NCBI GenBank assembly: GCA_044376115.1
Contig: JBILLK010000011.1
Coordinates: 283,628 to 347,627, forward strand
Origin: Polyangiaceae bacterium
Lineage (GTDB): Bacteria; Myxococcota_A; Polyangia; Polyangiales; Polyangiaceae
DNA length: 64,000 nucleotides
Reading direction: 5' to 3'
Under the pieces are notes generated by a model, which made no database searches, was not told where the DNA came from, and was given only the letters and a program-made list of their open reading frames with translations. Both the position numbers and the translations under genes were made by a program. Shown here in pieces: positions 1 to 64,000 of the stretch. Within the stretch, counting starts at the first letter, position 1; each line of letters begins with the position of its first letter.

Positions 1-159
1 TGGCACCCGCATGTTGAGGCCAAACTGGAGCACGAGCTCACGCTGGGTCTTGAACTGTGCAGGGACCATCACGTCGGGATGACGCGGGTCGAGGTGAATG
101 AAGATGCCCGAACTCTCGAGGAGCTTGAGCGCTACTTGGTGCTTTGGCGGCAGGGACAC
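1..159 (-). CDS. sspB: ClpXP adaptor SspB-family protein (partial; runs off the window start)
   Basis: Not in the ORF track. My translation from GTG at 159 is MSLPPKHQVALKLLESSGIFIHLDPRHPDVMVPAQFKTQRELVLQFGLNMRVP, resembling the myxobacterial SspB N-terminus (F-x-HLDPR...V-x-VP...LVLQ-x-GLNM). Confidence 0.75.
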   Translation of the reverse strand, partial: MSLPPKHQVALKLLESSGIFIHLDPRHPDVMVPAQFKTQRELVLQFGLNMRVP

Positions 160-219
160 GAAGGCCGCACTGTACACGAGAGCGGCGAAGGAGGGGCGCT
201 TGCGTTGCGCCGAAGGCGG

Positions 220-942
220 TCACGAGGGCTTGGCCGCAAGCAAGCCGCTGGAACGCAATTCGGCGCTGGTAACGGGCTGATAGTGAGCTTGGGTAACCTT
301 TAGCTCGTTGCGAACCTCGCTGAGCGGACGCGCCAACCATGCTTCCCACTCGACCGCCGGAAGCCAGTCTGCGCGTTGGCCAGCGCGATAACCAGCGAGG
401 ATGTCCGCCCGCCCGGCCGAGTCAAACTTTGCAAGGCCAAGCAAAACGACCGCGAGAATCCCGGGGTTTTTGGTTTGTGCGAAGGTGAAGGCGAGGAGCG
501 CGCCCTCGCCCACCAGGTCCGGCCCATAGCCCGTTACCACGTGCCAGAGGTCGTGCGCATCACGCAGCCGATCTCCCAAGTAGCGCATGTCTTCGGGCAG
601 ATTCTCCGGTCTGCGGCCGCCAAGTTCACTGGCCTCTGCGATCCCCTCGGCGGAGATTCCCTGGCTTTCAACGAACTCGAGGTAGTGGCGCCCGAGGCTA
701 CCTTCGGGCAGCGCGCGAAGCGCCTCCCGGTCGCAAAGCTGTTTGGCTAGCTGGGGTTTCACCGCCAAAAGGTGTGCCCCGCTCCGGGAGCTTTTGGTTT
801 GGGACAGCAAGTACTCCGGCGCACGCCCCGGCAGACTGTCAATGATGGTGAAAACGTTGGGCAGGTCGTCCGGATCGGCCAAGAGCTGGCGAAGGGCGCG
901 CAGGGCAACGAAGGGGCGATTCTTGCGAGTGGCGAGTTCCAC
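220..942 (-). CDS. Coq4-family protein
   Basis: Contains LPEGSLG and the HDLWH-x(11)-E metal motif. Start moved to GTG at 942, which follows a GGAGG Shine-Dalgarno. Confidence 0.85.
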   Translation of the reverse strand: MELATRKNRPFVALRALRQLLADPDDLPNVFTIIDSLPGRAPEYLLSQTKSSRSGAHLLAVKPQLAKQLCDREALRALPEGSLGRHYLEFVESQGISAEGIAEASELGGRRPENLPEDMRYLGDRLRDAHDLWHVVTGYGPDLVGEGALLAFTFAQTKNPGILAVVLLGLAKFDSAGRADILAGYRAGQRADWLPAVEWEAWLARPLSEVRNELKVTQAHYQPVTSAELRSSGLLAAKPS

Positions 943-971
943 AGGACCTCCAGAGTTGTTTGTGAACAGAA

Positions 972-993
972 CTGTAGATAGCGCTATCGACAG
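972..993. promoter_or_regulatory. Palindromic operator, probably the TetR binding site
   Basis: CTGTAGATAGCGCTATCGACAG is a 22-bp palindrome with one mismatched pair, lying between the divergent coq4-like and tetR genes. Confidence 0.65.
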
Positions 994-1047
994 GGTTATC
1001 AATAGGCGGCTCGCGGAAAGTCGGCCCAACTGTGCGAAGCTCCGAGG

Positions 1048-1710
1048 GTGACCAAGACGGGTGCGCCCAAACTCCGTCGCCGCTTATCGGCGCAAGACGC
1101 TCGCGAGGCGATCCTGTCTGCGACGGAGAAGCGACTGCGTGAGCACGGGCCCGACGCTTTGCGCCTTCAAGCCATCGCCAGCGATGTTGGGCTTTCCCAC
1201 CCCACGGTGCTCCATCACATCGGAAGTCGTGAGGACTTGGTGCGCGAGGTGGTGCATCGCGCTATCGGCAAACTCGAGAGCGACCTCTTGGCCTGCTTTA
1301 CGGAGCAGCTCGCGGCCACCGACATTGTCTCGACACTGCATCATGTCGACGAGGTGCTGCGAGCGCAGGGGCAAGCACGGTTGGTCGCGTGGTTGGCGCT
1401 GACCGAGCCGCGAGGGGAAGCAAGTGACACCCGCTTGGGGGAACTGACAGCTGCGCTTCACAGTGCCCGCGCTGCAGATGGAACTGCCTACGAGGACACG
1501 GCCTTCGCCGTAGTATTGGCGGCCACTTCGCTGTTTGGCGCCGCGCTGCTTGGGCCCAGCTTGTTGTCGATGACCGGGCTCGGTAACGACGAGAAGGTGC
1601 AACGACGCTTTCGTGAATGGCTGGCCGGGCTGCTCTTGGCGCACGCAGGCTTGCCGTCGCCTGAGCCGGAACTCTCGGGCGACGCCGCGGATTCGCGTGT
1701 GAAGAGCTGA
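1048..1710 (+). CDS. TetR/AcrR-family transcriptional regulator
   Basis: N-terminal HTH (AREAILSA...LRLQAIASDVGLSHPTVLHHIGSREDL). Confidence 0.9.
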   Translation: MTKTGAPKLRRRLSAQDAREAILSATEKRLREHGPDALRLQAIASDVGLSHPTVLHHIGSREDLVREVVHRAIGKLESDLLACFTEQLAATDIVSTLHHVDEVLRAQGQARLVAWLALTEPRGEASDTRLGELTAALHSARAADGTAYEDTAFAVVLAATSLFGAALLGPSLLSMTGLGNDEKVQRRFREWLAGLLLAHAGLPSPEPELSGDAADSRVKS

Positions 1711-1725
1711 GCGGGCGAGGTCGCG

Positions 1726-4167
1726 CTATTCAGGGTCTGATGGGTGCGCTGCGAGCACCGCTTGGCGGAGCTCCATCGGGTCTAGAGGCTTCGCGAGGAA
1801 ATCGTCGACTCCGGCGCTGAAAGCAGCGGCTCGTTCAGCGTTGGTCGTGTTCGCGGTCAGCGCCACGATGCGCGGCTGACGCCCGCCGAGAGCTCGGATG
1901 CGACGCGTGGCTTCCATGCCGTCGAGCTCAGGCATCTGGATGTCCATCAGCACGAGGTCGTAGTCCCTCGCGCACACGGCCTCGATGCCCTCAAAGCCGT
2001 TCGCGGCGACGTCGCACGTGGCTCCTATCCGGGCCAAAAGTAGCTTGGCGACCTTCTGATTCACGACGTCGTCTTCGACCAGCAGAATTCGCACGGACGG
2101 GACGGGGGAGATGGACGGCTCCAGTTCGGTGCGAGTGGATGTGACCTCCGCGAGGGCGCGAGCCAGCCGCGTGAGTTCGGCGGGCCGCTGCACGAAGCGG
2201 ACTCTCGGGCCCTCGGCGCGTACTCCGGCGGGCGCGCAGACGACGAGAGGCACGTTCGATCTAGCGCGCACCCTTCGCACGAGCTGGCGCGCCTCCTCCG
2301 AACTTCCGCTTAGGCCGATCACCAATACGTTGATCTCAGCGTCGGACGCGGCGCCAGCGAGCACCGCTTCTTCGGACGCGAACTCGACGGGCACTCCGCC
2401 GAGCCGCGCGAGCCTTTGAACCAAGGCGCGCGCATGGATGGCGGAGGGCTCGTGGACACCCACGCGTCGCCCGACCGCGCCGAGAGGAAGCGCCATGGTC
2501 GACCGTGCGCCCGTCGCCGCTGCTGGCAGACATAAAAGGAACGTCGAGCCGGTCCCCACGCTGCGCTCCAGAGACAGAGTTCCGTTCATCATCTCTGTGA
2601 GTCGACGGCTGATGGTAAGGCCAAGCCCGGTGCCGCCGAATCTCCTCGTGGTGGAGCTTTCAGCCTGCGCAAAGGGCTGAAAGATTGTGCTTTGGAGATT
2701 GGGCGGTACTCCGATGCCGGTGTCCTCCACAGCGATGGAGAGGACGTTAGCGGACTCGTCATGGCTGACGTGGACGACTACGTGGCCGCGTTCGGTGAAC
2801 TTGACCGCATTGCCGACAAGGTTCAGCACGATCTGGCGCACGCGGGCTGGATCCCCGAGGACGGCGTCAGGCACGTCGGCGTCACACCAGCCCGCGAGGT
2901 CCAGGTTTTTGCGCGCGGCTGGGAGTGCCACCAAGTCCAGGCACTCGTCGATGACGCGAAGTGGCGAGAACGGGATGTGCTCGAGCGACAGCTTGCCTGA
3001 CTCGATCTTCGAGTAGTCCAGCACGTTGTTCGCAACCGCAAGGAGGTTCTCGCCGCTCGAACGGATCGTGTCGACGTAGTCACGTTGCTCGGGGGAGAGC
3101 GGCGTATCCAACACCAACGAACACATGCCAAGGACCGCGTTCATCGGTGTCCGCAGTTCGTGGCTGATGTGGGCTAGGAATGCCTCGCTCGCACGGGTTG
3201 CCTCCTCGGCCGTTCGCTTGGCGCCCGTCAGTGCGACGTTTAGCCGACGGAGGTCTGCGATCGACTGCGAGTGGTTCTCGAGGAGCTGAATCAGGTCGGT
3301 CGCCGGGTCATGCAGCGCGAAGTCTTCGAGGGTGAGCCCATGTTGCTCGAGCGCCATCAGGGAGGTGACCCAGGGAGACCCAAGGAACATCAGCCCGCGG
3401 CCTAGCGGCGTTGGCTTCAGCGAGCCGCGAAGGAGCGGCCCCCCGCTCGTTCCTTCGAGTATGAACAGGACGTTCTTCGACGCGGATAACGACTCGAAGG
3501 TCGCCGGCAGGCTCGGCCGCCGAATCAGGAACACTTCGTCGAACGCGACCCCGGTCAGATCCCGCCCGAGGAGCTTCTGAAGCGAGTGGCCCCACGTCGT
3601 GAAGCGCAGCTCTGCGTCGAGTACGAAGGAGAACGGGAACGCTTCTGCGAGCTGCTTCGGTCCCAGTCCGAAGGCTGCATCGCGCTGATGTTGGAGCTCG
3701 GCCTCTGCGAGCCGAGCGAGGTCGCGTAGCGCGTCGAGCTGAGAGGAAGATGGGTCGCGGGGCACGCTGTCGACTACGCACAGCGTGCCGACGCGAGCCC
3801 CCTTCGAGGACCGCACCGGGAACCCTGCGTAGAAGCGGATGTGGGGAGGCCCAAGGACGAGCGGGTTCGCTTTGAAGCGCTCATCCTTGGTGGCGTCTCG
3901 TACGACCAGGAAGCCTTCGTCGAGGATGGTGTGGCTGCAGAACGAGACGTCGCGCGAAGTTTCGGAGATCTCTGCGCCTACCGTCGACTTGAACCACTGG
4001 CGGCAGTCGTCGACCAACGTCAGAAATGCCATCGGTGTTCCGAAGACCTGGGCCGCCAAGCGGGTGAGGCAGTCGAACCGCTCGTCTCGCGGGGTGTCGA
4101 GCATCCGTAGCGCGCGGAGCTCGGCGAGCCGGACCGCCTCATCCTCGGGTCGACCAGGCGGGATCAT
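1726..4167 (-). CDS. Hybrid sensor histidine kinase: GAF, HNOBA (H-NOX-associated), HisKA, HATPase, degenerate REC, REC
   Basis: GAF (SFCSHTI...IRFYAGFP), HNOBA-like FPFSFVLD...FLIRRP...FLGSP, H-box SHELRTP, NLVGNAVKFT, DTGIG, GGTGLGL, and terminal REC DLVLMDIQMP...LAKP. Confidence 0.9.
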   Translation of the reverse strand: MIPPGRPEDEAVRLAELRALRMLDTPRDERFDCLTRLAAQVFGTPMAFLTLVDDCRQWFKSTVGAEISETSRDVSFCSHTILDEGFLVVRDATKDERFKANPLVLGPPHIRFYAGFPVRSSKGARVGTLCVVDSVPRDPSSSQLDALRDLARLAEAELQHQRDAAFGLGPKQLAEAFPFSFVLDAELRFTTWGHSLQKLLGRDLTGVAFDEVFLIRRPSLPATFESLSASKNVLFILEGTSGGPLLRGSLKPTPLGRGLMFLGSPWVTSLMALEQHGLTLEDFALHDPATDLIQLLENHSQSIADLRRLNVALTGAKRTAEEATRASEAFLAHISHELRTPMNAVLGMCSLVLDTPLSPEQRDYVDTIRSSGENLLAVANNVLDYSKIESGKLSLEHIPFSPLRVIDECLDLVALPAARKNLDLAGWCDADVPDAVLGDPARVRQIVLNLVGNAVKFTERGHVVVHVSHDESANVLSIAVEDTGIGVPPNLQSTIFQPFAQAESSTTRRFGGTGLGLTISRRLTEMMNGTLSLERSVGTGSTFLLCLPAAATGARSTMALPLGAVGRRVGVHEPSAIHARALVQRLARLGGVPVEFASEEAVLAGAASDAEINVLVIGLSGSSEEARQLVRRVRARSNVPLVVCAPAGVRAEGPRVRFVQRPAELTRLARALAEVTSTRTELEPSISPVPSVRILLVEDDVVNQKVAKLLLARIGATCDVAANGFEGIEAVCARDYDLVLMDIQMPELDGMEATRRIRALGGRQPRIVALTANTTNAERAAAFSAGVDDFLAKPLDPMELRQAVLAAHPSDPE

Positions 4168-4174
4168 GGACCCT

Positions 4175-4729
4175 TCACGATGCGGCGGGTTGCATGCGCA
4201 TCAGGAACACGTCGTGGTCGCGGCTGTCTTCCCCACGCCGCGCGACATGCTCGACCGATGCAGGGGTCTGGAAGTGCTTGGAGAGCCCACGCAATAGACC
4301 GACCACAAAGGGTTGAAGCCCCTCCCGGTGGCTCCGGTACTCGACGCGGAGTGCGCCATCCTCGACCTCGGAGCACGAGAAGGTAGGCGGCACCAGATGG
4401 TCGAAAGTCAAGGCGACCCGCGCGTGGAAGTTGGGGAGGTTGAGTAAGAACTCACGCAACCCCGCTGCGCGCAGCAAGACGGGGTAGCGGGTGCGGGCGG
4501 TGGTTAGGATCCAGTGCTCTCCGAACTCGATGAGTAAGCTCTCGGCCTCGACTCCGGTTACTTCGCACGCGCTCGCAACGAGTTGATAGGTGATCGCGTC
4601 ATCGTAGCCCTCGTCCCCCATGAAGACCTCATCGGTGACGCCCGCGCGTTCAGCGATCAAGCGCCACTTTTGTTCGCCGAATCGCTCCGTTAGCAGCTCC
4701 TGCAGAGCGCCATTCACCAAGCCGTACAT
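4175..4729 (-). CDS. H-NOX heme nitric oxide/oxygen-binding protein
   Basis: MYGLVN start, proximal His (NFHARV), conserved PPTF, and YxSxR motif (YRSHR). Confidence 0.93.
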   Translation of the reverse strand: MYGLVNGALQELLTERFGEQKWRLIAERAGVTDEVFMGDEGYDDAITYQLVASACEVTGVEAESLLIEFGEHWILTTARTRYPVLLRAAGLREFLLNLPNFHARVALTFDHLVPPTFSCSEVEDGALRVEYRSHREGLQPFVVGLLRGLSKHFQTPASVEHVARRGEDSRDHDVFLMRMQPAAS

Positions 4730-4760
4730 CGGTGCAGTGTCTCACGTCGTTTCGGCGCGG

Positions 4761-6131
4761 TCACGCGTGTGAGCTATGCAGAGTCATTTCGTGAGGCACC
4801 GAGCGCGCGGCCGCCTGGAGCTCCGCGTCGATCGTGGCGATGTAGCGGTCGAGCGAGGCTCGCTCGCGCAAGGTGCGGTGAGCACCCTCGACCAGGCGTT
4901 GCGCGAGCGACGGATCGCGCATGAGGCGCGTAGCTGCGTGCGCCATGCTCCGTGCATCGGACACGTGGAGGCTGTTGTCTTCGTGGGCGAGGAGCTCGCG
5001 CGCTCCGCCGGTGGGCATCGCGATCACCGGGACCCCGCACGACATCGCCTCGAGGTAGGTGAGCCCGGCAGGCTCGTTCCACCTCGACGGGAACAGGAAT
5101 ACGTCGCTCGCACGGTACAGCGCTCCAAGCTCTTGCCTCGGGACGAAGCCGAGCCATTGCACCTGCTCCGATACTTCGAGTTGCTGCGCAAGGAGTCGGA
5201 GTCTCGCAAGCTCCGAAGGCTCCCCGCTGCCCGCCACGCTGAGGGTTGCGCGCACGCCTGAGCGCGCGAGCTCCGCGAGCGTCTCGATGGCGATGTCGCA
5301 GCCCTTCGTCGGGTGGACCCGGCCGGCGAAGAGGAGCCGCGGCGAATCGCCGACGGGGCGAAACGGGCGCGCTGCAAAGGTGAGCAGGCACACACCCTGC
5401 CACGCCACCGTCCCTTCTGGTTCCGGCGCTCCTCCGAGGCGTAGCGCTTCGCGCGTGGCCCCGCTGACGTAGACGGCTCGCTCGATGTCGACGCCTCGCC
5501 ACGTTCGCGCCGAAAGCCCCGCACGCTCGGCCGCCGACCATAGCCACCGGCGGGCCCGGCTCGAGCCCTCACCCGGTCGGTGGGCGAGCAGCCAGTCGTC
5601 GTTGAAGCAGAACACGGTGGGCAGCTGCTCATCGAACGGCACCTCTTCCCAGATCGTCCTTCGCACCGCGGACGCCGCCATCGAGAAGAAGTGCCCGCGT
5701 CGAAGCTTCACCGGCTCTTGCGCGCCGAACGCGCGCCGGTAGTCGAGCTGCACCGTCGAGGTTGCGCGCGGCCGGGCGATCTGTCGACCGAAGGTCGCCG
5801 CCACCGAAGAATCTGCAACCAGCGGTGTGATGAGGGCGGCGAGGGCGTCCTCGCTGAGCGCGATGGCGTCCGCGTTCACGAACGCGACGATGTCGGAGGA
5901 CGTCTCGCTCATCGCGCGGTTGAGCACCGCACCCGGCCGGTAGCTCGCCGGATCGACGTCGAGCAGGCGAACCCCGCGGTCCAGTGCGACCTCGCGCGAG
6001 CCGTCGCTCGATCCGCAGTCGAAGAAGTGAACGCGAGGGCGGACCCCGACCTGGCGAGCGAGCGCGTCGAGCGCTCGAGGAACATGGGGCATTTCGTTGC
6101 GACAGCGGACGACGACATCGATGATGGTCAT
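4761..6131 (-). CDS. Chimeric glycosyltransferase: GT2 N-terminal part fused to a GT4 C-terminal part
   Basis: GT2 motifs (VVVRCRNE, DCGSSDG, VNAD) followed by GT4 motifs (FAGRVHPTKG, EPAGLTYLEAMSCG). ATG at 6131 overlaps the upstream stop (ATGA). Confidence 0.8.
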   Translation of the reverse strand: MTIIDVVVRCRNEMPHVPRALDALARQVGVRPRVHFFDCGSSDGSREVALDRGVRLLDVDPASYRPGAVLNRAMSETSSDIVAFVNADAIALSEDALAALITPLVADSSVAATFGRQIARPRATSTVQLDYRRAFGAQEPVKLRRGHFFSMAASAVRRTIWEEVPFDEQLPTVFCFNDDWLLAHRPGEGSSRARRWLWSAAERAGLSARTWRGVDIERAVYVSGATREALRLGGAPEPEGTVAWQGVCLLTFAARPFRPVGDSPRLLFAGRVHPTKGCDIAIETLAELARSGVRATLSVAGSGEPSELARLRLLAQQLEVSEQVQWLGFVPRQELGALYRASDVFLFPSRWNEPAGLTYLEAMSCGVPVIAMPTGGARELLAHEDNSLHVSDARSMAHAATRLMRDPSLAQRLVEGAHRTLRERASLDRYIATIDAELQAAARSVPHEMTLHSSHA

Positions 6132-7384
6132 AGGTTTACTCCTCGGCCTGGTTGCGTGCGGCGGTGCTCCTGGAGCACCGTTTGATAAGTTGCAGAGATG
6201 GACTTTGAGACGACCCCCCAGTCGAAGCGGGACTGGACGAGGGCGCGGCCGCGGTGCGCTGCGTGCCGCCGGCGTTCGGGGTCTTTGAGCGCAGCCTCGA
6301 TCGCGGCGGCCCAAGCTCGAGGGTCGAGCGATCCGACCATCCACGAGTCGTCGCCGAAAGCTCGCCCGAGGCGCGCGAGGCCCGAATGTGCGGCCAAGAG
6401 CGCCGGCTTGCCCGAGGCCCAAGCCTCGAGCGCGATCAGCCCGAACGCCTCGTGTTTGGACGGCATCACCACCAACGTCGCGAGCGCGAGCAGATCGGGG
6501 AGGTCACGCAGCGGGTCGACGTTGCCAAGCACGTGCACGCGATCGGCGAGCCCCAACGAGCGCGCCTCCTCTGCGATCTTTGCGCCGTAGCCGCGGTCGG
6601 TCTCGGCCCCAGCGAGCACCAGGCGTGCGTTGGCGACGCTCGATATCGCGCGGACGGCGGCGAGCTGATTTTTCTGGTCCGAGAGTCGCCCAACCAGCAG
6701 GACGATCGGGTCGTTGCTCGAAAGCTCGGGCCATCGGGCGCGCGCACGCTCCTCCGAAGCCGACGCAAAGCGTGCGAGCTCGACGCCTTGGTCGAGCAGG
6801 AGCGCGCGCTCGCCTACGCGGGTCTGCAGCGCGCGAAGCTCCTCCTCGTTGAAGCAGAGAACGCGCGCTGCGTCGTCGATCACGCGGCGCGAGCCGAGCA
6901 GCCATCCGAGCGGCTGGCCGAGATCGACGAGACCCGAGAGGCGCTGCTCGGTGTCGCGTCGCAATAGCTCGGGATGCGCGAGCAGCGGGCCGTGGACCGA
7001 GACGACGTAAGGCCGCCCGGTGAGTCGCATCGCAGCGCGAACAGACCCTCCCACGCGACCCTGCGTATGGACGTGGGCGAGGTCGAGCGTGCGGTCGCAC
7101 ACGAGCCTCAGCGGCTCGTCGATCGTGCCGAGGTTCCCCGCGTTTGAAACGAGCGACGCTCGTCGATCCGCACGACCGATGAACGGGCAGAAGGCTCGAT
7201 AGCGGCGAAGCACGACCGACGCGGGGAGGGCGAAGTCGTCGCCCGTGGGGCCCTTCGGAGCGTGGACCTCCACCGACACGCCTTCCGCTGCCTGCCGCGT
7301 AGCGAGCGCCGCGACGTGCGTCTCCGTCCCGCCCCACGAGGCAGGATCGTATTTGCGAAGGACGTGGGCGACTCGGAGCTTCAT
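6128..7384 (-). CDS. GT4 (GT-B) glycosyltransferase
   Basis: GGTETHV, VGRLSDQKNQ, EAFGLIALEAWASG. Confidence 0.9.
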   Translation of the reverse strand: MKLRVAHVLRKYDPASWGGTETHVAALATRQAAEGVSVEVHAPKGPTGDDFALPASVVLRRYRAFCPFIGRADRRASLVSNAGNLGTIDEPLRLVCDRTLDLAHVHTQGRVGGSVRAAMRLTGRPYVVSVHGPLLAHPELLRRDTEQRLSGLVDLGQPLGWLLGSRRVIDDAARVLCFNEEELRALQTRVGERALLLDQGVELARFASASEERARARWPELSSNDPIVLLVGRLSDQKNQLAAVRAISSVANARLVLAGAETDRGYGAKIAEEARSLGLADRVHVLGNVDPLRDLPDLLALATLVVMPSKHEAFGLIALEAWASGKPALLAAHSGLARLGRAFGDDSWMVGSLDPRAWAAAIEAALKDPERRRHAAHRGRALVQSRFDWGVVSKSISATYQTVLQEHRRTQPGRGVNL

Positions 7385-7415
7385 CTTGGGATTGGCCTTT
7401 GCAACCGCTCGGCCA

Positions 7416-8669
7416 ATGACCAAGCGACCGGCTATCCCTCCTGCTCTCTGGCTGTGGCTCCTCGTGCTCGCGCTGCTCCCGCTGCGGCTCTGGTTCGCGT
7501 GGAACCATGGAGATGCCCCGACCTTCTACGACGAAGGCGACTACCACCAGATCGCTGCGAACCTCGCCGCTGGTGAAGGATTCTCGGGAAGCTACGGGCC
7601 GACCGCGTTCCGTCCGCCTGGGCAGCCGCTCTTTCTCGCGGCTGTCTACTCGCTGTTTGGAACGTCGCTGCGCAGTGCCTACATCGCGCAGGCGCTGCTC
7701 GCCTCGCTGCTACCGATCGTGACCATGTGGTTCGCTCGTTCCGAATTGAAACACTCGGGATGGGCGGGGCTCGCCGGTGCTCTCTCGGCGCTTCACCCTG
7801 GTATCGCCTATGCGAGCACGACCCTCTACCCGGTGCTCCTTACCTCTGTGTGCTTGGTTGTTGGTGTCACGTACGTTCGCCGCGCTGCGCTGCGAGAGAG
7901 TCGTTGGTCCGCCCCTGCAGCCGGACTTGCGCTGGGGATGGCCGGTCTGACCACGCCTTATCTCGCTCCACTCGTCGGCCTCGGCGGCGTGCTGCTCGCG
8001 CTGCGGGGCCGGCTTCGACGAGGCCTGATCGTGGCAGTCGTCGGCCTGCTTCCGGTCGGGCTCTGGGTGGCTCGCAACGCCGACGTCCTGGGTGCGCCGG
8101 TGCTGGGGACGCACGGCGGCTATAACCTGGCGCTCGGGGCGAACGACCGAGCATCGATCTTCTCGGGCAACGCCATCGAACCGGACCTCCCGCGCGCCGA
8201 CGCCCCGGATAACGAGGTCGTACGGGACCGCGCCTATCGCGAGGTCGCGCTGGCTTGGATCGCGAGAAACCCTGAGCGCTGGCTTTCGTTGGCGGTGGGC
8301 CGCGGGCTCGCCACGCTCGACTCGACGGGGCGGCCAGCGACGGGCCAGGCTCCACGCGGCGCCGCCGTGTGGCTGATCGGGCTCGCGGTGAGCGCCGGCG
8401 TCATCGCGGGTCTCGCTGGGCTCGTGCTCGCCCGCCGACGCATCGCCGCTCAGCTCCTCGCGGCCGCATTCATCCTCGTCGTGATCAGCGCCGCAGCGAC
8501 GATCAGCAAACCGCGATTTCGCTTCCCCTGTGATCCGCTGCTGGTCGTGTATGGGCTCGCCCTGGTGCGCGCCACGACAGCGCGAATCCGTCGGCGTCGG
8601 CGACGATCAGACCCACAAAACGACTTCGGCGGCTCACCCTTCCGAGAGAACCGCCGAGAGCCATTCTGA
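7416..8669 (+). CDS. GT-C (ArnT/PMT-like) membrane glycosyltransferase
   Basis: First TM followed by the DE motif (YDEGDY), then RPPG-x-PLFLA, many TM helices, and C-terminal PRFRFP. Confidence 0.8.
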   Translation: MTKRPAIPPALWLWLLVLALLPLRLWFAWNHGDAPTFYDEGDYHQIAANLAAGEGFSGSYGPTAFRPPGQPLFLAAVYSLFGTSLRSAYIAQALLASLLPIVTMWFARSELKHSGWAGLAGALSALHPGIAYASTTLYPVLLTSVCLVVGVTYVRRAALRESRWSAPAAGLALGMAGLTTPYLAPLVGLGGVLLALRGRLRRGLIVAVVGLLPVGLWVARNADVLGAPVLGTHGGYNLALGANDRASIFSGNAIEPDLPRADAPDNEVVRDRAYREVALAWIARNPERWLSLAVGRGLATLDSTGRPATGQAPRGAAVWLIGLAVSAGVIAGLAGLVLARRRIAAQLLAAAFILVVISAAATISKPRFRFPCDPLLVVYGLALVRATTARIRRRRRRSDPQNDFGGSPFRENRREPF

Positions 8670-8677
8670 TGCCGTTG

Positions 8678-8758
8678 TGCGAAGACCGGGACTTGAACCC
8701 GGACGGTGTTACCCGCTAGCACCTCAAGCTAGTGCGTCTGCCATTCCGCCACCTTCGC
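8678..8758 (-). tRNA. tRNA-Leu (anticodon GAG), CCA not encoded
   Basis: Minus strand GCGAAGGTGGCGGAATGGCAGACGCACTAGCTT-GAG-GTGCTAGCGGGTAACACCGTCCGGGTTCAAGTCCCGGTCTTCGCA gives a cloverleaf with long variable arm and GTTCAA T-loop. Confidence 0.97.
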
Positions 8759-8769
8759 GAAGCGGGCGG

Positions 8770-8797
8770 ACACTACCAGCGTCATTCTTCAAGTCAA
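8770..8797 (-). promoter_or_regulatory. Sigma70-type promoter of tRNA-Leu
   Basis: TTGACT-16 bp-TAGTGT followed by a GC-rich discriminator (CCGCCCGC), the same architecture as the rpsL promoter. Confidence 0.7.
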
Positions 8798-8844
8798 CAC
8801 AATTTTCTGAGCGCACAGGGGAGTTGGCTGGAAAACGACTCGCG

Positions 8845-10245
8845 TTAGGGGGCGTCGGGGTGACAGGTCACCACCTCGTCGGTCGACGAAACGTAGGACC
8901 CAGTGGAGGCCTCGAAGTCGATGCGGACCGCGCGTTGCCCCTTCTCGAAACAGTCGAAGGACGCTTCGAGGAAGCGCCCGCTCGGGTCGGTGCGCAGACG
9001 AACTCGCTCTCCGGTTTGTGGCACGACGGCAGTGCGAGCCAACGGGTGGAGGCTGTCTGCCTCGGCCCGAACGACGCTCACGATCGCCATGGGGCAAACT
9101 CCGCAAAGGCCCGCGCCAAAGGGATTCTGCGTCTCCTCGTACGCGAAGAACAGGTCCACGGCGTCACCGCGCACGAAGGCGGCGTTCACGGCTGGACCAG
9201 GCGGTACTTCCTCAATCGGGAGGAGGTTTAGTTCTCCGCTGGGCAGGCGCCAGGCGAAGCCCAGCGTCGGTCCAACGTTGTCATGGGAGCGTGGAAGCTC
9301 GACGAGCTCCTTCGCTCCCACGGTTGCGAGCGTGCGCGCTGGCCCAAGCTTCAGCTCGCCCACGAACGGGCTGAGCTCAGTGGGCGTGTATTGGTAGCCA
9401 ACCCGTTGATTGAACGCGACCTTGACCGTCACGGCCGAAGTCGAGGGTTGGTAGAAGCGAAGCTGCGGACCTGCTTCGTTGAGCACCGCGTTGAGCCACT
9501 CAGGGTGGGGGCCGAACCCAAGCGGCTCTTCGAGCGGCACTCGGAGTGCGTGCTCCGCGGGCGAGTCCTCGTCTACACGAAGGCTCAGCCGCAGCGCGCG
9601 TAGTGGAGCTTCTGCCGTCATTGGCAGTGCCTGCAAGGGAAGCTCGACCTCGAGGTCGCCGTTGTCTCCGCGTAGGGGGCGGATCGCGACGGCCTCGTCG
9701 TCGATGGTCAGGGTATTTCCTTCGAGTCGTAGCACTCGGCTGAAGCCGCGACGCAGTTCGTCGTGTCGGGCAACCGATTGGTTGAACCAGCGAACGCAGG
9801 CCTCGTCAGGCTCATTGATTGGACATTCATCCGCTGACGCGAGCGTCTCCTCGCCAAATTGGTGAGCAAACCCGATCGGCGGAAACCAAGGTGGATGCGA
9901 CTCGAGTAGCAGCGCGAGCCTCTCAGTACTGCCACGGGCAGCGAGCACCACGCGGTGCGCCTCCACAGCGAGCCAAACGTCGGTCGTTTCACCGTTGCGG
10001 CTGCTAAAGCTGAGCGTTGGGGTGGTGGGCCAGTCCGAGAGCCGGCCATCCACGGACGGCGAGGACTTGGTGATGACCACGCCTGCCTGAAGCGAGGATT
10101 TGTTAGACCTGGGAGCGAGCAGCTCGAACTCAGTCGTCGCGCTCGGCTCTTGCGCAGGTTGGGAGGTGGCTAGGCGGGCTTCGGGCACGCCGCCGCAGGC
10201 GAGCAATAGCAGCAGCGGACTGTAACGAGCACACGCCGTCTTCAT
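8845..10245 (-). CDS. Hypothetical lipoprotein
   Basis: Lipobox LLLLAC-G. A 'VDGRLSDW' motif hints at a DOMON/CBM9-like N-terminal domain. Several Cys pairs. Confidence 0.7.
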   Translation of the reverse strand: MKTACARYSPLLLLLACGGVPEARLATSQPAQEPSATTEFELLAPRSNKSSLQAGVVITKSSPSVDGRLSDWPTTPTLSFSSRNGETTDVWLAVEAHRVVLAARGSTERLALLLESHPPWFPPIGFAHQFGEETLASADECPINEPDEACVRWFNQSVARHDELRRGFSRVLRLEGNTLTIDDEAVAIRPLRGDNGDLEVELPLQALPMTAEAPLRALRLSLRVDEDSPAEHALRVPLEEPLGFGPHPEWLNAVLNEAGPQLRFYQPSTSAVTVKVAFNQRVGYQYTPTELSPFVGELKLGPARTLATVGAKELVELPRSHDNVGPTLGFAWRLPSGELNLLPIEEVPPGPAVNAAFVRGDAVDLFFAYEETQNPFGAGLCGVCPMAIVSVVRAEADSLHPLARTAVVPQTGERVRLRTDPSGRFLEASFDCFEKGQRAVRIDFEASTGSYVSSTDEVVTCHPDAP

Positions 10246-10272
10246 CGTCGCAGGGCAAACGCCTGCGCGCGT

Positions 10273-10944
10273 TCATTGCATTCCCACGGGGCTAGCGGCC
10301 ACCGTGACGCGGGTGGGTGCGAGCTTCTTACAGGCTGGCTCGTGCCCCCCGAGGCAGGCCTTCACGTACAGCTCAATCTCCGCGACCGAGGGAGGAGCGC
10401 CGGTTCGGGTTGCTTCGGCGAGATCGTAGCAGGCGCTGGTTTGGCCGCGGTTGCAGGCCTTCGTGAGCAGCGCAGCCGTGGTCTCCGGATCTCGATCCTG
10501 GGTGCTGGAAGAGAGCGAGCCAGCGAAGGCGCAGGCGCTCGCCTCGCCCTCTTCGCAGGCGATCAGCAGCCGATTCTGTGCTTGCGCAATATCGACGACG
10601 TCGGTCGCCGTCTGCAGCTCCAGGCGGGATAGGTTTGCGCACGCACGCTGATTCTGAGCGCTGCAGGCTTTCGCGTACAAGGCCCGCGCTTGGGGCGCAT
10701 CGCTTGGAACACCCGCCCCAAGCTCGAGCATCAGCCCGTGCACGCTGCATGCTGCGGCATCACCAAGTTTGCAGGCCTCCGCAAAGACGGCCGCGGCTTC
10801 ACGTGCCTCAGGGTTCTTCGGATTGCGGCGGAGGGATTCCTCTACGCACGACTGTGCATCGTAGGGCCCGCGCCCGAACAAGTTCGAGGAACAGCCCGAG
10901 GCGAACAAAGCCACCAGTACGGCGACCTTAACAGGGGAGGACAT
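10273..10944 (-). CDS. Sel1-like repeat (Hcp-type Cys-rich) lipoprotein
   Basis: Lipobox FASGC and repeated (K/E)AC-x-x-G-x-x-x-AC units. ATG at 10944 follows an AAGGAG SD. Confidence 0.85.
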   Translation of the reverse strand: MSSPVKVAVLVALFASGCSSNLFGRGPYDAQSCVEESLRRNPKNPEAREAAAVFAEACKLGDAAACSVHGLMLELGAGVPSDAPQARALYAKACSAQNQRACANLSRLELQTATDVVDIAQAQNRLLIACEEGEASACAFAGSLSSSTQDRDPETTAALLTKACNRGQTSACYDLAEATRTGAPPSVAEIELYVKACLGGHEPACKKLAPTRVTVAASPVGMQ

Positions 10945-10990
10945 ACGCGCTCCTTTCCGGTTGGCTCCGGATGAGGCCTCTCGCGAGGCG

Positions 10991-11094
10991 GTTGTCTTTC
11001 GGCGGCCCTTCAAACCGTGGCGTCCCGAGGGAGCCCGTAGGTCAATGGCTTTGCGCCCGCACCTTTCGTATGCGGTTGCCGTTATCGTGAGAAC
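10991..11094 (-). ncRNA. Cyclic di-GMP-I (GEMM-I) riboswitch
   Basis: Minus strand ...GATAAC-GGCAAC-CGCATAC-GAAA-GGTGCG-GGCGCAAAGCC-ATTGACCTAC...CACGG...GGGCCGCCGAA matches the GEMM-I layout: GGCAA, GNRA-capped P2, GCGCAAAGC junction, CCUA...GG receptor, and GCCG 3' end. It lies in the 5' UTR of the Sel1 lipoprotein. Confidence 0.85.
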
Positions 11095-11260
11095 CCGCGG
11101 ACAGCTAAGGGACGCTGTCAGCCGAGGCCGCTCTGCGATCTGGCCTCGGGTGGAGGCGTTTGCACAGAGCCGCAACATTGAGTACGGCGCATCGTTTCGA
11201 AGCTAAAGGCGCCAGTGCCAATTTTTTTGCGCAGCCTCCTGGGCCGCACCGTGGAGGCCG

Positions 11261-11908
11261 TCAATCGTCTCGGGCGGACCCACCGCTGAACTGGTCCGAC
11301 TTCTCCCCGAACAGAATGTTGAAGGTGGTGAGCGAGCCATAGCAGCCGGTGATGTAGGCCTGCAGCTGCACCTTGTCTTCGTCGGAGAGGCCGGAGTGGG
11401 CGTTGAGCTTTGCCTCGAGCAAACGCAGCTTGTCCCGCACCATCACGATCTTGTGGAAGAAGGTCTCGAGCGGCACGCGCTTGTCTGCGGTGCCCTCTTT
11501 GCCCGGCCTGAGCACGAGCTCACCTCCTTGCCATCGCGCCCCGAGCGGAGGCGAAGTGACTCCCAGTTCATCCGCTAGGACCTCGCGTAGCACCCGTCGA
11601 AACTCGTCAGCGTCCATATCGATGTCGATCTCCTTGGGAAGTTCACGGGAGCGGGGCAGCGGGGCGCTGGGCTCCGTCGGGCGCAAGGAAGCATAGGAAC
11701 TCGAGCGTCCCCGCGGCTCTCCAGCGGCCCGTTTCTTCGGTGGGGCGGCGAGGGCCCCTTTTACGCGGTGCCTTGCGCAGGTCATCCCCGCGCGCACAGG
11801 CCCTCGGAATACCTCGAGAGCACACTCGCCCACCTTTCCGAGCCCCGGGTGTTCACTCACGCGCACGAAGGCTGCACAAGTTTCACACTTCGGCTCGGAG
11901 GTGTTCAC
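11261..11908 (-). CDS. Conserved hypothetical protein (N-terminal Cys cluster; C-terminal FFHKIVMVRDKLRLLE...YITGCYGSLTTFN domain)
   Basis: Coherent ORF whose GTG start overlaps the response regulator stop. Confidence 0.75.
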   Translation of the reverse strand: MNTSEPKCETCAAFVRVSEHPGLGKVGECALEVFRGPVRAGMTCARHRVKGALAAPPKKRAAGEPRGRSSSYASLRPTEPSAPLPRSRELPKEIDIDMDADEFRRVLREVLADELGVTSPPLGARWQGGELVLRPGKEGTADKRVPLETFFHKIVMVRDKLRLLEAKLNAHSGLSDEDKVQLQAYITGCYGSLTTFNILFGEKSDQFSGGSARDD

Positions 11909-12582
11909 TCCACTTGCTCCACCAGGATGTAGCCGCGAAGTCGCACCGACTGCAGCCGCTGGGCCTCGGCGCCCAGCTTCTTCCGCAGCCGCTTGATCAC
12001 GCTCTCCAAGGCGTTGTCCGAAACCGACGCGAGCTCTCCCCAGCAGGCTGCAACAAGCTCGGCGCGGGATACGATCTTGCCCATGCCGGCGCCCAGAATG
12101 GTTAGGACTCGCAGCTCACTCGGGGCAAGATCAATGAGCTGCCCGTTGACGTGAACAGTTTTCGCACCCTCGTCGATCAAAATGCCGCCAGCGTCCACGC
12201 GACGCGGCGCTGCGGGATAACAGGCCCGGCGATGCAGGGCCTCGGCTCGAGCCAGCAGGACATCAACGGGCGCGTCTGACTTTGCAATGAAGTCGTCTGC
12301 GCCAGCATCGAGCGCGCGAACGACGTCCTCCGTTCCAGCCCGACCGGTGAGCATCAGCACCGGGATCGTGCGACCCGCCCGTCGAAGCTGCGTGACCAAC
12401 GCAACGCCATCCATGTCTGGTAAACCCCAATCGAGCACCAGTAGCGAATAGGAGCGACTCTCGAGCGCGCGTACGGTGTCTTGTCCGTTCGCGCAGGTGT
12501 CGACGCGATGCCCGCGCCGCTCAAAGACTCGCTTCACACCAACTGCTAGTTGCTCCTCGTCTTCTGCGATGAGGACGTCCAT
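11905..12582 (-). CDS. OmpR/PhoB-family response regulator
   Basis: REC (IAEDE, LLVLDWGLP, LMLTG) plus winged helix (IKRLRKKL...SVRLRGY). Confidence 0.92.
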   Translation of the reverse strand: MDVLIAEDEEQLAVGVKRVFERRGHRVDTCANGQDTVRALESRSYSLLVLDWGLPDMDGVALVTQLRRAGRTIPVLMLTGRAGTEDVVRALDAGADDFIAKSDAPVDVLLARAEALHRRACYPAAPRRVDAGGILIDEGAKTVHVNGQLIDLAPSELRVLTILGAGMGKIVSRAELVAACWGELASVSDNALESVIKRLRKKLGAEAQRLQSVRLRGYILVEQVE

Positions 12583-12789
12583 GGTTGGAAGAAGTACTAA
12601 AAAAAGTCCAAAGGTGTGAGTGTGTTTCTTAAGAAAGTTCGATAGGCCCGTTTTTAATCGAGGAAGCCCGCCTGAGTGAGCGCTGGCCCACCCTCGAAAG
12701 GGCTACCTCGGTCTCGGTGGATTTCTTTCGCTCGCCCTCCGCTGTGCGTTGACCTCCGGATCGCGCGGGATGACCATTCCTGATCAATC

Positions 12790-14469
12790 ATGGGGCCCTT
12801 TTTACAAAATTCGGTTTTCGTGGGATCCGATGCCGAACGTTTCGCTCTGCTCCAAGCGGCGCTCGCGGCCTCGGTGCCTGAAATGGCGCTTGCATTTGCC
12901 GCTGTTGGCCCGGAGCCAATCGAGGGTGCAGCGGCCGAGTTGGCGCCGGCCGTACGTTTCATCGACGTGCGTGAGCTTCCAGTGCCCGCGAGCCCGCGGA
13001 TGCTTACCATCCTGCTCGCCGACGGGCTGTCGACGGAGCAGCTGCTCAAGCTCGATTTGGCAGACGCGGACGCAATATTGACGTCGCTCGCGCCAACAGC
13101 CGTCGCGGGCGCACTCGTGAGCGCGCAACACAACCAAAGGCAGCGGTTGGCGATGGACGCATTGCGCCACGGGCTCTCGCACGAGGTCCGCGTTCGTGAT
13201 GGCGGAGGCGCTACGCTGTTTAGCACTAGTCCGCGCGCGCATTCGGCCGAGCTGTGGCGCACGGCGGATGCTCTGCGGGACCAAGCGCCGGCGCAGCGTT
13301 TTGACCTCGCAGACGAGCGCGGAAACTCTTGCTGGTACGAGAAGAGCGACGTCAAGGTTGGTGAATGGGAGGTGTCCACGGTCGCCGACGCAAGTCGGCT
13401 GCAGTCGCTTGAGAGCGCGTTGCTCGGAGCTGCCCGCGCAGAGACCGTGGTGGAACTGTCTCGCGGCGTGATTCACGACCTCAACAACGTGTTCTGCGTC
13501 GTTCAGAGCTTCGCCGAGCTGCTAATCGAGGCAACCCCGAAGAGCGATCCGCGCCATGAGGACCTGCAAGAGATCGCTAGGGCCGGGCTCCGCGCCGCTG
13601 TGCTCACTGAGCGGTTGGTCGGCTTCTCGCGCTCTGGGTTGAACCGGCCCGAACCCTTCAACGTTGCTGACCATCAGCGCCGAATCGAGCCGTTGGTTCG
13701 GCGTCTACTCGGCGAGCGGTATGAGCTCGTGAGTGTGGTGGACGCTGATGACTTGACCGCCGTCTTCGACCCGTTCCTGTTCGACCAGTTGATGCTCGAG
13801 CTCGCGAGCAAGCTGAGAGACGCTGCAAACGGCGGCTTGATGACGGTGGAAGCTCGCGCCACCGAGGACCACGTCCTTTTGACGTTCAGTGTGGTCCCCT
13901 CACAGTTTGGGAAGCTGGACACGAGCGCTGAGCGCCTTTCGGTGCTTCCGCGAGGCGCACGCGTAGAGACGCTGCGGGCTCTGCCGGGCTTCGTAGCCGC
14001 AAGGGGAGGCACGTTGCGGCTCTTGGACGAGCACAGCTTCCTATTGGAGCTGCCGCGTGCGTTGGGCAAGCTCTCCGGCGTTTCGCCGCCGCGCGCCCGC
14101 GCTGGCCGCGGGGAAAGCGTGCTCATCGTCGAGGACGAACAGCCTGTAAGGATGGCGATGGCGAGAGCTCTTCGCGCGCTCGGCTACAACGTGATGGAAG
14201 CGCGCTTGGGCGGGGACGCTCGCGATCTCGTTCGCGGCAACAACGTGGACCTGGTGATTACCGACGTAGTGTTGCCGGATGGCGACGGCCTCGAGCTCCT
14301 GTCGGAGCTATGTCGAACGGCAGCTCGCGCTCGCGGTCTCGTCGTGACGGGCTACGCCGATCGTGAACTCGCTCGGCTCAACCCGGAGGTGCCGCTACTG
14401 CGGAAGCCGTTCTCGACCTTGGACCTCGCTCGTAAGGTCCGCGGCGCACTCGACTCGCGCGATTCCTAG
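12790..14469 (+). CDS. Hybrid histidine kinase-like protein with degenerate ATPase domain and C-terminal REC
   Basis: H-box HDLNN present; N-box reads KLRDA; no DxGxG or G2 box; intact REC (IVEDE, DLVITDVVLP, LRKPF). Start codon uncertain. Confidence 0.75.
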   Translation: MGPFLQNSVFVGSDAERFALLQAALAASVPEMALAFAAVGPEPIEGAAAELAPAVRFIDVRELPVPASPRMLTILLADGLSTEQLLKLDLADADAILTSLAPTAVAGALVSAQHNQRQRLAMDALRHGLSHEVRVRDGGGATLFSTSPRAHSAELWRTADALRDQAPAQRFDLADERGNSCWYEKSDVKVGEWEVSTVADASRLQSLESALLGAARAETVVELSRGVIHDLNNVFCVVQSFAELLIEATPKSDPRHEDLQEIARAGLRAAVLTERLVGFSRSGLNRPEPFNVADHQRRIEPLVRRLLGERYELVSVVDADDLTAVFDPFLFDQLMLELASKLRDAANGGLMTVEARATEDHVLLTFSVVPSQFGKLDTSAERLSVLPRGARVETLRALPGFVAARGGTLRLLDEHSFLLELPRALGKLSGVSPPRARAGRGESVLIVEDEQPVRMAMARALRALGYNVMEARLGGDARDLVRGNNVDLVITDVVLPDGDGLELLSELCRTAARARGLVVTGYADRELARLNPEVPLLRKPFSTLDLARKVRGALDSRDS

Positions 14470-14475
14470 AATGAG

Positions 14476-15792
14476 CTAGCTGTTTTCGGTGCCAACGACC
14501 CGCACGTAGGTCGCGATCGATTGGCGTACGGCCGGCACAGGGTCGTTGAAGGCGACGCCGAGCGCAGCGCGGCCCTGGCCGTCTTTGAGCCAGCGGACCG
14601 TGCCCGGAACGGTTGCCACCACGCCGGTGGTAGGCAGCGCAAAGCGCGCTTGGATTTGCTCGACTCCGCTTGAGTTGGCACCAGCCGTGCCACGGTAGTT
14701 GATCGGCAACACAATCAAGATGCCGCCTTCACTGATGTCCTCGCTGCGTCCGTCGATCGTGGTGCCGTCGGCGCGCACGACTCGGCAGGGCGTGATGTAC
14801 GGCGCGCGGGGGTGTTTGCGGCGGGACGCGCCGTTGGGCTCGTCGGCGGCCACCTTGGCCTCCCCTTGCGGAGACCGTTTGAGGAGCATGACGTTGCTAG
14901 GTTCGATCCCAGCGAGCAGCGCTGCGAGAAAGGCCTCCATGCTCTCGAAGCGGTTGGCCGGGAGCGGGGCCATGGCCTTGATCACGGCCTCGCCCGCGGC
15001 TGCGGGAAAGTTGGGGGCGACCTCTTGCAAGCGGGGGAGTCGTGCGGCGCCTGCGAGGCGGTCGGTGAGCGATGGCAGGGTCCCGGAGATGCACTCGAGC
15101 AACGTGGTTGCGAGCGAGTATTGGTCGCTGCGAGGGTTGGCCATCTCAGGCGCAGACAATTGCTCGGGTGCGACGTAGTCCAGCGTTCCAAGCATCTCAC
15201 CGCCGCGGGTGATTCGCCCGGAGGCCGGTGCGACTGCGTCAGGCCGCACACTTCCGGCGATGCCGAAGTCGATCAGCTTGATCGACTCGCTACCGTCGGG
15301 AAGGCGCGCAATAAAGATGTTGCTCGGCTTGACGTCACGGTGAACGACGCCGCGCGCGTGAGCGTGCGCGAGGGCGGCGCCGATCGACGTCGCAACGCGC
15401 AGCACTTCCGCGGCGCTGAGCGACTTGCGAGCCGCGAGAATGCCGTCGAGCGTACGGCCCTCGAGCATCTCCATCGCCAGGTACGAGCCCAGCTCACGCG
15501 CGATGCCTGCGTCTACGATGTCGACCACCGAAGGATGTCTGCAGGCTCCGAGTGCGCGCGCTTCTTGCTCGATACGCTGGTTGGCGATGCGTTGCTCCGA
15601 AGCGTTGTGGGGGACGAATTTGAGAGCGATCGAGCGATCGGTGAACAGGTGCTTGGCCTCAAAGACCACACCCATCCCCCCTCGTGCGATTTCGCGCAGT
15701 AGTCGAAACCGGTCGGCGATCACGTCGCCCGGCTGAGGGTCCATCGGGCGATGGGACGAGAGCAAGGCGGCGATCATGTCCTGGGCAACCAT
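14476..15792 (-). CDS. Ser/Thr protein kinase with C-terminal PilZ domain
   Basis: RGGMGVV, ALK, HRDVKPSN, DFG, GTLDYVAPE; PilZ motifs RKHPR and DISEGG. Start could be 15744, 15777 or 15792. Confidence 0.88.
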   Translation of the reverse strand: MVAQDMIAALLSSHRPMDPQPGDVIADRFRLLREIARGGMGVVFEAKHLFTDRSIALKFVPHNASEQRIANQRIEQEARALGACRHPSVVDIVDAGIARELGSYLAMEMLEGRTLDGILAARKSLSAAEVLRVATSIGAALAHAHARGVVHRDVKPSNIFIARLPDGSESIKLIDFGIAGSVRPDAVAPASGRITRGGEMLGTLDYVAPEQLSAPEMANPRSDQYSLATTLLECISGTLPSLTDRLAGAARLPRLQEVAPNFPAAAGEAVIKAMAPLPANRFESMEAFLAALLAGIEPSNVMLLKRSPQGEAKVAADEPNGASRRKHPRAPYITPCRVVRADGTTIDGRSEDISEGGILIVLPINYRGTAGANSSGVEQIQARFALPTTGVVATVPGTVRWLKDGQGRAALGVAFNDPVPAVRQSIATYVRVVGTENS

Positions 15793-15932
15793 GGGTTCAG
15801 TCGAACATCCGGATCTCCGGCGGGTGAACTTAACCATGGGACCCAACTTCCTTGGCGCAGCTATTCGCCTGGCAATCGGTGGTAACGAGTTCTCGTTCGG
15901 ACGGACGTCAAGGCGGTGGTAGAGTGCGCCCA

Positions 15933-18710
15933 ATGGCTTCCGACCCCCCGCCGCGCCGCGCCGGTAGGACCGGCACATTACGCGGTGTCGGTCTTAGCGG
16001 TGTTAAGTCCACTAGCGCGCTGAAGCCGCCCCCGCAGTCCACCCGACACAAGGAGCCAACTCCAGCCCCTAGCCCGGTTCCGCGTCGTTTGGCGCTGGAA
16101 TCGACGATCGACGAGGCGACCACCACGGTCCAGGCGCGCGCGCTGAACGTGGAGGGAGACCGGACCACCTCGGAGCGAGCGCGTGCCGATGCACGGGCGT
16201 GGTCCGACTCGATCGCGGACGGGGAGGGAGACCGCCCGAGCCTCGAGGGGGGCCGGCACCGCGAGGTGCTGCCGGGCATGATCCTCGCCGGCAAGTTCGC
16301 GCTCGTGCGGATGATCGCCGAAGGCCCAACCACGCAGGTCTTCGAGGCCGAAGATTCGTTGGTTGGGAGGCGGGTCGCGCTCAAGGTGCTCTTGCCAGAG
16401 CCAGCGCAGCACGCCGACATCGTTCGGCGATTCCGCCAAGAGGCCAGCGCAACCGCGATGGTGGCGCACCCTCACGTCGTTACCGTGCATGAGGTGGGGC
16501 GCCGCAGCGACGGCGCCTTGTACATCGTGCAGGAGCTGCTCACCGGGAAGAACCTATTCGAAGTACGTCAGCTGCGCGGTCGCTTGAGCCTGGTGGAGGC
16601 CGTTTCGGTGCTTGCGCCGATCGCAGGGGCGCTCGCCTTCGCTCACTCGCAGGGCGTCGTTCATCGCGACGTCAAGCCGAGCAACATCGTGCTTTCGGCC
16701 ATGGCCTACGGCGCCGTCGTGCCCAAGCTGATCGACTTCGGCGTGGCCCGCGTCGAGACCCCACGAGGGCGCGGACGGACGATGGCGGGAACGCTGCTCG
16801 GTACCGCCCACTACATGTCTCCGGAGCAGGCGATGGCCGCCTCGTTCGTCGATGGGCGCGCCGATGTGTGGGCGCTCTCGGTCGTGCTTTACGAGCTGCT
16901 CTCGGGGGTGCGTCCGTTCGATGGTCCAAACGATCACGCTGTTTTGGCGCGCGTCCTTTCCGATACGCCGGCCCGCATCGAGACGCTGGTTCCGACCGTG
17001 AGTCGCGATCTTGCCGATCTGCTGCACAAGGGGCTCGAACGGGACGTGCGCGAGCGTCCAGGGATCGAGCAGCTGCAAGCGGCCTTGCAACGGCTGGCCA
17101 ACCCCAATTCGCTCGCTGTGTTGCTCACGGACCCAGCAGGGCCGGTTCGAATCGAAGAGATCGCGCAGACTTCGGCGGGGTTGCTTCCAGGAGACGTCGC
17201 TGCGCTCTCTGCGGCGCCGCCCGACGTGGAGGAACTCGCGATCGACGTGCCCATCGTGGTCGAAGCGGACGACGATTCTGAGCCGCTCGACGACGAGGAC
17301 ATCGAGGTCGTCAGCGAGAGCGATGAGCCCGAGCCGGTGGCCTCGGGCGTGGTGGATTGGCCGAGAAGCACCGCTCAGATCCAAATGGATTCGGGCTTTC
17401 TCCCATCGACTGGAGAGAAGCGCGATCGCTTCGCAGAGGCCGCCCAACGCGCGTTGCGCGTAAACGCGCTCGAAGAATCGGTGCTCCACGCCGAAATGAG
17501 CATCTCCGCTGGCCACTCCTCGGGTGAGCCCTTTGGCCAAATGCGTTTGGTGCAAGCGATTGCGCTGTATTGGCTCGGTTCCTACGAAGAATGTCTGGAG
17601 AAGGCGGACAGCTCGATCAGCGCGCTCGACGTGATGAGCACAGCGTGGCTCGGCGCGACTGGCTACAAAGTGATGGCGCTGGGCAAGCTGGGCCTCTCGA
17701 ATGAGCTCGCGGAGCTGAGGCGCTATCTCGGTGAGAATGACGAGCGGTTGGGGGCGGCGCACGTGATCGCGTTGTGTCGCTTGGCCGTGACCATGACCAC
17801 CGCGGGGGACTTGATTGAGGCGCGGCAGCTCGTGCGCAGCCTTCGCGATCGCATGGATCGGCAAGCTGCGTCGGAGTCGGTGGTGTTTGCCTGGTTGGAT
17901 CGGGCTTTCGCCGAACGCGCGGAGTTCGTAGGTGATCCAGCGCGTGAACTGTCGCGCCGCAAGTCCGCGCTCGAGCGCTTTACGTCGGCGGGCGACGTGC
18001 GCAACGCCTGCCAGGAGCGCGCTCAGCTCGGAGGGGTGTACCTGCGCACCGGCGTGTTCGACGAGGCCGAGAAGGCGCTCTCCGAGTCGCTACAAATGGC
18101 TGAGCCGATGCAGTTGCACGTGGTCGGCGTAATCCAGGCGTATCTCGGTTTGCTCGCGCTGCGGCGGCGTGACATCGAGGGGGCGGAGCGGCGCCTGGCC
18201 GAGGCCCTCGCTTGGGGCGTCGAGCGTGGAGATCGTCGCGTCGAGGCCATCGCGAGGACCCACCTGGCGACCGTATTGGAGCAAACGCGAGGTCACGAGC
18301 CAGCACTGGAGCAGATCGCAGCGGCGAAGGAGGCCGCCTTTCGGCTCCCGGCGCACCTCGCCCACGCCTACGGCGCCGAGGCGGCGATTCTGCTGCGGGT
18401 CGGCGAGAAAGACTCCGCCATCGAGTGTGCCACGCTCGCCGCGCGCACGCTCGATGAGCACGGCGGCGCAGGCGATGCCGAATCGCTCATTCGACTCACG
18501 CACGCGCTCGCGCTCTCGGCCACCGGCGATCTCGATGAAGGTCGCCAACGCATTCGCGACGCGCGCAGCCGCATCGTTGGCCTCGCCGACCGCATCCCGG
18601 ATCCTAGGCACAAGCGCTGTTTCCTCGAGCTCCCCGAGAATCGACGCATTCTTCGCTTGGCCCGTGAGTGGGTGGACGGCCAACGAAGCACACACGAGTC
18701 GGTGGGCTAG
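15933..18710 (+). CDS. Ser/Thr protein kinase with acidic linker and C-terminal TPR-like helical domain
   Basis: VALK, HRDVKPSN, DFG, GTAHYMSPE; Ala/Leu-rich helical repeats in the C-terminal half. Confidence 0.88.
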   Translation: MASDPPPRRAGRTGTLRGVGLSGVKSTSALKPPPQSTRHKEPTPAPSPVPRRLALESTIDEATTTVQARALNVEGDRTTSERARADARAWSDSIADGEGDRPSLEGGRHREVLPGMILAGKFALVRMIAEGPTTQVFEAEDSLVGRRVALKVLLPEPAQHADIVRRFRQEASATAMVAHPHVVTVHEVGRRSDGALYIVQELLTGKNLFEVRQLRGRLSLVEAVSVLAPIAGALAFAHSQGVVHRDVKPSNIVLSAMAYGAVVPKLIDFGVARVETPRGRGRTMAGTLLGTAHYMSPEQAMAASFVDGRADVWALSVVLYELLSGVRPFDGPNDHAVLARVLSDTPARIETLVPTVSRDLADLLHKGLERDVRERPGIEQLQAALQRLANPNSLAVLLTDPAGPVRIEEIAQTSAGLLPGDVAALSAAPPDVEELAIDVPIVVEADDDSEPLDDEDIEVVSESDEPEPVASGVVDWPRSTAQIQMDSGFLPSTGEKRDRFAEAAQRALRVNALEESVLHAEMSISAGHSSGEPFGQMRLVQAIALYWLGSYEECLEKADSSISALDVMSTAWLGATGYKVMALGKLGLSNELAELRRYLGENDERLGAAHVIALCRLAVTMTTAGDLIEARQLVRSLRDRMDRQAASESVVFAWLDRAFAERAEFVGDPARELSRRKSALERFTSAGDVRNACQERAQLGGVYLRTGVFDEAEKALSESLQMAEPMQLHVVGVIQAYLGLLALRRRDIEGAERRLAEALAWGVERGDRRVEAIARTHLATVLEQTRGHEPALEQIAAAKEAAFRLPAHLAHAYGAEAAILLRVGEKDSAIECATLAARTLDEHGGAGDAESLIRLTHALALSATGDLDEGRQRIRDARSRIVGLADRIPDPRHKRCFLELPENRRILRLAREWVDGQRSTHESVG

Positions 18711-18745
18711 CCCACGGCGCGCGAGCTGCGCGCCTGCTCGGCTTG

Positions 18746-19417
18746 TCAGCCGAAGGTCGGTTCGTCCTCCAAGAAGAACTTGGTTGGCCGCCCGTAGAAG
18801 GCCTCGAGCTCGGCGGGGGTGCCAAACCTCGTGGTGGCGCGCCGATCGGAGACCGGAACCGATAGCACCGCAGGGGCCGCGGGATCCTGCTGCTTTTGTT
18901 GCAGAAGGTGTTCGATCACGGCCTCCAGCGAGGCTTGCTCCCCCTGCACGAGCGGCTCGAGGAATCGCCTTCGAATCAGGACTGGCCGCCCGACGTGGCC
19001 CTCATAGATCGGCTGCACGACGGCTGGGTTTGACTGTGCGCCGCGCAGCAGCTCCCGGCGGATTGCGCTGGAAGAGGCGGGCATGCCCACCGGCTCGATC
19101 ATTAGCCACTCGTCCGGGCCGGCCTCGAGCAGCTCGAGCGCGCGTTTGATCGAGCTGTCGCCTTGCTCTGCAGAGACGATCAGATCGAGGCCGCGTTGCG
19201 AGAAGCCTGAGAGCACGCGCGCTACCTTGCTCGGCACGACCAGCACGACGCGCGGCGTTCCGTCGTCGAGGTGGGCGCGTGCGTGTGCGATCGCCAGCGG
19301 TAACTCTCCTGGGCCTTCACCCCAGCGAATCGCGAGCAGCGCTTTGGGGCCGCCCATCTCTTCGCCTCGGTCGGTGGCGCAAATGATCGACGTGTAGGTA
19401 ATTTCGGCGTCACTCAT
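18746..19417 (-). CDS. MobA/MocA-like nucleotidyltransferase (divergent)
   Basis: MGGPKALL and G-x-PVLI motifs; overlaps the xdhC stop. Confidence 0.65.
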   Translation of the reverse strand: MSDAEITYTSIICATDRGEEMGGPKALLAIRWGEGPGELPLAIAHARAHLDDGTPRVVLVVPSKVARVLSGFSQRGLDLIVSAEQGDSSIKRALELLEAGPDEWLMIEPVGMPASSSAIRRELLRGAQSNPAVVQPIYEGHVGRPVLIRRRFLEPLVQGEQASLEAVIEHLLQQKQQDPAAPAVLSVPVSDRRATTRFGTPAELEAFYGRPTKFFLEDEPTFG

Positions 19418-20318
19418 GAACAAGGCTTTCGCTAGGAGCTTCGGTTCGAATAGAAGGCTTGGGTTCAGCGCTGCTTCGTGTGCGCTGCTTGGCTCGTTCA
19501 GCACGCCAAGCGACGAGCTCTGCTGCGATGGCTACGGCGATCTCCATCGGCGAGCGTGCGCCAACTGGTAGGCCAACGGGCATACGCACGCGGTCGATGT
19601 CCTTGGAGCTCACCCCTTTGGCGCTCAACCGTTCGCTCGTGCGGATCGCTTTGCGCTTGCTACCAACGCCGCCAACATAGGCAAAACCGTGGCCGAGCGC
19701 CCACTCGATCGCTCGCTGATCGAGCTGATGGTCGTGCGTTGCAACGAGCAGGGCTGCCCCGCGCGGTGGCCCGAGCAGCGCCAAAAGCTCTGGGTCGTCG
19801 TGGGCGTAGGACGCGATCGCAACGCCCGCTGCAGCGGCTTTGGCCAGTCGGTCTCCCTCATGGGCGCACTCGCGTTCGTCGCTGAGCACGACCTCAAAGT
19901 CGAGCTCGGCGAGCAGTGTTGCGGTGCGCAATCCAACGTGACCAGCTCCGATCAAAAGCACCTGCTGCTTTAGGTTGAAGGGCTCAATCAGCACGTCCGC
20001 GGAGCCGCCGCAGCACATGCCCAAGCTCGGTCCGAGCTGAAACGTGTGAACCCTGACTTCAGGATTACGTTCATCGAGTTGGCGTTTGAGTTGTTGAATC
20101 ACCGCGAACTCGACAGCGCCACCGCCGACCGTGCCGAGCACTTCGGTGGTCCCCGCGTCGCGCCAGAGCGCGAGTTTTTGTCCGGGCGTTGCGGGCGCCG
20201 AGCCTCGGCGTGCAACCACGGTCGCCACTGCGACGGCGAGCCTCGCGCTGAGCCGCTCGGCAACCTTGGCGGTTACCTGCTCAGGGGTCGCATCGTTCGG
20301 AAGGCGATCGAGAGACAC
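19410..20318 (-). CDS. xdhC: XdhC/CoxI molybdenum cofactor chaperone
   Basis: GSAP, GTVGGG, LGMCCGG, GAGHVG, THDH, YVGGVGSKRK, PVGL...SPMEIAVAIAAE. Confidence 0.92.
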   Translation of the reverse strand: MSLDRLPNDATPEQVTAKVAERLSARLAVAVATVVARRGSAPATPGQKLALWRDAGTTEVLGTVGGGAVEFAVIQQLKRQLDERNPEVRVHTFQLGPSLGMCCGGSADVLIEPFNLKQQVLLIGAGHVGLRTATLLAELDFEVVLSDERECAHEGDRLAKAAAAGVAIASYAHDDPELLALLGPPRGAALLVATHDHQLDQRAIEWALGHGFAYVGGVGSKRKAIRTSERLSAKGVSSKDIDRVRMPVGLPVGARSPMEIAVAIAAELVAWRAERAKQRTRSSAEPKPSIRTEAPSESLVHE

Positions 20319-20409
20319 GTGCGTAAACTACCACAGCCCCTCATCCAACGGCCAAGCGCGGCTCGACAGCTTCGTCGACGCCCGCTACGTGCTTCGCTAT
20401 GAGGCTTGG

Positions 20410-22072
20410 GGTGAAGTCTGATCCCCCGCCGGTGACCCCACGCGAAGTGCCAACGTTGCCAGCGGATGAGCGACGTGACCTCGCCTTACGCTTGGCTTCT
20501 CCAGGATTTACGCCTTCGGCGAAGCAAGCTTTTGCGCTTGTTCGTTTGGCCAATGAGGCATCGCTCGAGAGCGATACGGCGCTCTCCGAGTCAGCGCTTC
20601 GTGCGCTTCGTGCGATTCAAGGTCCGGTCGTGCGGCGGCTCGCCGAGGTTATGCCGCTGCTCGCTCCAGAGGTCAGGCTGGGCACGGTGGACGCACTGAG
20701 GCGGCGCGCGAGCCCCGCCGACGCAGCGGCCTTTGTGGAGCTTTTGGGTGGTCTGCTCAATGATCCCAGCGCCGCCGTGCGTCGCATGGCGGCGCGCTCC
20801 CTCGGTGAAGTCGGTGGCACAGCGAGTGAAGCGGTCTTGCGTGACGTGCTCGCGCAAACGCGGGGAAGCCACGAACGACGGCCGCTGGTGCGCGCTCTTT
20901 TGGAGCTCGGTGCAGAGCTCGATTCCGAGCTGCTCGCAGAGCTGCAGGAGGACCCTCAGGCCAAAAGACGCCAGCTCGCGGCGCTGCGCGACAGGCAGCG
21001 TGAAGAGCCTCTCGACTGGGACGCTGGAGCTCGCTTGGCCTCCGCCATCCCGACGCGCTGGCTGTGCAGACGCGGGTTCGAGTCGGTGCTCGCCGATGAA
21101 TTGGCGACATCGGCCATGCAGGTCGCGCAGCTCGAGCCGTTGCACGGCGGCGTGCGCGGACGCGTTGCGGGCAGCTTGGCAACGATCGCCGACGTACGCT
21201 GCGCCAGTGAAGTCTGCTTCGAGCTTGGCGCGCTCGGCGACGAGCCCTTGCTCGTCGCGGCGCAAGAGCGGTTGCGGGGGCCGGTCGCGCGCGCGGTGTT
21301 TGCTGCGGTGGGTTCGACCCGACCGAGGTTCCGCTTCGAGCAGACGGACGAGCGTGGCCGCCCGGTGACGGTGCCGAAAGCCCTGTTGTGGGACTTTGCA
21401 GCCGCGTTCCCAGCAACGCCCGCCAGCGCTGAGCTAGCGCCCATCAACGACCCAAAACGGGCTGACTTTGTGCTGCGGCTCTTGGAGCACGCGGAGGAGC
21501 GTAGCTTGGTGTTGGTGCCTCGCATGCCGGAGACACGCTTTAGCTACCGCGCGGCCGATGTTCCCGCGGCCTCTCATCCTCCGATCGCAGCGGCACTCGC
21601 CCGCGTCGCGGGGGTCGAACCGCGTGACGTGGTGTGGGACCCGTTCGTCGGGAGTGGACTCGAACTGTGTGAACGGGCGCTGCTAGGGCCGTTTGCGAAG
21701 CTATGGGGCACCGATCTCGACGAGGGCGCCTTGAGCAAAGCGGCGCTCAACCTGGGCAAGCTCGGCCGAACACCGTTCGAACTTGTGCGGGCCGACGCGC
21801 GCAGCTTCGAGGTTCCCGGCTTGACCTGCGTGATCACCAACCCGCCGATGGGCCGTCGACTGCTCCGAGATCGCGACGTTGCGGCGCTGCTCGAGGCCGT
21901 GATCGCGAACGCAGCCGCGCAGTTGCGCCCGGGTGGTCGCATCGTGTTGCTCAGCCCAGCGCCAGGCCCGACGGCTCAGGCGATGCGTCGGGCTGGGCTC
22001 GAAGATCGCGTTGACCAGCGGGTCGATATGGGCGGGTTCGACGCTTGGCTGCAGCGCTTTGACCGGCCCTGA
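20410..22072 (+). CDS. HEAT-repeat plus class I SAM-dependent methyltransferase (RlmL/Trm11-like)
   Basis: HEAT-like DPSAAVRRMAARSLG; DPFVGSG, GTD and TNPPMG motifs. Start approximate. Confidence 0.75.
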
Positions 22073-24103
22073 CTAGAAGCCGATCTGTGCCCGGAACTTG
22101 AGCGCGAGAAACGTCACGGCCGCTGCAAGCACGAGCACCAAAAGGCAGACGATCACCAACATTACCTTGGAGCCGCCGCCGGACTTCGCGGGTGGCTGCG
22201 CTGGGGCTGCGGCCTGAAGGCCCTGATTGGGCCCGGGCGCCAACAAGTCCTGCGAGGGTGGGAACATGTTGGCCGGTTGCAGCTGTGGTTGCGACTGTTG
22301 CAGCTGTTGCAGTTGGGGATCCTGCGTCGCAGGGGAGGGGAACACGGCGCTCGTCCCCTGCTGTTGCTGTTGCTGCTGCAAAAAGAGTGAACTCTGGTCG
22401 CCGAACGGAGCCTGAAGCCCACCGTGCGGGGTGGTGGAAAACGGACGGGATTGACCGTTGCCAGCGCCTTGCGGCGTGAATGGCCCCGATATTCCCAGGC
22501 TCATTCCGCCGTTGGGGGTAGGCGGCGAGGTCCCGTCAGGCGTGGGACCCAGCGCAGAAAGCGTTTCACTGATCAACGCGGAGACCCCGCTTCCTCCGGC
22601 TTGCTGAAGTGGGGGGCCAGGAGGTGCCGGGCGCTGCGCGGCGGCCGGCGGCCGATCCGTTTGCGCCGTTGCTTGGAAGGGAGCACCTACTGGTGGAGGC
22701 GCCGGAGCCCATTGTCCGCGCGGCGGTGGAGGCGCGGGCGGCACGTACTGCGGCCCCGTCGGAACGGGCGCCTCTCGCATCACCGTTCGCTGCCCGTCGT
22801 CGTCGTCGTCCTCCTCCGGTTCAACATCAACAGCGGAGGCGCTGGTCAGACGACTTACCTCTGCAAGCAGGTCGGCGGACGGCACCTGGTGCATCACCGT
22901 GCGCACGTCGTCGTGATCGCGCGGAGGTGGGTTGGTGCTGAGCGTTGTCGGCGGCGGAGCAAACCCCGCGCGCGGCCCTTGCGGCGCCTGCGCAACCGCT
23001 TGCTGTGCTGCTGCGGCTACCTCGGCGCCAACGCCGAGCTGCGTCGACTTGAATGCACGAGGCACGCGAGGCCGAGAGACGGGCGGCTCGAGACCCTGCT
23101 GAGGCGAAGCTACGGTCGCGGACTCGTACGGAGAGGGCTGCGGCCGACTCGGTGGCACTTGCCGACCCGGTGCCGACGGTGGCATTGGCGGCATCGCAGC
23201 GGGCGGTCGGTGTGCCGCTATGCCTGCGAGTGCGTCGGAAAGCTGCGGAGCCGTAGCGATTCGGGTGGTCTGCCCAAAGTCCTCATCCTGATTCTGTTGC
23301 AGCGTTTGATCCGGACTTGGTGGTGCGGGCGGTGGCGGTGGCGACGAGCCCCCTGCTGCACGAGCCGCGAGCGCGATGATGTGGGCCGGGAGCTCCCGCA
23401 TCACGGTGGCGTCTTGTTCTCCAAACGCTGACGAAGAGACCATCGGAGCCTTCGACGATTCCGTGGTGCGCGTCGAGTGGCCTGAAGACGTGTCTTGGTT
23501 CTCGTCGAAGATCATTCCCTCCATGGCCAGCATGGCGGTGGCCCCCTGATCGTCCTCACCGCCCTCTTCATCCTCGAGCGCCGGCAGGTGTCGGAAGCCA
23601 GGCTGCTGGGACCAATGCTCGAGCTGCATGCGAAAGGTTGCGACGTTGGCGGTCCTGCGACGCGGATCTGCAATCAACGCGGCGGCGAGGATGGCGTGGA
23701 GCTGATTGTCGTCAACGCGGTAGTGGGCGAGCGGCACGAGCAGTTGCTGTTGGCGCTCACTGATCTCTTGCCGCGACTCACCGAACGGCGCAGCGCCCGT
23801 AAGGGCCTTGTACAGCGTAGCTGCGAGCCCCCAAGCGTCATCAACGGGAGAGAGCTGACCGTCGCGAAGTCGCTCGGGAGAGTGAAAGCCGATGGCCTCC
23901 GCGGTGCGCCGGACGTCCGCGACTTGGCCGCGGCTCATGGGGTGGCTTGTCTCGATCAGCACGCAAGCCGGGGAGACACAGCCGTGCGCCACACCATGCA
24001 CGTGCAGCGACTCCAAATGCTTGGACAGGCGGATGATCCAGCCGACTGATTCGAGGGGCAAAAGCGCGCCCCGACGATGAATCCAATTCTCGAGCGTTTC
24101 CAA
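22073..24103 (-). CDS. Pseudokinase (C-lobe only) with long Pro/Gln-rich region and C-terminal TM anchor
   Basis: LH-x-x-GVAHGCVSPACVLI, GFHSPE, DAWGLAATLY...TG-x-x-PF; terminal hydrophobic helix. Confidence 0.75.
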   Translation of the reverse strand: METLENWIHRRGALLPLESVGWIIRLSKHLESLHVHGVAHGCVSPACVLIETSHPMSRGQVADVRRTAEAIGFHSPERLRDGQLSPVDDAWGLAATLYKALTGAAPFGESRQEISERQQQLLVPLAHYRVDDNQLHAILAAALIADPRRRTANVATFRMQLEHWSQQPGFRHLPALEDEEGGEDDQGATAMLAMEGMIFDENQDTSSGHSTRTTESSKAPMVSSSAFGEQDATVMRELPAHIIALAARAAGGSSPPPPPAPPSPDQTLQQNQDEDFGQTTRIATAPQLSDALAGIAAHRPPAAMPPMPPSAPGRQVPPSRPQPSPYESATVASPQQGLEPPVSRPRVPRAFKSTQLGVGAEVAAAAQQAVAQAPQGPRAGFAPPPTTLSTNPPPRDHDDVRTVMHQVPSADLLAEVSRLTSASAVDVEPEEDDDDDGQRTVMREAPVPTGPQYVPPAPPPPRGQWAPAPPPVGAPFQATAQTDRPPAAAQRPAPPGPPLQQAGGSGVSALISETLSALGPTPDGTSPPTPNGGMSLGISGPFTPQGAGNGQSRPFSTTPHGGLQAPFGDQSSLFLQQQQQQQGTSAVFPSPATQDPQLQQLQQSQPQLQPANMFPPSQDLLAPGPNQGLQAAAPAQPPAKSGGGSKVMLVIVCLLVLVLAAAVTFLALKFRAQIGF

Positions 24104-24179
24104 CCGACAGCCTTCAACCCTAGTGTAACGGAACGTGCCAGCTAAGTCCCAGTACCTGCAGGAGCATGAGCTAGTTCTC

Positions 24180-25562
24180 TCAGAGACGAGCGATTCTTAG
24201 TGTGTTCCTGACCGCTTCGATAGAGGGCTCGTTGTCCAGCTCCGCCAAAAGGCGGTCTGCCGGGGAGCGAAGACTTTGGGTCAATTGGGTGAGTGCCTGT
24301 AGGTGGACGGCCTCGGATTGGCCTTGCTTGTCGTAGCGGCCGCGCCGTTCGAGTCCGCCGCGGGCAATTTCGAGAACGCGAAGTGCGACCTCGCCAGCGG
24401 GACGCCCTCGAAATGGCGCGGAAAGAGCCAGCATCGGGATCTCCTGACGGAGCGCCGTGAGTTCCTCGAAGCTGAAGCTCTCAACCAGGCTCTCGACTTC
24501 GTCGAGCGCCTTGCCGTCATAGAAAAGGCCGGCAAATAGGGCGGCTGGCGCCGCGACCAGGTCACCCGGCACCGAATCTCCGCCGCGAACCTCGAGCGTG
24601 CGCTTGAGCCGCACCTCGGGAAACAGCGAGTTTAGGTGGGTGACCCAGTCCAACTTCGTCGCGGTGAGTCCCGAGAAGCCATGCTTCATGAAGCTGCGGA
24701 AGCTCTGGCCGGTGTTCTCGTGCACAACCCCATCGCGCAGAACCAGGAACATGGGCGCATCCAACGCCCAATTCACGTAGTCGACGAAGGTGCTGCCCGG
24801 CGTAAGCACCGACGGCACCAACCCCTGACGCGATGAATCGACGTCCAGCCAGACGTGGGCTCGGTAGCTCTTCCCGCCAAAGCGCTTGCCTTCGTAGAAC
24901 GGAGCGTTGGCGAACATGGCGGTGAAGAACGGGGCCGTGCGCAAGCCGACTCGCAGCGAGCGCATGGCGTGCTCCTCGGAGCTGTAGTCATAATTCGCCT
25001 GAACCGTCGCCGTGCGTCGCATCATGTCGAGCCCGTTGGCTCCCACCGCCGGCAGATACCTGCGCATGATCGCGTAGCGCGGCTTGGGCACCCAGGTGAG
25101 CTCGGCTTGGCTCGCTAGCGGGTGAAATCCGAGCCCAAACCATTGGATCTTCGAGCCGCCGTGGCGTGCGGCCAACGCGTCGGAGACGGCGTGCAGTTCT
25201 TTGAGGTGGGCGTCGAACTCCTCGCGGATCAGGTGGGCGTTATCGAGCGGTGCACCCGAGAGCTCCAACTGGGCACCAGGCTCGAGGGTGACCGACGCGC
25301 CGTTCTTTTCGAGCGCCAACAGGGGGTCGTCGTCCACCACCTTCCAACCGTGGGAAGCGACGAGCTCACGCATGACCTCCACCACACCGTTGGGCCCATC
25401 GTAGGCGACAGGTGCGAAGCTCCCCTCGAGCAGGCCCACCTTTTCGGCCTCTGCACCGATGCGAAACTCGCTGGTCGGTTTGCAGGCCGAAACGAACGGC
25501 TCCACCAGATCGTCCATGTTTCGGACGGGGGCGAGCTCACTGGAAGTCGGTTGGTGTCCCAT
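24180..25562 (-). CDS. gshA: Glutamate-cysteine ligase (plant/alphaproteobacterial type)
   Basis: IGAEAEK, TLEPGAQLELSG, PKPRYAIM, MMRRTATVQAN, FPEVRLK...LEVRGGD. Confidence 0.9.
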   Translation of the reverse strand: MGHQPTSSELAPVRNMDDLVEPFVSACKPTSEFRIGAEAEKVGLLEGSFAPVAYDGPNGVVEVMRELVASHGWKVVDDDPLLALEKNGASVTLEPGAQLELSGAPLDNAHLIREEFDAHLKELHAVSDALAARHGGSKIQWFGLGFHPLASQAELTWVPKPRYAIMRRYLPAVGANGLDMMRRTATVQANYDYSSEEHAMRSLRVGLRTAPFFTAMFANAPFYEGKRFGGKSYRAHVWLDVDSSRQGLVPSVLTPGSTFVDYVNWALDAPMFLVLRDGVVHENTGQSFRSFMKHGFSGLTATKLDWVTHLNSLFPEVRLKRTLEVRGGDSVPGDLVAAPAALFAGLFYDGKALDEVESLVESFSFEELTALRQEIPMLALSAPFRGRPAGEVALRVLEIARGGLERRGRYDKQGQSEAVHLQALTQLTQSLRSPADRLLAELDNEPSIEAVRNTLRIARL

Positions 25563-25640
25563 GGGCGGCGTACTATACCGCTCTCCATAAGCGGTACCCC
25601 GGGTTACCACCGAGACACACCATTCCAAAGCGAGATCGCG

Positions 25641-26489
25641 ATGACGTACCTTCTCCGAGACCCGCTTCCCGAATTTAGGCGCACTCCGCTCGCGAATCGC
25701 AGCGACGCCGACCGGGTGATCGCCATGGTGGGTGAAAAGCTCCTGCTGGTAGGCCCGCGCAGCGCGCAACCAGCGTTGCCTCGGTGGGAAGACTTCGCGA
25801 GGGAACTGGGGCCCAAGGCTGAGTCACGCACCGTTGGCTCAATCGGCGGCTTGGGGTCGATGCAATTGGCCTTTTGGCCCGAGGACCAAGCGCTTCCCGC
25901 TGGCTGGGGCGCAGAACGAGCGCGCAACCTGCTCTTCCTGTTGCGCGAGCCCGAGCTGGAGCTCGCGCTCCTCGGCCAGCAATACGGTCATTTCTTGCGT
26001 ACGCACCGCTTTTGCGGCTGCTGCGGTGGCCCCACGGCCCCGCACGAGAAGGAGTTCGCGCAACATTGTCCGGCCTGCAAGCGAGACCTCTACCCGCAGA
26101 TCGCCCCGTGCATGATCACGCTGGTGCACGACGGTCCTCGCATCGTGCTCACGCGCGCACGGCACTTTCCCAAGGGCATGTACGGTCTCTCCGCGGGCTT
26201 CGTCGAGCCGGGGGAGTCGCTGGAGCATTGCGTACGGCGTGAAGTGCTCGAGGAGACCGCCCTGACGGTCAAGAACGTTCGCTACATCGCAAGTCAACCT
26301 TGGCCGATGCCCTCGCAGTTGATGGTTGGCTTCTTCGCCGAATATGAAGCTGGGGAGCTAACGCCCGATCTCGAGGAACTCGAAGAAGCCGCCTGGTTCG
26401 ATCTAGGAGAGCTGCCGGGGCTGCCGCCGCCGATGAGCATCGCCAAGTTCTTGATCGATAGGTACATCGAGGAGTTTCAACGTGGCTGA
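25641..26489 (+). CDS. nudC: NADH pyrophosphatase / NAD-cap decapping Nudix hydrolase
   Basis: Zinc ribbon FCGCCG...CPAC, Nudix box GFVEPGESLEHCVRREVLEET, and SQPWP. Confidence 0.93.
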   Translation: MTYLLRDPLPEFRRTPLANRSDADRVIAMVGEKLLLVGPRSAQPALPRWEDFARELGPKAESRTVGSIGGLGSMQLAFWPEDQALPAGWGAERARNLLFLLREPELELALLGQQYGHFLRTHRFCGCCGGPTAPHEKEFAQHCPACKRDLYPQIAPCMITLVHDGPRIVLTRARHFPKGMYGLSAGFVEPGESLEHCVRREVLEETALTVKNVRYIASQPWPMPSQLMVGFFAEYEAGELTPDLEELEEAAWFDLGELPGLPPPMSIAKFLIDRYIEEFQRG

Positions 26490-27348
26490 GCTGCATATCA
26501 TCGACGCTACGTACGAGTTGTTTCGAGCGTGGTTTGGCGCTCCTCCGCGCAAAGCTCCGGACGGCATGGAGGTGGGCGCCACGCGCGGTGTATTGGCCTC
26601 GCTGCTGCTGATCTTGCGCAAGCCCGGCGACGTCTTCATCGGTTGTGCGACAGACCACATCGTTCACAGCTTTCGTAACGAGCTTTGGCCTGGCTACAAG
26701 GATGACGGCGGGCTCGCTCCCGAGCTGTTCGCCCAATTTCAACTGCTCGAGGATCTGCTGCGGGAGCTCGGGCTCGTGGTTTGGCCGATGGTCGAGTTCG
26801 AGGCCGACGACGCGATGGCTACGGCGGCCCATTTGTTCGAGCGCGACTTCGAGCGCATCAACCTTTGCACGGTCGACAAAGACCTTGCGCAATGTGTGAA
26901 GGGAACCAGCATCATTCTCGAGGACCGACGACGTCGGACCACGACCGATGAGGCCGGGGTGCTCGAGAAGTTCGGTGTGCTACCCAGCTCCATTCCCGAC
27001 TACCTGGCGTTGGTCGGCGATACCGCGGACGGCTATCCCGGAATCACCGGCTTTGGGAAGAAGAGCGCCGCGGTCTTGCTGAGGGAGTTCGGCTCGCTGG
27101 AGGCGGTGCCACAAACCGTGGGCGCTTGGCCCAAAGAGCTGCGCGGCGCTGAGCGCCTGATCGAGGCCCTCATCTCCAATTGGGAGCATGCCCTGCTCTT
27201 CAAGCGGCTCGCGACGCTCCGCCGCGACGTACCGATGGCTGAAACGAGCCAGGCGCTATTGTGGAAGGGAGCGCTGCCAAGCTTTCGTCAGACCGCGGAG
27301 AGGCTCGGCTTTCCCGACCTGTGCGAGCGAATCCCGCGCTGGCAGTGA
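26482..27348 (+). CDS. 5'-3' exonuclease / flap endonuclease (ExoIX-like)
   Basis: IIDA, FRNELWPGYK, EADD, DKD, LALVGDTADGYPGITGFGKKSA. Confidence 0.92.
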   Translation: MAELHIIDATYELFRAWFGAPPRKAPDGMEVGATRGVLASLLLILRKPGDVFIGCATDHIVHSFRNELWPGYKDDGGLAPELFAQFQLLEDLLRELGLVVWPMVEFEADDAMATAAHLFERDFERINLCTVDKDLAQCVKGTSIILEDRRRRTTTDEAGVLEKFGVLPSSIPDYLALVGDTADGYPGITGFGKKSAAVLLREFGSLEAVPQTVGAWPKELRGAERLIEALISNWEHALLFKRLATLRRDVPMAETSQALLWKGALPSFRQTAERLGFPDLCERIPRWQ

Positions 27349-27366
27349 CCCCGATGGGCCGCGCGC

Positions 27367-29211
27367 TCAGTGATTCCAAGCCTCACGCACCATCTTCAAA
27401 AAGCTGCGCTGGTCAGCCACCCAATCGTCGACGTCGAAGCGCGCCTCTCCCGCGGAGTGAAGCGTCAGCTCATCCGCGAGGATCTCGCGCTCTCCCTGGA
27501 CCGTTTGCGGATGCAGCAGCTCGTCCACCACGCTCAGGCGGTTGAAGGCCGCGTTGCGCCGAAGCCGGCCTGCAAGCGTTGGTTGCCACGAAAGCACCTG
27601 CGGTTCGGCGGTCTCAACATCGAGTCGCTTCGAACCAAAGCGCGGGATGGTGATGCCGGAGATGCGCTGAATGGCGAGCGCCGCGTCATCGGCGTAGCCT
27701 TTGAGCAGCTCCACCGTGCCCGGCTCGACGTCTTCGAGCAGGCGCTTGTCGAGCACCTTGATGACCGCGAACAGGTCTTGCACGTGCGGCGCGTGACCGA
27801 AGAAGCCCACATCGCGATAGCGTTTGGTCAGCTCGGCCAGCTTCCAGACCAGTTCGTGGTCGGCCAAGTTGCCGATGATCGAAAGCCCGCGCAACACTCT
27901 CCGTGCCGTTGCTTCGTCTCGCATCGCGAGAGCTCGCGGCGCGAGTTCCAAGAGGATCAGCCGGCCTCGACTTTCTCCATGTAGCGCGAGCACCAATCCC
28001 TGCGTCGCGCGCACGATGGGCCTGGTTTCGGCGTCGCGGCCGTTGAGTGCTTCCAACATCATCGAAGACTTCGCGTTGCAGGTCGCCAGCGTCGCCAGTT
28101 CGGCCACCGTGGGATCAGGGTGGGTGAGCAGAGGCAGCATCGCGCCCGGTTGGAAGTAGCGTCGTCGGATCGCCGTCTGCAGCGCGACCACCATCAACTC
28201 TTTTCGGACATCCCCGCCCAGCAGCCCGCGGAGCCGATCATTGATCGCCGCCGAGGTCCCCAGCGAGAGCGCTTCAACGTAGGCTGGGAACACCTGCGGA
28301 TCAGCCGTTTTTAGCCCCATCTCAACCCACAGCAAGGCCGTGTCCGACGGTAGACACGAAAGGACGAAGGCGAAGGTGAAGGCGCGTCCACGATCGGGAA
28401 ACGACCACTCGGTGGCGTAGCCGTAAAGCGCCTCCGCGAGGTTCAACCGCGCTCGGCCTTCGACCACGGGGCGCGCGGTCGAGGTGAGCGCATCGAGGCA
28501 CGCAAGCAGCCGCTTCTCGAACTCCTCGGCGGTGATCCAAGGCTCGTGCTCGAAGCAGCGACGGAGCATCGAAAACGGCCCGATGTCCTCCATTGCCTCC
28601 CGCGCCAAGGTCTCCAACATCATCCGTTCGCGCTGCGTTCCACCGCTGCTCTTGCCAGGATGCTCGCGGCGAATGGCGGTCACGATCGATTGGTGGTCGT
28701 CGTTGGCTTCGTTCTCGGGATCATCGTCTGCCGGATCCGGCTCGCTCTCGGGGGCACCAAAAAACCGGGGCGCCGGCACCTGGATCCCGGGCTGGCAGGC
28801 TGGAGTGCCGTTGCTCGCGAGAAAGACGTCGAAGTCGGCGATCCGACGCAGGCTTTGCGGCGCTCGCCCGGCGGCGTCCGATTCGACGACCTGGTCGATC
28901 GCGCTCGACAGCAGCGCCACGAGAAATGCCTCCGCGTCCTGAAGCGACTCGCGCACCGTCGCGACGGTCACCTGCTCGACGCTCGCCTTCACCAGCTCGC
29001 GGGCCCTGCGAAGATGGGCCACCCAGTCTTCATCGGCGTCTTGTCCGCCGCGGAACTCCGAAAGTTCGGTGAGCGCCTGCCGAAGTGATTGGTCGACTGA
29101 AGACCCTTCGAACCCGCGCCCAGCGGTGGAAAGCCTCAACAGAATGTCTACCAACTCCTCCGCGAGGAGTTCGGCCCGTTCCTGGACATCCTTCATTCCC
29201 GAGGAACTCAT
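27367..29211 (-). CDS. T6SS-locus associated helical protein (TIGR02270-like)
   Basis: Last gene of the vgrG operon, translationally coupled. The 'EEFEKRLLACLDAL' segment and HEAT-like helices resemble TIGR02270 proteins. Confidence 0.55.
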   Translation of the reverse strand: MSSSGMKDVQERAELLAEELVDILLRLSTAGRGFEGSSVDQSLRQALTELSEFRGGQDADEDWVAHLRRARELVKASVEQVTVATVRESLQDAEAFLVALLSSAIDQVVESDAAGRAPQSLRRIADFDVFLASNGTPACQPGIQVPAPRFFGAPESEPDPADDDPENEANDDHQSIVTAIRREHPGKSSGGTQRERMMLETLAREAMEDIGPFSMLRRCFEHEPWITAEEFEKRLLACLDALTSTARPVVEGRARLNLAEALYGYATEWSFPDRGRAFTFAFVLSCLPSDTALLWVEMGLKTADPQVFPAYVEALSLGTSAAINDRLRGLLGGDVRKELMVVALQTAIRRRYFQPGAMLPLLTHPDPTVAELATLATCNAKSSMMLEALNGRDAETRPIVRATQGLVLALHGESRGRLILLELAPRALAMRDEATARRVLRGLSIIGNLADHELVWKLAELTKRYRDVGFFGHAPHVQDLFAVIKVLDKRLLEDVEPGTVELLKGYADDAALAIQRISGITIPRFGSKRLDVETAEPQVLSWQPTLAGRLRRNAAFNRLSVVDELLHPQTVQGEREILADELTLHSAGEARFDVDDWVADQRSFLKMVREAWNH

Positions 29212-30212
29212 TCTTCATTCCTCGCTACGTGAAAGAGCCCTCGCTCCTTACCGTCAGAAGCCGTCACGATGGCCACGCTCGAACCAGCACCGAAACCCAA
29301 GGTGAGCCCAAGCGTCCCGATCACGAGCAACAGCGCTCCGCTGGCTGCGCCCACGTCACCAAAATCTCTCGGTACGTTCTGAATGATGGTCTTCTCTGGA
29401 TCGATCGTCGCAGGGTTGCGCATCGCGGCGTAGGTCCATTCCTTTACGCGATGTCGCTCACCGTTGAGGTCTGTGAGCACCCACGGGATCGGGTGCGGCA
29501 GTCTGGGATCACGGAGCAGCTTGGTGAAGCAGGCTGCGGTCGGCGGCCCCTCGAGTTCCTGCTCACCGGTCGCGACCAAGGTGATGGTCGCGAGTCGGCG
29601 TACCTCGGCTGGGACCTTGCGAAGCTTCGGTGACACACACACGAACGCTGCTGCTTCGCCTGGGATAAAGCCGTTGGCCGAGCGCTCCGAGAGCAACCGG
29701 AAGCCGGTATCGAGCGTCGCAATGCGCGCGGCATCGTAGTAGGAGTCGACGCCGCCGATGATGACGCGAATGTCGCCGTAGAGTTGGGCGCGCCCGAGTA
29801 GCGCAGCGAAACCGGCTCGTCCGAGTCGCACCACCGCCGACCGATCGTCGAGCGAGAGGTTCACAGCCTTCGCTAAATCGAAAAGAAGTCGGCTCGCGAT
29901 GCGCTCGTCCTCTCCTTCGTAAAGCTCTGGCAACGACAACAGCAAGATCGTCTTCTCCGAGCGAAGCTGCGGAGGTGCGGACGAAAGCACCTCTTCGAGC
30001 GCGGGGATGGCCAGAGCCAACATCCGCTCGTAGCCCACGGTATCGTCGCTCAGGTTTGCGGAGCGTACGGCGCCTACCGAAACTCCGGTCTTGTCGCGAA
30101 ACCGTGTCCCGCGAGGGTCTGCTTTGCCGGCGCGCCAGAACAGCGCAGTTTGGCGCGCGTCGAGGCCCAAAGGGGAGGAGGCTCCAACCGACCAGACCGA
30201 GAGTTCGCTCAT
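29208..30212 (-). CDS. Beta-ketoacyl synthase-like (PRK06147-type) T6SS accessory protein, catalytic Cys absent
   Basis: VGASSPLG, GGVDS, FIPGEAAA, DLNGE, GDVGAASGA; adjacent to DUF2169. Confidence 0.85.
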   Translation of the reverse strand: MSELSVWSVGASSPLGLDARQTALFWRAGKADPRGTRFRDKTGVSVGAVRSANLSDDTVGYERMLALAIPALEEVLSSAPPQLRSEKTILLLSLPELYEGEDERIASRLLFDLAKAVNLSLDDRSAVVRLGRAGFAALLGRAQLYGDIRVIIGGVDSYYDAARIATLDTGFRLLSERSANGFIPGEAAAFVCVSPKLRKVPAEVRRLATITLVATGEQELEGPPTAACFTKLLRDPRLPHPIPWVLTDLNGERHRVKEWTYAAMRNPATIDPEKTIIQNVPRDFGDVGAASGALLLVIGTLGLTLGFGAGSSVAIVTASDGKERGLFHVARNEE

Positions 30213-31651
30213 CTGGACTCAGCCTTCGCGAGCTGCTTGGGCTTTGCGGCTTGCTGGAGTTCGGTCACGTGATGCTCGAGTTCCTCCGCCGCGCGTGGGT
30301 CCGACTGGAGTCGCGTCATGGTGTTGCGTTCCCATCGAATCCACTCGCCGAGCGAGAGCTTCGCCTGCTTCAGTGCCTTGCTGGGATCCCCTTGGGACAT
30401 GCGGTGTCGCATCTCAGCGAATTCACGCAGCGTGCGCTCTTGCTCCTGAGGGCGAGCGAACGACTGGCTCTCCTGGGCCATCGCTTGCGCGTAGCGGGTG
30501 GCCAACGGCGCCTCGATCGGGTTCTGGAGCGTCTCCTCCATCATGCGCTCGGTCCAGGCGCGACTCTCGAGCGCAAACTTGAACTCGTTCGTGTCGTACT
30601 TCTGAAAAATGTCGGCGCGAGGTCGGCGTGCTTCGTTGAGTTCGGTCTGAATCTTCGCGAACTCCTCGATGCTGATGCGCGTGTCGGGCGCGAACGGGCA
30701 ATCGAGGGTCGAATACATGGCGTCTTCCAGCTCGTCTTCGTCGAGCTCGGGAGGCGCGATCCCGGCCACGGCGTCCTCGTAGCTCCACGCCCACTCGAAG
30801 TGCCCGTGGCCCATCTCACGATAGAGCTCAGGAAAGCCGTCTTCCCATTCGTCGTCGGTCGCCCATCCGATGAGCACCCGGTCGATCTCGCTCGGGTCGT
30901 CCCTGCGGAACCAGGAGCCACGCCAAGTAACCTCGAGCTCGCACTTCTCGACGTCGATGATCAACGTGTCGAGGTGGAGCGGCTGGATGCGACTCTTTTC
31001 ATCGCCATCTTGTGGCTCGACCAGCACGCGGGGGGCTCGTTCCGGGATGCGCGCCTTGAAGTAAGGCTCCGGTTGATCATCCAGTTGGAGGAAGAACTCC
31101 ATCCCCGGTGTCAGCGTGCCCAAGTTGCGAGCAAGCGCCGGGTGGCTGAACGAGTACAGCTCGAAGGGAAAACCCTCGGGATGATCGAACTCGGTTTCAG
31201 CTGGGTTGAGCGCCTCATTGAGCCCGCAGTGTTCCTTCGTCCCGCCGATCACACGCACCGAACGCTCGTCGATCGCGATTCTCCCACCGACGTCGCTGGT
31301 GATGGAGATCGGCGTCTCCTCTTCGCCCAGAACCAGTCGCGCGGTCGCTCGAATCGGTTCGCCGCGTTTGCTCACCAAGTTGAACGACCCGGTCAGCGCT
31401 ACATCGATCCAAGGTTTCGACGGTACAAAGTCGATCGGGCGAAGCAGCGTCTGGGATTGTTCCGGCGTACCGATCATTACGTCCGGCCGCGTGAGACCGC
31501 TGGCGTCGTCGAACGGCACCCTGGTCTTGACGATGATGCCGTAGAGCCCGGTGTCTTCGTAGCGCCAGTGAAGCACGCCGGTTACTTGGGGCGCTCTGCT
31601 CAGCTTGGCCGATAGGTGAGCAGCCGACGTAGCGACCAAAATACGATCCAT
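30209..31651 (-). CDS. DUF2169 T6SS chaperone (copy 2) with C-terminal helical repeat extension
   Basis: DFVPSKPWIDVALTG and LDTLIIDVE...EVTWRG, followed by two related helical units (SIEEFAKIQTEL...; TLREFAEMRHRM...). Confidence 0.8.
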   Translation of the reverse strand: MDRILVATSAAHLSAKLSRAPQVTGVLHWRYEDTGLYGIIVKTRVPFDDASGLTRPDVMIGTPEQSQTLLRPIDFVPSKPWIDVALTGSFNLVSKRGEPIRATARLVLGEEETPISITSDVGGRIAIDERSVRVIGGTKEHCGLNEALNPAETEFDHPEGFPFELYSFSHPALARNLGTLTPGMEFFLQLDDQPEPYFKARIPERAPRVLVEPQDGDEKSRIQPLHLDTLIIDVEKCELEVTWRGSWFRRDDPSEIDRVLIGWATDDEWEDGFPELYREMGHGHFEWAWSYEDAVAGIAPPELDEDELEDAMYSTLDCPFAPDTRISIEEFAKIQTELNEARRPRADIFQKYDTNEFKFALESRAWTERMMEETLQNPIEAPLATRYAQAMAQESQSFARPQEQERTLREFAEMRHRMSQGDPSKALKQAKLSLGEWIRWERNTMTRLQSDPRAAEELEHHVTELQQAAKPKQLAKAESR

Positions 31652-31680
31652 CTATTTCTCCACCTACCACAGCTTGGCTA

Positions 31681-31707
31681 GCGCCTCTCCAGTCCCCGGA
31701 GAGGCGC
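31681..31707 (-). other. Strong intergenic hairpin without U-tail
   Basis: GCGCCTCTCC-N7-GGAGAGGCGC, a 10-bp perfect stem between the effector gene and DUF2169 copy 2. Confidence 0.5.
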
Positions 31708-31777
31708 ACCGACCGACAGCACGGCCGCAGAATCAAGGTTCGGCGACGCCGTTCCGCCGGTAGGCTACACAACCTGA

Positions 31778-33616
31778 CTAGCCGTCATTCTTCGCGAACA
31801 GTGAGCGCAGCGGACGGAACGTCTGATCTCCGTACTTGTACTTCCAGGAGTCCGGGAACCACGAGCCGCTTTCGTCACGTTCCCACCACAAGGCGCGGAT
31901 TTGGAACATTGCCTTAACGCCAGGATCGATCGACCCCTTTTGCAGATCGAAGCCGATGTCATTCTCCGGCGGGTACTTCTTGAGATTGCCGAAGGTCGGC
32001 TTCCATTGCGCGCCACCCTCGACTGTCACAGAACCCAGCCTGCGAATGCTGACCGAGGCGTAGAGGAAGAACTCGAATGCCAAAGGAACAGTTAGGTCGG
32101 CGATGAGAACCTCTTCGTACTCGTTCCAGCCAAAGGAGAGCTTTATCCCTAACTGAACTTTGAAGCGCACGCCGACCTGAGCGTCGGCGACGTAGTCGAC
32201 GATTTTTTGCGCCACCCAGCCGAGTCCGGGAATCGCATTGAGCAACGCACTCAGCGGTACGCCGAGCTTGATCTCAGCGCTCAACAGCTCGGTGCAGGAA
32301 AGGTCCAAGTAAACGGCCTTATTGCACTGGTACTTCTTCAGCCCGATGCTCGGGACGTCCCTGTCCAGCTCCTTCCACTGACAAACGAATTTCGCCGCGG
32401 GATCCTCGAGCAGCTTGATGTCGAGCCTAAATCGAGCGCCGATCGTGTTGAGCAGCCGTTGTCCGGCTTCAGCGAAGGACTTCAACTTCTCGAAGGCAGC
32501 CTTCACCGGCCCGAAGTCTTTGAGATCGAACTCGGCTTCCTTGTAGGGGAAGATCACGAGTTCGAAGCTTTGAGAGCCTGAACAGGCAATCGCTTGAATG
32601 TTGATTCGGCGTGGATCGTTGCGAAAGCGGAAGACCTTGAGCCAGTCGTAGATGCTCTTGATGTTCGTGGCGGCGGTGATGAGGGGTTTGCCCTTCTTCA
32701 TCAGCTCGCCCCATTTGGCCTTCTGCTTAAGCTTCTCGTCGACCACCGCATCGCGGCCGCCGTTCTTCCAGGCTTCGCGTGCCTCAGCCTTCGCTGCTGC
32801 ACGGTCACCCGTGAGCGGCGTGCGATTCTGGACATTGGAGTCGATCGTGTTCGGGTCGAGGCCGCGGCGCACGCGCGAGTCCTTGGCGATTCGATCCGCT
32901 GCTTCTCGGTCGGCCGCCTCCCTGGCCTCCTTGAGGTTCTTTGCTGCCTTGTCGGCCTGATAGGCCTCCTTTTCGGCCTTCTCTTTGTCCGTTAGTTTGA
33001 CGTCTTTCGGTGGCTCGCGAGCGAAGTCAGGGTTCGGGTTGTACCAGTTGACCTCGAGCGTCTGCTTGTCCCCGAAGCGCTCCTCCTTTTTCTCGTTCAT
33101 ATCCCCGCCTTTTTTGCGGGAAATGACCCACTTGGTGTGGGGCTTGGCTTCGGGGCACTCCGGCGGGCCTTGCTTCTTTGCGTTGATGCGCTCGGCCTCG
33201 AGCTCGGTCACGTCGTCGTCGACGATCTCGAGAATCTTGCTGTCATCGAGCGTGCGCTTGCCGCTCTTGAGCAACTTGATCTTGACCATCGAGCAGGCCT
33301 TCTTGGCCTCTGCGTCGACGTTGGGCTTCGCTGCTGCGCCGCCGCCTTCCACGAGCGCGCCGGTGCTCGGCGGTTGCTTGTGCACGGTGGAGTCAGTCGT
33401 GCGCGCCAGGCCGTCTCCCTGCGCGGTAACGGTTGGGGAGCCGTTGGTTACCGTCGCGTTGCCCGCCAAGGTCGTTCCTTGGGTCACTGCCTTCCCGCCG
33501 GAAACCTCGGTGCGCGACTTCGGATTGTCGGCTGCCGCCGTCGGTACGATCGGCGAGGTGTGAGCGGTGCCGTCAGATGCAGCTGACAAACCTTGGTTAG
33601 TAGTAACGCCTGCCAT
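31778..33616 (-). CDS. Putative T6SS effector with degenerate N-terminal PAAR-like (DUF4150-type) domain
   Basis: N-terminal GSPTVTAQGDGLARTTDST resembles the PAAR/DUF4150 'GSPTV-x-x-(E/N)G-x-x-x-AR-x-x-D' signature. Located in a vgrG/DUF2169 operon. C-terminal region unrecognised. Confidence 0.65.
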   Translation of the reverse strand: MAGVTTNQGLSAASDGTAHTSPIVPTAAADNPKSRTEVSGGKAVTQGTTLAGNATVTNGSPTVTAQGDGLARTTDSTVHKQPPSTGALVEGGGAAAKPNVDAEAKKACSMVKIKLLKSGKRTLDDSKILEIVDDDVTELEAERINAKKQGPPECPEAKPHTKWVISRKKGGDMNEKKEERFGDKQTLEVNWYNPNPDFAREPPKDVKLTDKEKAEKEAYQADKAAKNLKEAREAADREAADRIAKDSRVRRGLDPNTIDSNVQNRTPLTGDRAAAKAEAREAWKNGGRDAVVDEKLKQKAKWGELMKKGKPLITAATNIKSIYDWLKVFRFRNDPRRINIQAIACSGSQSFELVIFPYKEAEFDLKDFGPVKAAFEKLKSFAEAGQRLLNTIGARFRLDIKLLEDPAAKFVCQWKELDRDVPSIGLKKYQCNKAVYLDLSCTELLSAEIKLGVPLSALLNAIPGLGWVAQKIVDYVADAQVGVRFKVQLGIKLSFGWNEYEEVLIADLTVPLAFEFFLYASVSIRRLGSVTVEGGAQWKPTFGNLKKYPPENDIGFDLQKGSIDPGVKAMFQIRALWWERDESGSWFPDSWKYKYGDQTFRPLRSLFAKNDG

Positions 33617-33660
33617 CGGATTCTCCTCTCAAGGGGACTGAAAGTCTTAACTTCGGGCGT

Positions 33661-34470
33661 TCAGCGGAAGATCCGCCAACCACTGCCCTGGCGAACGAGA
33701 TAGGGCTTCACCCTCCACGCCGTTCGCGGTTCGGTCTTGTGCTGAGCAAACAGAGCCGGGCCCCGTTCGTCGTCGGTCACGTACACGACACGCCCCTCAC
33801 AACAGGAGCGGAAGCGTAGCTTCTTCGGGTCGAAGGGCTTTAGGTCCCACTCCATCCCGAAGAACTCGGCGGTCTCCTTCTCGAGCTCGCTGCGAGTCGC
33901 GTCGGGGCTGGGGCCTGTGTAGCGAACGAGGTCTGCGATCTTCGTCGACGTGATGTTGAGGAACGCATCAACGTCGCGTCGAACGAACGCCGAGTGGAGC
34001 TCGAACAGCGGTTGAAGCAGCTCCGGCGAGCCATCCTCGCGAATCGCCGCGCGGGGTGCGTTCGCCCAGATCGGATCGGGGATGTAACCCGGCGGTGTGA
34101 ACTTCATCACGTCCGAGCGGATCGGAAATTTCCTCCGTTCGGGCGGAAGGGACTCCACGAAGTCGGGATAGCGAACGTTGAACACGTTCACCTCGTCCTC
34201 GACCTTCATCACGTGAAGGAAGAAGGCCAACTCGAACATGGGCAACGCCGGGATGTCCATGTTCATCGGAGCCTTCTCCACTTCAATCACTACCTCGTTC
34301 TCTCCTGGGATGAGAAACGGGCAGCCGTGGAAGGTCGGCGCGGAAAAGTCCATCGTCGACTTTTCATACATCGGTACGTCATTGACCAAAGCCGTGACGA
34401 ACGTTCCAGCGTTCTGCAGTACTCGGGCGACGTAGGGAGCCGCTTCTTCAGTCATAACGCGATCGCTCAC
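33661..34470 (-). CDS. Hypothetical protein in the vgrG operon (candidate immunity or adaptor)
   Basis: GTG start overlaps the vgrG stop; no signal peptide; C-terminal part looks NTF2/SnoaL-like (AFVRRDVDAFL...GWRIFR). Confidence 0.7.
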   Translation of the reverse strand: MSDRVMTEEAAPYVARVLQNAGTFVTALVNDVPMYEKSTMDFSAPTFHGCPFLIPGENEVVIEVEKAPMNMDIPALPMFELAFFLHVMKVEDEVNVFNVRYPDFVESLPPERRKFPIRSDVMKFTPPGYIPDPIWANAPRAAIREDGSPELLQPLFELHSAFVRRDVDAFLNITSTKIADLVRYTGPSPDATRSELEKETAEFFGMEWDLKPFDPKKLRFRSCCEGRVVYVTDDERGPALFAQHKTEPRTAWRVKPYLVRQGSGWRIFR

Positions 34471-36677
34471 TTTTGCTTGGCGGAGGAGCTTGCGACGCAG
34501 GTTGCGCCGGTGGTGGAGGTCTTGATCGAGCCTTTGGTCTTCATCGTAACCGTGCCGTCGGAGATCACGATCTCGGTATCACCAACCTTGAGCGTGAGCT
34601 TCTCTTTGCCGGTGTAGGTGGCCTGCTTGGAGTCCTCGGTCAGCTTCATCCGACCAGCGAGCAACAGGTTCTTATCGGCTTTGACTTCCCAGTCTTTGCC
34701 GACTCGAAGGAGCCGCTTCTTCTCCACGCGGGTGGCGTGCTCCTTGTCGCACTTCTCGAACAAGATGCCGCCGATCACCTCGATGCGATTTTTGCCGCTC
34801 GTCTCGGTCTTCGACTTCTTGGCGATCTCGAAGTAGAGCCCGCCGACGATGCTGTAGGTGGTCTCGCCGGCTTGGTTCATGTTGGCTTTGACGCTGAACT
34901 CGGTTGCGTTTCCACCAATCGATTGGTTGAAGTTCTGGCCCGATTGGAACTGGTAACTCGAACCAGCGACGTAGGTGGCGTTGCCGCCTGTCTTCAGCGT
35001 GTGATCGGCGGTGACCGTCTCCTCCAACGCCTTGCCCGTGTTTAGCTTGAAGGTCCCACCGATCTCCTTGACCTGGTTGCCTTCGACCTCCGCGGAGGCG
35101 TACGCCTTGAGGGCGATCTTCTTGTCGCCGCCGACTTTGAAGATCTCGTCGTGCCCGACCGTGAGCGAGTCGGTGTTGTCGATCTGCTCCTTCTTGTTGT
35201 GCGCGATGCGGACGTTTTGGTCCTTGTGTGCGGCGAAGGAGATTTGTTCGTTGCCCACGAGATCCTCGAGCTGCAGGCAGTTCATGCCTGTCTCGGTGCG
35301 CGGCGAGGTGAGTGAACGGAGGCTCGTGCGCGTCTTCCACTTGGGCAGCGGGTTGTAGGCAGGATCGCCACCGTTGTAGACGCGGCCAAGCACGATCGGC
35401 CGGTCGGGATCGCCCTCGAGGAACTGCACCATCACCTCCCACTTCGTTCGCGCGACCCCGACCGAATTGGCCGTGTTGTCCTGAACGACCGGCACCCAGT
35501 GCGAGCAGTTGTCGTCTTTGGGTTGCAACCGATCCCAAGGGAAATGGACCTTGGTGTCGCCTGTTTCGTTGGTGTGAATGTCGGCGCCTGCAGGTCCGGT
35601 GGTGAAGCCCGTCAACGGGTTCGGCTCGGTCGGCACGTAGGTCAGCTGTTCGGGCCGGAAGGTGACCGACTCACGTTGAGCTTCGAGTGAGACCTTGAAG
35701 CCGTTGTTCTCGCGGTGGAAGTCGTGCTTCAGGGCCGTCACGACGTAACCGCCATCGCGAACGCCCATTGGCGCTCCGCTCATCTCGAAACGTGCACCAA
35801 CTTGGAGCTCCGCGCAGAAGGACTCACCGATCAAGCGTTGGTGCGCGCAGGCGAGCGCCTCAGCGCGTTTCTTGGCTTTGATCTGACCTTCACCGGGCTC
35901 GAGGTACTCGCCCGGATAGTCGTAGAACTCAGCGCCATTCTCAGTCGGGCCGTCCGCTTCGACGTCCATGTTGAGGCTCGGATGCGCCGGGTTGAAGTCG
36001 CGCAGCGAAACTTTGCCGGCCGTCATCAAGCCGCGCATACCAACCGCCGAGACGCTGTCCTCGTTTTGGTCCAGGCCGGAGCCGTAGCGGTAGGGCAGGG
36101 AGGCGACGCGCGGATCGTAACCGGCGGGGTGATCCCCGAGCACCACGGTGCTGTCGTCGGTGAGGAAGTAGTAGATGCCCTCGTCTTCGAGCAAGCGCGC
36201 TGCGAAGTCGTAGTCGGACTCGCGGAACTGCACGCAGTAGGGCCGCATCACGTAGGACTCACGCAAGCGATTGTCCACGTTGACGCCCATTTGATTGAGC
36301 ACCTGCGTGACGATCTCGGGGGCGGTCTTGTCGCGGAAGACCCGAATGTCGACGCGCTTGCGCAGCATCGCAAGCCGTGGTTCGAGGGTGACCGCGATCT
36401 CTCCTCCACCCGTGGTCCCTCCACGACCCTTGCGAGTCGCCGAGCGCATGAACTCGGTCACGTGCGTGGAGATCCTGCGCACGGAGTTCTTGCGCATCAG
36501 CACCAAGGTCGCGGGCCCGCTGACCACCATATCCGGGTGGATCGGGTCGGTTGACTCGACGTTGAACAGCAGCTCGAACTTGTGCGTCGCGCTGATCCGT
36601 TCCTCGCCCTTGATCGAGCGAACTTCGTAGGACTGTCCGAGCAGCTCCAGAAAATACCGAAGAGGTTCCCTTGCCAT
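34467..36677 (-). CDS. vgrG: Type VI secretion spike protein VgrG (copy C)
   Basis: YCVQFRESDYDFAARLLEDEGIYY, YDYPG, VHFPWD, FLEGDPDRP, gp5-like beta repeats. Confidence 0.93.
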   Translation of the reverse strand: MAREPLRYFLELLGQSYEVRSIKGEERISATHKFELLFNVESTDPIHPDMVVSGPATLVLMRKNSVRRISTHVTEFMRSATRKGRGGTTGGGEIAVTLEPRLAMLRKRVDIRVFRDKTAPEIVTQVLNQMGVNVDNRLRESYVMRPYCVQFRESDYDFAARLLEDEGIYYFLTDDSTVVLGDHPAGYDPRVASLPYRYGSGLDQNEDSVSAVGMRGLMTAGKVSLRDFNPAHPSLNMDVEADGPTENGAEFYDYPGEYLEPGEGQIKAKKRAEALACAHQRLIGESFCAELQVGARFEMSGAPMGVRDGGYVVTALKHDFHRENNGFKVSLEAQRESVTFRPEQLTYVPTEPNPLTGFTTGPAGADIHTNETGDTKVHFPWDRLQPKDDNCSHWVPVVQDNTANSVGVARTKWEVMVQFLEGDPDRPIVLGRVYNGGDPAYNPLPKWKTRTSLRSLTSPRTETGMNCLQLEDLVGNEQISFAAHKDQNVRIAHNKKEQIDNTDSLTVGHDEIFKVGGDKKIALKAYASAEVEGNQVKEIGGTFKLNTGKALEETVTADHTLKTGGNATYVAGSSYQFQSGQNFNQSIGGNATEFSVKANMNQAGETTYSIVGGLYFEIAKKSKTETSGKNRIEVIGGILFEKCDKEHATRVEKKRLLRVGKDWEVKADKNLLLAGRMKLTEDSKQATYTGKEKLTLKVGDTEIVISDGTVTMKTKGSIKTSTTGATCVASSSAKQK

Positions 36678-36706
36678 GTTGGTTTCCTTTGGTCTCGAGG
36701 AGGCGG

Positions 36707-38950
36707 TCAGTTGTGGGAGATCTTGGAGGCGTTACTGTCGACGCTTCCGCCAGAGAGGCTCAGGCCGGTTCCCTCGAAGGTGATGCCGTCCTTGGTCAGA
36801 GTGATGGCGCTGTTGCCGCACTTCACGCGCAGCGTCTTCTCCGCCTCCACGTGCACCGACTTCCCTTTGGCGGTGATCTCCTCGGACACTTTGATCTCCT
36901 GGAGATTGTCGGCGTTGTCTTTGAATTCTTTCTTCGCCTTGCACTTGAGGCTGCCACCCACGAACTCGAACGAGCGCTTCTTGACGTTGGTGGTGCGCTC
37001 CTTCTTGGCGCTCTCGACCTTCGCGCCGCCGACGACCTGAATCGAGTGCTTGTCGGCCTGGTCGGTGAGCGATTGCCCGCTGATGCGGCCGAGGATGCCG
37101 CCCACGACCTTGCTGGTGTTGATCACGGCGTACTCGGTGATGTCACCGAAGGAGATCTCGTTCAAGCTGCCGCCGATCGACAGTTGCTTGTTCTTCTTGA
37201 CGTCCTGCGTGACGCTGTCGCCGGCCATGTAGTTGAGGTTGCCACCGATCGAGCGAGTCTCGCTGCCGGTGACCTCTTTGGCCACGACGTCTTGAACCTC
37301 CATCGTGAGGTTCCCGCCGATCTTGTAGTTCTGGTTTTGCCCGACCTTCTCGCTCATCTGCGCGTCGATGTGCATGGTCAGGGTCGCTCCAACCTCATGC
37401 AGCGAGTCGTTGTCGATCGCCTCGTTTGCACCGTGCCGAACGCGCTTGTTCATGTCCTTCGATGCGTTGATGAACATCTCCTGACGACCGTGCGCGTCCT
37501 CGAAGTAGATCTCGTTATGAGCCGTGCCGCCCTCGCCGCCGCCGATGGTGGGCGTCTTGAAGACCACTCGGGTCATGTTGTCGGGCAGGCCGTAGGCCGG
37601 CGGGTGCTCGGCATCGTGGATGCGGTTCAAGATGCTGGGAACGTCGACGCCGCCTTCCTCGTTGAAGGTCGTCACGTTCCAACCCATGCGCGGCAGCAGC
37701 ATCGAGCCCGGCGCGCCACGTTGTGCGATGCGCATCCACGTGCCGCTCTTCTCATTCCAGTTACCGCGACGATCCCAGTGCAGCTGGGTACGGACTCGGC
37801 CGCGCGCGTCGGGGTGTACCTCGGCGCCCGAGGGCCCAGTGACCTTGCCCATCTGAATGCCGACCTGCTTCGCTTGCGGCGTCGTTCGCAGCGGACGGAA
37901 CGCTAGATCCTTCGGAATTGCTGTGAAGCGGGTGACCGACGGCTTCTTGTGATGAGCCTCCACCTCGACCGAGGTGATCAAGAACTCACCGTTCAATCGC
38001 ACCAGCGGGTGGCCGATCATCACGAAAGTCCTACCCGGCGTCATGCGCGTCGTGATGGCGATGCCAGAGATCCCGCGCCGCGCCGCCTCAGCAGCCTGCT
38101 TTGCGTCTTTGATACGGCGCTCGAGGATCGCGGGCTCCACAGGACCGGCTCCGGGTGCGTCGTAGTCCTCGCGGTGACTATCGCCGTCGGACGCCGAGAT
38201 TCCCATCAGCGGGCGATCCGGGTCGAAGGAACGACCCGAGAACTTGCCCGAGGCCATTCGGGCTTGGAAGCTGACCTCGACCACCGCCTCTTGATCGGGG
38301 CGCATCGAGCTCGGCTCGGCGTAGTTGATGACCGGGATGCCCTCGATCGGCGGAGCCGCTTCGGAGGTGTCCGCGAAAACTACCGCCGAGTCATCGCCCT
38401 CGTGATCGAACCAGTAGTAGATCCCCTCCTCTTCGCAGAGCCGGCTCACGTAGGTCCAATCGTCTTCCCGGTATTGAACCTTGTACGGATACGTCGGGTA
38501 GTCGCGCGAGAGCTCGTAGCGGATTTTGCCCGGGTAGTCCTCGAGCACGTCTTTGATGACTTGCACCGTGGACACCTCTTGCAAGGCGTAGCAATCGCGG
38601 CCGAGGAACTGACGAAACACAGCGGGGCGCATCGTCAACACCGCACGGTGCGTGGAGGCGTCGAAGCTGCGTGCGTGGATGTCGGTCACGATGCCGACGA
38701 TCACGCGCGCTTGGCCTGTCACGTCGCGCACGGTCAACGCCGCCCGGCCACCAATCACGAACGTTAGATCCGGCGGAGGCCCATCGAGCTCAACCTCGAC
38801 CTCGTAGGAGAACAGCGTCGAGAGCTGCTCCTTTCCTTTCACGTGAAGGACGTAGCCTGTGTCCAACCCTTCCACGGAGATCTCCACTGGGGAGAAGTCC
38901 GGGTTCATTTTGCCTTCGATATTCGCAAGAACGGTTTCGAGCACACTCAT
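36707..38950 (-). CDS. vgrG: Type VI secretion spike protein VgrG (copy B)
   Basis: VQYREDDWTYVSRLCEEEGIYYWF, GRVRTQLHWD, LPRMGW, NEIYFED...INASKD. Confidence 0.93.
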   Translation of the reverse strand: MSVLETVLANIEGKMNPDFSPVEISVEGLDTGYVLHVKGKEQLSTLFSYEVEVELDGPPPDLTFVIGGRAALTVRDVTGQARVIVGIVTDIHARSFDASTHRAVLTMRPAVFRQFLGRDCYALQEVSTVQVIKDVLEDYPGKIRYELSRDYPTYPYKVQYREDDWTYVSRLCEEEGIYYWFDHEGDDSAVVFADTSEAAPPIEGIPVINYAEPSSMRPDQEAVVEVSFQARMASGKFSGRSFDPDRPLMGISASDGDSHREDYDAPGAGPVEPAILERRIKDAKQAAEAARRGISGIAITTRMTPGRTFVMIGHPLVRLNGEFLITSVEVEAHHKKPSVTRFTAIPKDLAFRPLRTTPQAKQVGIQMGKVTGPSGAEVHPDARGRVRTQLHWDRRGNWNEKSGTWMRIAQRGAPGSMLLPRMGWNVTTFNEEGGVDVPSILNRIHDAEHPPAYGLPDNMTRVVFKTPTIGGGEGGTAHNEIYFEDAHGRQEMFINASKDMNKRVRHGANEAIDNDSLHEVGATLTMHIDAQMSEKVGQNQNYKIGGNLTMEVQDVVAKEVTGSETRSIGGNLNYMAGDSVTQDVKKNKQLSIGGSLNEISFGDITEYAVINTSKVVGGILGRISGQSLTDQADKHSIQVVGGAKVESAKKERTTNVKKRSFEFVGGSLKCKAKKEFKDNADNLQEIKVSEEITAKGKSVHVEAEKTLRVKCGNSAITLTKDGITFEGTGLSLSGGSVDSNASKISHN

Positions 38951-38960
38951 GGCATCCTCC

Positions 38961-41738
38961 TCAGGCGCTCAGCTTGTCAGGGCCGCCCTTGATGTTGCAC
39001 GGGCCGTCGGACTCGAGTTTCAGCGAGCCTTCGATCGTGATGCTTTGCGGAGTCAGCTCGACGGCTGCACCCTCGATCTCGAGACGGAATTTTTCTTCAG
39101 CCTCCAGCTCGATCTCGGTGCCGCGAACCTCAAACTCCTCCTTCGACTCCCACTTGGCGTTCTTCTTGACGACGATCTTGCTGTCTTGAGCCGAGTGGCT
39201 CATCGCGTCTTTGGTCTTGCGACGGATGGCGAAACCAACCACTCGAATCAGCCGGCCGTTTGCCGACTGCGTGATGTTCTCCTCTTGCGTCATGGTGATC
39301 TTGAGACCGCCGACCACCTCGACGAGGTTCTCGTTCGCAAGGTTTTGAACCTGACCCGCGGCGCTCTTCACGTAGTTACCGGCTACGCTCATGGCGAAGT
39401 TCTGGTCGACGTTCTTCGAGATATTGCCGACCATTGCCGAAGAGATGTCTTGCCCAACCGTCGGTCCGCTTCCGCCGCCGCCACCAGCGTCTGCGCCACC
39501 GCCGCCTCCGTTGGCTGCGTTGCTCAGGCCGCCAGGAACTCCACCGGCGTTGCCGGGGCCGCCGCCGCCGTTACCGCCGCCACCACCAGCATTACCGCTG
39601 AGCCCGCCGGGGACGTTGCCCGCTCCGCCCGGGCCGCCCTTCGGCTTTCCGCCGAACAACGACTTTGCCTTGGGCAAGATCGACATGCCGGTCTTGAGCA
39701 GCGGCATCGTGTTCGGCATTTTTCCTTCGAGCACGTTGACCGAGTCCGAGAACTTGCGAGCCGCGAGCTCGGACACGTACTCGCACTTGTCGCCGTCATC
39801 AGGCTTGCTGGGCTTGCCAACCTTCTTCTCGATCGCTGACTGGAGGGCCTTCTTCCCGAGATCCCCGAGCAACTTGCCGAGCGGGCCGCCCTCTCCGCCC
39901 GGGTAGCCGCCAGCACCTGCGTCGAGACCGCCCTTGTTGCCGCCGACCAGCGTGTTCAACAACTCGGCGGCGCCCGGAACGTGGATGCTTACGCTGCCGA
40001 CGCGCGTGGTGACGTTGCCACCAACCGACTCGGTGCTGTTGCCTGTGATGGTCAGCGTGATGGTCTTGGCGGCTTGGATTTGTTCGTTACCGCCGATCTT
40101 CTCGTTGCGGTTCTGTTTGACCCGAGTCTTGTGGGTTTCACCGATCTGGCGCGTCTCGTTGCCCTCGACCTCGACCTTTTGGTCGTTACCTACCGAGCGA
40201 CTGAAGCCCAGCTTCACGAGCCGCGTTTGGTCGTTGCCGATCTTCTCGGTCTTGTTGTTGCCGACCTGGTTTAGGAAGTCGCGCTGGGCGTGCATATCCA
40301 TCACCATCTTGCCGGGCGTATCGTCGAGCCGTACCTCGTTGAAGCCTTGCTTGCCCGGGTAGGACTCGGTCTTGATCGTCATGCGATTCTTGAAGCTCGG
40401 CTGGGTGTACATCGGCACCATTTGGCCGTTGATTTGGCGGCTGATCCCCACCGGCCGATCCGGGTCCCCGTCGATGTAGGAAACCGCGATTTCCCAACCG
40501 ACGCGCGAGAGCACGATCGACGTCGAGGTCTCTTGAAGCACGCGGATCCAGCGCGAATCTTCGTCGGTACCTTTGGCTTCGCGATCCCAATGAAACTGCA
40601 CCTTGGCGCGACCCCAGGTGTCGGTGTGAATCTCTTCGCCCTCGGGGCCGCGCACCATCGCAGTATGGTTGCCGACGATCACCGGGTGGGGCGTTACCAA
40701 AGCCGGCCGGAAGGGTACGTCTGCGGGAATGGCTTTCCACGTGTTCTCGTACTTGCCTTGCCCTTCGCTCGCGTACTTGGTGACGAGCTTGTGCTTCACG
40801 TGCGTGAGCATGTACCGACCCGAAAAGTCGGTGGCTTCGGTGTGTACGAAGATGAAGCCGACGCCGGGGCGGAAGGACACCACGCTGCTCGTGCCTTTGG
40901 CGTAGGAGCGGAAGGCCGTTTGGGCCTCCATCCGAAGCCGCGCGAGCACCTTGCCCTGGTCTCCCTGCCGGTATCCGACGGGATACTCGTACACCTCGAG
41001 GTCGGCGTCGCGCTCATTGGCAGCCGTCGCCAGCAGCGAAACATCGGGCGTCTTCCAGTTGTAGTCGTTGACGGTCGAGGTCCCGCTGGTGGTCATTCCA
41101 CCGCGGTGGAAGGAGGTGATGCCCGGCTTGTCGTCGGCCATCGCGCCCCCGGTTTCGAGCAGCTCGAACACGCTGGGGATGTCCGCATGGGACGAGGACG
41201 CATCGCCAAACTGGATGCTGCCGTCGTCAGAAAAGCTGTAGTAGATGCCCTCGAACTCAAGCAGCCGACTGACGAAGTCGAAGTCGGACTCGCGATACTG
41301 CACGGTGTAAGGGCGCAGGTCGCAGGCGCGGGTGTTGGAGAACTCGTGCTCGACTCCGCTCTCTCCGAGCACCTTCGAGATGATGTCCTCCGGCTTCATG
41401 TCGCGGAACTTGCGGGTGTTGCGCCGGAACTTCACGAAGTAGAAGTCCGGGTGGAGTTCCAGCGCGTAGCGTAGCGATTGGTCCACTACGCCTTTGAAGG
41501 TGGAGGAACCGAGCCGCATCGTGAAGGTGCGAATCGGAAACCCTTTCGAGGTGATGATCAGAATCGCGCGCTCGTCGATCAGCGGGTCGAAGTCCACGTC
41601 GGTAACGTTCGCGACCACGACTCTGGCGACCGTCGACTCGCTGAGGCCTTCTTCGATCTCCGCTTCGAGTACGCGAAACGTGCTCGGCCCGATCACTAGC
41701 TGGAGGTCCAACTCGTCCATGGCAAACGGCAAATCCAT
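38961..41738 (-). CDS. vgrG: Type VI secretion spike protein VgrG (copy A) with Gly-rich insertion in the C-terminal region
   Basis: VQYRESDFDFVSRLLEFEGIYY, EIHTDTWGRAKVQFHWD, GDPDRP, GFNEVRLDD, HAQRD. Confidence 0.94.
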   Translation of the reverse strand: MDLPFAMDELDLQLVIGPSTFRVLEAEIEEGLSESTVARVVVANVTDVDFDPLIDERAILIITSKGFPIRTFTMRLGSSTFKGVVDQSLRYALELHPDFYFVKFRRNTRKFRDMKPEDIISKVLGESGVEHEFSNTRACDLRPYTVQYRESDFDFVSRLLEFEGIYYSFSDDGSIQFGDASSSHADIPSVFELLETGGAMADDKPGITSFHRGGMTTSGTSTVNDYNWKTPDVSLLATAANERDADLEVYEYPVGYRQGDQGKVLARLRMEAQTAFRSYAKGTSSVVSFRPGVGFIFVHTEATDFSGRYMLTHVKHKLVTKYASEGQGKYENTWKAIPADVPFRPALVTPHPVIVGNHTAMVRGPEGEEIHTDTWGRAKVQFHWDREAKGTDEDSRWIRVLQETSTSIVLSRVGWEIAVSYIDGDPDRPVGISRQINGQMVPMYTQPSFKNRMTIKTESYPGKQGFNEVRLDDTPGKMVMDMHAQRDFLNQVGNNKTEKIGNDQTRLVKLGFSRSVGNDQKVEVEGNETRQIGETHKTRVKQNRNEKIGGNEQIQAAKTITLTITGNSTESVGGNVTTRVGSVSIHVPGAAELLNTLVGGNKGGLDAGAGGYPGGEGGPLGKLLGDLGKKALQSAIEKKVGKPSKPDDGDKCEYVSELAARKFSDSVNVLEGKMPNTMPLLKTGMSILPKAKSLFGGKPKGGPGGAGNVPGGLSGNAGGGGGNGGGGPGNAGGVPGGLSNAANGGGGGADAGGGGGSGPTVGQDISSAMVGNISKNVDQNFAMSVAGNYVKSAAGQVQNLANENLVEVVGGLKITMTQEENITQSANGRLIRVVGFAIRRKTKDAMSHSAQDSKIVVKKNAKWESKEEFEVRGTEIELEAEEKFRLEIEGAAVELTPQSITIEGSLKLESDGPCNIKGGPDKLSA

Positions 41739-41752
41739 ACGTTTCTCCTCGA

Positions 41753-42796
41753 TCAGCTGGCTTTGGGCCAGGGCTCGTCAGTCAACATTTCTGGGGCAAG
41801 GGACACGGTGGCGAAGGAACGGATTGCTTGCAGCCGATCCCACTTCATCGGAAGAATGATTGATGCGCGGTACGTGAGTTCCACGGTGCGCTCATCGGCG
41901 TCGATCAAGAGGCCGTCGAGATGGGTCGGGTGCAAACGCACCTGATCGTCCAGAACGCTCTCGCAGAAGATCGGGTAGCGGGGGAGCTTGAAGCGCCAGG
42001 TGCCCTCGGGGAGAACGCCGCCAACCTCGATCGGCTCGTCGCCCAGGAGCGGCGTCTTCGAGTGAAGACCAGGCGCGGCCCAGCTGTGGTGCGCTACCTG
42101 AAAGTCGAGCGGACGAATGGGGAGGCGCTCTTCCTCCCAGGCCTTGTCACAGGTCCCCTTGCGCGATTGCCTCGGCTCCCAGTTCTCCCAAATGGGCGCG
42201 AAGCAAGCGTGCGCCGGGTGGGACTTCTCTTCCGGCCGCAGCGGATCGTAGATGGGCTCGAGCTGGGGAGCCGGGTGGCCGACGTGATAGACCTTGTCTT
42301 TGCCAAACCCTCTTCCGATGTGGTTCTCAGGACAGAGGTTGCTCTCGTGATCCTTGCCCCCGTAGCAGAGGTCGTAGCGAAGCGGCGTTGGGCCAAGCGC
42401 GCCTACGTCTGTGGTTGTAATTCCAGTGAGAGCGTTCTTGTAGACAGCCGGACCGCCGATTTGGACGATTTTGCGCACCGTCCCAACTTGCAGCCAAGCG
42501 AGCGCCCGATTTTTTTCCTTGGCTTCGCGCGTTAGGGCGGGGTAAGCGGTCCCTACCAGGCCGATGTCGGTTCCCGTCTTCTCCTCGACTAAGTCGCTGG
42601 GGAACCGCAAGGAGCCCTGCTCACCTACGGACGAAATCCGTATGGGGCGGAACCCGAGCCTCACTTCGCCTTGGGCGCTCAGGCGGAAAGCGAGCTTGGC
42701 GATGACGGTGCAGACGTCGTACCCGAGCCGATCGGTGAGCAGGTGGCACTGCACCGTCGCGTAGCTTCTGTTCTCGAGTCGTTGGTTGAAGTCCAT
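41753..42796 (-). CDS. DUF2169 T6SS chaperone (copy 1)
   Basis: SLRFPSDLVEEKTGTDIGLVGTAY, YDLCYGG, NHIGRG, WEPR...GT-x-D-x-x-W, LLGDE, LDGLLID...LTYR. Confidence 0.9.
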   Translation of the reverse strand: MDFNQRLENRSYATVQCHLLTDRLGYDVCTVIAKLAFRLSAQGEVRLGFRPIRISSVGEQGSLRFPSDLVEEKTGTDIGLVGTAYPALTREAKEKNRALAWLQVGTVRKIVQIGGPAVYKNALTGITTTDVGALGPTPLRYDLCYGGKDHESNLCPENHIGRGFGKDKVYHVGHPAPQLEPIYDPLRPEEKSHPAHACFAPIWENWEPRQSRKGTCDKAWEEERLPIRPLDFQVAHHSWAAPGLHSKTPLLGDEPIEVGGVLPEGTWRFKLPRYPIFCESVLDDQVRLHPTHLDGLLIDADERTVELTYRASIILPMKWDRLQAIRSFATVSLAPEMLTDEPWPKAS

Positions 42797-42995
42797 CGCG
42801 TGCCTTGAGTCCTCAAGATACGTGACGCTCGCCTAACGGATCCCGTGAATTCCTCGCCGAATTGCGCTTTTTTCTTGTGAAATGAAGGGGATCCAGGATC
42901 CACCACGACCCTGCATACATGTGTGTTTCGGAGCTTCGGCGGGGAGGGGAGCTTGGCTATCCAGCAAGATACCTACATTAGATTACAGCGGGCTC

Positions 42996-43182
42996 TTGAC
43001 CCATGGTCAACGCTAACTGGTTGATGCTCCTCAGCTGTTTGTCGCCTCCATTTCGCGTGAAACGGTGTCAGCGTAATTCCGCCTCTAACGGATAGCGATT
43101 TCAGTGTGAGTCCGTGTGGTTTTGCAATGACAACGAAATCAGGCGTTTGCGAAAGTTCATAACGCTGTTGACATGCGGTCAA
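42996..43182. promoter_or_regulatory. Two TTGAC-N5-GTCAA inverted repeats upstream of the vgrG operon
   Basis: TTGAC-ccatg-GTCAA at 42996-43010 and TTGAC-atgcg-GTCAA at 43168-43182, within a lower-GC 471-bp intergenic region. Confidence 0.5.
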
Positions 43183-43267
43183 TAGTCAAGGATCCGCGGC
43201 AGCCACGCGAAGTGGCGTTCACGAGTTCTTTTCTGCGGTCCTTGGTTGACGTAGCCCTCTCAAAACC

Positions 43268-44707
43268 ATGAAGCACCGCCCGCGCCTGTCTGCCCATGTG
43301 TTGCCCAGGATCTACGCAGCTGGTCAGAGTTCGTACGTGGTGCTGTACGACACCGAAGCGCTGCGCTCGCACCCCGTGTCTCGCCGCGCGTGGAGCTGTA
43401 TCTCTGCGATGGATGGCACGCGCGACGTCGAAGGTCTTACCGCGTTCCTCAAGGCCCGTGGGACGGAGGCAAGCGCTGAAGAGATCGCCGGGTTCATCGC
43501 CGAACTTGAAAGTCAGTGCTTGGTCGAGGAAGGCGTGGGCGCGCTTCGAGCCTCGGTTACCGAGGAGAGCTCGAGTGACCTCGAGCGACGACTAGAGCCG
43601 CTTCCTCGCTACGCGCTCGAGTGCGATGGCGCAGGTTCATGTTGTCGCTTCTATCCGTCGATCGCGTTCAGTCCTCATGACGTCGCGAAGGCGCGCGCGC
43701 ATTGTCCAGACGTTGAAGACAGCGGTCAGGATGAGCGGCGGGTCTTCGTCCCGCTGATCGGGGTGGAGTCGCCGATGCGAGCCGTTGCTCTTCGCGATGG
43801 GCGATGCACCTATCTCGAAGCGGACGGCGCATGCCTCATTCATAAGCAGGCAGGCGCAGCCGCCAAACCGATCGGGTGCAACCTCTATCCTTCACGCTTC
43901 GTCGATGCGGGGCAAAGCGTGCGCGTGCTGCCCCATCTCGAGTGCGCCTGCGTGTTTCGAAGTGCGGCCGCTCCTGCTGCCACGGATCCAATTCCGCAGA
44001 CCGTGCGAGATCTGCCGCTCGGTGCGGCGGTGGAGCGGCTCGAGAGTCCCGTCATTCTCACGGCGACGCTGGGTGCGTCTTTGGCCGAGGTGCAGGTCGT
44101 ATTCGACGCCTTGAGCGAGCTCTCGTGCGCCGATTGCGTGGGTGCGTTTCTTCAGATCGCTCGTCAGCTCAACGCGTCGCTTTCGGCCGAGGCGATGGCC
44201 GCGACGGTTCAGAATGCTGAAGGCGCGAAGGCGTTCGAGCTGCAGCTTTTCGAGGCTGCGCTCGATTCGCTCGAGCGCAGGGTGTTGCCGCTTACCAGGG
44301 AGGAATGGCGGTCGCCAAAGGACCTGGTGCTCGTCACCGCCAACGCCCTGCTCATGGCGATCGATGTGCTGAAGCAAGGCTTGGCGGAGCTGCTAGAGGG
44401 CCCCGGCGTGTTTGCGGCGGATGAAGCGTTCTACTTCCGCGTTCAGATGTTTGGTCTGGGGCTCTGTGCTCGCAGCGGCACTCGTTCGAGCCGGGTGCTC
44501 GCCTTCGATAGGGCCTTTCGGCTTCTACTCGGTCGCGCGTTGGGCGTGGTCGCGGTGTTGGCCGAGCTAGGTGACCCCGCGTTCAAGTGCCCGCTGAGTT
44601 TGGTCGAGGCCGCGATGCGAGGGTACGGCCTTGGCGTGTACGTGCGCGAACTCGAGCCTGCGATCGAAGCTGCCTACGCCGCGCAAGATGGGCCGACGGC
44701 GAGCTAG
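43268..44707 (+). CDS. YkgJ/FliB-like Cys-cluster protein with N-terminal PqqD/winged-helix-like domain
   Basis: C-x4-SCC, CTYLEADGACLIH...KPIGCNLYP; N-terminal W...MDGTR-x-VE...FIAEL-x-x-x-x-LVE. Confidence 0.75.
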   Translation: MKHRPRLSAHVLPRIYAAGQSSYVVLYDTEALRSHPVSRRAWSCISAMDGTRDVEGLTAFLKARGTEASAEEIAGFIAELESQCLVEEGVGALRASVTEESSSDLERRLEPLPRYALECDGAGSCCRFYPSIAFSPHDVAKARAHCPDVEDSGQDERRVFVPLIGVESPMRAVALRDGRCTYLEADGACLIHKQAGAAAKPIGCNLYPSRFVDAGQSVRVLPHLECACVFRSAAAPAATDPIPQTVRDLPLGAAVERLESPVILTATLGASLAEVQVVFDALSELSCADCVGAFLQIARQLNASLSAEAMAATVQNAEGAKAFELQLFEAALDSLERRVLPLTREEWRSPKDLVLVTANALLMAIDVLKQGLAELLEGPGVFAADEAFYFRVQMFGLGLCARSGTRSSRVLAFDRAFRLLLGRALGVVAVLAELGDPAFKCPLSLVEAAMRGYGLGVYVRELEPAIEAAYAAQDGPTAS

Positions 44708-44712
44708 GCTCG

Positions 44713-45603
44713 TCAATCTTTGCTGAAGTAATTCTCGCCCTGGTACGCGCCGGTGCGCTCCTTCTCGAGCTGCATCAGCACATCATTGAGCAGCGTCGAA
44801 GCGCCAAAGCGGAACAAGTCGGGGCTGAGCCAATCATCGCCCAGCGTCTCTTTGACCATCACGAGATAGTGAAGGGCTTGTTTTGCCGTGCGAATGCCGC
44901 CCGCGGGCTTCATGCCGATCTTCTTGCCGGTGGCGTAGTAGAAATCGCGAATCGCCTCGAGCATGACCAGCGTCACGGGCGGTGTCGCGGCCGGTTGAAT
45001 CTTGCCGGTGGAGGTCTTGATGAAGTCCGCGCCTGCGATCATCGCGATCTGACTTGCCTTGCGCACGACGTCGTAGGTCCCGAGCTCACCCGTCTCCAGG
45101 ATCACCTTGAGGTGAGCGGGCCCACACGCCGCTTTGATCGCGACGATCTCGTCGTACACCTTGCCGAACTCACCGCTCAACATCGCGCCGCGATCGATCA
45201 CCATGTCGATCTCGTCTGCGCCCATCTCGACCGCGCGCCGCGTGTCGTCGATCTTGAGCGGCAGCGGCGAGAGCCCGCTGGGGAAGGCAGTGGCGACGCT
45301 CGCGACTTTCACGTTCGACCCAGCGAGCGCGCGCTTGGCGACGGGCACCATGTTCGGGTAGACGCACACGGCTGCGACCGACGGAATGCCGGGCGACTCG
45401 TGCGGAACCCGCGCCTTCTGGCACATCATCGAGACCTTCCCGGCGGTGTCTTTGCCCTCCAAGGTCGTCAGGTCCATCATGGTGATGGCGAGCTTCAAGC
45501 CGGCGACTTTGGTCTCCTTCTTGATGCTCCGCTTCGCCAGTGATTGCGCACGTTCCTCTACGAAGACCTTGTCGACGGTGGGGGCTGAGAAGTCAGGGTA
45601 CAC
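44713..45603 (-). CDS. deoC: Deoxyribose-phosphate aldolase
   Basis: DLTTLEG, AAVCVYP, GADEIDMV, LKVILETGEL, FIKTSTGK, KPAGGIR, FRFGAS. Start uncertain; GTG 45603 chosen to avoid overlap. Confidence 0.93.
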   Translation of the reverse strand: MYPDFSAPTVDKVFVEERAQSLAKRSIKKETKVAGLKLAITMMDLTTLEGKDTAGKVSMMCQKARVPHESPGIPSVAAVCVYPNMVPVAKRALAGSNVKVASVATAFPSGLSPLPLKIDDTRRAVEMGADEIDMVIDRGAMLSGEFGKVYDEIVAIKAACGPAHLKVILETGELGTYDVVRKASQIAMIAGADFIKTSTGKIQPAATPPVTLVMLEAIRDFYYATGKKIGMKPAGGIRTAKQALHYLVMVKETLGDDWLSPDLFRFGASTLLNDVLMQLEKERTGAYQGENYFSKD

Positions 45604-45690
45604 GGCCGTGGACGGTAGCAGAGACCTGGCCCCGGAAGGGAGCACAGAAGCGCGTGGCGTCCAGAGCCTGGACCGCGTAAGCGAAAAGCT

Positions 45691-46560
45691 ATGCTTCAGG
45701 AGCTGGTCGAACGGGTTCGGGTCAACGGACTTTCGCTTGCCGTTCATCGCTTCTCGCTGGCTGGCTCGGAGCCACCTCCCACCCGAAAGACGGTCCTCCT
45801 ACTGCACGGCTTTCTCGACGCCGCGGCCTCGTGGGACCTGGTCGCGGAGCCGCTGTGCAGCGCCGGGTTTGAGGTGGTAGCACCCGACTTGCGGGGCTTT
45901 GGGCTGTCGGAGCGCGTGGGCGCCGGCGCCTACTACCACTTCCCCGACTATGTCGCCGACGTGGACGAGCTTTGCGAAAAGCTCGCACCGTCGTGGTTGG
46001 GGGTCGTGGGTCACAGCATGGGTGGCGGGGTGGCAACGCTGTTCGCCGGAGCCTGTGCCACGCGGGTCGACAAGCTGGTGGTGATGGAGGGGGTCGGCCC
46101 CGCCTCCGATGCACCGGAGCTTTCGGTGGATCGCTTCCGTAAGTGGCTCTCCGATCGAAGGCGCATCACCCGAGAGCCGCGCTCGATGCCGTTCGAGGAG
46201 GCGGTCACGCGGCTGAAGGCCACGCATCCTCGCTTGAGCGACGAGCTCCTGCGATCGCGCGCGGCTCGCTTGACGGTGCAGCTGCCGACCGGCGGGGTCG
46301 CTTGGGCTTGGGACCCATTGCATCGAACCGTGTCGCCTACGCCGTTTCAAGGCGCGAACTACTCGTCCTTCTTGCGAGCGATTCAGTGCCCGGTGCTGTT
46401 CGTTGATGGCGGTCCGCACGGCTGGCACCCGCCGGAGGAAGAAGAGCGTCTCGCACAAATTGCTGCGCTGCGCCGAGTGTCGTTCCCCGAGGCTGGCCAC
46501 ATGATGCATTGGACGCAGCCCTCGGCGGTGGCTCAGGCGATCGTGGACTTCTTCCTCTAG
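45691..46560 (+). CDS. Alpha/beta hydrolase
   Basis: LLHGFLD, DLRGFGLS, nucleophile GHSMG, AGHMMH. Confidence 0.92.
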   Translation: MLQELVERVRVNGLSLAVHRFSLAGSEPPPTRKTVLLLHGFLDAAASWDLVAEPLCSAGFEVVAPDLRGFGLSERVGAGAYYHFPDYVADVDELCEKLAPSWLGVVGHSMGGGVATLFAGACATRVDKLVVMEGVGPASDAPELSVDRFRKWLSDRRRITREPRSMPFEEAVTRLKATHPRLSDELLRSRAARLTVQLPTGGVAWAWDPLHRTVSPTPFQGANYSSFLRAIQCPVLFVDGGPHGWHPPEEEERLAQIAALRRVSFPEAGHMMHWTQPSAVAQAIVDFFL

Positions 46561-46670
46561 TCGTCATCGGTTGCTCGTCATCGAATTGGCACATATCGCA
46601 GCGTTATGTGTGAATTCATGAGCATGACCTGACGCAACCGTGACATTCGCGGTCCTAGAGTCGGGAGGCG

Positions 46671-47561
46671 ATGTCGACAGCGAAATCCATCAATTGGCTA
46701 GGCTCGATCCCGTTCTTCGTCATTCACCTCCTGGCCATCGGAGGGCTGTTCTTCGTCGGTTGGTCCTGGTGGGGCGCTGGCCTCGCCTTTGCGCTCTACG
46801 CGGTGCGCATGTTCGGCGTAACTGCTGGCTATCATCGTTACTTCGCCCACAAGTCGTACAAGACTTCGCGCTTCTTCCAGGCTTGTTTGGCTTTTCTCGC
46901 GCAGTCCAGCGCTCAAAAGGGCGCTCTCTGGTGGGCCGCTCATCATCGTATGCACCACGCTCGCTCGGATCAACCGGGGGACCTGCACTCGGCCAAGCTC
47001 GACGGTTTCTGGTGGTCGCACGTCGGTTGGATCCTCTCTGCGCAGCACGATGAGACCGACTACTCACGCATTCGTGACTTTGCGAAGTATCCCGAACTGG
47101 TGTGGCTCAATAAGCACTTCCTCGTTGCGCCGACGGTGCTCGGGCTTGGGCTCTTCGCCCTCGGCGGCTTCCCCGCGCTCTACTGGGGCCTTTTCGTTTC
47201 GACGGTCTTTCTCTGGCACGGGACCTTCACCATCAATTCGCTGACGCACATGTGGGGGTCGCGCCGGTTCTCGACCACGGATGACAGCCGAAACAACCTG
47301 TGGCTGGCGCTGATCACCGGGGGCGAGGGTTGGCACAACAATCACCACCACTACCAACGCTCGGTGAACCAAGGCTTCTATTGGTGGGAGATCGACATGA
47401 CCTTCTACACGCTGTGGGTTCTGTCGAAGCTGGGTATCGTTTGGGACCTTCACTTGGCGCCAGAGCGCGTTCGCGTGGGCCACGGCGAGCGGGCCAGCGT
47501 CGTTCGGGACCTCGTCTCGAGTGGCAGCTCAACGGTGGTTGCGGTCGAAGGGGCTGAGTAG
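46671..47561 (+). CDS. Delta-9-type fatty acid desaturase
   Basis: His boxes HRYFAH, HRMHH, GEGWHNNHH. Confidence 0.93.
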   Translation: MSTAKSINWLGSIPFFVIHLLAIGGLFFVGWSWWGAGLAFALYAVRMFGVTAGYHRYFAHKSYKTSRFFQACLAFLAQSSAQKGALWWAAHHRMHHARSDQPGDLHSAKLDGFWWSHVGWILSAQHDETDYSRIRDFAKYPELVWLNKHFLVAPTVLGLGLFALGGFPALYWGLFVSTVFLWHGTFTINSLTHMWGSRRFSTTDDSRNNLWLALITGGEGWHNNHHHYQRSVNQGFYWWEIDMTFYTLWVLSKLGIVWDLHLAPERVRVGHGERASVVRDLVSSGSSTVVAVEGAE

Positions 47562-47631
47562 GGAACCTTTTGCCCGGCATGGTGATGCAGGTCTTTCGGC
47601 GAGTCCGGTTTTTTGGTGTCATGCTGGGCCG

Positions 47632-49224
47632 ATGAAACGCGCCGACTTTCTCTCCGAAGCCAACCTCCGTGCCGCAGAGGCTGCCAAAGCGACGGCAGAG
47701 AGCAAGAAGCCCGCTCGCCGCGGTGCCTCCGCTGTGAAGAAGCCGCAAGCACCCGCTGCTCCGCCGCAACACCCGGACGCTCTCGTGGCCTTCATGATGA
47801 AGGATTGGGCTCCGCGAGTGAGTCAGCCGGAGCCGCGCGCCAACGTCGAGGACTTTCGCGCGAGGCGTAACCGGCTGTCGCGTCGTTTCAAAGGGGACCT
47901 GCTGGTCATCCCCACCGGCCACGAGAAGACGCGCTCCAACGACACGACCTACCGCTTTCGGCCCGGGTCCGACTTCTTCTACCTGACCGGCAATGTCGAG
48001 CCCGATTGCGTGCTCGTGCTCTGCCCCAACGCGCGCGGCGGTCATGACCACGTGCTCTTCGTCGAGCCCAATCCCGGCCGCTCCGACAAGACGTTTTTCA
48101 CCGACCACTCGAAGGGTGAACTTTGGGTCGGCCCGCGTCTCGGCGTCGAAGAGAGTGCCGTCCGCTACGGCGTGCACCAAGCCAAAGAGCTCGGCGCACT
48201 CGCTGACTTCGTCGCGCAGGAGGTGAAGCGCGTATCGAAGAATAAGTCAGCGAAGGTGCGGCTACTCACGGGCTTCTCCGCGGCGCTCGACGCCTCATTG
48301 GGCAGAAATCACAGCGCACGTGACAGCGGCGGTCGCGGTGACCTCAAGCCTTGCCCCACTGAGGCGGACAGCGAGCTCGCAGCCTTCTTGTCGGAGCTGC
48401 GGCTGATCAAAGACGAGCTCGAGGTGAAGGAGCTCTACAACGTTACGATGTCCACGAAGCGCGCCTTCGAGGACGTGATCGCGGCGCTCAAGCAGGCCAA
48501 GAGCGAGCGGGAGGTGGAGGGCGTTTTCAACCTGCGCGCACGCGTGGAAGGCAATGACGTCGGCTACGGCACAATTGCGGCGAGCGGTGCCAACGCCTGC
48601 ATCCTGCATTGGACCCGCAATGATGCCCGCCTCAAAAAGCAGGACCTCTTGCTGCTCGACGCAGGCGTTGAGGGAAACCAGCTCTACACCGCCGACATCA
48701 CGCGGACGCTACCCATCTCGGGCAAGTTCACGCCGGCCCAACGCGAGGTCTATGACCTTGTTTGCAAAGCGCAGAAAGCCGCGTTGGCTGCAGTGAAGCC
48801 GGGCAATGACTTCATGGAGCCCAATCGCGCAGCCCAGCGCGTGCTCGCCTACGGCTTGGTCGAGCTAGGGATCCTCGAGGACGCTGAGTTCGCACTGCGC
48901 CCCGAGCAGCAGTTACAAAAGCGGTACACGCTCCACAACACCAGCCACATGCTCGGCATCGACGTTCACGACTGTGCCAAGGCTCGCAACGAGGTCTACC
49001 GCTACGGCAAGCTGAAGCCGGGCATGGTGCTTACGGTGGAGCCGGGGCTCTACTTCCAGCCCGACGATTTGACCGTCCCCAAGAAATATCGCGGCATCGG
49101 CGTGCGCATCGAGGACGACGTGCTCGTGACGGCGACCGGTATGAAGAACCTCTCGGGCTCCATTCCTCGCGACGCTGACGCCGTCGAGCGCTGGATGGCG
49201 AAGATCTGGAAGTCTCGCGCTTAG
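47632..49224 (+). CDS. pepP: Xaa-Pro aminopeptidase (M24B)
   Basis: RSNDTTYRFR, LLLDAG, TADITRT, HMLGIDVHD, TVEPGLY, GVRIEDD. Confidence 0.92.
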   Translation: MKRADFLSEANLRAAEAAKATAESKKPARRGASAVKKPQAPAAPPQHPDALVAFMMKDWAPRVSQPEPRANVEDFRARRNRLSRRFKGDLLVIPTGHEKTRSNDTTYRFRPGSDFFYLTGNVEPDCVLVLCPNARGGHDHVLFVEPNPGRSDKTFFTDHSKGELWVGPRLGVEESAVRYGVHQAKELGALADFVAQEVKRVSKNKSAKVRLLTGFSAALDASLGRNHSARDSGGRGDLKPCPTEADSELAAFLSELRLIKDELEVKELYNVTMSTKRAFEDVIAALKQAKSEREVEGVFNLRARVEGNDVGYGTIAASGANACILHWTRNDARLKKQDLLLLDAGVEGNQLYTADITRTLPISGKFTPAQREVYDLVCKAQKAALAAVKPGNDFMEPNRAAQRVLAYGLVELGILEDAEFALRPEQQLQKRYTLHNTSHMLGIDVHDCAKARNEVYRYGKLKPGMVLTVEPGLYFQPDDLTVPKKYRGIGVRIEDDVLVTATGMKNLSGSIPRDADAVERWMAKIWKSRA

Positions 49225-49248
49225 CCGCGACCCAACCTTCGACTGCGC

Positions 49249-49527
49249 GTGTCGGGGCAACTTCAGCTCGTAGGTGGTGACTCCGACCCGCCGTGTGGCT
49301 TGTGCGGTGCGGTGGCGGTTGGCCCGTGCGCCGACTGCCGCACGCTCGTTTGTGGTGATTGTTGCGTGCTGACCGAAGGGAGCGTGCGTACGTGGGCCAT
49401 CTGCTTGCGGTGCGACAAGAAGAAGGGCCGCAACCTGCTCGGTGGTTGGGGGCTCGTGCTCACCTGGGTGGGCGCGCCGATCCTGGCGCTGATCCTGTTC
49501 GGCGTCGTGATCGAGAGCTGCCGCTGA
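49249..49527 (+). CDS. Small B-box-like zinc-finger membrane protein
   Basis: Four CxxC pairs followed by a C-terminal TM helix. Confidence 0.7.
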   Translation: MSGQLQLVGGDSDPPCGLCGAVAVGPCADCRTLVCGDCCVLTEGSVRTWAICLRCDKKKGRNLLGGWGLVLTWVGAPILALILFGVVIESCR

Positions 49528-49533
49528 GGCCGG

Positions 49534-50964
49534 CTACTTCTTGACGAAGGCGCGCACGTTGCCGAGGACGGCGAACAAGCTGCCGTCTTCGAGCAATACG
49601 GCGACTGGCGCGCCGCGTACGATGGATTGCGAGCGAAAGTTAGCGCCGGGAATCGTTTGCGCCGGTGCGCCGCGCTTGCCCACGGCCAACCCGTCTTTGG
49701 TGGCGACGCATTGATCGTTGTTCTCGGTGTCGAGGCGCAAAAGCTCATTGGGCCCGGCCTGCATTTCGCCGCGCTCCATCGCGAGCCGCTGCAGGTGCAG
49801 CACATGGCCCACAATCTCGGCCTCAAGAACGTGATCGCGTTCTCCCGCCGTATCGATCAGGCGGGCGAGCAGCGTACGAAGCTCCGCGCGGGCGGTGCTC
49901 TCCATCTTGCGCACGCCGTCTCGTTGGCGTTCCGCGTGAAGGACCTGCACGAAGACGCTCGGGATCTTCCCCGACTCGTTGGAGGGGGACTTCTCGGCCG
50001 CGAGCGGACGCGAGGGCGGTGCGCCCACTTCGGAGGGGCGGGCGCCAACCTCGGAGGGCCTGGGTGGAGGGGCTGGCGTGCCGTCGGGCGGCGTCTTCGG
50101 CCGGGCGTTGAGGTACTCGGCGGCTCCTGCGAACACAGCTCCACCCGGCGGAGCGGGCGGCGGCATAGGCGAACCCGGTGGGACAGGCGAACCGAGGTAA
50201 GCCGCGGGCGTAACAGCCCCGTTGAGCGTGCGGTGGAGGCGCGAGAAGGTCTCGCGTTGCAACTCCCAACGAACCTCCGGTCCGTGGGAGGTCCGCAGCT
50301 TGCGGATGGGTGAGGTCTTGATGCGCGTGCCGGCCACCGGTTGGTTGACGCGCAAGGGCTCGAGGAGGCCGAGACTGCCCTCCGTCGGCAGGTGCCCCGC
50401 GTAGATGCTCTGATAGACGTATTGCCGCCGGAACGGCTTGTTCTCGATGGGTGCGGATATCAGGAGCAGCGAGCCGGAGTACGTAAGGATGACCGCGCTC
50501 TGTCGCGAATCTGCGGGTAACCACGGCGCCTCGACGAGACCTGCTTCCTCAGTGATCGAGTTCCACAGCGCGTCTTGTTCGAGATACTCGGCTGCCTTGA
50601 CCTCGAACAGGTCGCGGTACTTCGCTTCGTATTGCAGGCCCAAGATCTGGGCGAGCGCGAAGCGCTCGTCCGGCCCGAGGGAATCGAGCGCCGTTCCAAA
50701 GCTCGCTGACGCGGGCCCGAGGTTGGGGCTGTGCGCATCCACCTCGGCGAGCAGCGCGTTGAAGTCCCGGCGCATGCTCGCGAGCATGTTGACCGCACGC
50801 ATGCGTTCGTCGTCTTTCAGTCCAGCACGAGAAGCATAACGAGCCCACTCGTGAATCCACCCGTCGAGTAGGGTCGCATATTCGTAGAGGCGGTCGGCGT
50901 TGGGGTGGCCGGTGAGCCGCTTACGAAGAGCTTGAACGCGCAACGATGCTCGCGGTTCGTCCAT
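49534..50964 (-). CDS. Hypothetical protein with Pro-rich linker
   Basis: 476-aa ORF; two globular regions joined by a PPP/PSEVGA repeat linker. Confidence 0.7.
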   Translation of the reverse strand: MDEPRASLRVQALRKRLTGHPNADRLYEYATLLDGWIHEWARYASRAGLKDDERMRAVNMLASMRRDFNALLAEVDAHSPNLGPASASFGTALDSLGPDERFALAQILGLQYEAKYRDLFEVKAAEYLEQDALWNSITEEAGLVEAPWLPADSRQSAVILTYSGSLLLISAPIENKPFRRQYVYQSIYAGHLPTEGSLGLLEPLRVNQPVAGTRIKTSPIRKLRTSHGPEVRWELQRETFSRLHRTLNGAVTPAAYLGSPVPPGSPMPPPAPPGGAVFAGAAEYLNARPKTPPDGTPAPPPRPSEVGARPSEVGAPPSRPLAAEKSPSNESGKIPSVFVQVLHAERQRDGVRKMESTARAELRTLLARLIDTAGERDHVLEAEIVGHVLHLQRLAMERGEMQAGPNELLRLDTENNDQCVATKDGLAVGKRGAPAQTIPGANFRSQSIVRGAPVAVLLEDGSLFAVLGNVRAFVKK

Positions 50965-51005
50965 ATAGGCCGAGCCAGGCTATCAGAAGCTTCGCGCTTG
51001 GGGCG

Positions 51006-51827
51006 CTACTCCCTTCGACGCGGAGACTCCTCTGACTGCACCGGCCCCTTCGTAAACGGGGTTTTGGCGCGCAGGATCTCTCGGATTTGTACCATTCGTT
51101 CGGCGCGCTCGGCCGGCAACGCGACAGGCAAAGGCTGCGGCAAGGGCTCGGGGCGTTCTTCCGCAAGCAGCGTCGCGTTGTCCACGAGCGCGTCTGCTGC
51201 CAGCTCCCCGTACAGGCAGATCGCCCCGTTCGCCTCGGGAACACTCGCGGATAACTGACACCAACCGTTCTCATCCGGTAGCTCCGTTTCCTTGAGGGAG
51301 CGGAGCACATCGAAGGTCTCGCAAGCGATCGCGTAGAACGAGCCGAGCTCGCACGGGCCCTCAGCGCGCGGCTGCAAAGGCTTGACCCAAATGCTCATGC
51401 TGTGCGCCGAGCCGGTGGCTGAAGAAGTCCCGCGGCCAAACAAAATGCGGTTCGCCTCGAGACGCCCGCAGCGCAACCCCGAACGGCATAGCCCGCCGGT
51501 TTCACCCAAGATGGTCTCGGGTGCGCCGCTCATGCGCAGCGCGATCCAACCGAATTGTCCTCCTGTGCGGTCCTCAGGAACGATGCTCAGTTCGAAGTCC
51601 CCATCGGCGAACAAGTTATCGATCGGAGACCCCAGCGGGCTGCGGATGAAGACCTCGCGAACGCGGGGTACTTCGGGCGGTGCGCCGCCCTCACCACCGC
51701 TGCCGCCAACTCCGGCACCACCCGAGGACGGCACGGTCGATGAAACGGGGACGGGGGAAAGGCGCTCGTCGGAGCAACCGATGGCCGAAACACCGACGAC
51801 AAGGGCTAGCAAAGTGGCGGTCTTCAA
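51006..51827 (-). CDS. Lipoprotein (paralog 2) with DNL-x-x-DGDFE domain
   Basis: Lipobox SAIGC-SDE; TTG start overlaps the upstream stop; paralog of 53914-54795. Confidence 0.8.
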   Translation of the reverse strand: MKTATLLALVVGVSAIGCSDERLSPVPVSSTVPSSGGAGVGGSGGEGGAPPEVPRVREVFIRSPLGSPIDNLFADGDFELSIVPEDRTGGQFGWIALRMSGAPETILGETGGLCRSGLRCGRLEANRILFGRGTSSATGSAHSMSIWVKPLQPRAEGPCELGSFYAIACETFDVLRSLKETELPDENGWCQLSASVPEANGAICLYGELAADALVDNATLLAEERPEPLPQPLPVALPAERAERMVQIREILRAKTPFTKGPVQSEESPRRRE

Positions 51828-53917
51828 GGCTTCAACTCCTGCCGAACCCAGGCGAGGGCAGCTTCATGGATCGAGTCTTTGCCAGCAAGCAGGTCGCTTT
51901 GCTTTTGCTCGACGATCTCGTCGGGAACGACGCCGTGTCCAATCAAGGCCGCACCGTCTTTGGTGATGGTGTCGCCCGAGGCGAACTGAAAGCTGACCTC
52001 GCCCCAGTAGACGAACTGAATGAAGGTGGAGAAGGCTCCAGCCGTCGGGCCAGGCCCAAACAGCCGCGTCTTGGGCGCGCCCTTCATTCCTTGCGGAAGG
52101 TAGTCGCTGGCGGAGCCGTCACGATGCGTGATGAGCGCTACGGGGAGCGCTGCGTCGTACTGCTCCGAGCCAACCACGTAGGGCGAAGTGGATGCAAAGC
52201 TGTTGAATAGCGCGATGCCCTCGCTCACCGATGCAGGACCATCCCAGGCGGCTTTGTGAATGGGCATGAGCGTTACTGCCCACGTCTCGGTCGGCCGCAC
52301 CAGCTCGGTCATATACTGCGGTGCATCCAGCGTCCCGCCGTTACCGGCTCGGTGATCGAGGATGACTCCGCGCGCTTCATTCTTCCAGCGGTTGACGGCG
52401 TTTCGAATCTTGCCGTTGACGTAGCCGTTGGGATCACCGCCGCCGTAGAGCGTGTCCCAGACCATGCCGAAGATGGCCTCTTCTTCGCTGGTGCCGTCGA
52501 TGCGGCCTTCGAAGAAGTCGAAGTTGACGAGATGGTCTTCGGCGGGGCTGTTGGCGCCCAAGTGGTAGAACGGACGATTGTCGCAAGCGACTCCTTGACC
52601 GGACACAGGAGGCAAATCGGCGACCACGATGGTCTCGAGCTCGCCGTCGCATTGCCCGCTTACCTGGTCGCAACGAATCACCGTGAAGTTCTTCGCGAAG
52701 CGTGAAATCAAGCCACGCGAGCGCCCGAGATCCTCAACGTAGTCGGAGTAGGACTGAGGGTCGCAGGGCGGGTGGTGCGACCAGTTTACGTCGACGAGCC
52801 CGCGCGCCCACTCGATGGGGTGGAGGCCGTCGACAGCGACGAGCCGGTCTCCCGTGGCGAGCCCAGCGATGCTGCCGGTCCCGGTATGAGAGACCATCAC
52901 GTCGGGGAAGATGGGGTGCTTTGGAGCGATGCTTTGTGAGCGATCCGCGGAGCCCTCAATAAAACAGACGTTGAGCCCAGCGCCTGGGTCTGTCTCTTGA
53001 AAGGCCGAACTGACGTTCGTGTGCCAATCACCGAGTTGATGGATCGCGGTCGCCCAGCCGTTCCAAAATTGCCAACCGGTCTCGGCCTCCATCAGCGATT
53101 CGAGCGTCGCGAGCGCCAGCGGGAGGTTGTTCTGCCGCGTGCTTTGCCCACCAAAGAACGTGCGTAGTTTGGACTTCAGCGACTCCACCATCTCGCTGCG
53201 GATCTCGTCGCGAGGCAGCGGCGGGACGGAGGGGCCACCGAGCTTGCAGCGCCCCGAGATGCACACGGCGTCCTCGCCGCAGACTGGGTCGGCGTAACCG
53301 CTGCACGCGGGCTGATCTCGAAACGGACCCGACTTCACGAGCTCGATCGCGTCGAGATCCACGCCGTCCTCCGACGCAAAGTCGATGAACCGTACGTAGA
53401 CTAGTGGCCTGCGCGCACCGTCGATTGGCAGCGGGTTGGATGCGAGCTCCACCCAGCCGTCGCTCGTTGCGCGCCCCGTAGGAGCGAGCACGCCGATCAC
53501 AACGTCATCTTCGGCATAGCGAACGACGAGCCGTGCACTGGCCGAGCCGTGTCTCATCCAGAGCGACGCGGTGTAGCTCGCCGCCTGATCCGGCGCTGGT
53601 GCTGCCTCTGGTACGAGCACGTCATCGCCGAACAAAACGAGGCGTTCCAGGCAGCTGCCAAAGCTATCCACCCGGATGTATTCGCTGCCTTCGAGCGCGT
53701 CCGACGCTTCGGTGATCAGGTCGAAGTGCGGGATCTGACACGCCTCGGAGCTATCCTCCTGGAAATACGAGATGGGGTTCAGCCCGCTCTCGAAGGCCGA
53801 ACTTGCAGGGTCGGGGACAAACCGCCCCGCTTGGTCGAAGTCTCCAGCGTGCGCGTAAGTCGCGGGAAGGAGAGCCAAGCTCGCTGTGGTCAGCGCGACG
53901 AGTCGCAGCTTGTTCAT
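51824..53917 (-). CDS. Secreted S41-family serine peptidase (copy 2)
   Basis: Signal peptide AHA|G; LGDWHT; PDZ-like GDRLVAVDG; ILDHRAGNGG; GSASD; HGVVPD. Confidence 0.82.
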   Translation of the reverse strand: MNKLRLVALTTASLALLPATYAHAGDFDQAGRFVPDPASSAFESGLNPISYFQEDSSEACQIPHFDLITEASDALEGSEYIRVDSFGSCLERLVLFGDDVLVPEAAPAPDQAASYTASLWMRHGSASARLVVRYAEDDVVIGVLAPTGRATSDGWVELASNPLPIDGARRPLVYVRFIDFASEDGVDLDAIELVKSGPFRDQPACSGYADPVCGEDAVCISGRCKLGGPSVPPLPRDEIRSEMVESLKSKLRTFFGGQSTRQNNLPLALATLESLMEAETGWQFWNGWATAIHQLGDWHTNVSSAFQETDPGAGLNVCFIEGSADRSQSIAPKHPIFPDVMVSHTGTGSIAGLATGDRLVAVDGLHPIEWARGLVDVNWSHHPPCDPQSYSDYVEDLGRSRGLISRFAKNFTVIRCDQVSGQCDGELETIVVADLPPVSGQGVACDNRPFYHLGANSPAEDHLVNFDFFEGRIDGTSEEEAIFGMVWDTLYGGGDPNGYVNGKIRNAVNRWKNEARGVILDHRAGNGGTLDAPQYMTELVRPTETWAVTLMPIHKAAWDGPASVSEGIALFNSFASTSPYVVGSEQYDAALPVALITHRDGSASDYLPQGMKGAPKTRLFGPGPTAGAFSTFIQFVYWGEVSFQFASGDTITKDGAALIGHGVVPDEIVEQKQSDLLAGKDSIHEAALAWVRQELKP

Positions 53918-54795
53918 TGGTTTAGCCCCGCCTTTGCGCCGAAGCGCTTGCGCGCTTCCACCTCGAAGGCGCGCTGACTCGGCGTGCTCCCGTTGTCTGA
54001 AGGGAGCAGCGTACGTGCCGCTTGCTTGGCTGCCGCCACGCGGCTGTCCGCAGCTTTCCGTAGCGGCAACGCCTGGGGCGCGCCGGCCGTACTCTTCGTC
54101 TTCATTGCTGCGGGCGACGATGCGCGCACCAGCACCGCGTCATCGACCAGCATCGAGCTCTTGCTGTCGTTGGCGATATAGAAGAACGGCTTGTTCGCCC
54201 GTGCTGGGACCTCAGCCATGAACGTGCAGTAGCCGGTAACGTCGGCGACCGGTGTGAGCAGCACCAGCTCTGCGTCAGGGTCGGACGGAGGAAATGCGCC
54301 GATGTCGAGGATGGCCAGCAGAGCTTCGGAGCACGCTGGCGTGACGCCGTCCTCGTCGGGTTCAAACTTCACGTGCGCCGAAGCAAACAGCGCCTCATCC
54401 CGAGCTCCCACGGCCACACCGAGGATCTCGTCATTGCGCCCGACGCGTGCACACTTGAGGCCGCTGCGGCAAATCGGACCGACGGCGACCTCCTCCAAGG
54501 TGAGCGATGACGGTAGCTGCCACCAACCGTACTGGTCCGAGAAGGGCGACGCCCACTCGAAGTCTCCGTCCCACAATAGGTTGTCCGCTACCGCGACGTT
54601 CCCGAACGGGTTGCGCTCAATCACTGTGCGCAGCGGTGGTGGCGGAGGGGGCTCTTCTGTCGTTGGGGTGGTTGGGACGGGCGTTGCGCCTCCTTCCCCT
54701 GGCTCGACAGCGACCGGATTGACTTGCTCATCGCTGCAAGCCGCTAAGCCAGCCCAAGCGAACGTGACTGCGATGCCTACGAAGAACCGCTTCAT
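53914..54795 (-). CDS. Lipoprotein (paralog 1) with DNL-x-x-DGDFE domain
   Basis: Lipobox LAAC-SDE; ATGA overlap with the upstream peptidase; CRSGLKC motif shared with paralog 2. Confidence 0.8.
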   Translation of the reverse strand: MKRFFVGIAVTFAWAGLAACSDEQVNPVAVEPGEGGATPVPTTPTTEEPPPPPPLRTVIERNPFGNVAVADNLLWDGDFEWASPFSDQYGWWQLPSSLTLEEVAVGPICRSGLKCARVGRNDEILGVAVGARDEALFASAHVKFEPDEDGVTPACSEALLAILDIGAFPPSDPDAELVLLTPVADVTGYCTFMAEVPARANKPFFYIANDSKSSMLVDDAVLVRASSPAAMKTKSTAGAPQALPLRKAADSRVAAAKQAARTLLPSDNGSTPSQRAFEVEARKRFGAKAGLNQ

Positions 54796-56804
54796 GGTGC
54801 GAGCTCCTGCCGCACCCACGCGAGGGCGGCTTCATACACGGTGTCCTTGCCAACCAGCAGATCCGACTGTTTGGGGCGCACGACGAAATCCGGCTCGACG
54901 CCGCGGCCGTTGCGCGTGGTGCCGGTGACGTCGTAGGTGTCTCCCACCGCGATCACGTAATTCACGCCGAGCCAGTAACCAAAGCTGTAGCGCGTAGAGA
55001 AACCGCCGTTGGTTTGAAAGGGCGCAAACAGCTTCACGTTGGGTGCTGCGTCTTTGAGCCCGAGCGGCAGCCAATCGCTCGCGGAAATGTCGCGCGTTAG
55101 CAGCAGTGCAACGGGCATCGTCGTCGGGTTGGCAGAGCCGGCGATGTCCGCTTGATTGGCTGCCAGGCCCGCCGCGAACAAGTCCAGCCCCTCGGCTACG
55201 GAAGGCTGCTCCTCGTCGAAGTAGCGCCGGTCTTGATACACGCTCACCGGGTGACTCGGGACCGCGAACTTCCACAAGATCTGCGGCCCGAGGATGGTTC
55301 CGCCGTTGCCGGTGCGATGATCGAGGATCACTCCGTTCGCCTCGTTCTTGAACAGCTGAACGGCGGCGTTCAAGCCAGGCGCTACCCCGTCGACGCCGCT
55401 CGTCGAAAGCGAGTCCCACTCAGCGCCGTAGAGACCCTCGACCTCGCTCGATTCGTTCAATCGGCCGAAGTACACCGTATCGAACGAAGCCGGCGCATGG
55501 TTCGCCGGTGAGTCGGCGAGATGCCGCAGCGGGCGGTTATCGCATTGCACCGAGCTGAATTGTTCTTCGGGCGTGAGCGTCGGCAACTCGGCGAGATCGA
55601 TGCTCTCGACCTCGCCGCATTGTGAGGTTGCCGCGTCGCAACGGATCACCTCGATCGTGTGGGCGTAACGTGCAATCAGGCCGCGAAGTTGCTCGGCCAG
55701 TTCGGCGTAGGTCGTGTGATTCGAAGTGGGGCTCATCCCCCAGTGGTGCTCGATCTGCGACCGTGCCCATGCGATCGGGTGAACGCCATCGACGCTGACT
55801 AGACGATCTCCCGGGACGAGATCCAGCGTGCGCGAGCCGGCGGTGTGGGAGACCAGCACGTCGAGGTAGGTGTCGTCGGAAGGGGCGGTGGTGGCCGAGA
55901 GATCCGCGTCGCCCTCAATAAAGCAAAGCCCGAGCGGCCGCTCATTCTCGAGCACGAAGTCGGTGATCGAGCTGGTCGTCGTGTGGCCGTCGTGAAGCCT
56001 ACGAATGGCCAAGGTGAAGCTGTTCCAATAGCGCCACGGAGTTTCAGCATTGTCGAGCTGCTGCAGCGCGAGCTCTGCGTTCGGGAGGTCCAGCGTGCGA
56101 TTGAGCAACGGCCCGAACAAGAGCCGCAGACGGTTCTTCAGGTAGAGCGAGACCTGCTCGCGGTCCGGGGGCAGGTTGGGGACCGTTCCGCCGACGTAGC
56201 GACACTGTGAAAACAGGCACACGCTGCTTTCACCGCACACTGGATCGATCGAGCCAGCGCAGCTTTGCCCGCCCCGTTCATCCGGCGCAAGTGCGCGGAC
56301 GGGAACGATTTCAACGCCGTCGACGCTCGCTCCCGAAGGAGCAAAGAAGCCGACGTTCACCGTGGCTCCGCGTTCGCCCTCGATACGTACGTGATCGCTG
56401 GCGACCTCGTACCAGCCGTCGCTGGTCATGCGGCCGGTTGGGTAGAGCACGGCGATCTCATCGACGCCCGCGTGCGGATTGTCTGCGTACGTCACGTCCA
56501 GGCTGGCCACCGCGTCCCCATCGCGGAGCCACGCGCTCACGCGATACAGCGTCGACGACGGCGGAAGGTTCACCGGGAGGTCCACGCCGGCGAACGGTGC
56601 GAGCCGCAGTACATGGCTGCCTGAAAGGGCGCCTTCGTCCTCCTGGATGGTCGCCGAACCGACGTCCAACCCCGGGTCCTCAAAGTCAAAGCTGACTGCC
56701 GCCGCTTGATCGAAGCGAAACGCGCCGTTCTCCGCGAAGGTGGCTGCCCGCGCTGTCGCGGGCAGGAGCCCAGCGACGACCACCGACCATACTACTGCTC
56801 GCAT
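54792..56804 (-). CDS. Secreted S41-family serine peptidase (copy 1)
   Basis: Signal peptide ARA|A; LHDGHT; GDRLVSVDG; ILDHRTGNGG; ISASD; RGVEPD. Confidence 0.82.
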   Translation of the reverse strand: MRAVVWSVVVAGLLPATARAATFAENGAFRFDQAAAVSFDFEDPGLDVGSATIQEDEGALSGSHVLRLAPFAGVDLPVNLPPSSTLYRVSAWLRDGDAVASLDVTYADNPHAGVDEIAVLYPTGRMTSDGWYEVASDHVRIEGERGATVNVGFFAPSGASVDGVEIVPVRALAPDERGGQSCAGSIDPVCGESSVCLFSQCRYVGGTVPNLPPDREQVSLYLKNRLRLLFGPLLNRTLDLPNAELALQQLDNAETPWRYWNSFTLAIRRLHDGHTTTSSITDFVLENERPLGLCFIEGDADLSATTAPSDDTYLDVLVSHTAGSRTLDLVPGDRLVSVDGVHPIAWARSQIEHHWGMSPTSNHTTYAELAEQLRGLIARYAHTIEVIRCDAATSQCGEVESIDLAELPTLTPEEQFSSVQCDNRPLRHLADSPANHAPASFDTVYFGRLNESSEVEGLYGAEWDSLSTSGVDGVAPGLNAAVQLFKNEANGVILDHRTGNGGTILGPQILWKFAVPSHPVSVYQDRRYFDEEQPSVAEGLDLFAAGLAANQADIAGSANPTTMPVALLLTRDISASDWLPLGLKDAAPNVKLFAPFQTNGGFSTRYSFGYWLGVNYVIAVGDTYDVTGTTRNGRGVEPDFVVRPKQSDLLVGKDTVYEAALAWVRQELAP

Positions 56805-56898
56805 AAGGCGGGTCTAGCGCCGGCCGTTTCCCGCGAGAAGTGAAAGATCGTCAAGACTCGTTGGACCTTCAAGTAGGCCCGAGTCATTCGTGTTCCGC

Positions 56899-57504
56899 TC
56901 AGCGCGGCCGGAGTTGTTCCCTGGTGGTGCGCAACACCTCGGTTGCGAGTGCTGGGTCTCCGACCGCTCGCGCTATCGTCATCGCCCCAACGCAGCCTGC
57001 GAACAACGCGATCGCGCGTTCTCGGCGCGACGAGCCACCTTGCTGCTCGTCGAGCTTGTTTTCAACCAGCCGTAGGAAGCCTGAGATCCGCGTCGCCACA
57101 ATCTGCCGCTGTTGCGCCTCCCCACGCGACAACTCGGCGCTCAGCGACGGCATGACACAGCCGCGACCCGGGTCCTGTAGATGAGGGACCGACAGATAGC
57201 GCTTGAGCGCCAGCTCGATCCAGGCGTCTCCGCGCAGCTCCTCGTGCAGCAGCCAGTTGCGTTCGGCCTCGTCAAACATCTCATGCAAGGTGCCAGCAAC
57301 CAAGGCGTCCTTGTCCTCGAAGTGCGCGTAGAAGCCGCCGCGTGTGAGCCCGGCGCCGGCCATGACTTCATTCACGCTTGCTCCTTGCAAGCCGCGTTCG
57401 CGAAACAGCCGAGCCCCCGTCGCGAGGATGCGCTGACGGCTCGAGGCCTTCTTGTGCCCCCGCTGGCTTGCGAGGGCCAGCTCCTTGTCGCTGTGTTTCT
57501 GCAT
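56899..57504 (-). CDS. TetR/AcrR-family regulator (NemR/LmrA-like C-terminus)
   Basis: LFRERG...VMAGAGLTRGGFYAHFEDKDAL; GRGC. Confidence 0.92.
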   Translation of the reverse strand: MQKHSDKELALASQRGHKKASSRQRILATGARLFRERGLQGASVNEVMAGAGLTRGGFYAHFEDKDALVAGTLHEMFDEAERNWLLHEELRGDAWIELALKRYLSVPHLQDPGRGCVMPSLSAELSRGEAQQRQIVATRISGFLRLVENKLDEQQGGSSRRERAIALFAGCVGAMTIARAVGDPALATEVLRTTREQLRPR

Positions 57505-57509
57505 GGTTG

Positions 57510-58457
57510 CTACGAAGGCGGGGCGGCCAACCGCTCAAGAACCTCTTTGACGAACAGCGGTGGTGGCGTGACGTGAAGCGCGCCCTCGCGAACTTCGCAA
57601 GGGATGCGAACGAGCTCCCCACGCCGCGTCCAAAACACCTGATCGCTGATTGAGCCGGGGCCGCGTCGATGCGCTTCGAGCGCGAGGCTGACGAGCGCGT
57701 TTACGGCGAAGATCGCTCGGCCATCCTCGATCAAATGATGAAAAAACACGTGGCGGTTTGGGACGGCGATCAACGCGCCAAAGGGATGCCCCTCAGGCAC
57801 CGAATCTCGGGCCACGAGCAAGGCCCGCGAGGCGTTGTAGTAGGAGTTCCCCTCGACCACGTTGATGGGCACGTCCTCCTGACCATGCACCACGTGCGTC
57901 TCGGGCTCCTCCTCGAGCGCCAAGTTGGCCATCCCCGTCTCGAACAGCTCTTCCTCGGAGCGTCCCCACGCGCGAATCTCGGCGCGGGACACGCTGCGCA
58001 TCGCGCTGGGCAAATCAAAAACCAACGCAGCCGCCAGGCCTTCCGACACGTGTTTGAGCACGTAGTCGTCGATCCACGATTCGTACAGGCGAACGCGCAG
58101 CATGCTCTTCACCTTGTCGAAGTCGCCAACCATGGCTCGCAGCGCTTGCTCTTCCGCGGCGCTGCCAAACACCAGCGCAAAGTGTTTAGCGATCGCCGTA
58201 GGCCAATCCCCCGTTGGAATGCCTTTGCAGACCTGCGCGAGGTTGGAGAGCCCGAGGCTTTGGGGGCCTTCGACCCACTCAATCTCCACGACCCCGTTGC
58301 CCATCTGGTAGGCGACGCCCTGCGCCTTTACCTCGGCTTCGACGAGCGTAAGGAACATCGCAAGTTCCTTCTCCGATAGGAAGGGGGCCCACTCGGCTCG
58401 AGTCATGGATTTCGGAAGCTTAGCAAAGGACTCGAGAGCGCCCGCGTCATTCTGCAT
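57510..58457 (-). CDS. Hypothetical protein
   Basis: 315-aa ORF (LGLSNLAQVC, LVFDLP, GALIAVPNRH); no function recognised. Confidence 0.7.
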   Translation of the reverse strand: MQNDAGALESFAKLPKSMTRAEWAPFLSEKELAMFLTLVEAEVKAQGVAYQMGNGVVEIEWVEGPQSLGLSNLAQVCKGIPTGDWPTAIAKHFALVFGSAAEEQALRAMVGDFDKVKSMLRVRLYESWIDDYVLKHVSEGLAAALVFDLPSAMRSVSRAEIRAWGRSEEELFETGMANLALEEEPETHVVHGQEDVPINVVEGNSYYNASRALLVARDSVPEGHPFGALIAVPNRHVFFHHLIEDGRAIFAVNALVSLALEAHRRGPGSISDQVFWTRRGELVRIPCEVREGALHVTPPPLFVKEVLERLAAPPS

Positions 58458-58517
58458 CGTCTCGGGTCGGGGATCGCTGAGGGTCGCGCGCCCCGACTGA
58501 ACTTCGACGAGGGACGG

Positions 58518-59300
58518 TCATTCGACATCGACCAACACGGGGGCGTGGTCGCTGGGAATGCGTCCGTCGCGCTTCTTGCGAAAGTCCCGATCGATCTGCG
58601 CCGTGCGGGCCCGGCTCGCAAGGGGCTGGCTAGCCAACAGAAAGTCGATGCGAAGGCCATGCTTCTTGTGGAACGCGCCGGCGCGGTAGTCCCACCACGA
58701 AAACGCCTGTTCCGCAGGGTGTAGCGAGCGGAAAACGTCCACCAGGCCCAAGTCGATCAAACCTTTCCAGCATGAGCGTTCCTCCGCGGTGTGGAAGATG
58801 CGATCGGTGAACGCCGCCTCGTTCCACGAATCGAGCGCCGCAGGTACGAGGTTGAAGTCCCCGCCCATCAGCACCGGCTGACTCAGGGGCAGGCTGGCTG
58901 CGTACTCGCGAAGCTTCTCGAGGAAGGCAAGCTTCAGCTTGAAGTCCGGGTGGGACAGCGACTTGCCGTTGGGAACATAAACGCTCGAAACCAAGAGCCC
59001 TGCGGCCTCGACCGTCAATAAGCGGGCACCAAAGCTCTCCGCCCCCGGAAGCCCGCGTTGCACGATGCGCGGCTGACCCTCGAGTGCCCGACGCACCAAA
59101 ACGGCGACCCCGTTCCACTGTGGCTGGCCGTGCGTGAGGGCCACATAGCCAACTTGGGCGAAGGCGAGGTGGGGGAACGCCTCGTCTTCGACCTTCAATT
59201 CCTGCAGACAAACCAGGTCCGGTTGGTGCGTTTGGAGAAAATCCAACACAAAGTCGAGTCGTGCTGGCAGCGAGTTCACGTTCCAAGTACAGAGGCGCAT
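58518..59300 (-). CDS. xth: Exodeoxyribonuclease III
   Basis: TWNVNS, CLQELK, NGVA, YVPNG, GDFN, SWWDYR, GLRID, SDHAP. Confidence 0.95.
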   Translation of the reverse strand: MRLCTWNVNSLPARLDFVLDFLQTHQPDLVCLQELKVEDEAFPHLAFAQVGYVALTHGQPQWNGVAVLVRRALEGQPRIVQRGLPGAESFGARLLTVEAAGLLVSSVYVPNGKSLSHPDFKLKLAFLEKLREYAASLPLSQPVLMGGDFNLVPAALDSWNEAAFTDRIFHTAEERSCWKGLIDLGLVDVFRSLHPAEQAFSWWDYRAGAFHKKHGLRIDFLLASQPLASRARTAQIDRDFRKKRDGRIPSDHAPVLVDVE

Positions 59301-59364
59301 CAGCGCGCGAGGAGACGACATCCGAGGCCCTTCTGCCAAGGCTGCTGGCTCTGTAGCTTCACGC

Positions 59365-59392
59365 TTGACTTAGGCCACCCCCTGAGTAATCT
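59365..59392 (+). promoter_or_regulatory. Sigma70-type promoter of the str operon
   Basis: TTGACT-16 bp-TAATCT followed by a GC-rich discriminator (GCGCGTCCC). Confidence 0.65.
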
Positions 59393-59428
59393 GCGCGTCC
59401 CGCATTTCCGCGAGCATCGAGACCTGTA

Positions 59429-59827
59429 ATGCCCACGATCAATCAGCTCATTCGTCAAGGCCGTGAAGCCAGCGTCTGGAAGACGGCTTCCCCCGCGCTC
59501 AAGTCCTGCCCCCAGCGCCGCGGCGTCTGCGTTCGCGTCTACACGACCACGCCGAAGAAGCCGAACTCGGCTCTTCGCAAGGTCTGCCGCGTCCGCCTGA
59601 CGAACCAGATGGAAGTGACCAGCTACATTCCCGGTGAAGGCCACAACCTCCAGGAGCACTCCGTCGTGCTGATCCGCGGCGGTCGTGTGAAGGACCTCCC
59701 CGGTGTTCGCTACCACGTCGTTCGTGGCACGCTCGACGCCTCGGGCGCCAACGGTCCCAGCTCGACCAACAAGGCTAACCGCAATCGCAAGCGCTCCAAG
59801 TACGGCGTCAAGAAGCCCAAGGGCTGA
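59429..59827 (+). CDS. rpsL: 30S ribosomal protein S12
   Basis: [28 protein letters not shown]. Confidence 0.99.
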
Positions 59828-59907
59828 GACGCTCGAGCAACCGTTTTTGAATCACTTTCTGACCCACGTGTTTGCCACGTGGCTCCCGCCAGAGAAAGAA
59901 GACAGCA

Positions 59908-60378
59908 ATGCCCCGCCGCCGTGAAGTTCCGAAACGCCGAATCATCCCTGACCCCAAGTTCAAGGACAAGTTGGTCACCAAGTTCACCAACTCGATCATG
60001 CTTGGTGGCAAGAAGGCGACTGCGGAAGGCATTCTTTACGGCGCCTTCGACGTCATTCGGGACCGCTTCAAGGAGGAGCCTCTCGAGGTTTTCCGCAAGG
60101 CGCTCGACAACGTCAAGCCGAAGCTCGAGGTCAAGAGCCGTCGTGTCGGTGGCGCTACCTACCAGGTCCCGGTTGAGGTTCGTCCGGAGCGGCGCGTCTC
60201 GTTGGCGATGCGCTGGTTGGTCACGTACTCACGCGGCCGCGGCGAGAAGACGATGATGGAGCGCTTGGCCGCTGAGCTGGTGGACGCCGCTCAGAACCGC
60301 GGCAACGCGGTCAAGAAGAAGGACGACACCCACAAGATGGCCGACGCCAACAAGGCGTTCGCTCATTACCGTTGGTGA
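59908..60378 (+). CDS. rpsG: 30S ribosomal protein S7
   Basis: [25 protein letters not shown]. Confidence 0.99.
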
Positions 60379-60385
60379 TTCCGGT

Positions 60386-60424
60386 GGCAGGTGGCCTTGT
60401 TGGCTCCCTGCCTTCTTTCGTTTT
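60386..60424 (+). terminator. Intrinsic terminator/attenuator-like hairpin after rpsG
   Basis: GGCAGG...CCTGCC stem with inner GGCC/GGCT pairing, followed by TTCTTTCGTTTT. Confidence 0.55.
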
Positions 60425-60455
60425 GTTGATGGAAGCAAGCTAGCGAGCAATGAAC

Positions 60456-60609
60456 TGCACGACATAAAGGATCGGGTTACGCCCCGCCGTTAATCGGCAA
60501 ACAAGGCAACGTACCCCGACCCCTCTCCGGGTTCCCCTGGTGCTCACCGAATGGAGGTGGGCCAGCTTCGTATCGACGAGGCGGAACGGACCGGAGGGGG
60601 TTTCGTGCA
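60456..60609 (+). ncRNA. Putative multibranched structured RNA in the fusA leader
   Basis: Nested complementary segments found by eye: TGCACGA/TCGTGCA, TCGGG..TAC..GCC/GGC..GTA..CCCGA, CCCCTCTCCGG/CCGGAGGGG, GTTCC/GGAAC, GCTCACC/GGTGGGC, CTTCGT/ACGAGG. Confidence 0.55.
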
Positions 60610-60654
60610 TTCTGGCCCCCAACCTTTTACCTGTTCGTTCCGACCGAGATTCCC

Positions 60655-62772
<2,118 letters not shown>

Positions 62773-62807
62773 GCGCTACACACCCGAAGGAAGAAGAGAG
62801 AATCGCG

Positions 62808-63998
62808 ATGGCCAAGGAGAAATTCAACCGCACCAAGCCCCACGTGAACGTCGGAACGATCGGTCACATCGACCACGGAAAGACGACGCTGACGGCTTCA
62901 CTGGTGAAGGTTCAGTCGAAGAACGGGTTGGCGAAAGAGATTTCGTACGCCGACATCGCGAAGGGCGGAACGGTTCGTGACGAGACGAAGACCGTGACCA
63001 TCGCTGCGGCCCACGTCGAGTACGAGTCGAAGAAGCGCCACTACGCTCACGTCGACTGCCCCGGCCACGCCGACTACATCAAGAACATGATCACCGGCGC
63101 AGCCCAGATGGACGGCGCAATCCTCGTGGTCAGCGCGCTCGACAGCGTGATGCCGCAGACCCGCGAGCACGTTCTGCTCGCTCGCCAGGTCGGTTTGACC
63201 CACATCGTCGTGTTCTTGAACAAGTGCGACGCCGTGGAAGACGCCGAGATGCTCGATCTCGTCGAGATGGAGGTGCGCGAGCTCCTCAACAAGTACAACT
63301 TCAAGGGCGATGACGCTCCGGTCATCCGTGGCGCTGCTCTTCCCGCAATGCGCGGCGAGGAGAAGTGGGTTGCCACCATCGGTGAGCTGCTCGACGCTCT
63401 CGACAGCCACATCCCGGAGCCGGTTCGCGACATCGATAAGCCCTTCCTAATGGCGATCGAAGACGTGTTCTCGATCAAGGGTCGCGGCACCGTCGCCACC
63501 GGTCGTATCGAGCGCGGCATCATCAAGGTGAACGAGGAGGTCCAGGTCATCGGCTTCTCGGACACGAAGAAGACGGTCGTCACCGGCGTCGAGATGTTCC
63601 GCAAGCTGCTCGACCAGGGCCAGGCTGGCGACAACGTCGGCTGCCTCCTGCGCGGCATCGAGAAGGAGCAGATTGAGCGCGGCCAGGTCCTCGCGAAGCC
63701 CGGAAGCATCACGCCCCACACCAAGTTCAAGGGCGAGGTCTACGTGCTCAAGAAGGAAGAGGGCGGTCGTCACACCCCGTTCTTCACCAACTACCGCCCC
63801 CAGTTCTACATCCGCACCACCGACGTGACGGGCACCTGCGCCCTCCCCGAAGGCGTGAAGATGGTTATGCCGGGCGACAACATCACGATGGACATCCAGC
63901 TGATTGCCCCCGTCGCTCTCGAAGAGCAGATGCGCTTCGCTATCCGCGAAGGCGGCAAGACGGTTGGCGCAGGCATCGTCACCAAGATCATCGAGTAA
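62808..63998 (+). CDS. tuf: Elongation factor Tu
   Basis: [29 protein letters not shown]. Confidence 0.99.
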
Positions 63999-64000
63999 TC

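Follow-up and report, generated by a model that had tools for sequence, protein, structure and literature searches.

Background

Three vgrG genes that follow one another directly, in a locus with a single gene for a PAAR-like tip protein, raise the question whether they encode three spikes or the three subunits of one. The locus lies in a 64,000-nucleotide stretch of DNA from a Polyangiaceae bacterium (hereafter the window), for which a first-pass annotation had suggested a dedicated asymmetric spike. In the canonical homotrimeric VgrG and T4 gp27-gp5 spike (PDB 4MTK, 7Q5P; PMC4576200), a gp27-like hub leads into a triple beta-helix built from 8-residue VxGxxxxx repeats, on which a single tip protein sits. 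Spikes composed of different VgrGs have been proposed for Vibrio cholerae, Aeromonas dhakensis SSU and Chromobacterium violaceum (PMC8668125; bioRxiv 2022.04.29.490089). According to these reports, mixed VgrG complexes were seen by co-immunoprecipitation (bioRxiv 2022.04.29.490089), the VgrGs of Chromobacterium closely resemble one another, and the apparent heterotrimer requirement in Aeromonas was traced to effector loading (PMC8668125). We found no published description of a three-gene, fixed-order VgrG spike.

Results

Gene inventory of the locus

The locus comprises nine ORFs, all on the minus strand, between 27367 and 42796. They are co-oriented and closely spaced, as had been annotated, with gaps from g1 to g9 of 14, 10, 29, -4, 44, 126, -4 and -4 nt. 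The first gene, g1 (41753..42796, 347 aa; PF09937, E 4e-52), encodes a DUF2169 protein of the TvpA type of PAAR/PIPY chaperones. It is followed by vgrG-A (38961..41738, 925 aa), vgrG-B (36707..38950, 747 aa; needle start ~37426) and vgrG-C (34467..36677, 736 aa; needle start ~35192), which we regard as the position-1, position-2 and position-3 subunits. Each has the Shine-Dalgarno-like sequence of its own that had been claimed for it (GAGGAG for A, GAGGAGG for B, AAGGA for C). A sigma-70 promoter scan found no promoter. RNA-library contigs of relatives (90-99% identity) match a large part of 31.4-42.8 kb and nothing in 42.8-44.0 kb; these matches are small shares, were available as contigs only and may be of DNA origin, and were left out of the evidence.

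Downstream of the vgrG genes lies g5 (33661..34470, 269 aa), with a beta-sandwich and an NTF2-like domain (AlphaFold2 mean pLDDT 92.9). Its best fold-search hits (Z 7.8) are NTF2-like folds, generic rather than specific, its Atlas matches are unnamed clusters at 0.97-0.98, and its position before the effector gene makes it a candidate immunity or adaptor protein. The putative effector, g6 (31778..33616, 612 aa), has a probable N-terminal PAAR-like (DUF4150/PIPY) tip domain and a beta-rich C-terminal region. It has no significant match of its own, while 27 of 29 aligned family members match PF13665 (Tox-PAAR-like), and it is counted as the one PAAR-like gene of the locus. In this copy the PAAR-like domain falls about 40 residues short of its length in most relatives, residues 1-54 are modelled at a pLDDT under 50, and a fold search with g6 returned no significant match and only Atlas matches under 0.8. 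At one related locus (L117) the PAAR-like effector is fused to chain A. The three last genes are a divergent second DUF2169 gene with a C-terminal extension (g7, 30209..31651, 480 aa; PF09937, E 3e-10), a PRK06147/thiolase-like, TvpD-type co-chaperone gene (g8, 29208..30212, 334 aa; full-length NF004798 match, E 6e-46, 157 bits, below the cut-off of 342) and g9 (27367..29211, 614 aa). The latter has no significant match of its own and is called TIGR02270-like at the family level (19 of 30 members match); TIGR02270 we take to be the armadillo-like gene of synteny type A clusters.

Three complete and divergent VgrGs

In a profile search against the VgrG model TIGR03361 (cut-off 186 bits), A, B and C reach 394, 329 and 354 bits, and in each the hub (PF05954) and the needle (PF22178) score over cut-off within one chain. 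The OB-fold (PF04717) gives sub-threshold matches in C (E 3e-4) and B (E 0.04) and none in A; the profile of B aligns across this region to solved VgrGs, and it retrieves PDB 4MTK and 7Q5P. The copies are as divergent as had been stated (pairwise identity 27-30%, all full-length). Chain A carries a looped-out, Gly-rich, partly amphipathic-looking insertion of about 185 aa within needle repeat 11 (39431..39986, minus strand), the size of which ranges from 0 to 380 aa among the orthologues listed. The set of Polyangium locus L083 (chains of 737, 726 and 736 aa) is free of it.

The motif variants quoted earlier (SRVG in A; EEGGVDVP in B; GDTKV and ARTK in C) are present in the sequence; their interpretation as complementary degeneration holds for two chains. 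The P of PRxG is lost from A, and GDPxRP from B, in 69 of 69 orthologues each, B carrying EEGxxDxP where GDPDRP is expected. The changes in C are not clade-wide, the GR being kept in 59 of 69 orthologues and the P of PRxG in 54 of 69.

Link to the type VI secretion system

The genome encodes a T6SS core on another contig (C18), with TssA, TssB, TssC, TssF, TssJ, TssK, TssL, TssM, ClpV and Hcp, and nine T6SS core proteins of the same genome have no tblastn match in the window, which agrees with the expectation that the T6SS is encoded elsewhere. Afp/PVC sheath, tube or baseplate genes were not recognised among the window ORFs. Since the cassette is unlinked to the core, and since 3 of the 37 genomes with a middle-gene match lack a TssC match, one might suppose that the heterotrimer is real but serves a contractile machine other than the T6SS on C18. 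We consider this very improbable: TssC was found in the other 34 genomes and the three exceptions are draft assemblies, 75-96% complete, the accessory genes belong to T6SS-linked families, and the chains exceed the cut-offs of T6SS-type VgrG models while scoring only 32-52 bits against the VgrG_rel model (cut-off 275).

Conservation of the triplet

The triplet is old and conserved. In a dereplicated set of 179 arrays from Polyangiaceae and allied families, which were mostly picked via middle-gene matches and include kin that are not independent, 154 are complete and in order, and a further 14 are cut by an end with the gene order still kept. Only three clearly lack a member: L150, where a deletion left C and a remnant of B, L294, with B and C and no A within 4.9 kb upstream, and L299, with two genes only. 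Strong matches to the A profile have a B-type neighbour in 37 of 40 cases, the other three running into a contig end, and 43 of 44 strong matches to the C profile have a B-type match upstream. The arrays fall into three cassette families (here ABC, XYZ and DEF), with a fourth being rarer, and the cassette is present in the cultured genera Polyangium and Sorangium. A VgrG phylogeny with synteny, proposed by the first-pass annotation, yields three clades A, B and C (support 1.0, 0.997 and 1.0) in this same order, and across the four cassette families first genes group together (0.911), as do second genes (0.973). Outside the order, a survey of 261 genomes in the phylum, with four candidates scored per genome, yielded no triplet, and the ten top-scoring genomes examined (seven from other orders) contained no tandem vgrG.

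Equal needle length and staggered repeats

The needles of A, B and C have an equal number of 8-residue repeats. The needle tail lies within 4 aa of about 251 in 61 of 69 B, 60 of 69 C, 45 of 45 X and 44 of 45 Y chains, and in all 14 each of D, E and F, whereas in single VgrGs (n=52) it ranges from 191 to 263, varying in steps of 8 aa. Within this common length, a VGG repeat recurs at positions k=4, 7, 10... in A, k=5, 8, 11... in B and k=3, 6, 9... in C, i.e. its register advances by one repeat at each step A-B-C; the alignment-free offsets of VG[GA] (40/64/88 in A, 48/72/96 in B, 32/56/80 in C) follow the same pattern. Forward stacking scores best in 68 of 69, 45 of 45 and 14 of 14 triplets of the three cassette families; in one of 69 triplets (L045) C self-stacking scores above forward. 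The triplet of the window scores 0.95 forward, 0.13 reverse and at most 0.12 for self-stacking. In the 24-residue autocorrelation over the first 80 needle residues, ABC and XYZ separate on average from single VgrGs; DEF do not. A test of interior volume and charge per layer, which favoured ABC in nearly all triplets, was rejected, as averaging three chains gives this result trivially.

Directional covariation between the genes

Covariation ties repeat k of one chain to repeat k+1 of the next, from A to B, from B to C and from C to A, and no chain to itself. With rows set by alignment-derived anchors, the MI-APC at one strand in ABC is 0.089 forward, 0.003 in reverse and -0.006 for self, and XYZ, the second cassette family, replicates this (0.114, 0.005 and 0.012). 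The forward coupling falls off with distance along the needle face. Charges agree: the ratio of opposite to like charges in ABC is 1.52 forward, against 0.70 in reverse and 0.79 for self, and the forward pairing replicates in both lineage halves. In the hub/OB region, directional coupling between the genes was not detectable above the mixed-orientation controls: 407 pairs exceeded z 4 when the orientation was consistent, whereas the mixed orientations averaged 483. Gene conversion was considered as a source of the covariation and rejected; ABC shows no surplus of shared synonymous codons, and in XYZ such sharing is a little elevated at one strand (0.525 vs 0.48-0.50).

These couplings bear on the view that the genes form an old tandem array for three independent homotrimeric spikes, the stagger being a relic of repeat gain and loss. 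Every gene is indeed a complete VgrG, and about 50 VgrG-like ORFs are present in the genome, some of them paired. Homology alone, however, predicts the strongest coupling for A(k)-C(k+2), while C(k)-A(k+1) surpasses it (z 8.0 vs 3.7), so that the ring closes. Only one PAAR-like gene is present in 66 of 69 ABC loci, and none of the 154 complete arrays is mixed or has four genes. Taken together, this makes three homotrimers a most doubtful explanation. Less improbable, if still unlikely, is that ABC is preferred and at least one chain also makes working homotrimers or other mixtures, as proposed for Vibrio, Aeromonas and Chromobacterium, whose VgrGs are more alike; the reported co-immunoprecipitated complexes, the three loci that keep one or two members and the self charge ratio above 1 in XYZ (1.27) would be in line with it. 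Against this, single VgrGs have a self MI-APC of 0.144 at one strand, a signal that is absent in A (-0.003), B (0.000) and C (-0.005) singly, and needle length is locked between the chains. Because the self-stacking signal is absent, homotrimers are probably disfavoured.

Discussion

The closest known systems are the Tvp class II or DUF2169 synteny type A clusters, such as P. aeruginosa vgrG1b PA0095-tse7 (PMC13373197; PMC11883445). They share with our locus a long-needle VgrG, the use of a T6SS core and DUF2169 (TvpA), and probably also the PRK06147 (TvpD) and TIGR02270-like genes and a DUF4150/PIPY effector. The locus differs from them in carrying not one vgrG but three, each from its own clade, along with a second DUF2169 gene and an additional NTF2-like gene, and in having no stand-alone TvpC (DUF6484) gene among the nine ORFs, where DUF6484 gave only a weak 23-residue match inside VgrG-C. 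Given the TvpA- and TvpD-like genes, this last difference invites the idea that one gene encodes the secreted spike and the others TvpC-like mimics, which would keep hold of the PAAR-like tip while assembly proceeds, TvpC being portrayed as a VgrG mimic that is replaced by VgrG (PMC13373197). Tvp class II assembly takes two steps, by way of a TvpC pre-complex. TvpC is depicted in that account without a gp27 hub, whereas A, B and C all have one, and an exchange of homotrimers predicts no directional inter-gene coupling along the whole needle; we give this idea very little credence.

The reading that we prefer, and consider likely on the sequence evidence, is that the three genes encode one heterotrimeric VgrG spike of fixed order A:B:C. 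The initial proposal of such a spike, served by a T6SS encoded elsewhere, is thus supported, and by stronger evidence than it had itself, namely gene order, equal needle length, stagger and directional covariation; its argument from motif loss stands for A and B and fails for C. The chains would assemble 1:1:1, an A strand lying under the next B strand, B under C and C under A, and the heterotrimer may be obligate. In the interdigitated triple beta-helix, like repeats would then share a face, and the result would be a prism whose three faces differ and which has one unbroken Gly-Gly corner. The DUF2169, PRK06147-like and TIGR02270-like products may mount the one PAAR-like effector, g6, on the tip in the manner of Tvp class II systems, and the single T6SS on C18 would fire the spike.

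In contrast to a homotrimeric VgrG, the three chains of this spike would all differ, offset by one repeat and coupled between genes rather than within them, and threefold symmetry would therefore be broken. As each chain would be present once, a cargo loop (the insertion in A), a C-terminal extension or the PAAR-like tip could occur in single copy. The proposed mixed trimers also combine different VgrGs in one spike, but A, B and C share only 27-30% identity, are encoded side by side, are specific to their positions and co-evolve in a single order.

Conclusions

We lean, by a modest degree, towards a wider scenario in which a heterotrimeric needle that is obligate and of fixed order evolved in Polyangiales, with a stagger resembling that of a collagen heterotrimer and with specialised prism faces. 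In this scenario a conserved Thr/Val/Gly-Gly face and corner would form a needle-long docking track, single-copy loops and fusions would give each chain its own cargo, with one tip per spike, and a cassette of single origin would have been reduplicated into at least four families. Heterotrimeric VgrG has so far been argued from deletions and pull-downs of similar paralogues, with at least one case traced to effector loading. The present family, which occurs in cultured genera, offers old, position-specific chains whose partner and order can be read from a code in their sequences, and makes the heterotrimer question directly testable, with predicted contacts. It would show how a part of a threefold-symmetric nanomachine can break its symmetry for single-copy cargo, and would provide a natural three-chain beta-helix of defined order, of use for folding and design studies.

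The operon and its genome

The nine ORFs of the minus-strand operon (window 27367-42796), their spacing and their ribosome-binding motifs all match the sequence as claimed in the first-pass annotation. The three vgrG genes, here A, B and C in gene order, encode complete VgrGs of 925, 747 and 736 aa (matches to TIGR03361, PF05954 and PF22178) with 27-30% identity among them. The labels given to the accessory genes hold at the family level: two DUF2169 genes and a PRK06147-like gene are present, while PF13665 and TIGR02270 were reached via relatives, being matched in 27/29 relatives of the putative PAAR-like effector gene (g6) and 19/30 relatives of the last gene (g9). The PAAR-like domain of g6 (31778-33616) is about 40 residues short, and the missing part includes the conserved PxPN motif of its relatives; since a near-identical relative (L074) has the same shortening, an assembly error is unlikely. 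The accessory set is like that of Tvp class II / synteny type A, as far as the available portions of the sources describe it (PMC13373197, PMC11883445), but the window operon has no stand-alone TvpC. Elsewhere, the window contains an H-NOX (HNOB) gene adjoining a GAF-HNOBA-histidine kinase-receiver gene (1726-4729) and, at its right end, rpsL-rpsG-fusA (59429-63998). Five ORFs of 273-697 aa, all on the minus strand, lie downstream of a TetR gene (49534-56804) and gave no Pfam match at E 1e-8.

The T6SS had been predicted to be encoded elsewhere, and indeed the 10.1 Mb genome (G000) has one recognisable core, on contig C18, against 51 VgrG-like ORFs. A 782-aa protein (G000:C18:129099-131447, or L332:7099-9447), encoded some 10 kb away from the main tssC, weakly matches both TssB and TssC within a single chain and is possibly a fused sheath paralogue. 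The same genome holds a complete nine-gene paralogue of the operon (G000:C92:117920-132870, L331; identity 58% for A, 57% for B and 54% for C), in which the PAAR-like domain of g6 is longer than the window's. It also holds a second cassette family, X-Y-Z (G000:C48:123550-130964, L330), followed by DUF2169 and PRK06147-like genes and without a PAAR-like gene, whose Z contains a conserved insertion of about 180 aa that is helical and rich in Gly. vgrG genes that belong to no triplet also form several tandem pairs (C8, C56, C58, C94).

Conservation of the triplets

Twenty loci fetched for matches to the middle gene comprised 18 A-B-C triplets, one of them truncated at a contig end, and two other triplets; the named relatives are Polyangiaceae, including Polyangium, Sorangium and Byssovorax. 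A census of loci L034-L329 and three regions of the own genome yielded 179 dereplicated arrays, 154 of them complete and in order (82 ABC, 55 XYZ and 17 of a further family, DEF; one gene is in pieces in five), while 14 are cut by an end with the order kept. The remaining 11 entries are two contig-end arrays of PQR, a fourth and rarer family, two halves of one triplet split by the gap rule of the census, four fragments, and three arrays truly without a member (L150, L294, L299). Because most census loci had been selected via the middle gene, the A, B and C profiles were run separately on 121 family genomes, with 7-9 candidates scored per genome and coordinates matched by eye. Among A-profile matches of at least 550 bits, 37/40 adjoin a B-type match and 3/40 run into a contig end; C-profile matches of at least 550 bits have a B-type match upstream in 43/44 cases, the sole exception (L150) having a deletion that starts within DUF2169 and ends within B. 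A B-profile match at E 1e-140 or better, some perhaps to single vgrGs, occurs in 108/383 family genomes, and TssC is present in 34/37 genomes with a B-profile match in the 121-genome set.

A VgrG phylogeny with synteny had been proposed as a check, and A, B and C form separate clades, their order kept in the 154 arrays. Across cassette families (115 representative rows) the first genes group together (0.911), as do the second (0.973), which points to a single origin of the cassette and its later duplication as a unit; third genes are resolved less well. In a further divergent triplet (L365:3274-10736), the first and second genes both lie near the second-position clade.

The complementary motif degeneration proposed earlier stands for A, which lacks the P of PRxG in 69/69, and for B, which lacks GDPxRP in 69/69 (consensus EEGGVDAP). 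It does not extend to C, where GR is kept in 59/69 and P in 54/69, so that GDTKV and ARTK are local to the window's lineage.

Needle register and predicted stacking

The gp5/VgrG needle is described, in the portion of the source available, as three chains that interdigitate and are built on a VxGxxxxx repeat, its length able to change by whole repeats (PMC4576200); given this geometry, strand k of one chain would stack on strand k+1 of its neighbour. With repeats counted from the conserved AxKD anchor (later ones parsed by hand), the terminal strand falls at repeat 26 in all nine clade consensuses. Tails differ from the median (250-254) by at most 4 aa in 61/69 B, 60/69 C, 45/45 X, 44/45 Y and 14/14 each of D, E and F, and the A and Z needles each have one insertion added; the tails of 52 related single VgrGs span 191-263, with maxima at 222, 230, 238, 246 and 254. 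Six B genes of one sub-lineage (L046, L048-L051, L252) have an amphipathic-looking needle insertion of about 35-40 aa.

A V-G-G repeat recurs every third repeat, at alignment-free offsets of 40/64/88 in A, 48/72/96 in B and 32/56/80 in C, and XYZ and DEF have the same phases. Like-on-like stacking is highest in the order A, B, C in 68/69 ABC, 45/45 XYZ and 14/14 DEF triplets; the window triplet scores 0.95 forward, 0.13 in reverse and -0.17 to 0.12 for chains with themselves.

Covariation between chains

Coupling, measured over the needle as mutual information with APC, is strongest for the pairs A(k)-B(k+1), B(k)-C(k+1) and C(k)-A(k+1), with z of 6.9, 10.1 and 8.0 (XYZ: 10.3, 11.8 and 9.0). 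Owing to relatedness among the sequences these z values are not probabilities; the controls by offset, direction and single VgrGs are subject to the same relatedness. Self-coupling of A, B or C at one strand gives z below 1 and the reverse order about 0, while self-coupling of Z reaches 4.2. Coupling decays along the face (0.081, 0.041, 0.026, 0.018), and the hub gave no clear inter-gene signal. When singles and triplets were compared by the same gapless procedure over the first six repeats, single VgrGs showed self-coupling of 0.144 (n=52), whereas ABC gave -0.006 self, 0.089 forward and 0.003 reverse, and XYZ 0.012, 0.114 and 0.005. Opposite-charge pairing at outward positions likewise favours the forward order (ratios for forward, reverse and self 1.52, 0.70 and 0.79 in ABC; 1.95, 0.79 and 1.27 in XYZ), and the ABC result replicates in each half of the set (26 and 43 loci). 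Synonymous codons are shared at an even level across ABC (0.50-0.52), with no more than a slight rise at one strand in XYZ, so gene conversion is not the cause.

Proposed asymmetry, tip and cargo

In the arrangement suggested by this stacking, one needle face would be Thr/Val-rich with a Gly-Gly corner (G at positions 5 and 6 in 79% and 67%), the other two faces varying more. The insertion in repeat 11 of A and the one in repeat 10 of Z map to one and the same face. Exactly one PAAR-like ORF is found in 66/69 ABC and 14/14 DEF loci, and none in the fetched flanks of 43/45 XYZ loci. In one assembled locus (L117:5598-9947), the whole PAAR-like effector is fused to the C-terminus of chain A (residues 876-981 match PF13665, E 5e-17) and is missing from its usual place, which suits one A chain per spike. 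VgrG-C of two loci (L105:12236-15016, L254:7441-10416) has C-terminal extensions of 190-250 aa without a Pfam match, which look like small enzyme domains.

Discussion

Mixed VgrG trimers have been proposed in other systems (bioRxiv 2022.04.29.490089, PMC8668125), and in P. aeruginosa killing is reported intact after single vgrG1 deletions (PMC4067218), as far as the accessible portions of these sources go. No prior account of the triplet was found among the titles and abstract openings listed for VgrG heterotrimers, heteromeric or asymmetric spikes, VgrG paralogues and their coevolution, tandem vgrG, DUF2169/DUF4150/PRK06147 and myxobacteria, most subscription papers lying outside this coverage. 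The triplet is a real, ancient three-gene cassette, and the signature borne by its needle sequences makes a heterotrimer of fixed order quite probable. Such a heterotrimer would, we infer, be obligate, and the asymmetry of its spike would presumably serve a purpose.
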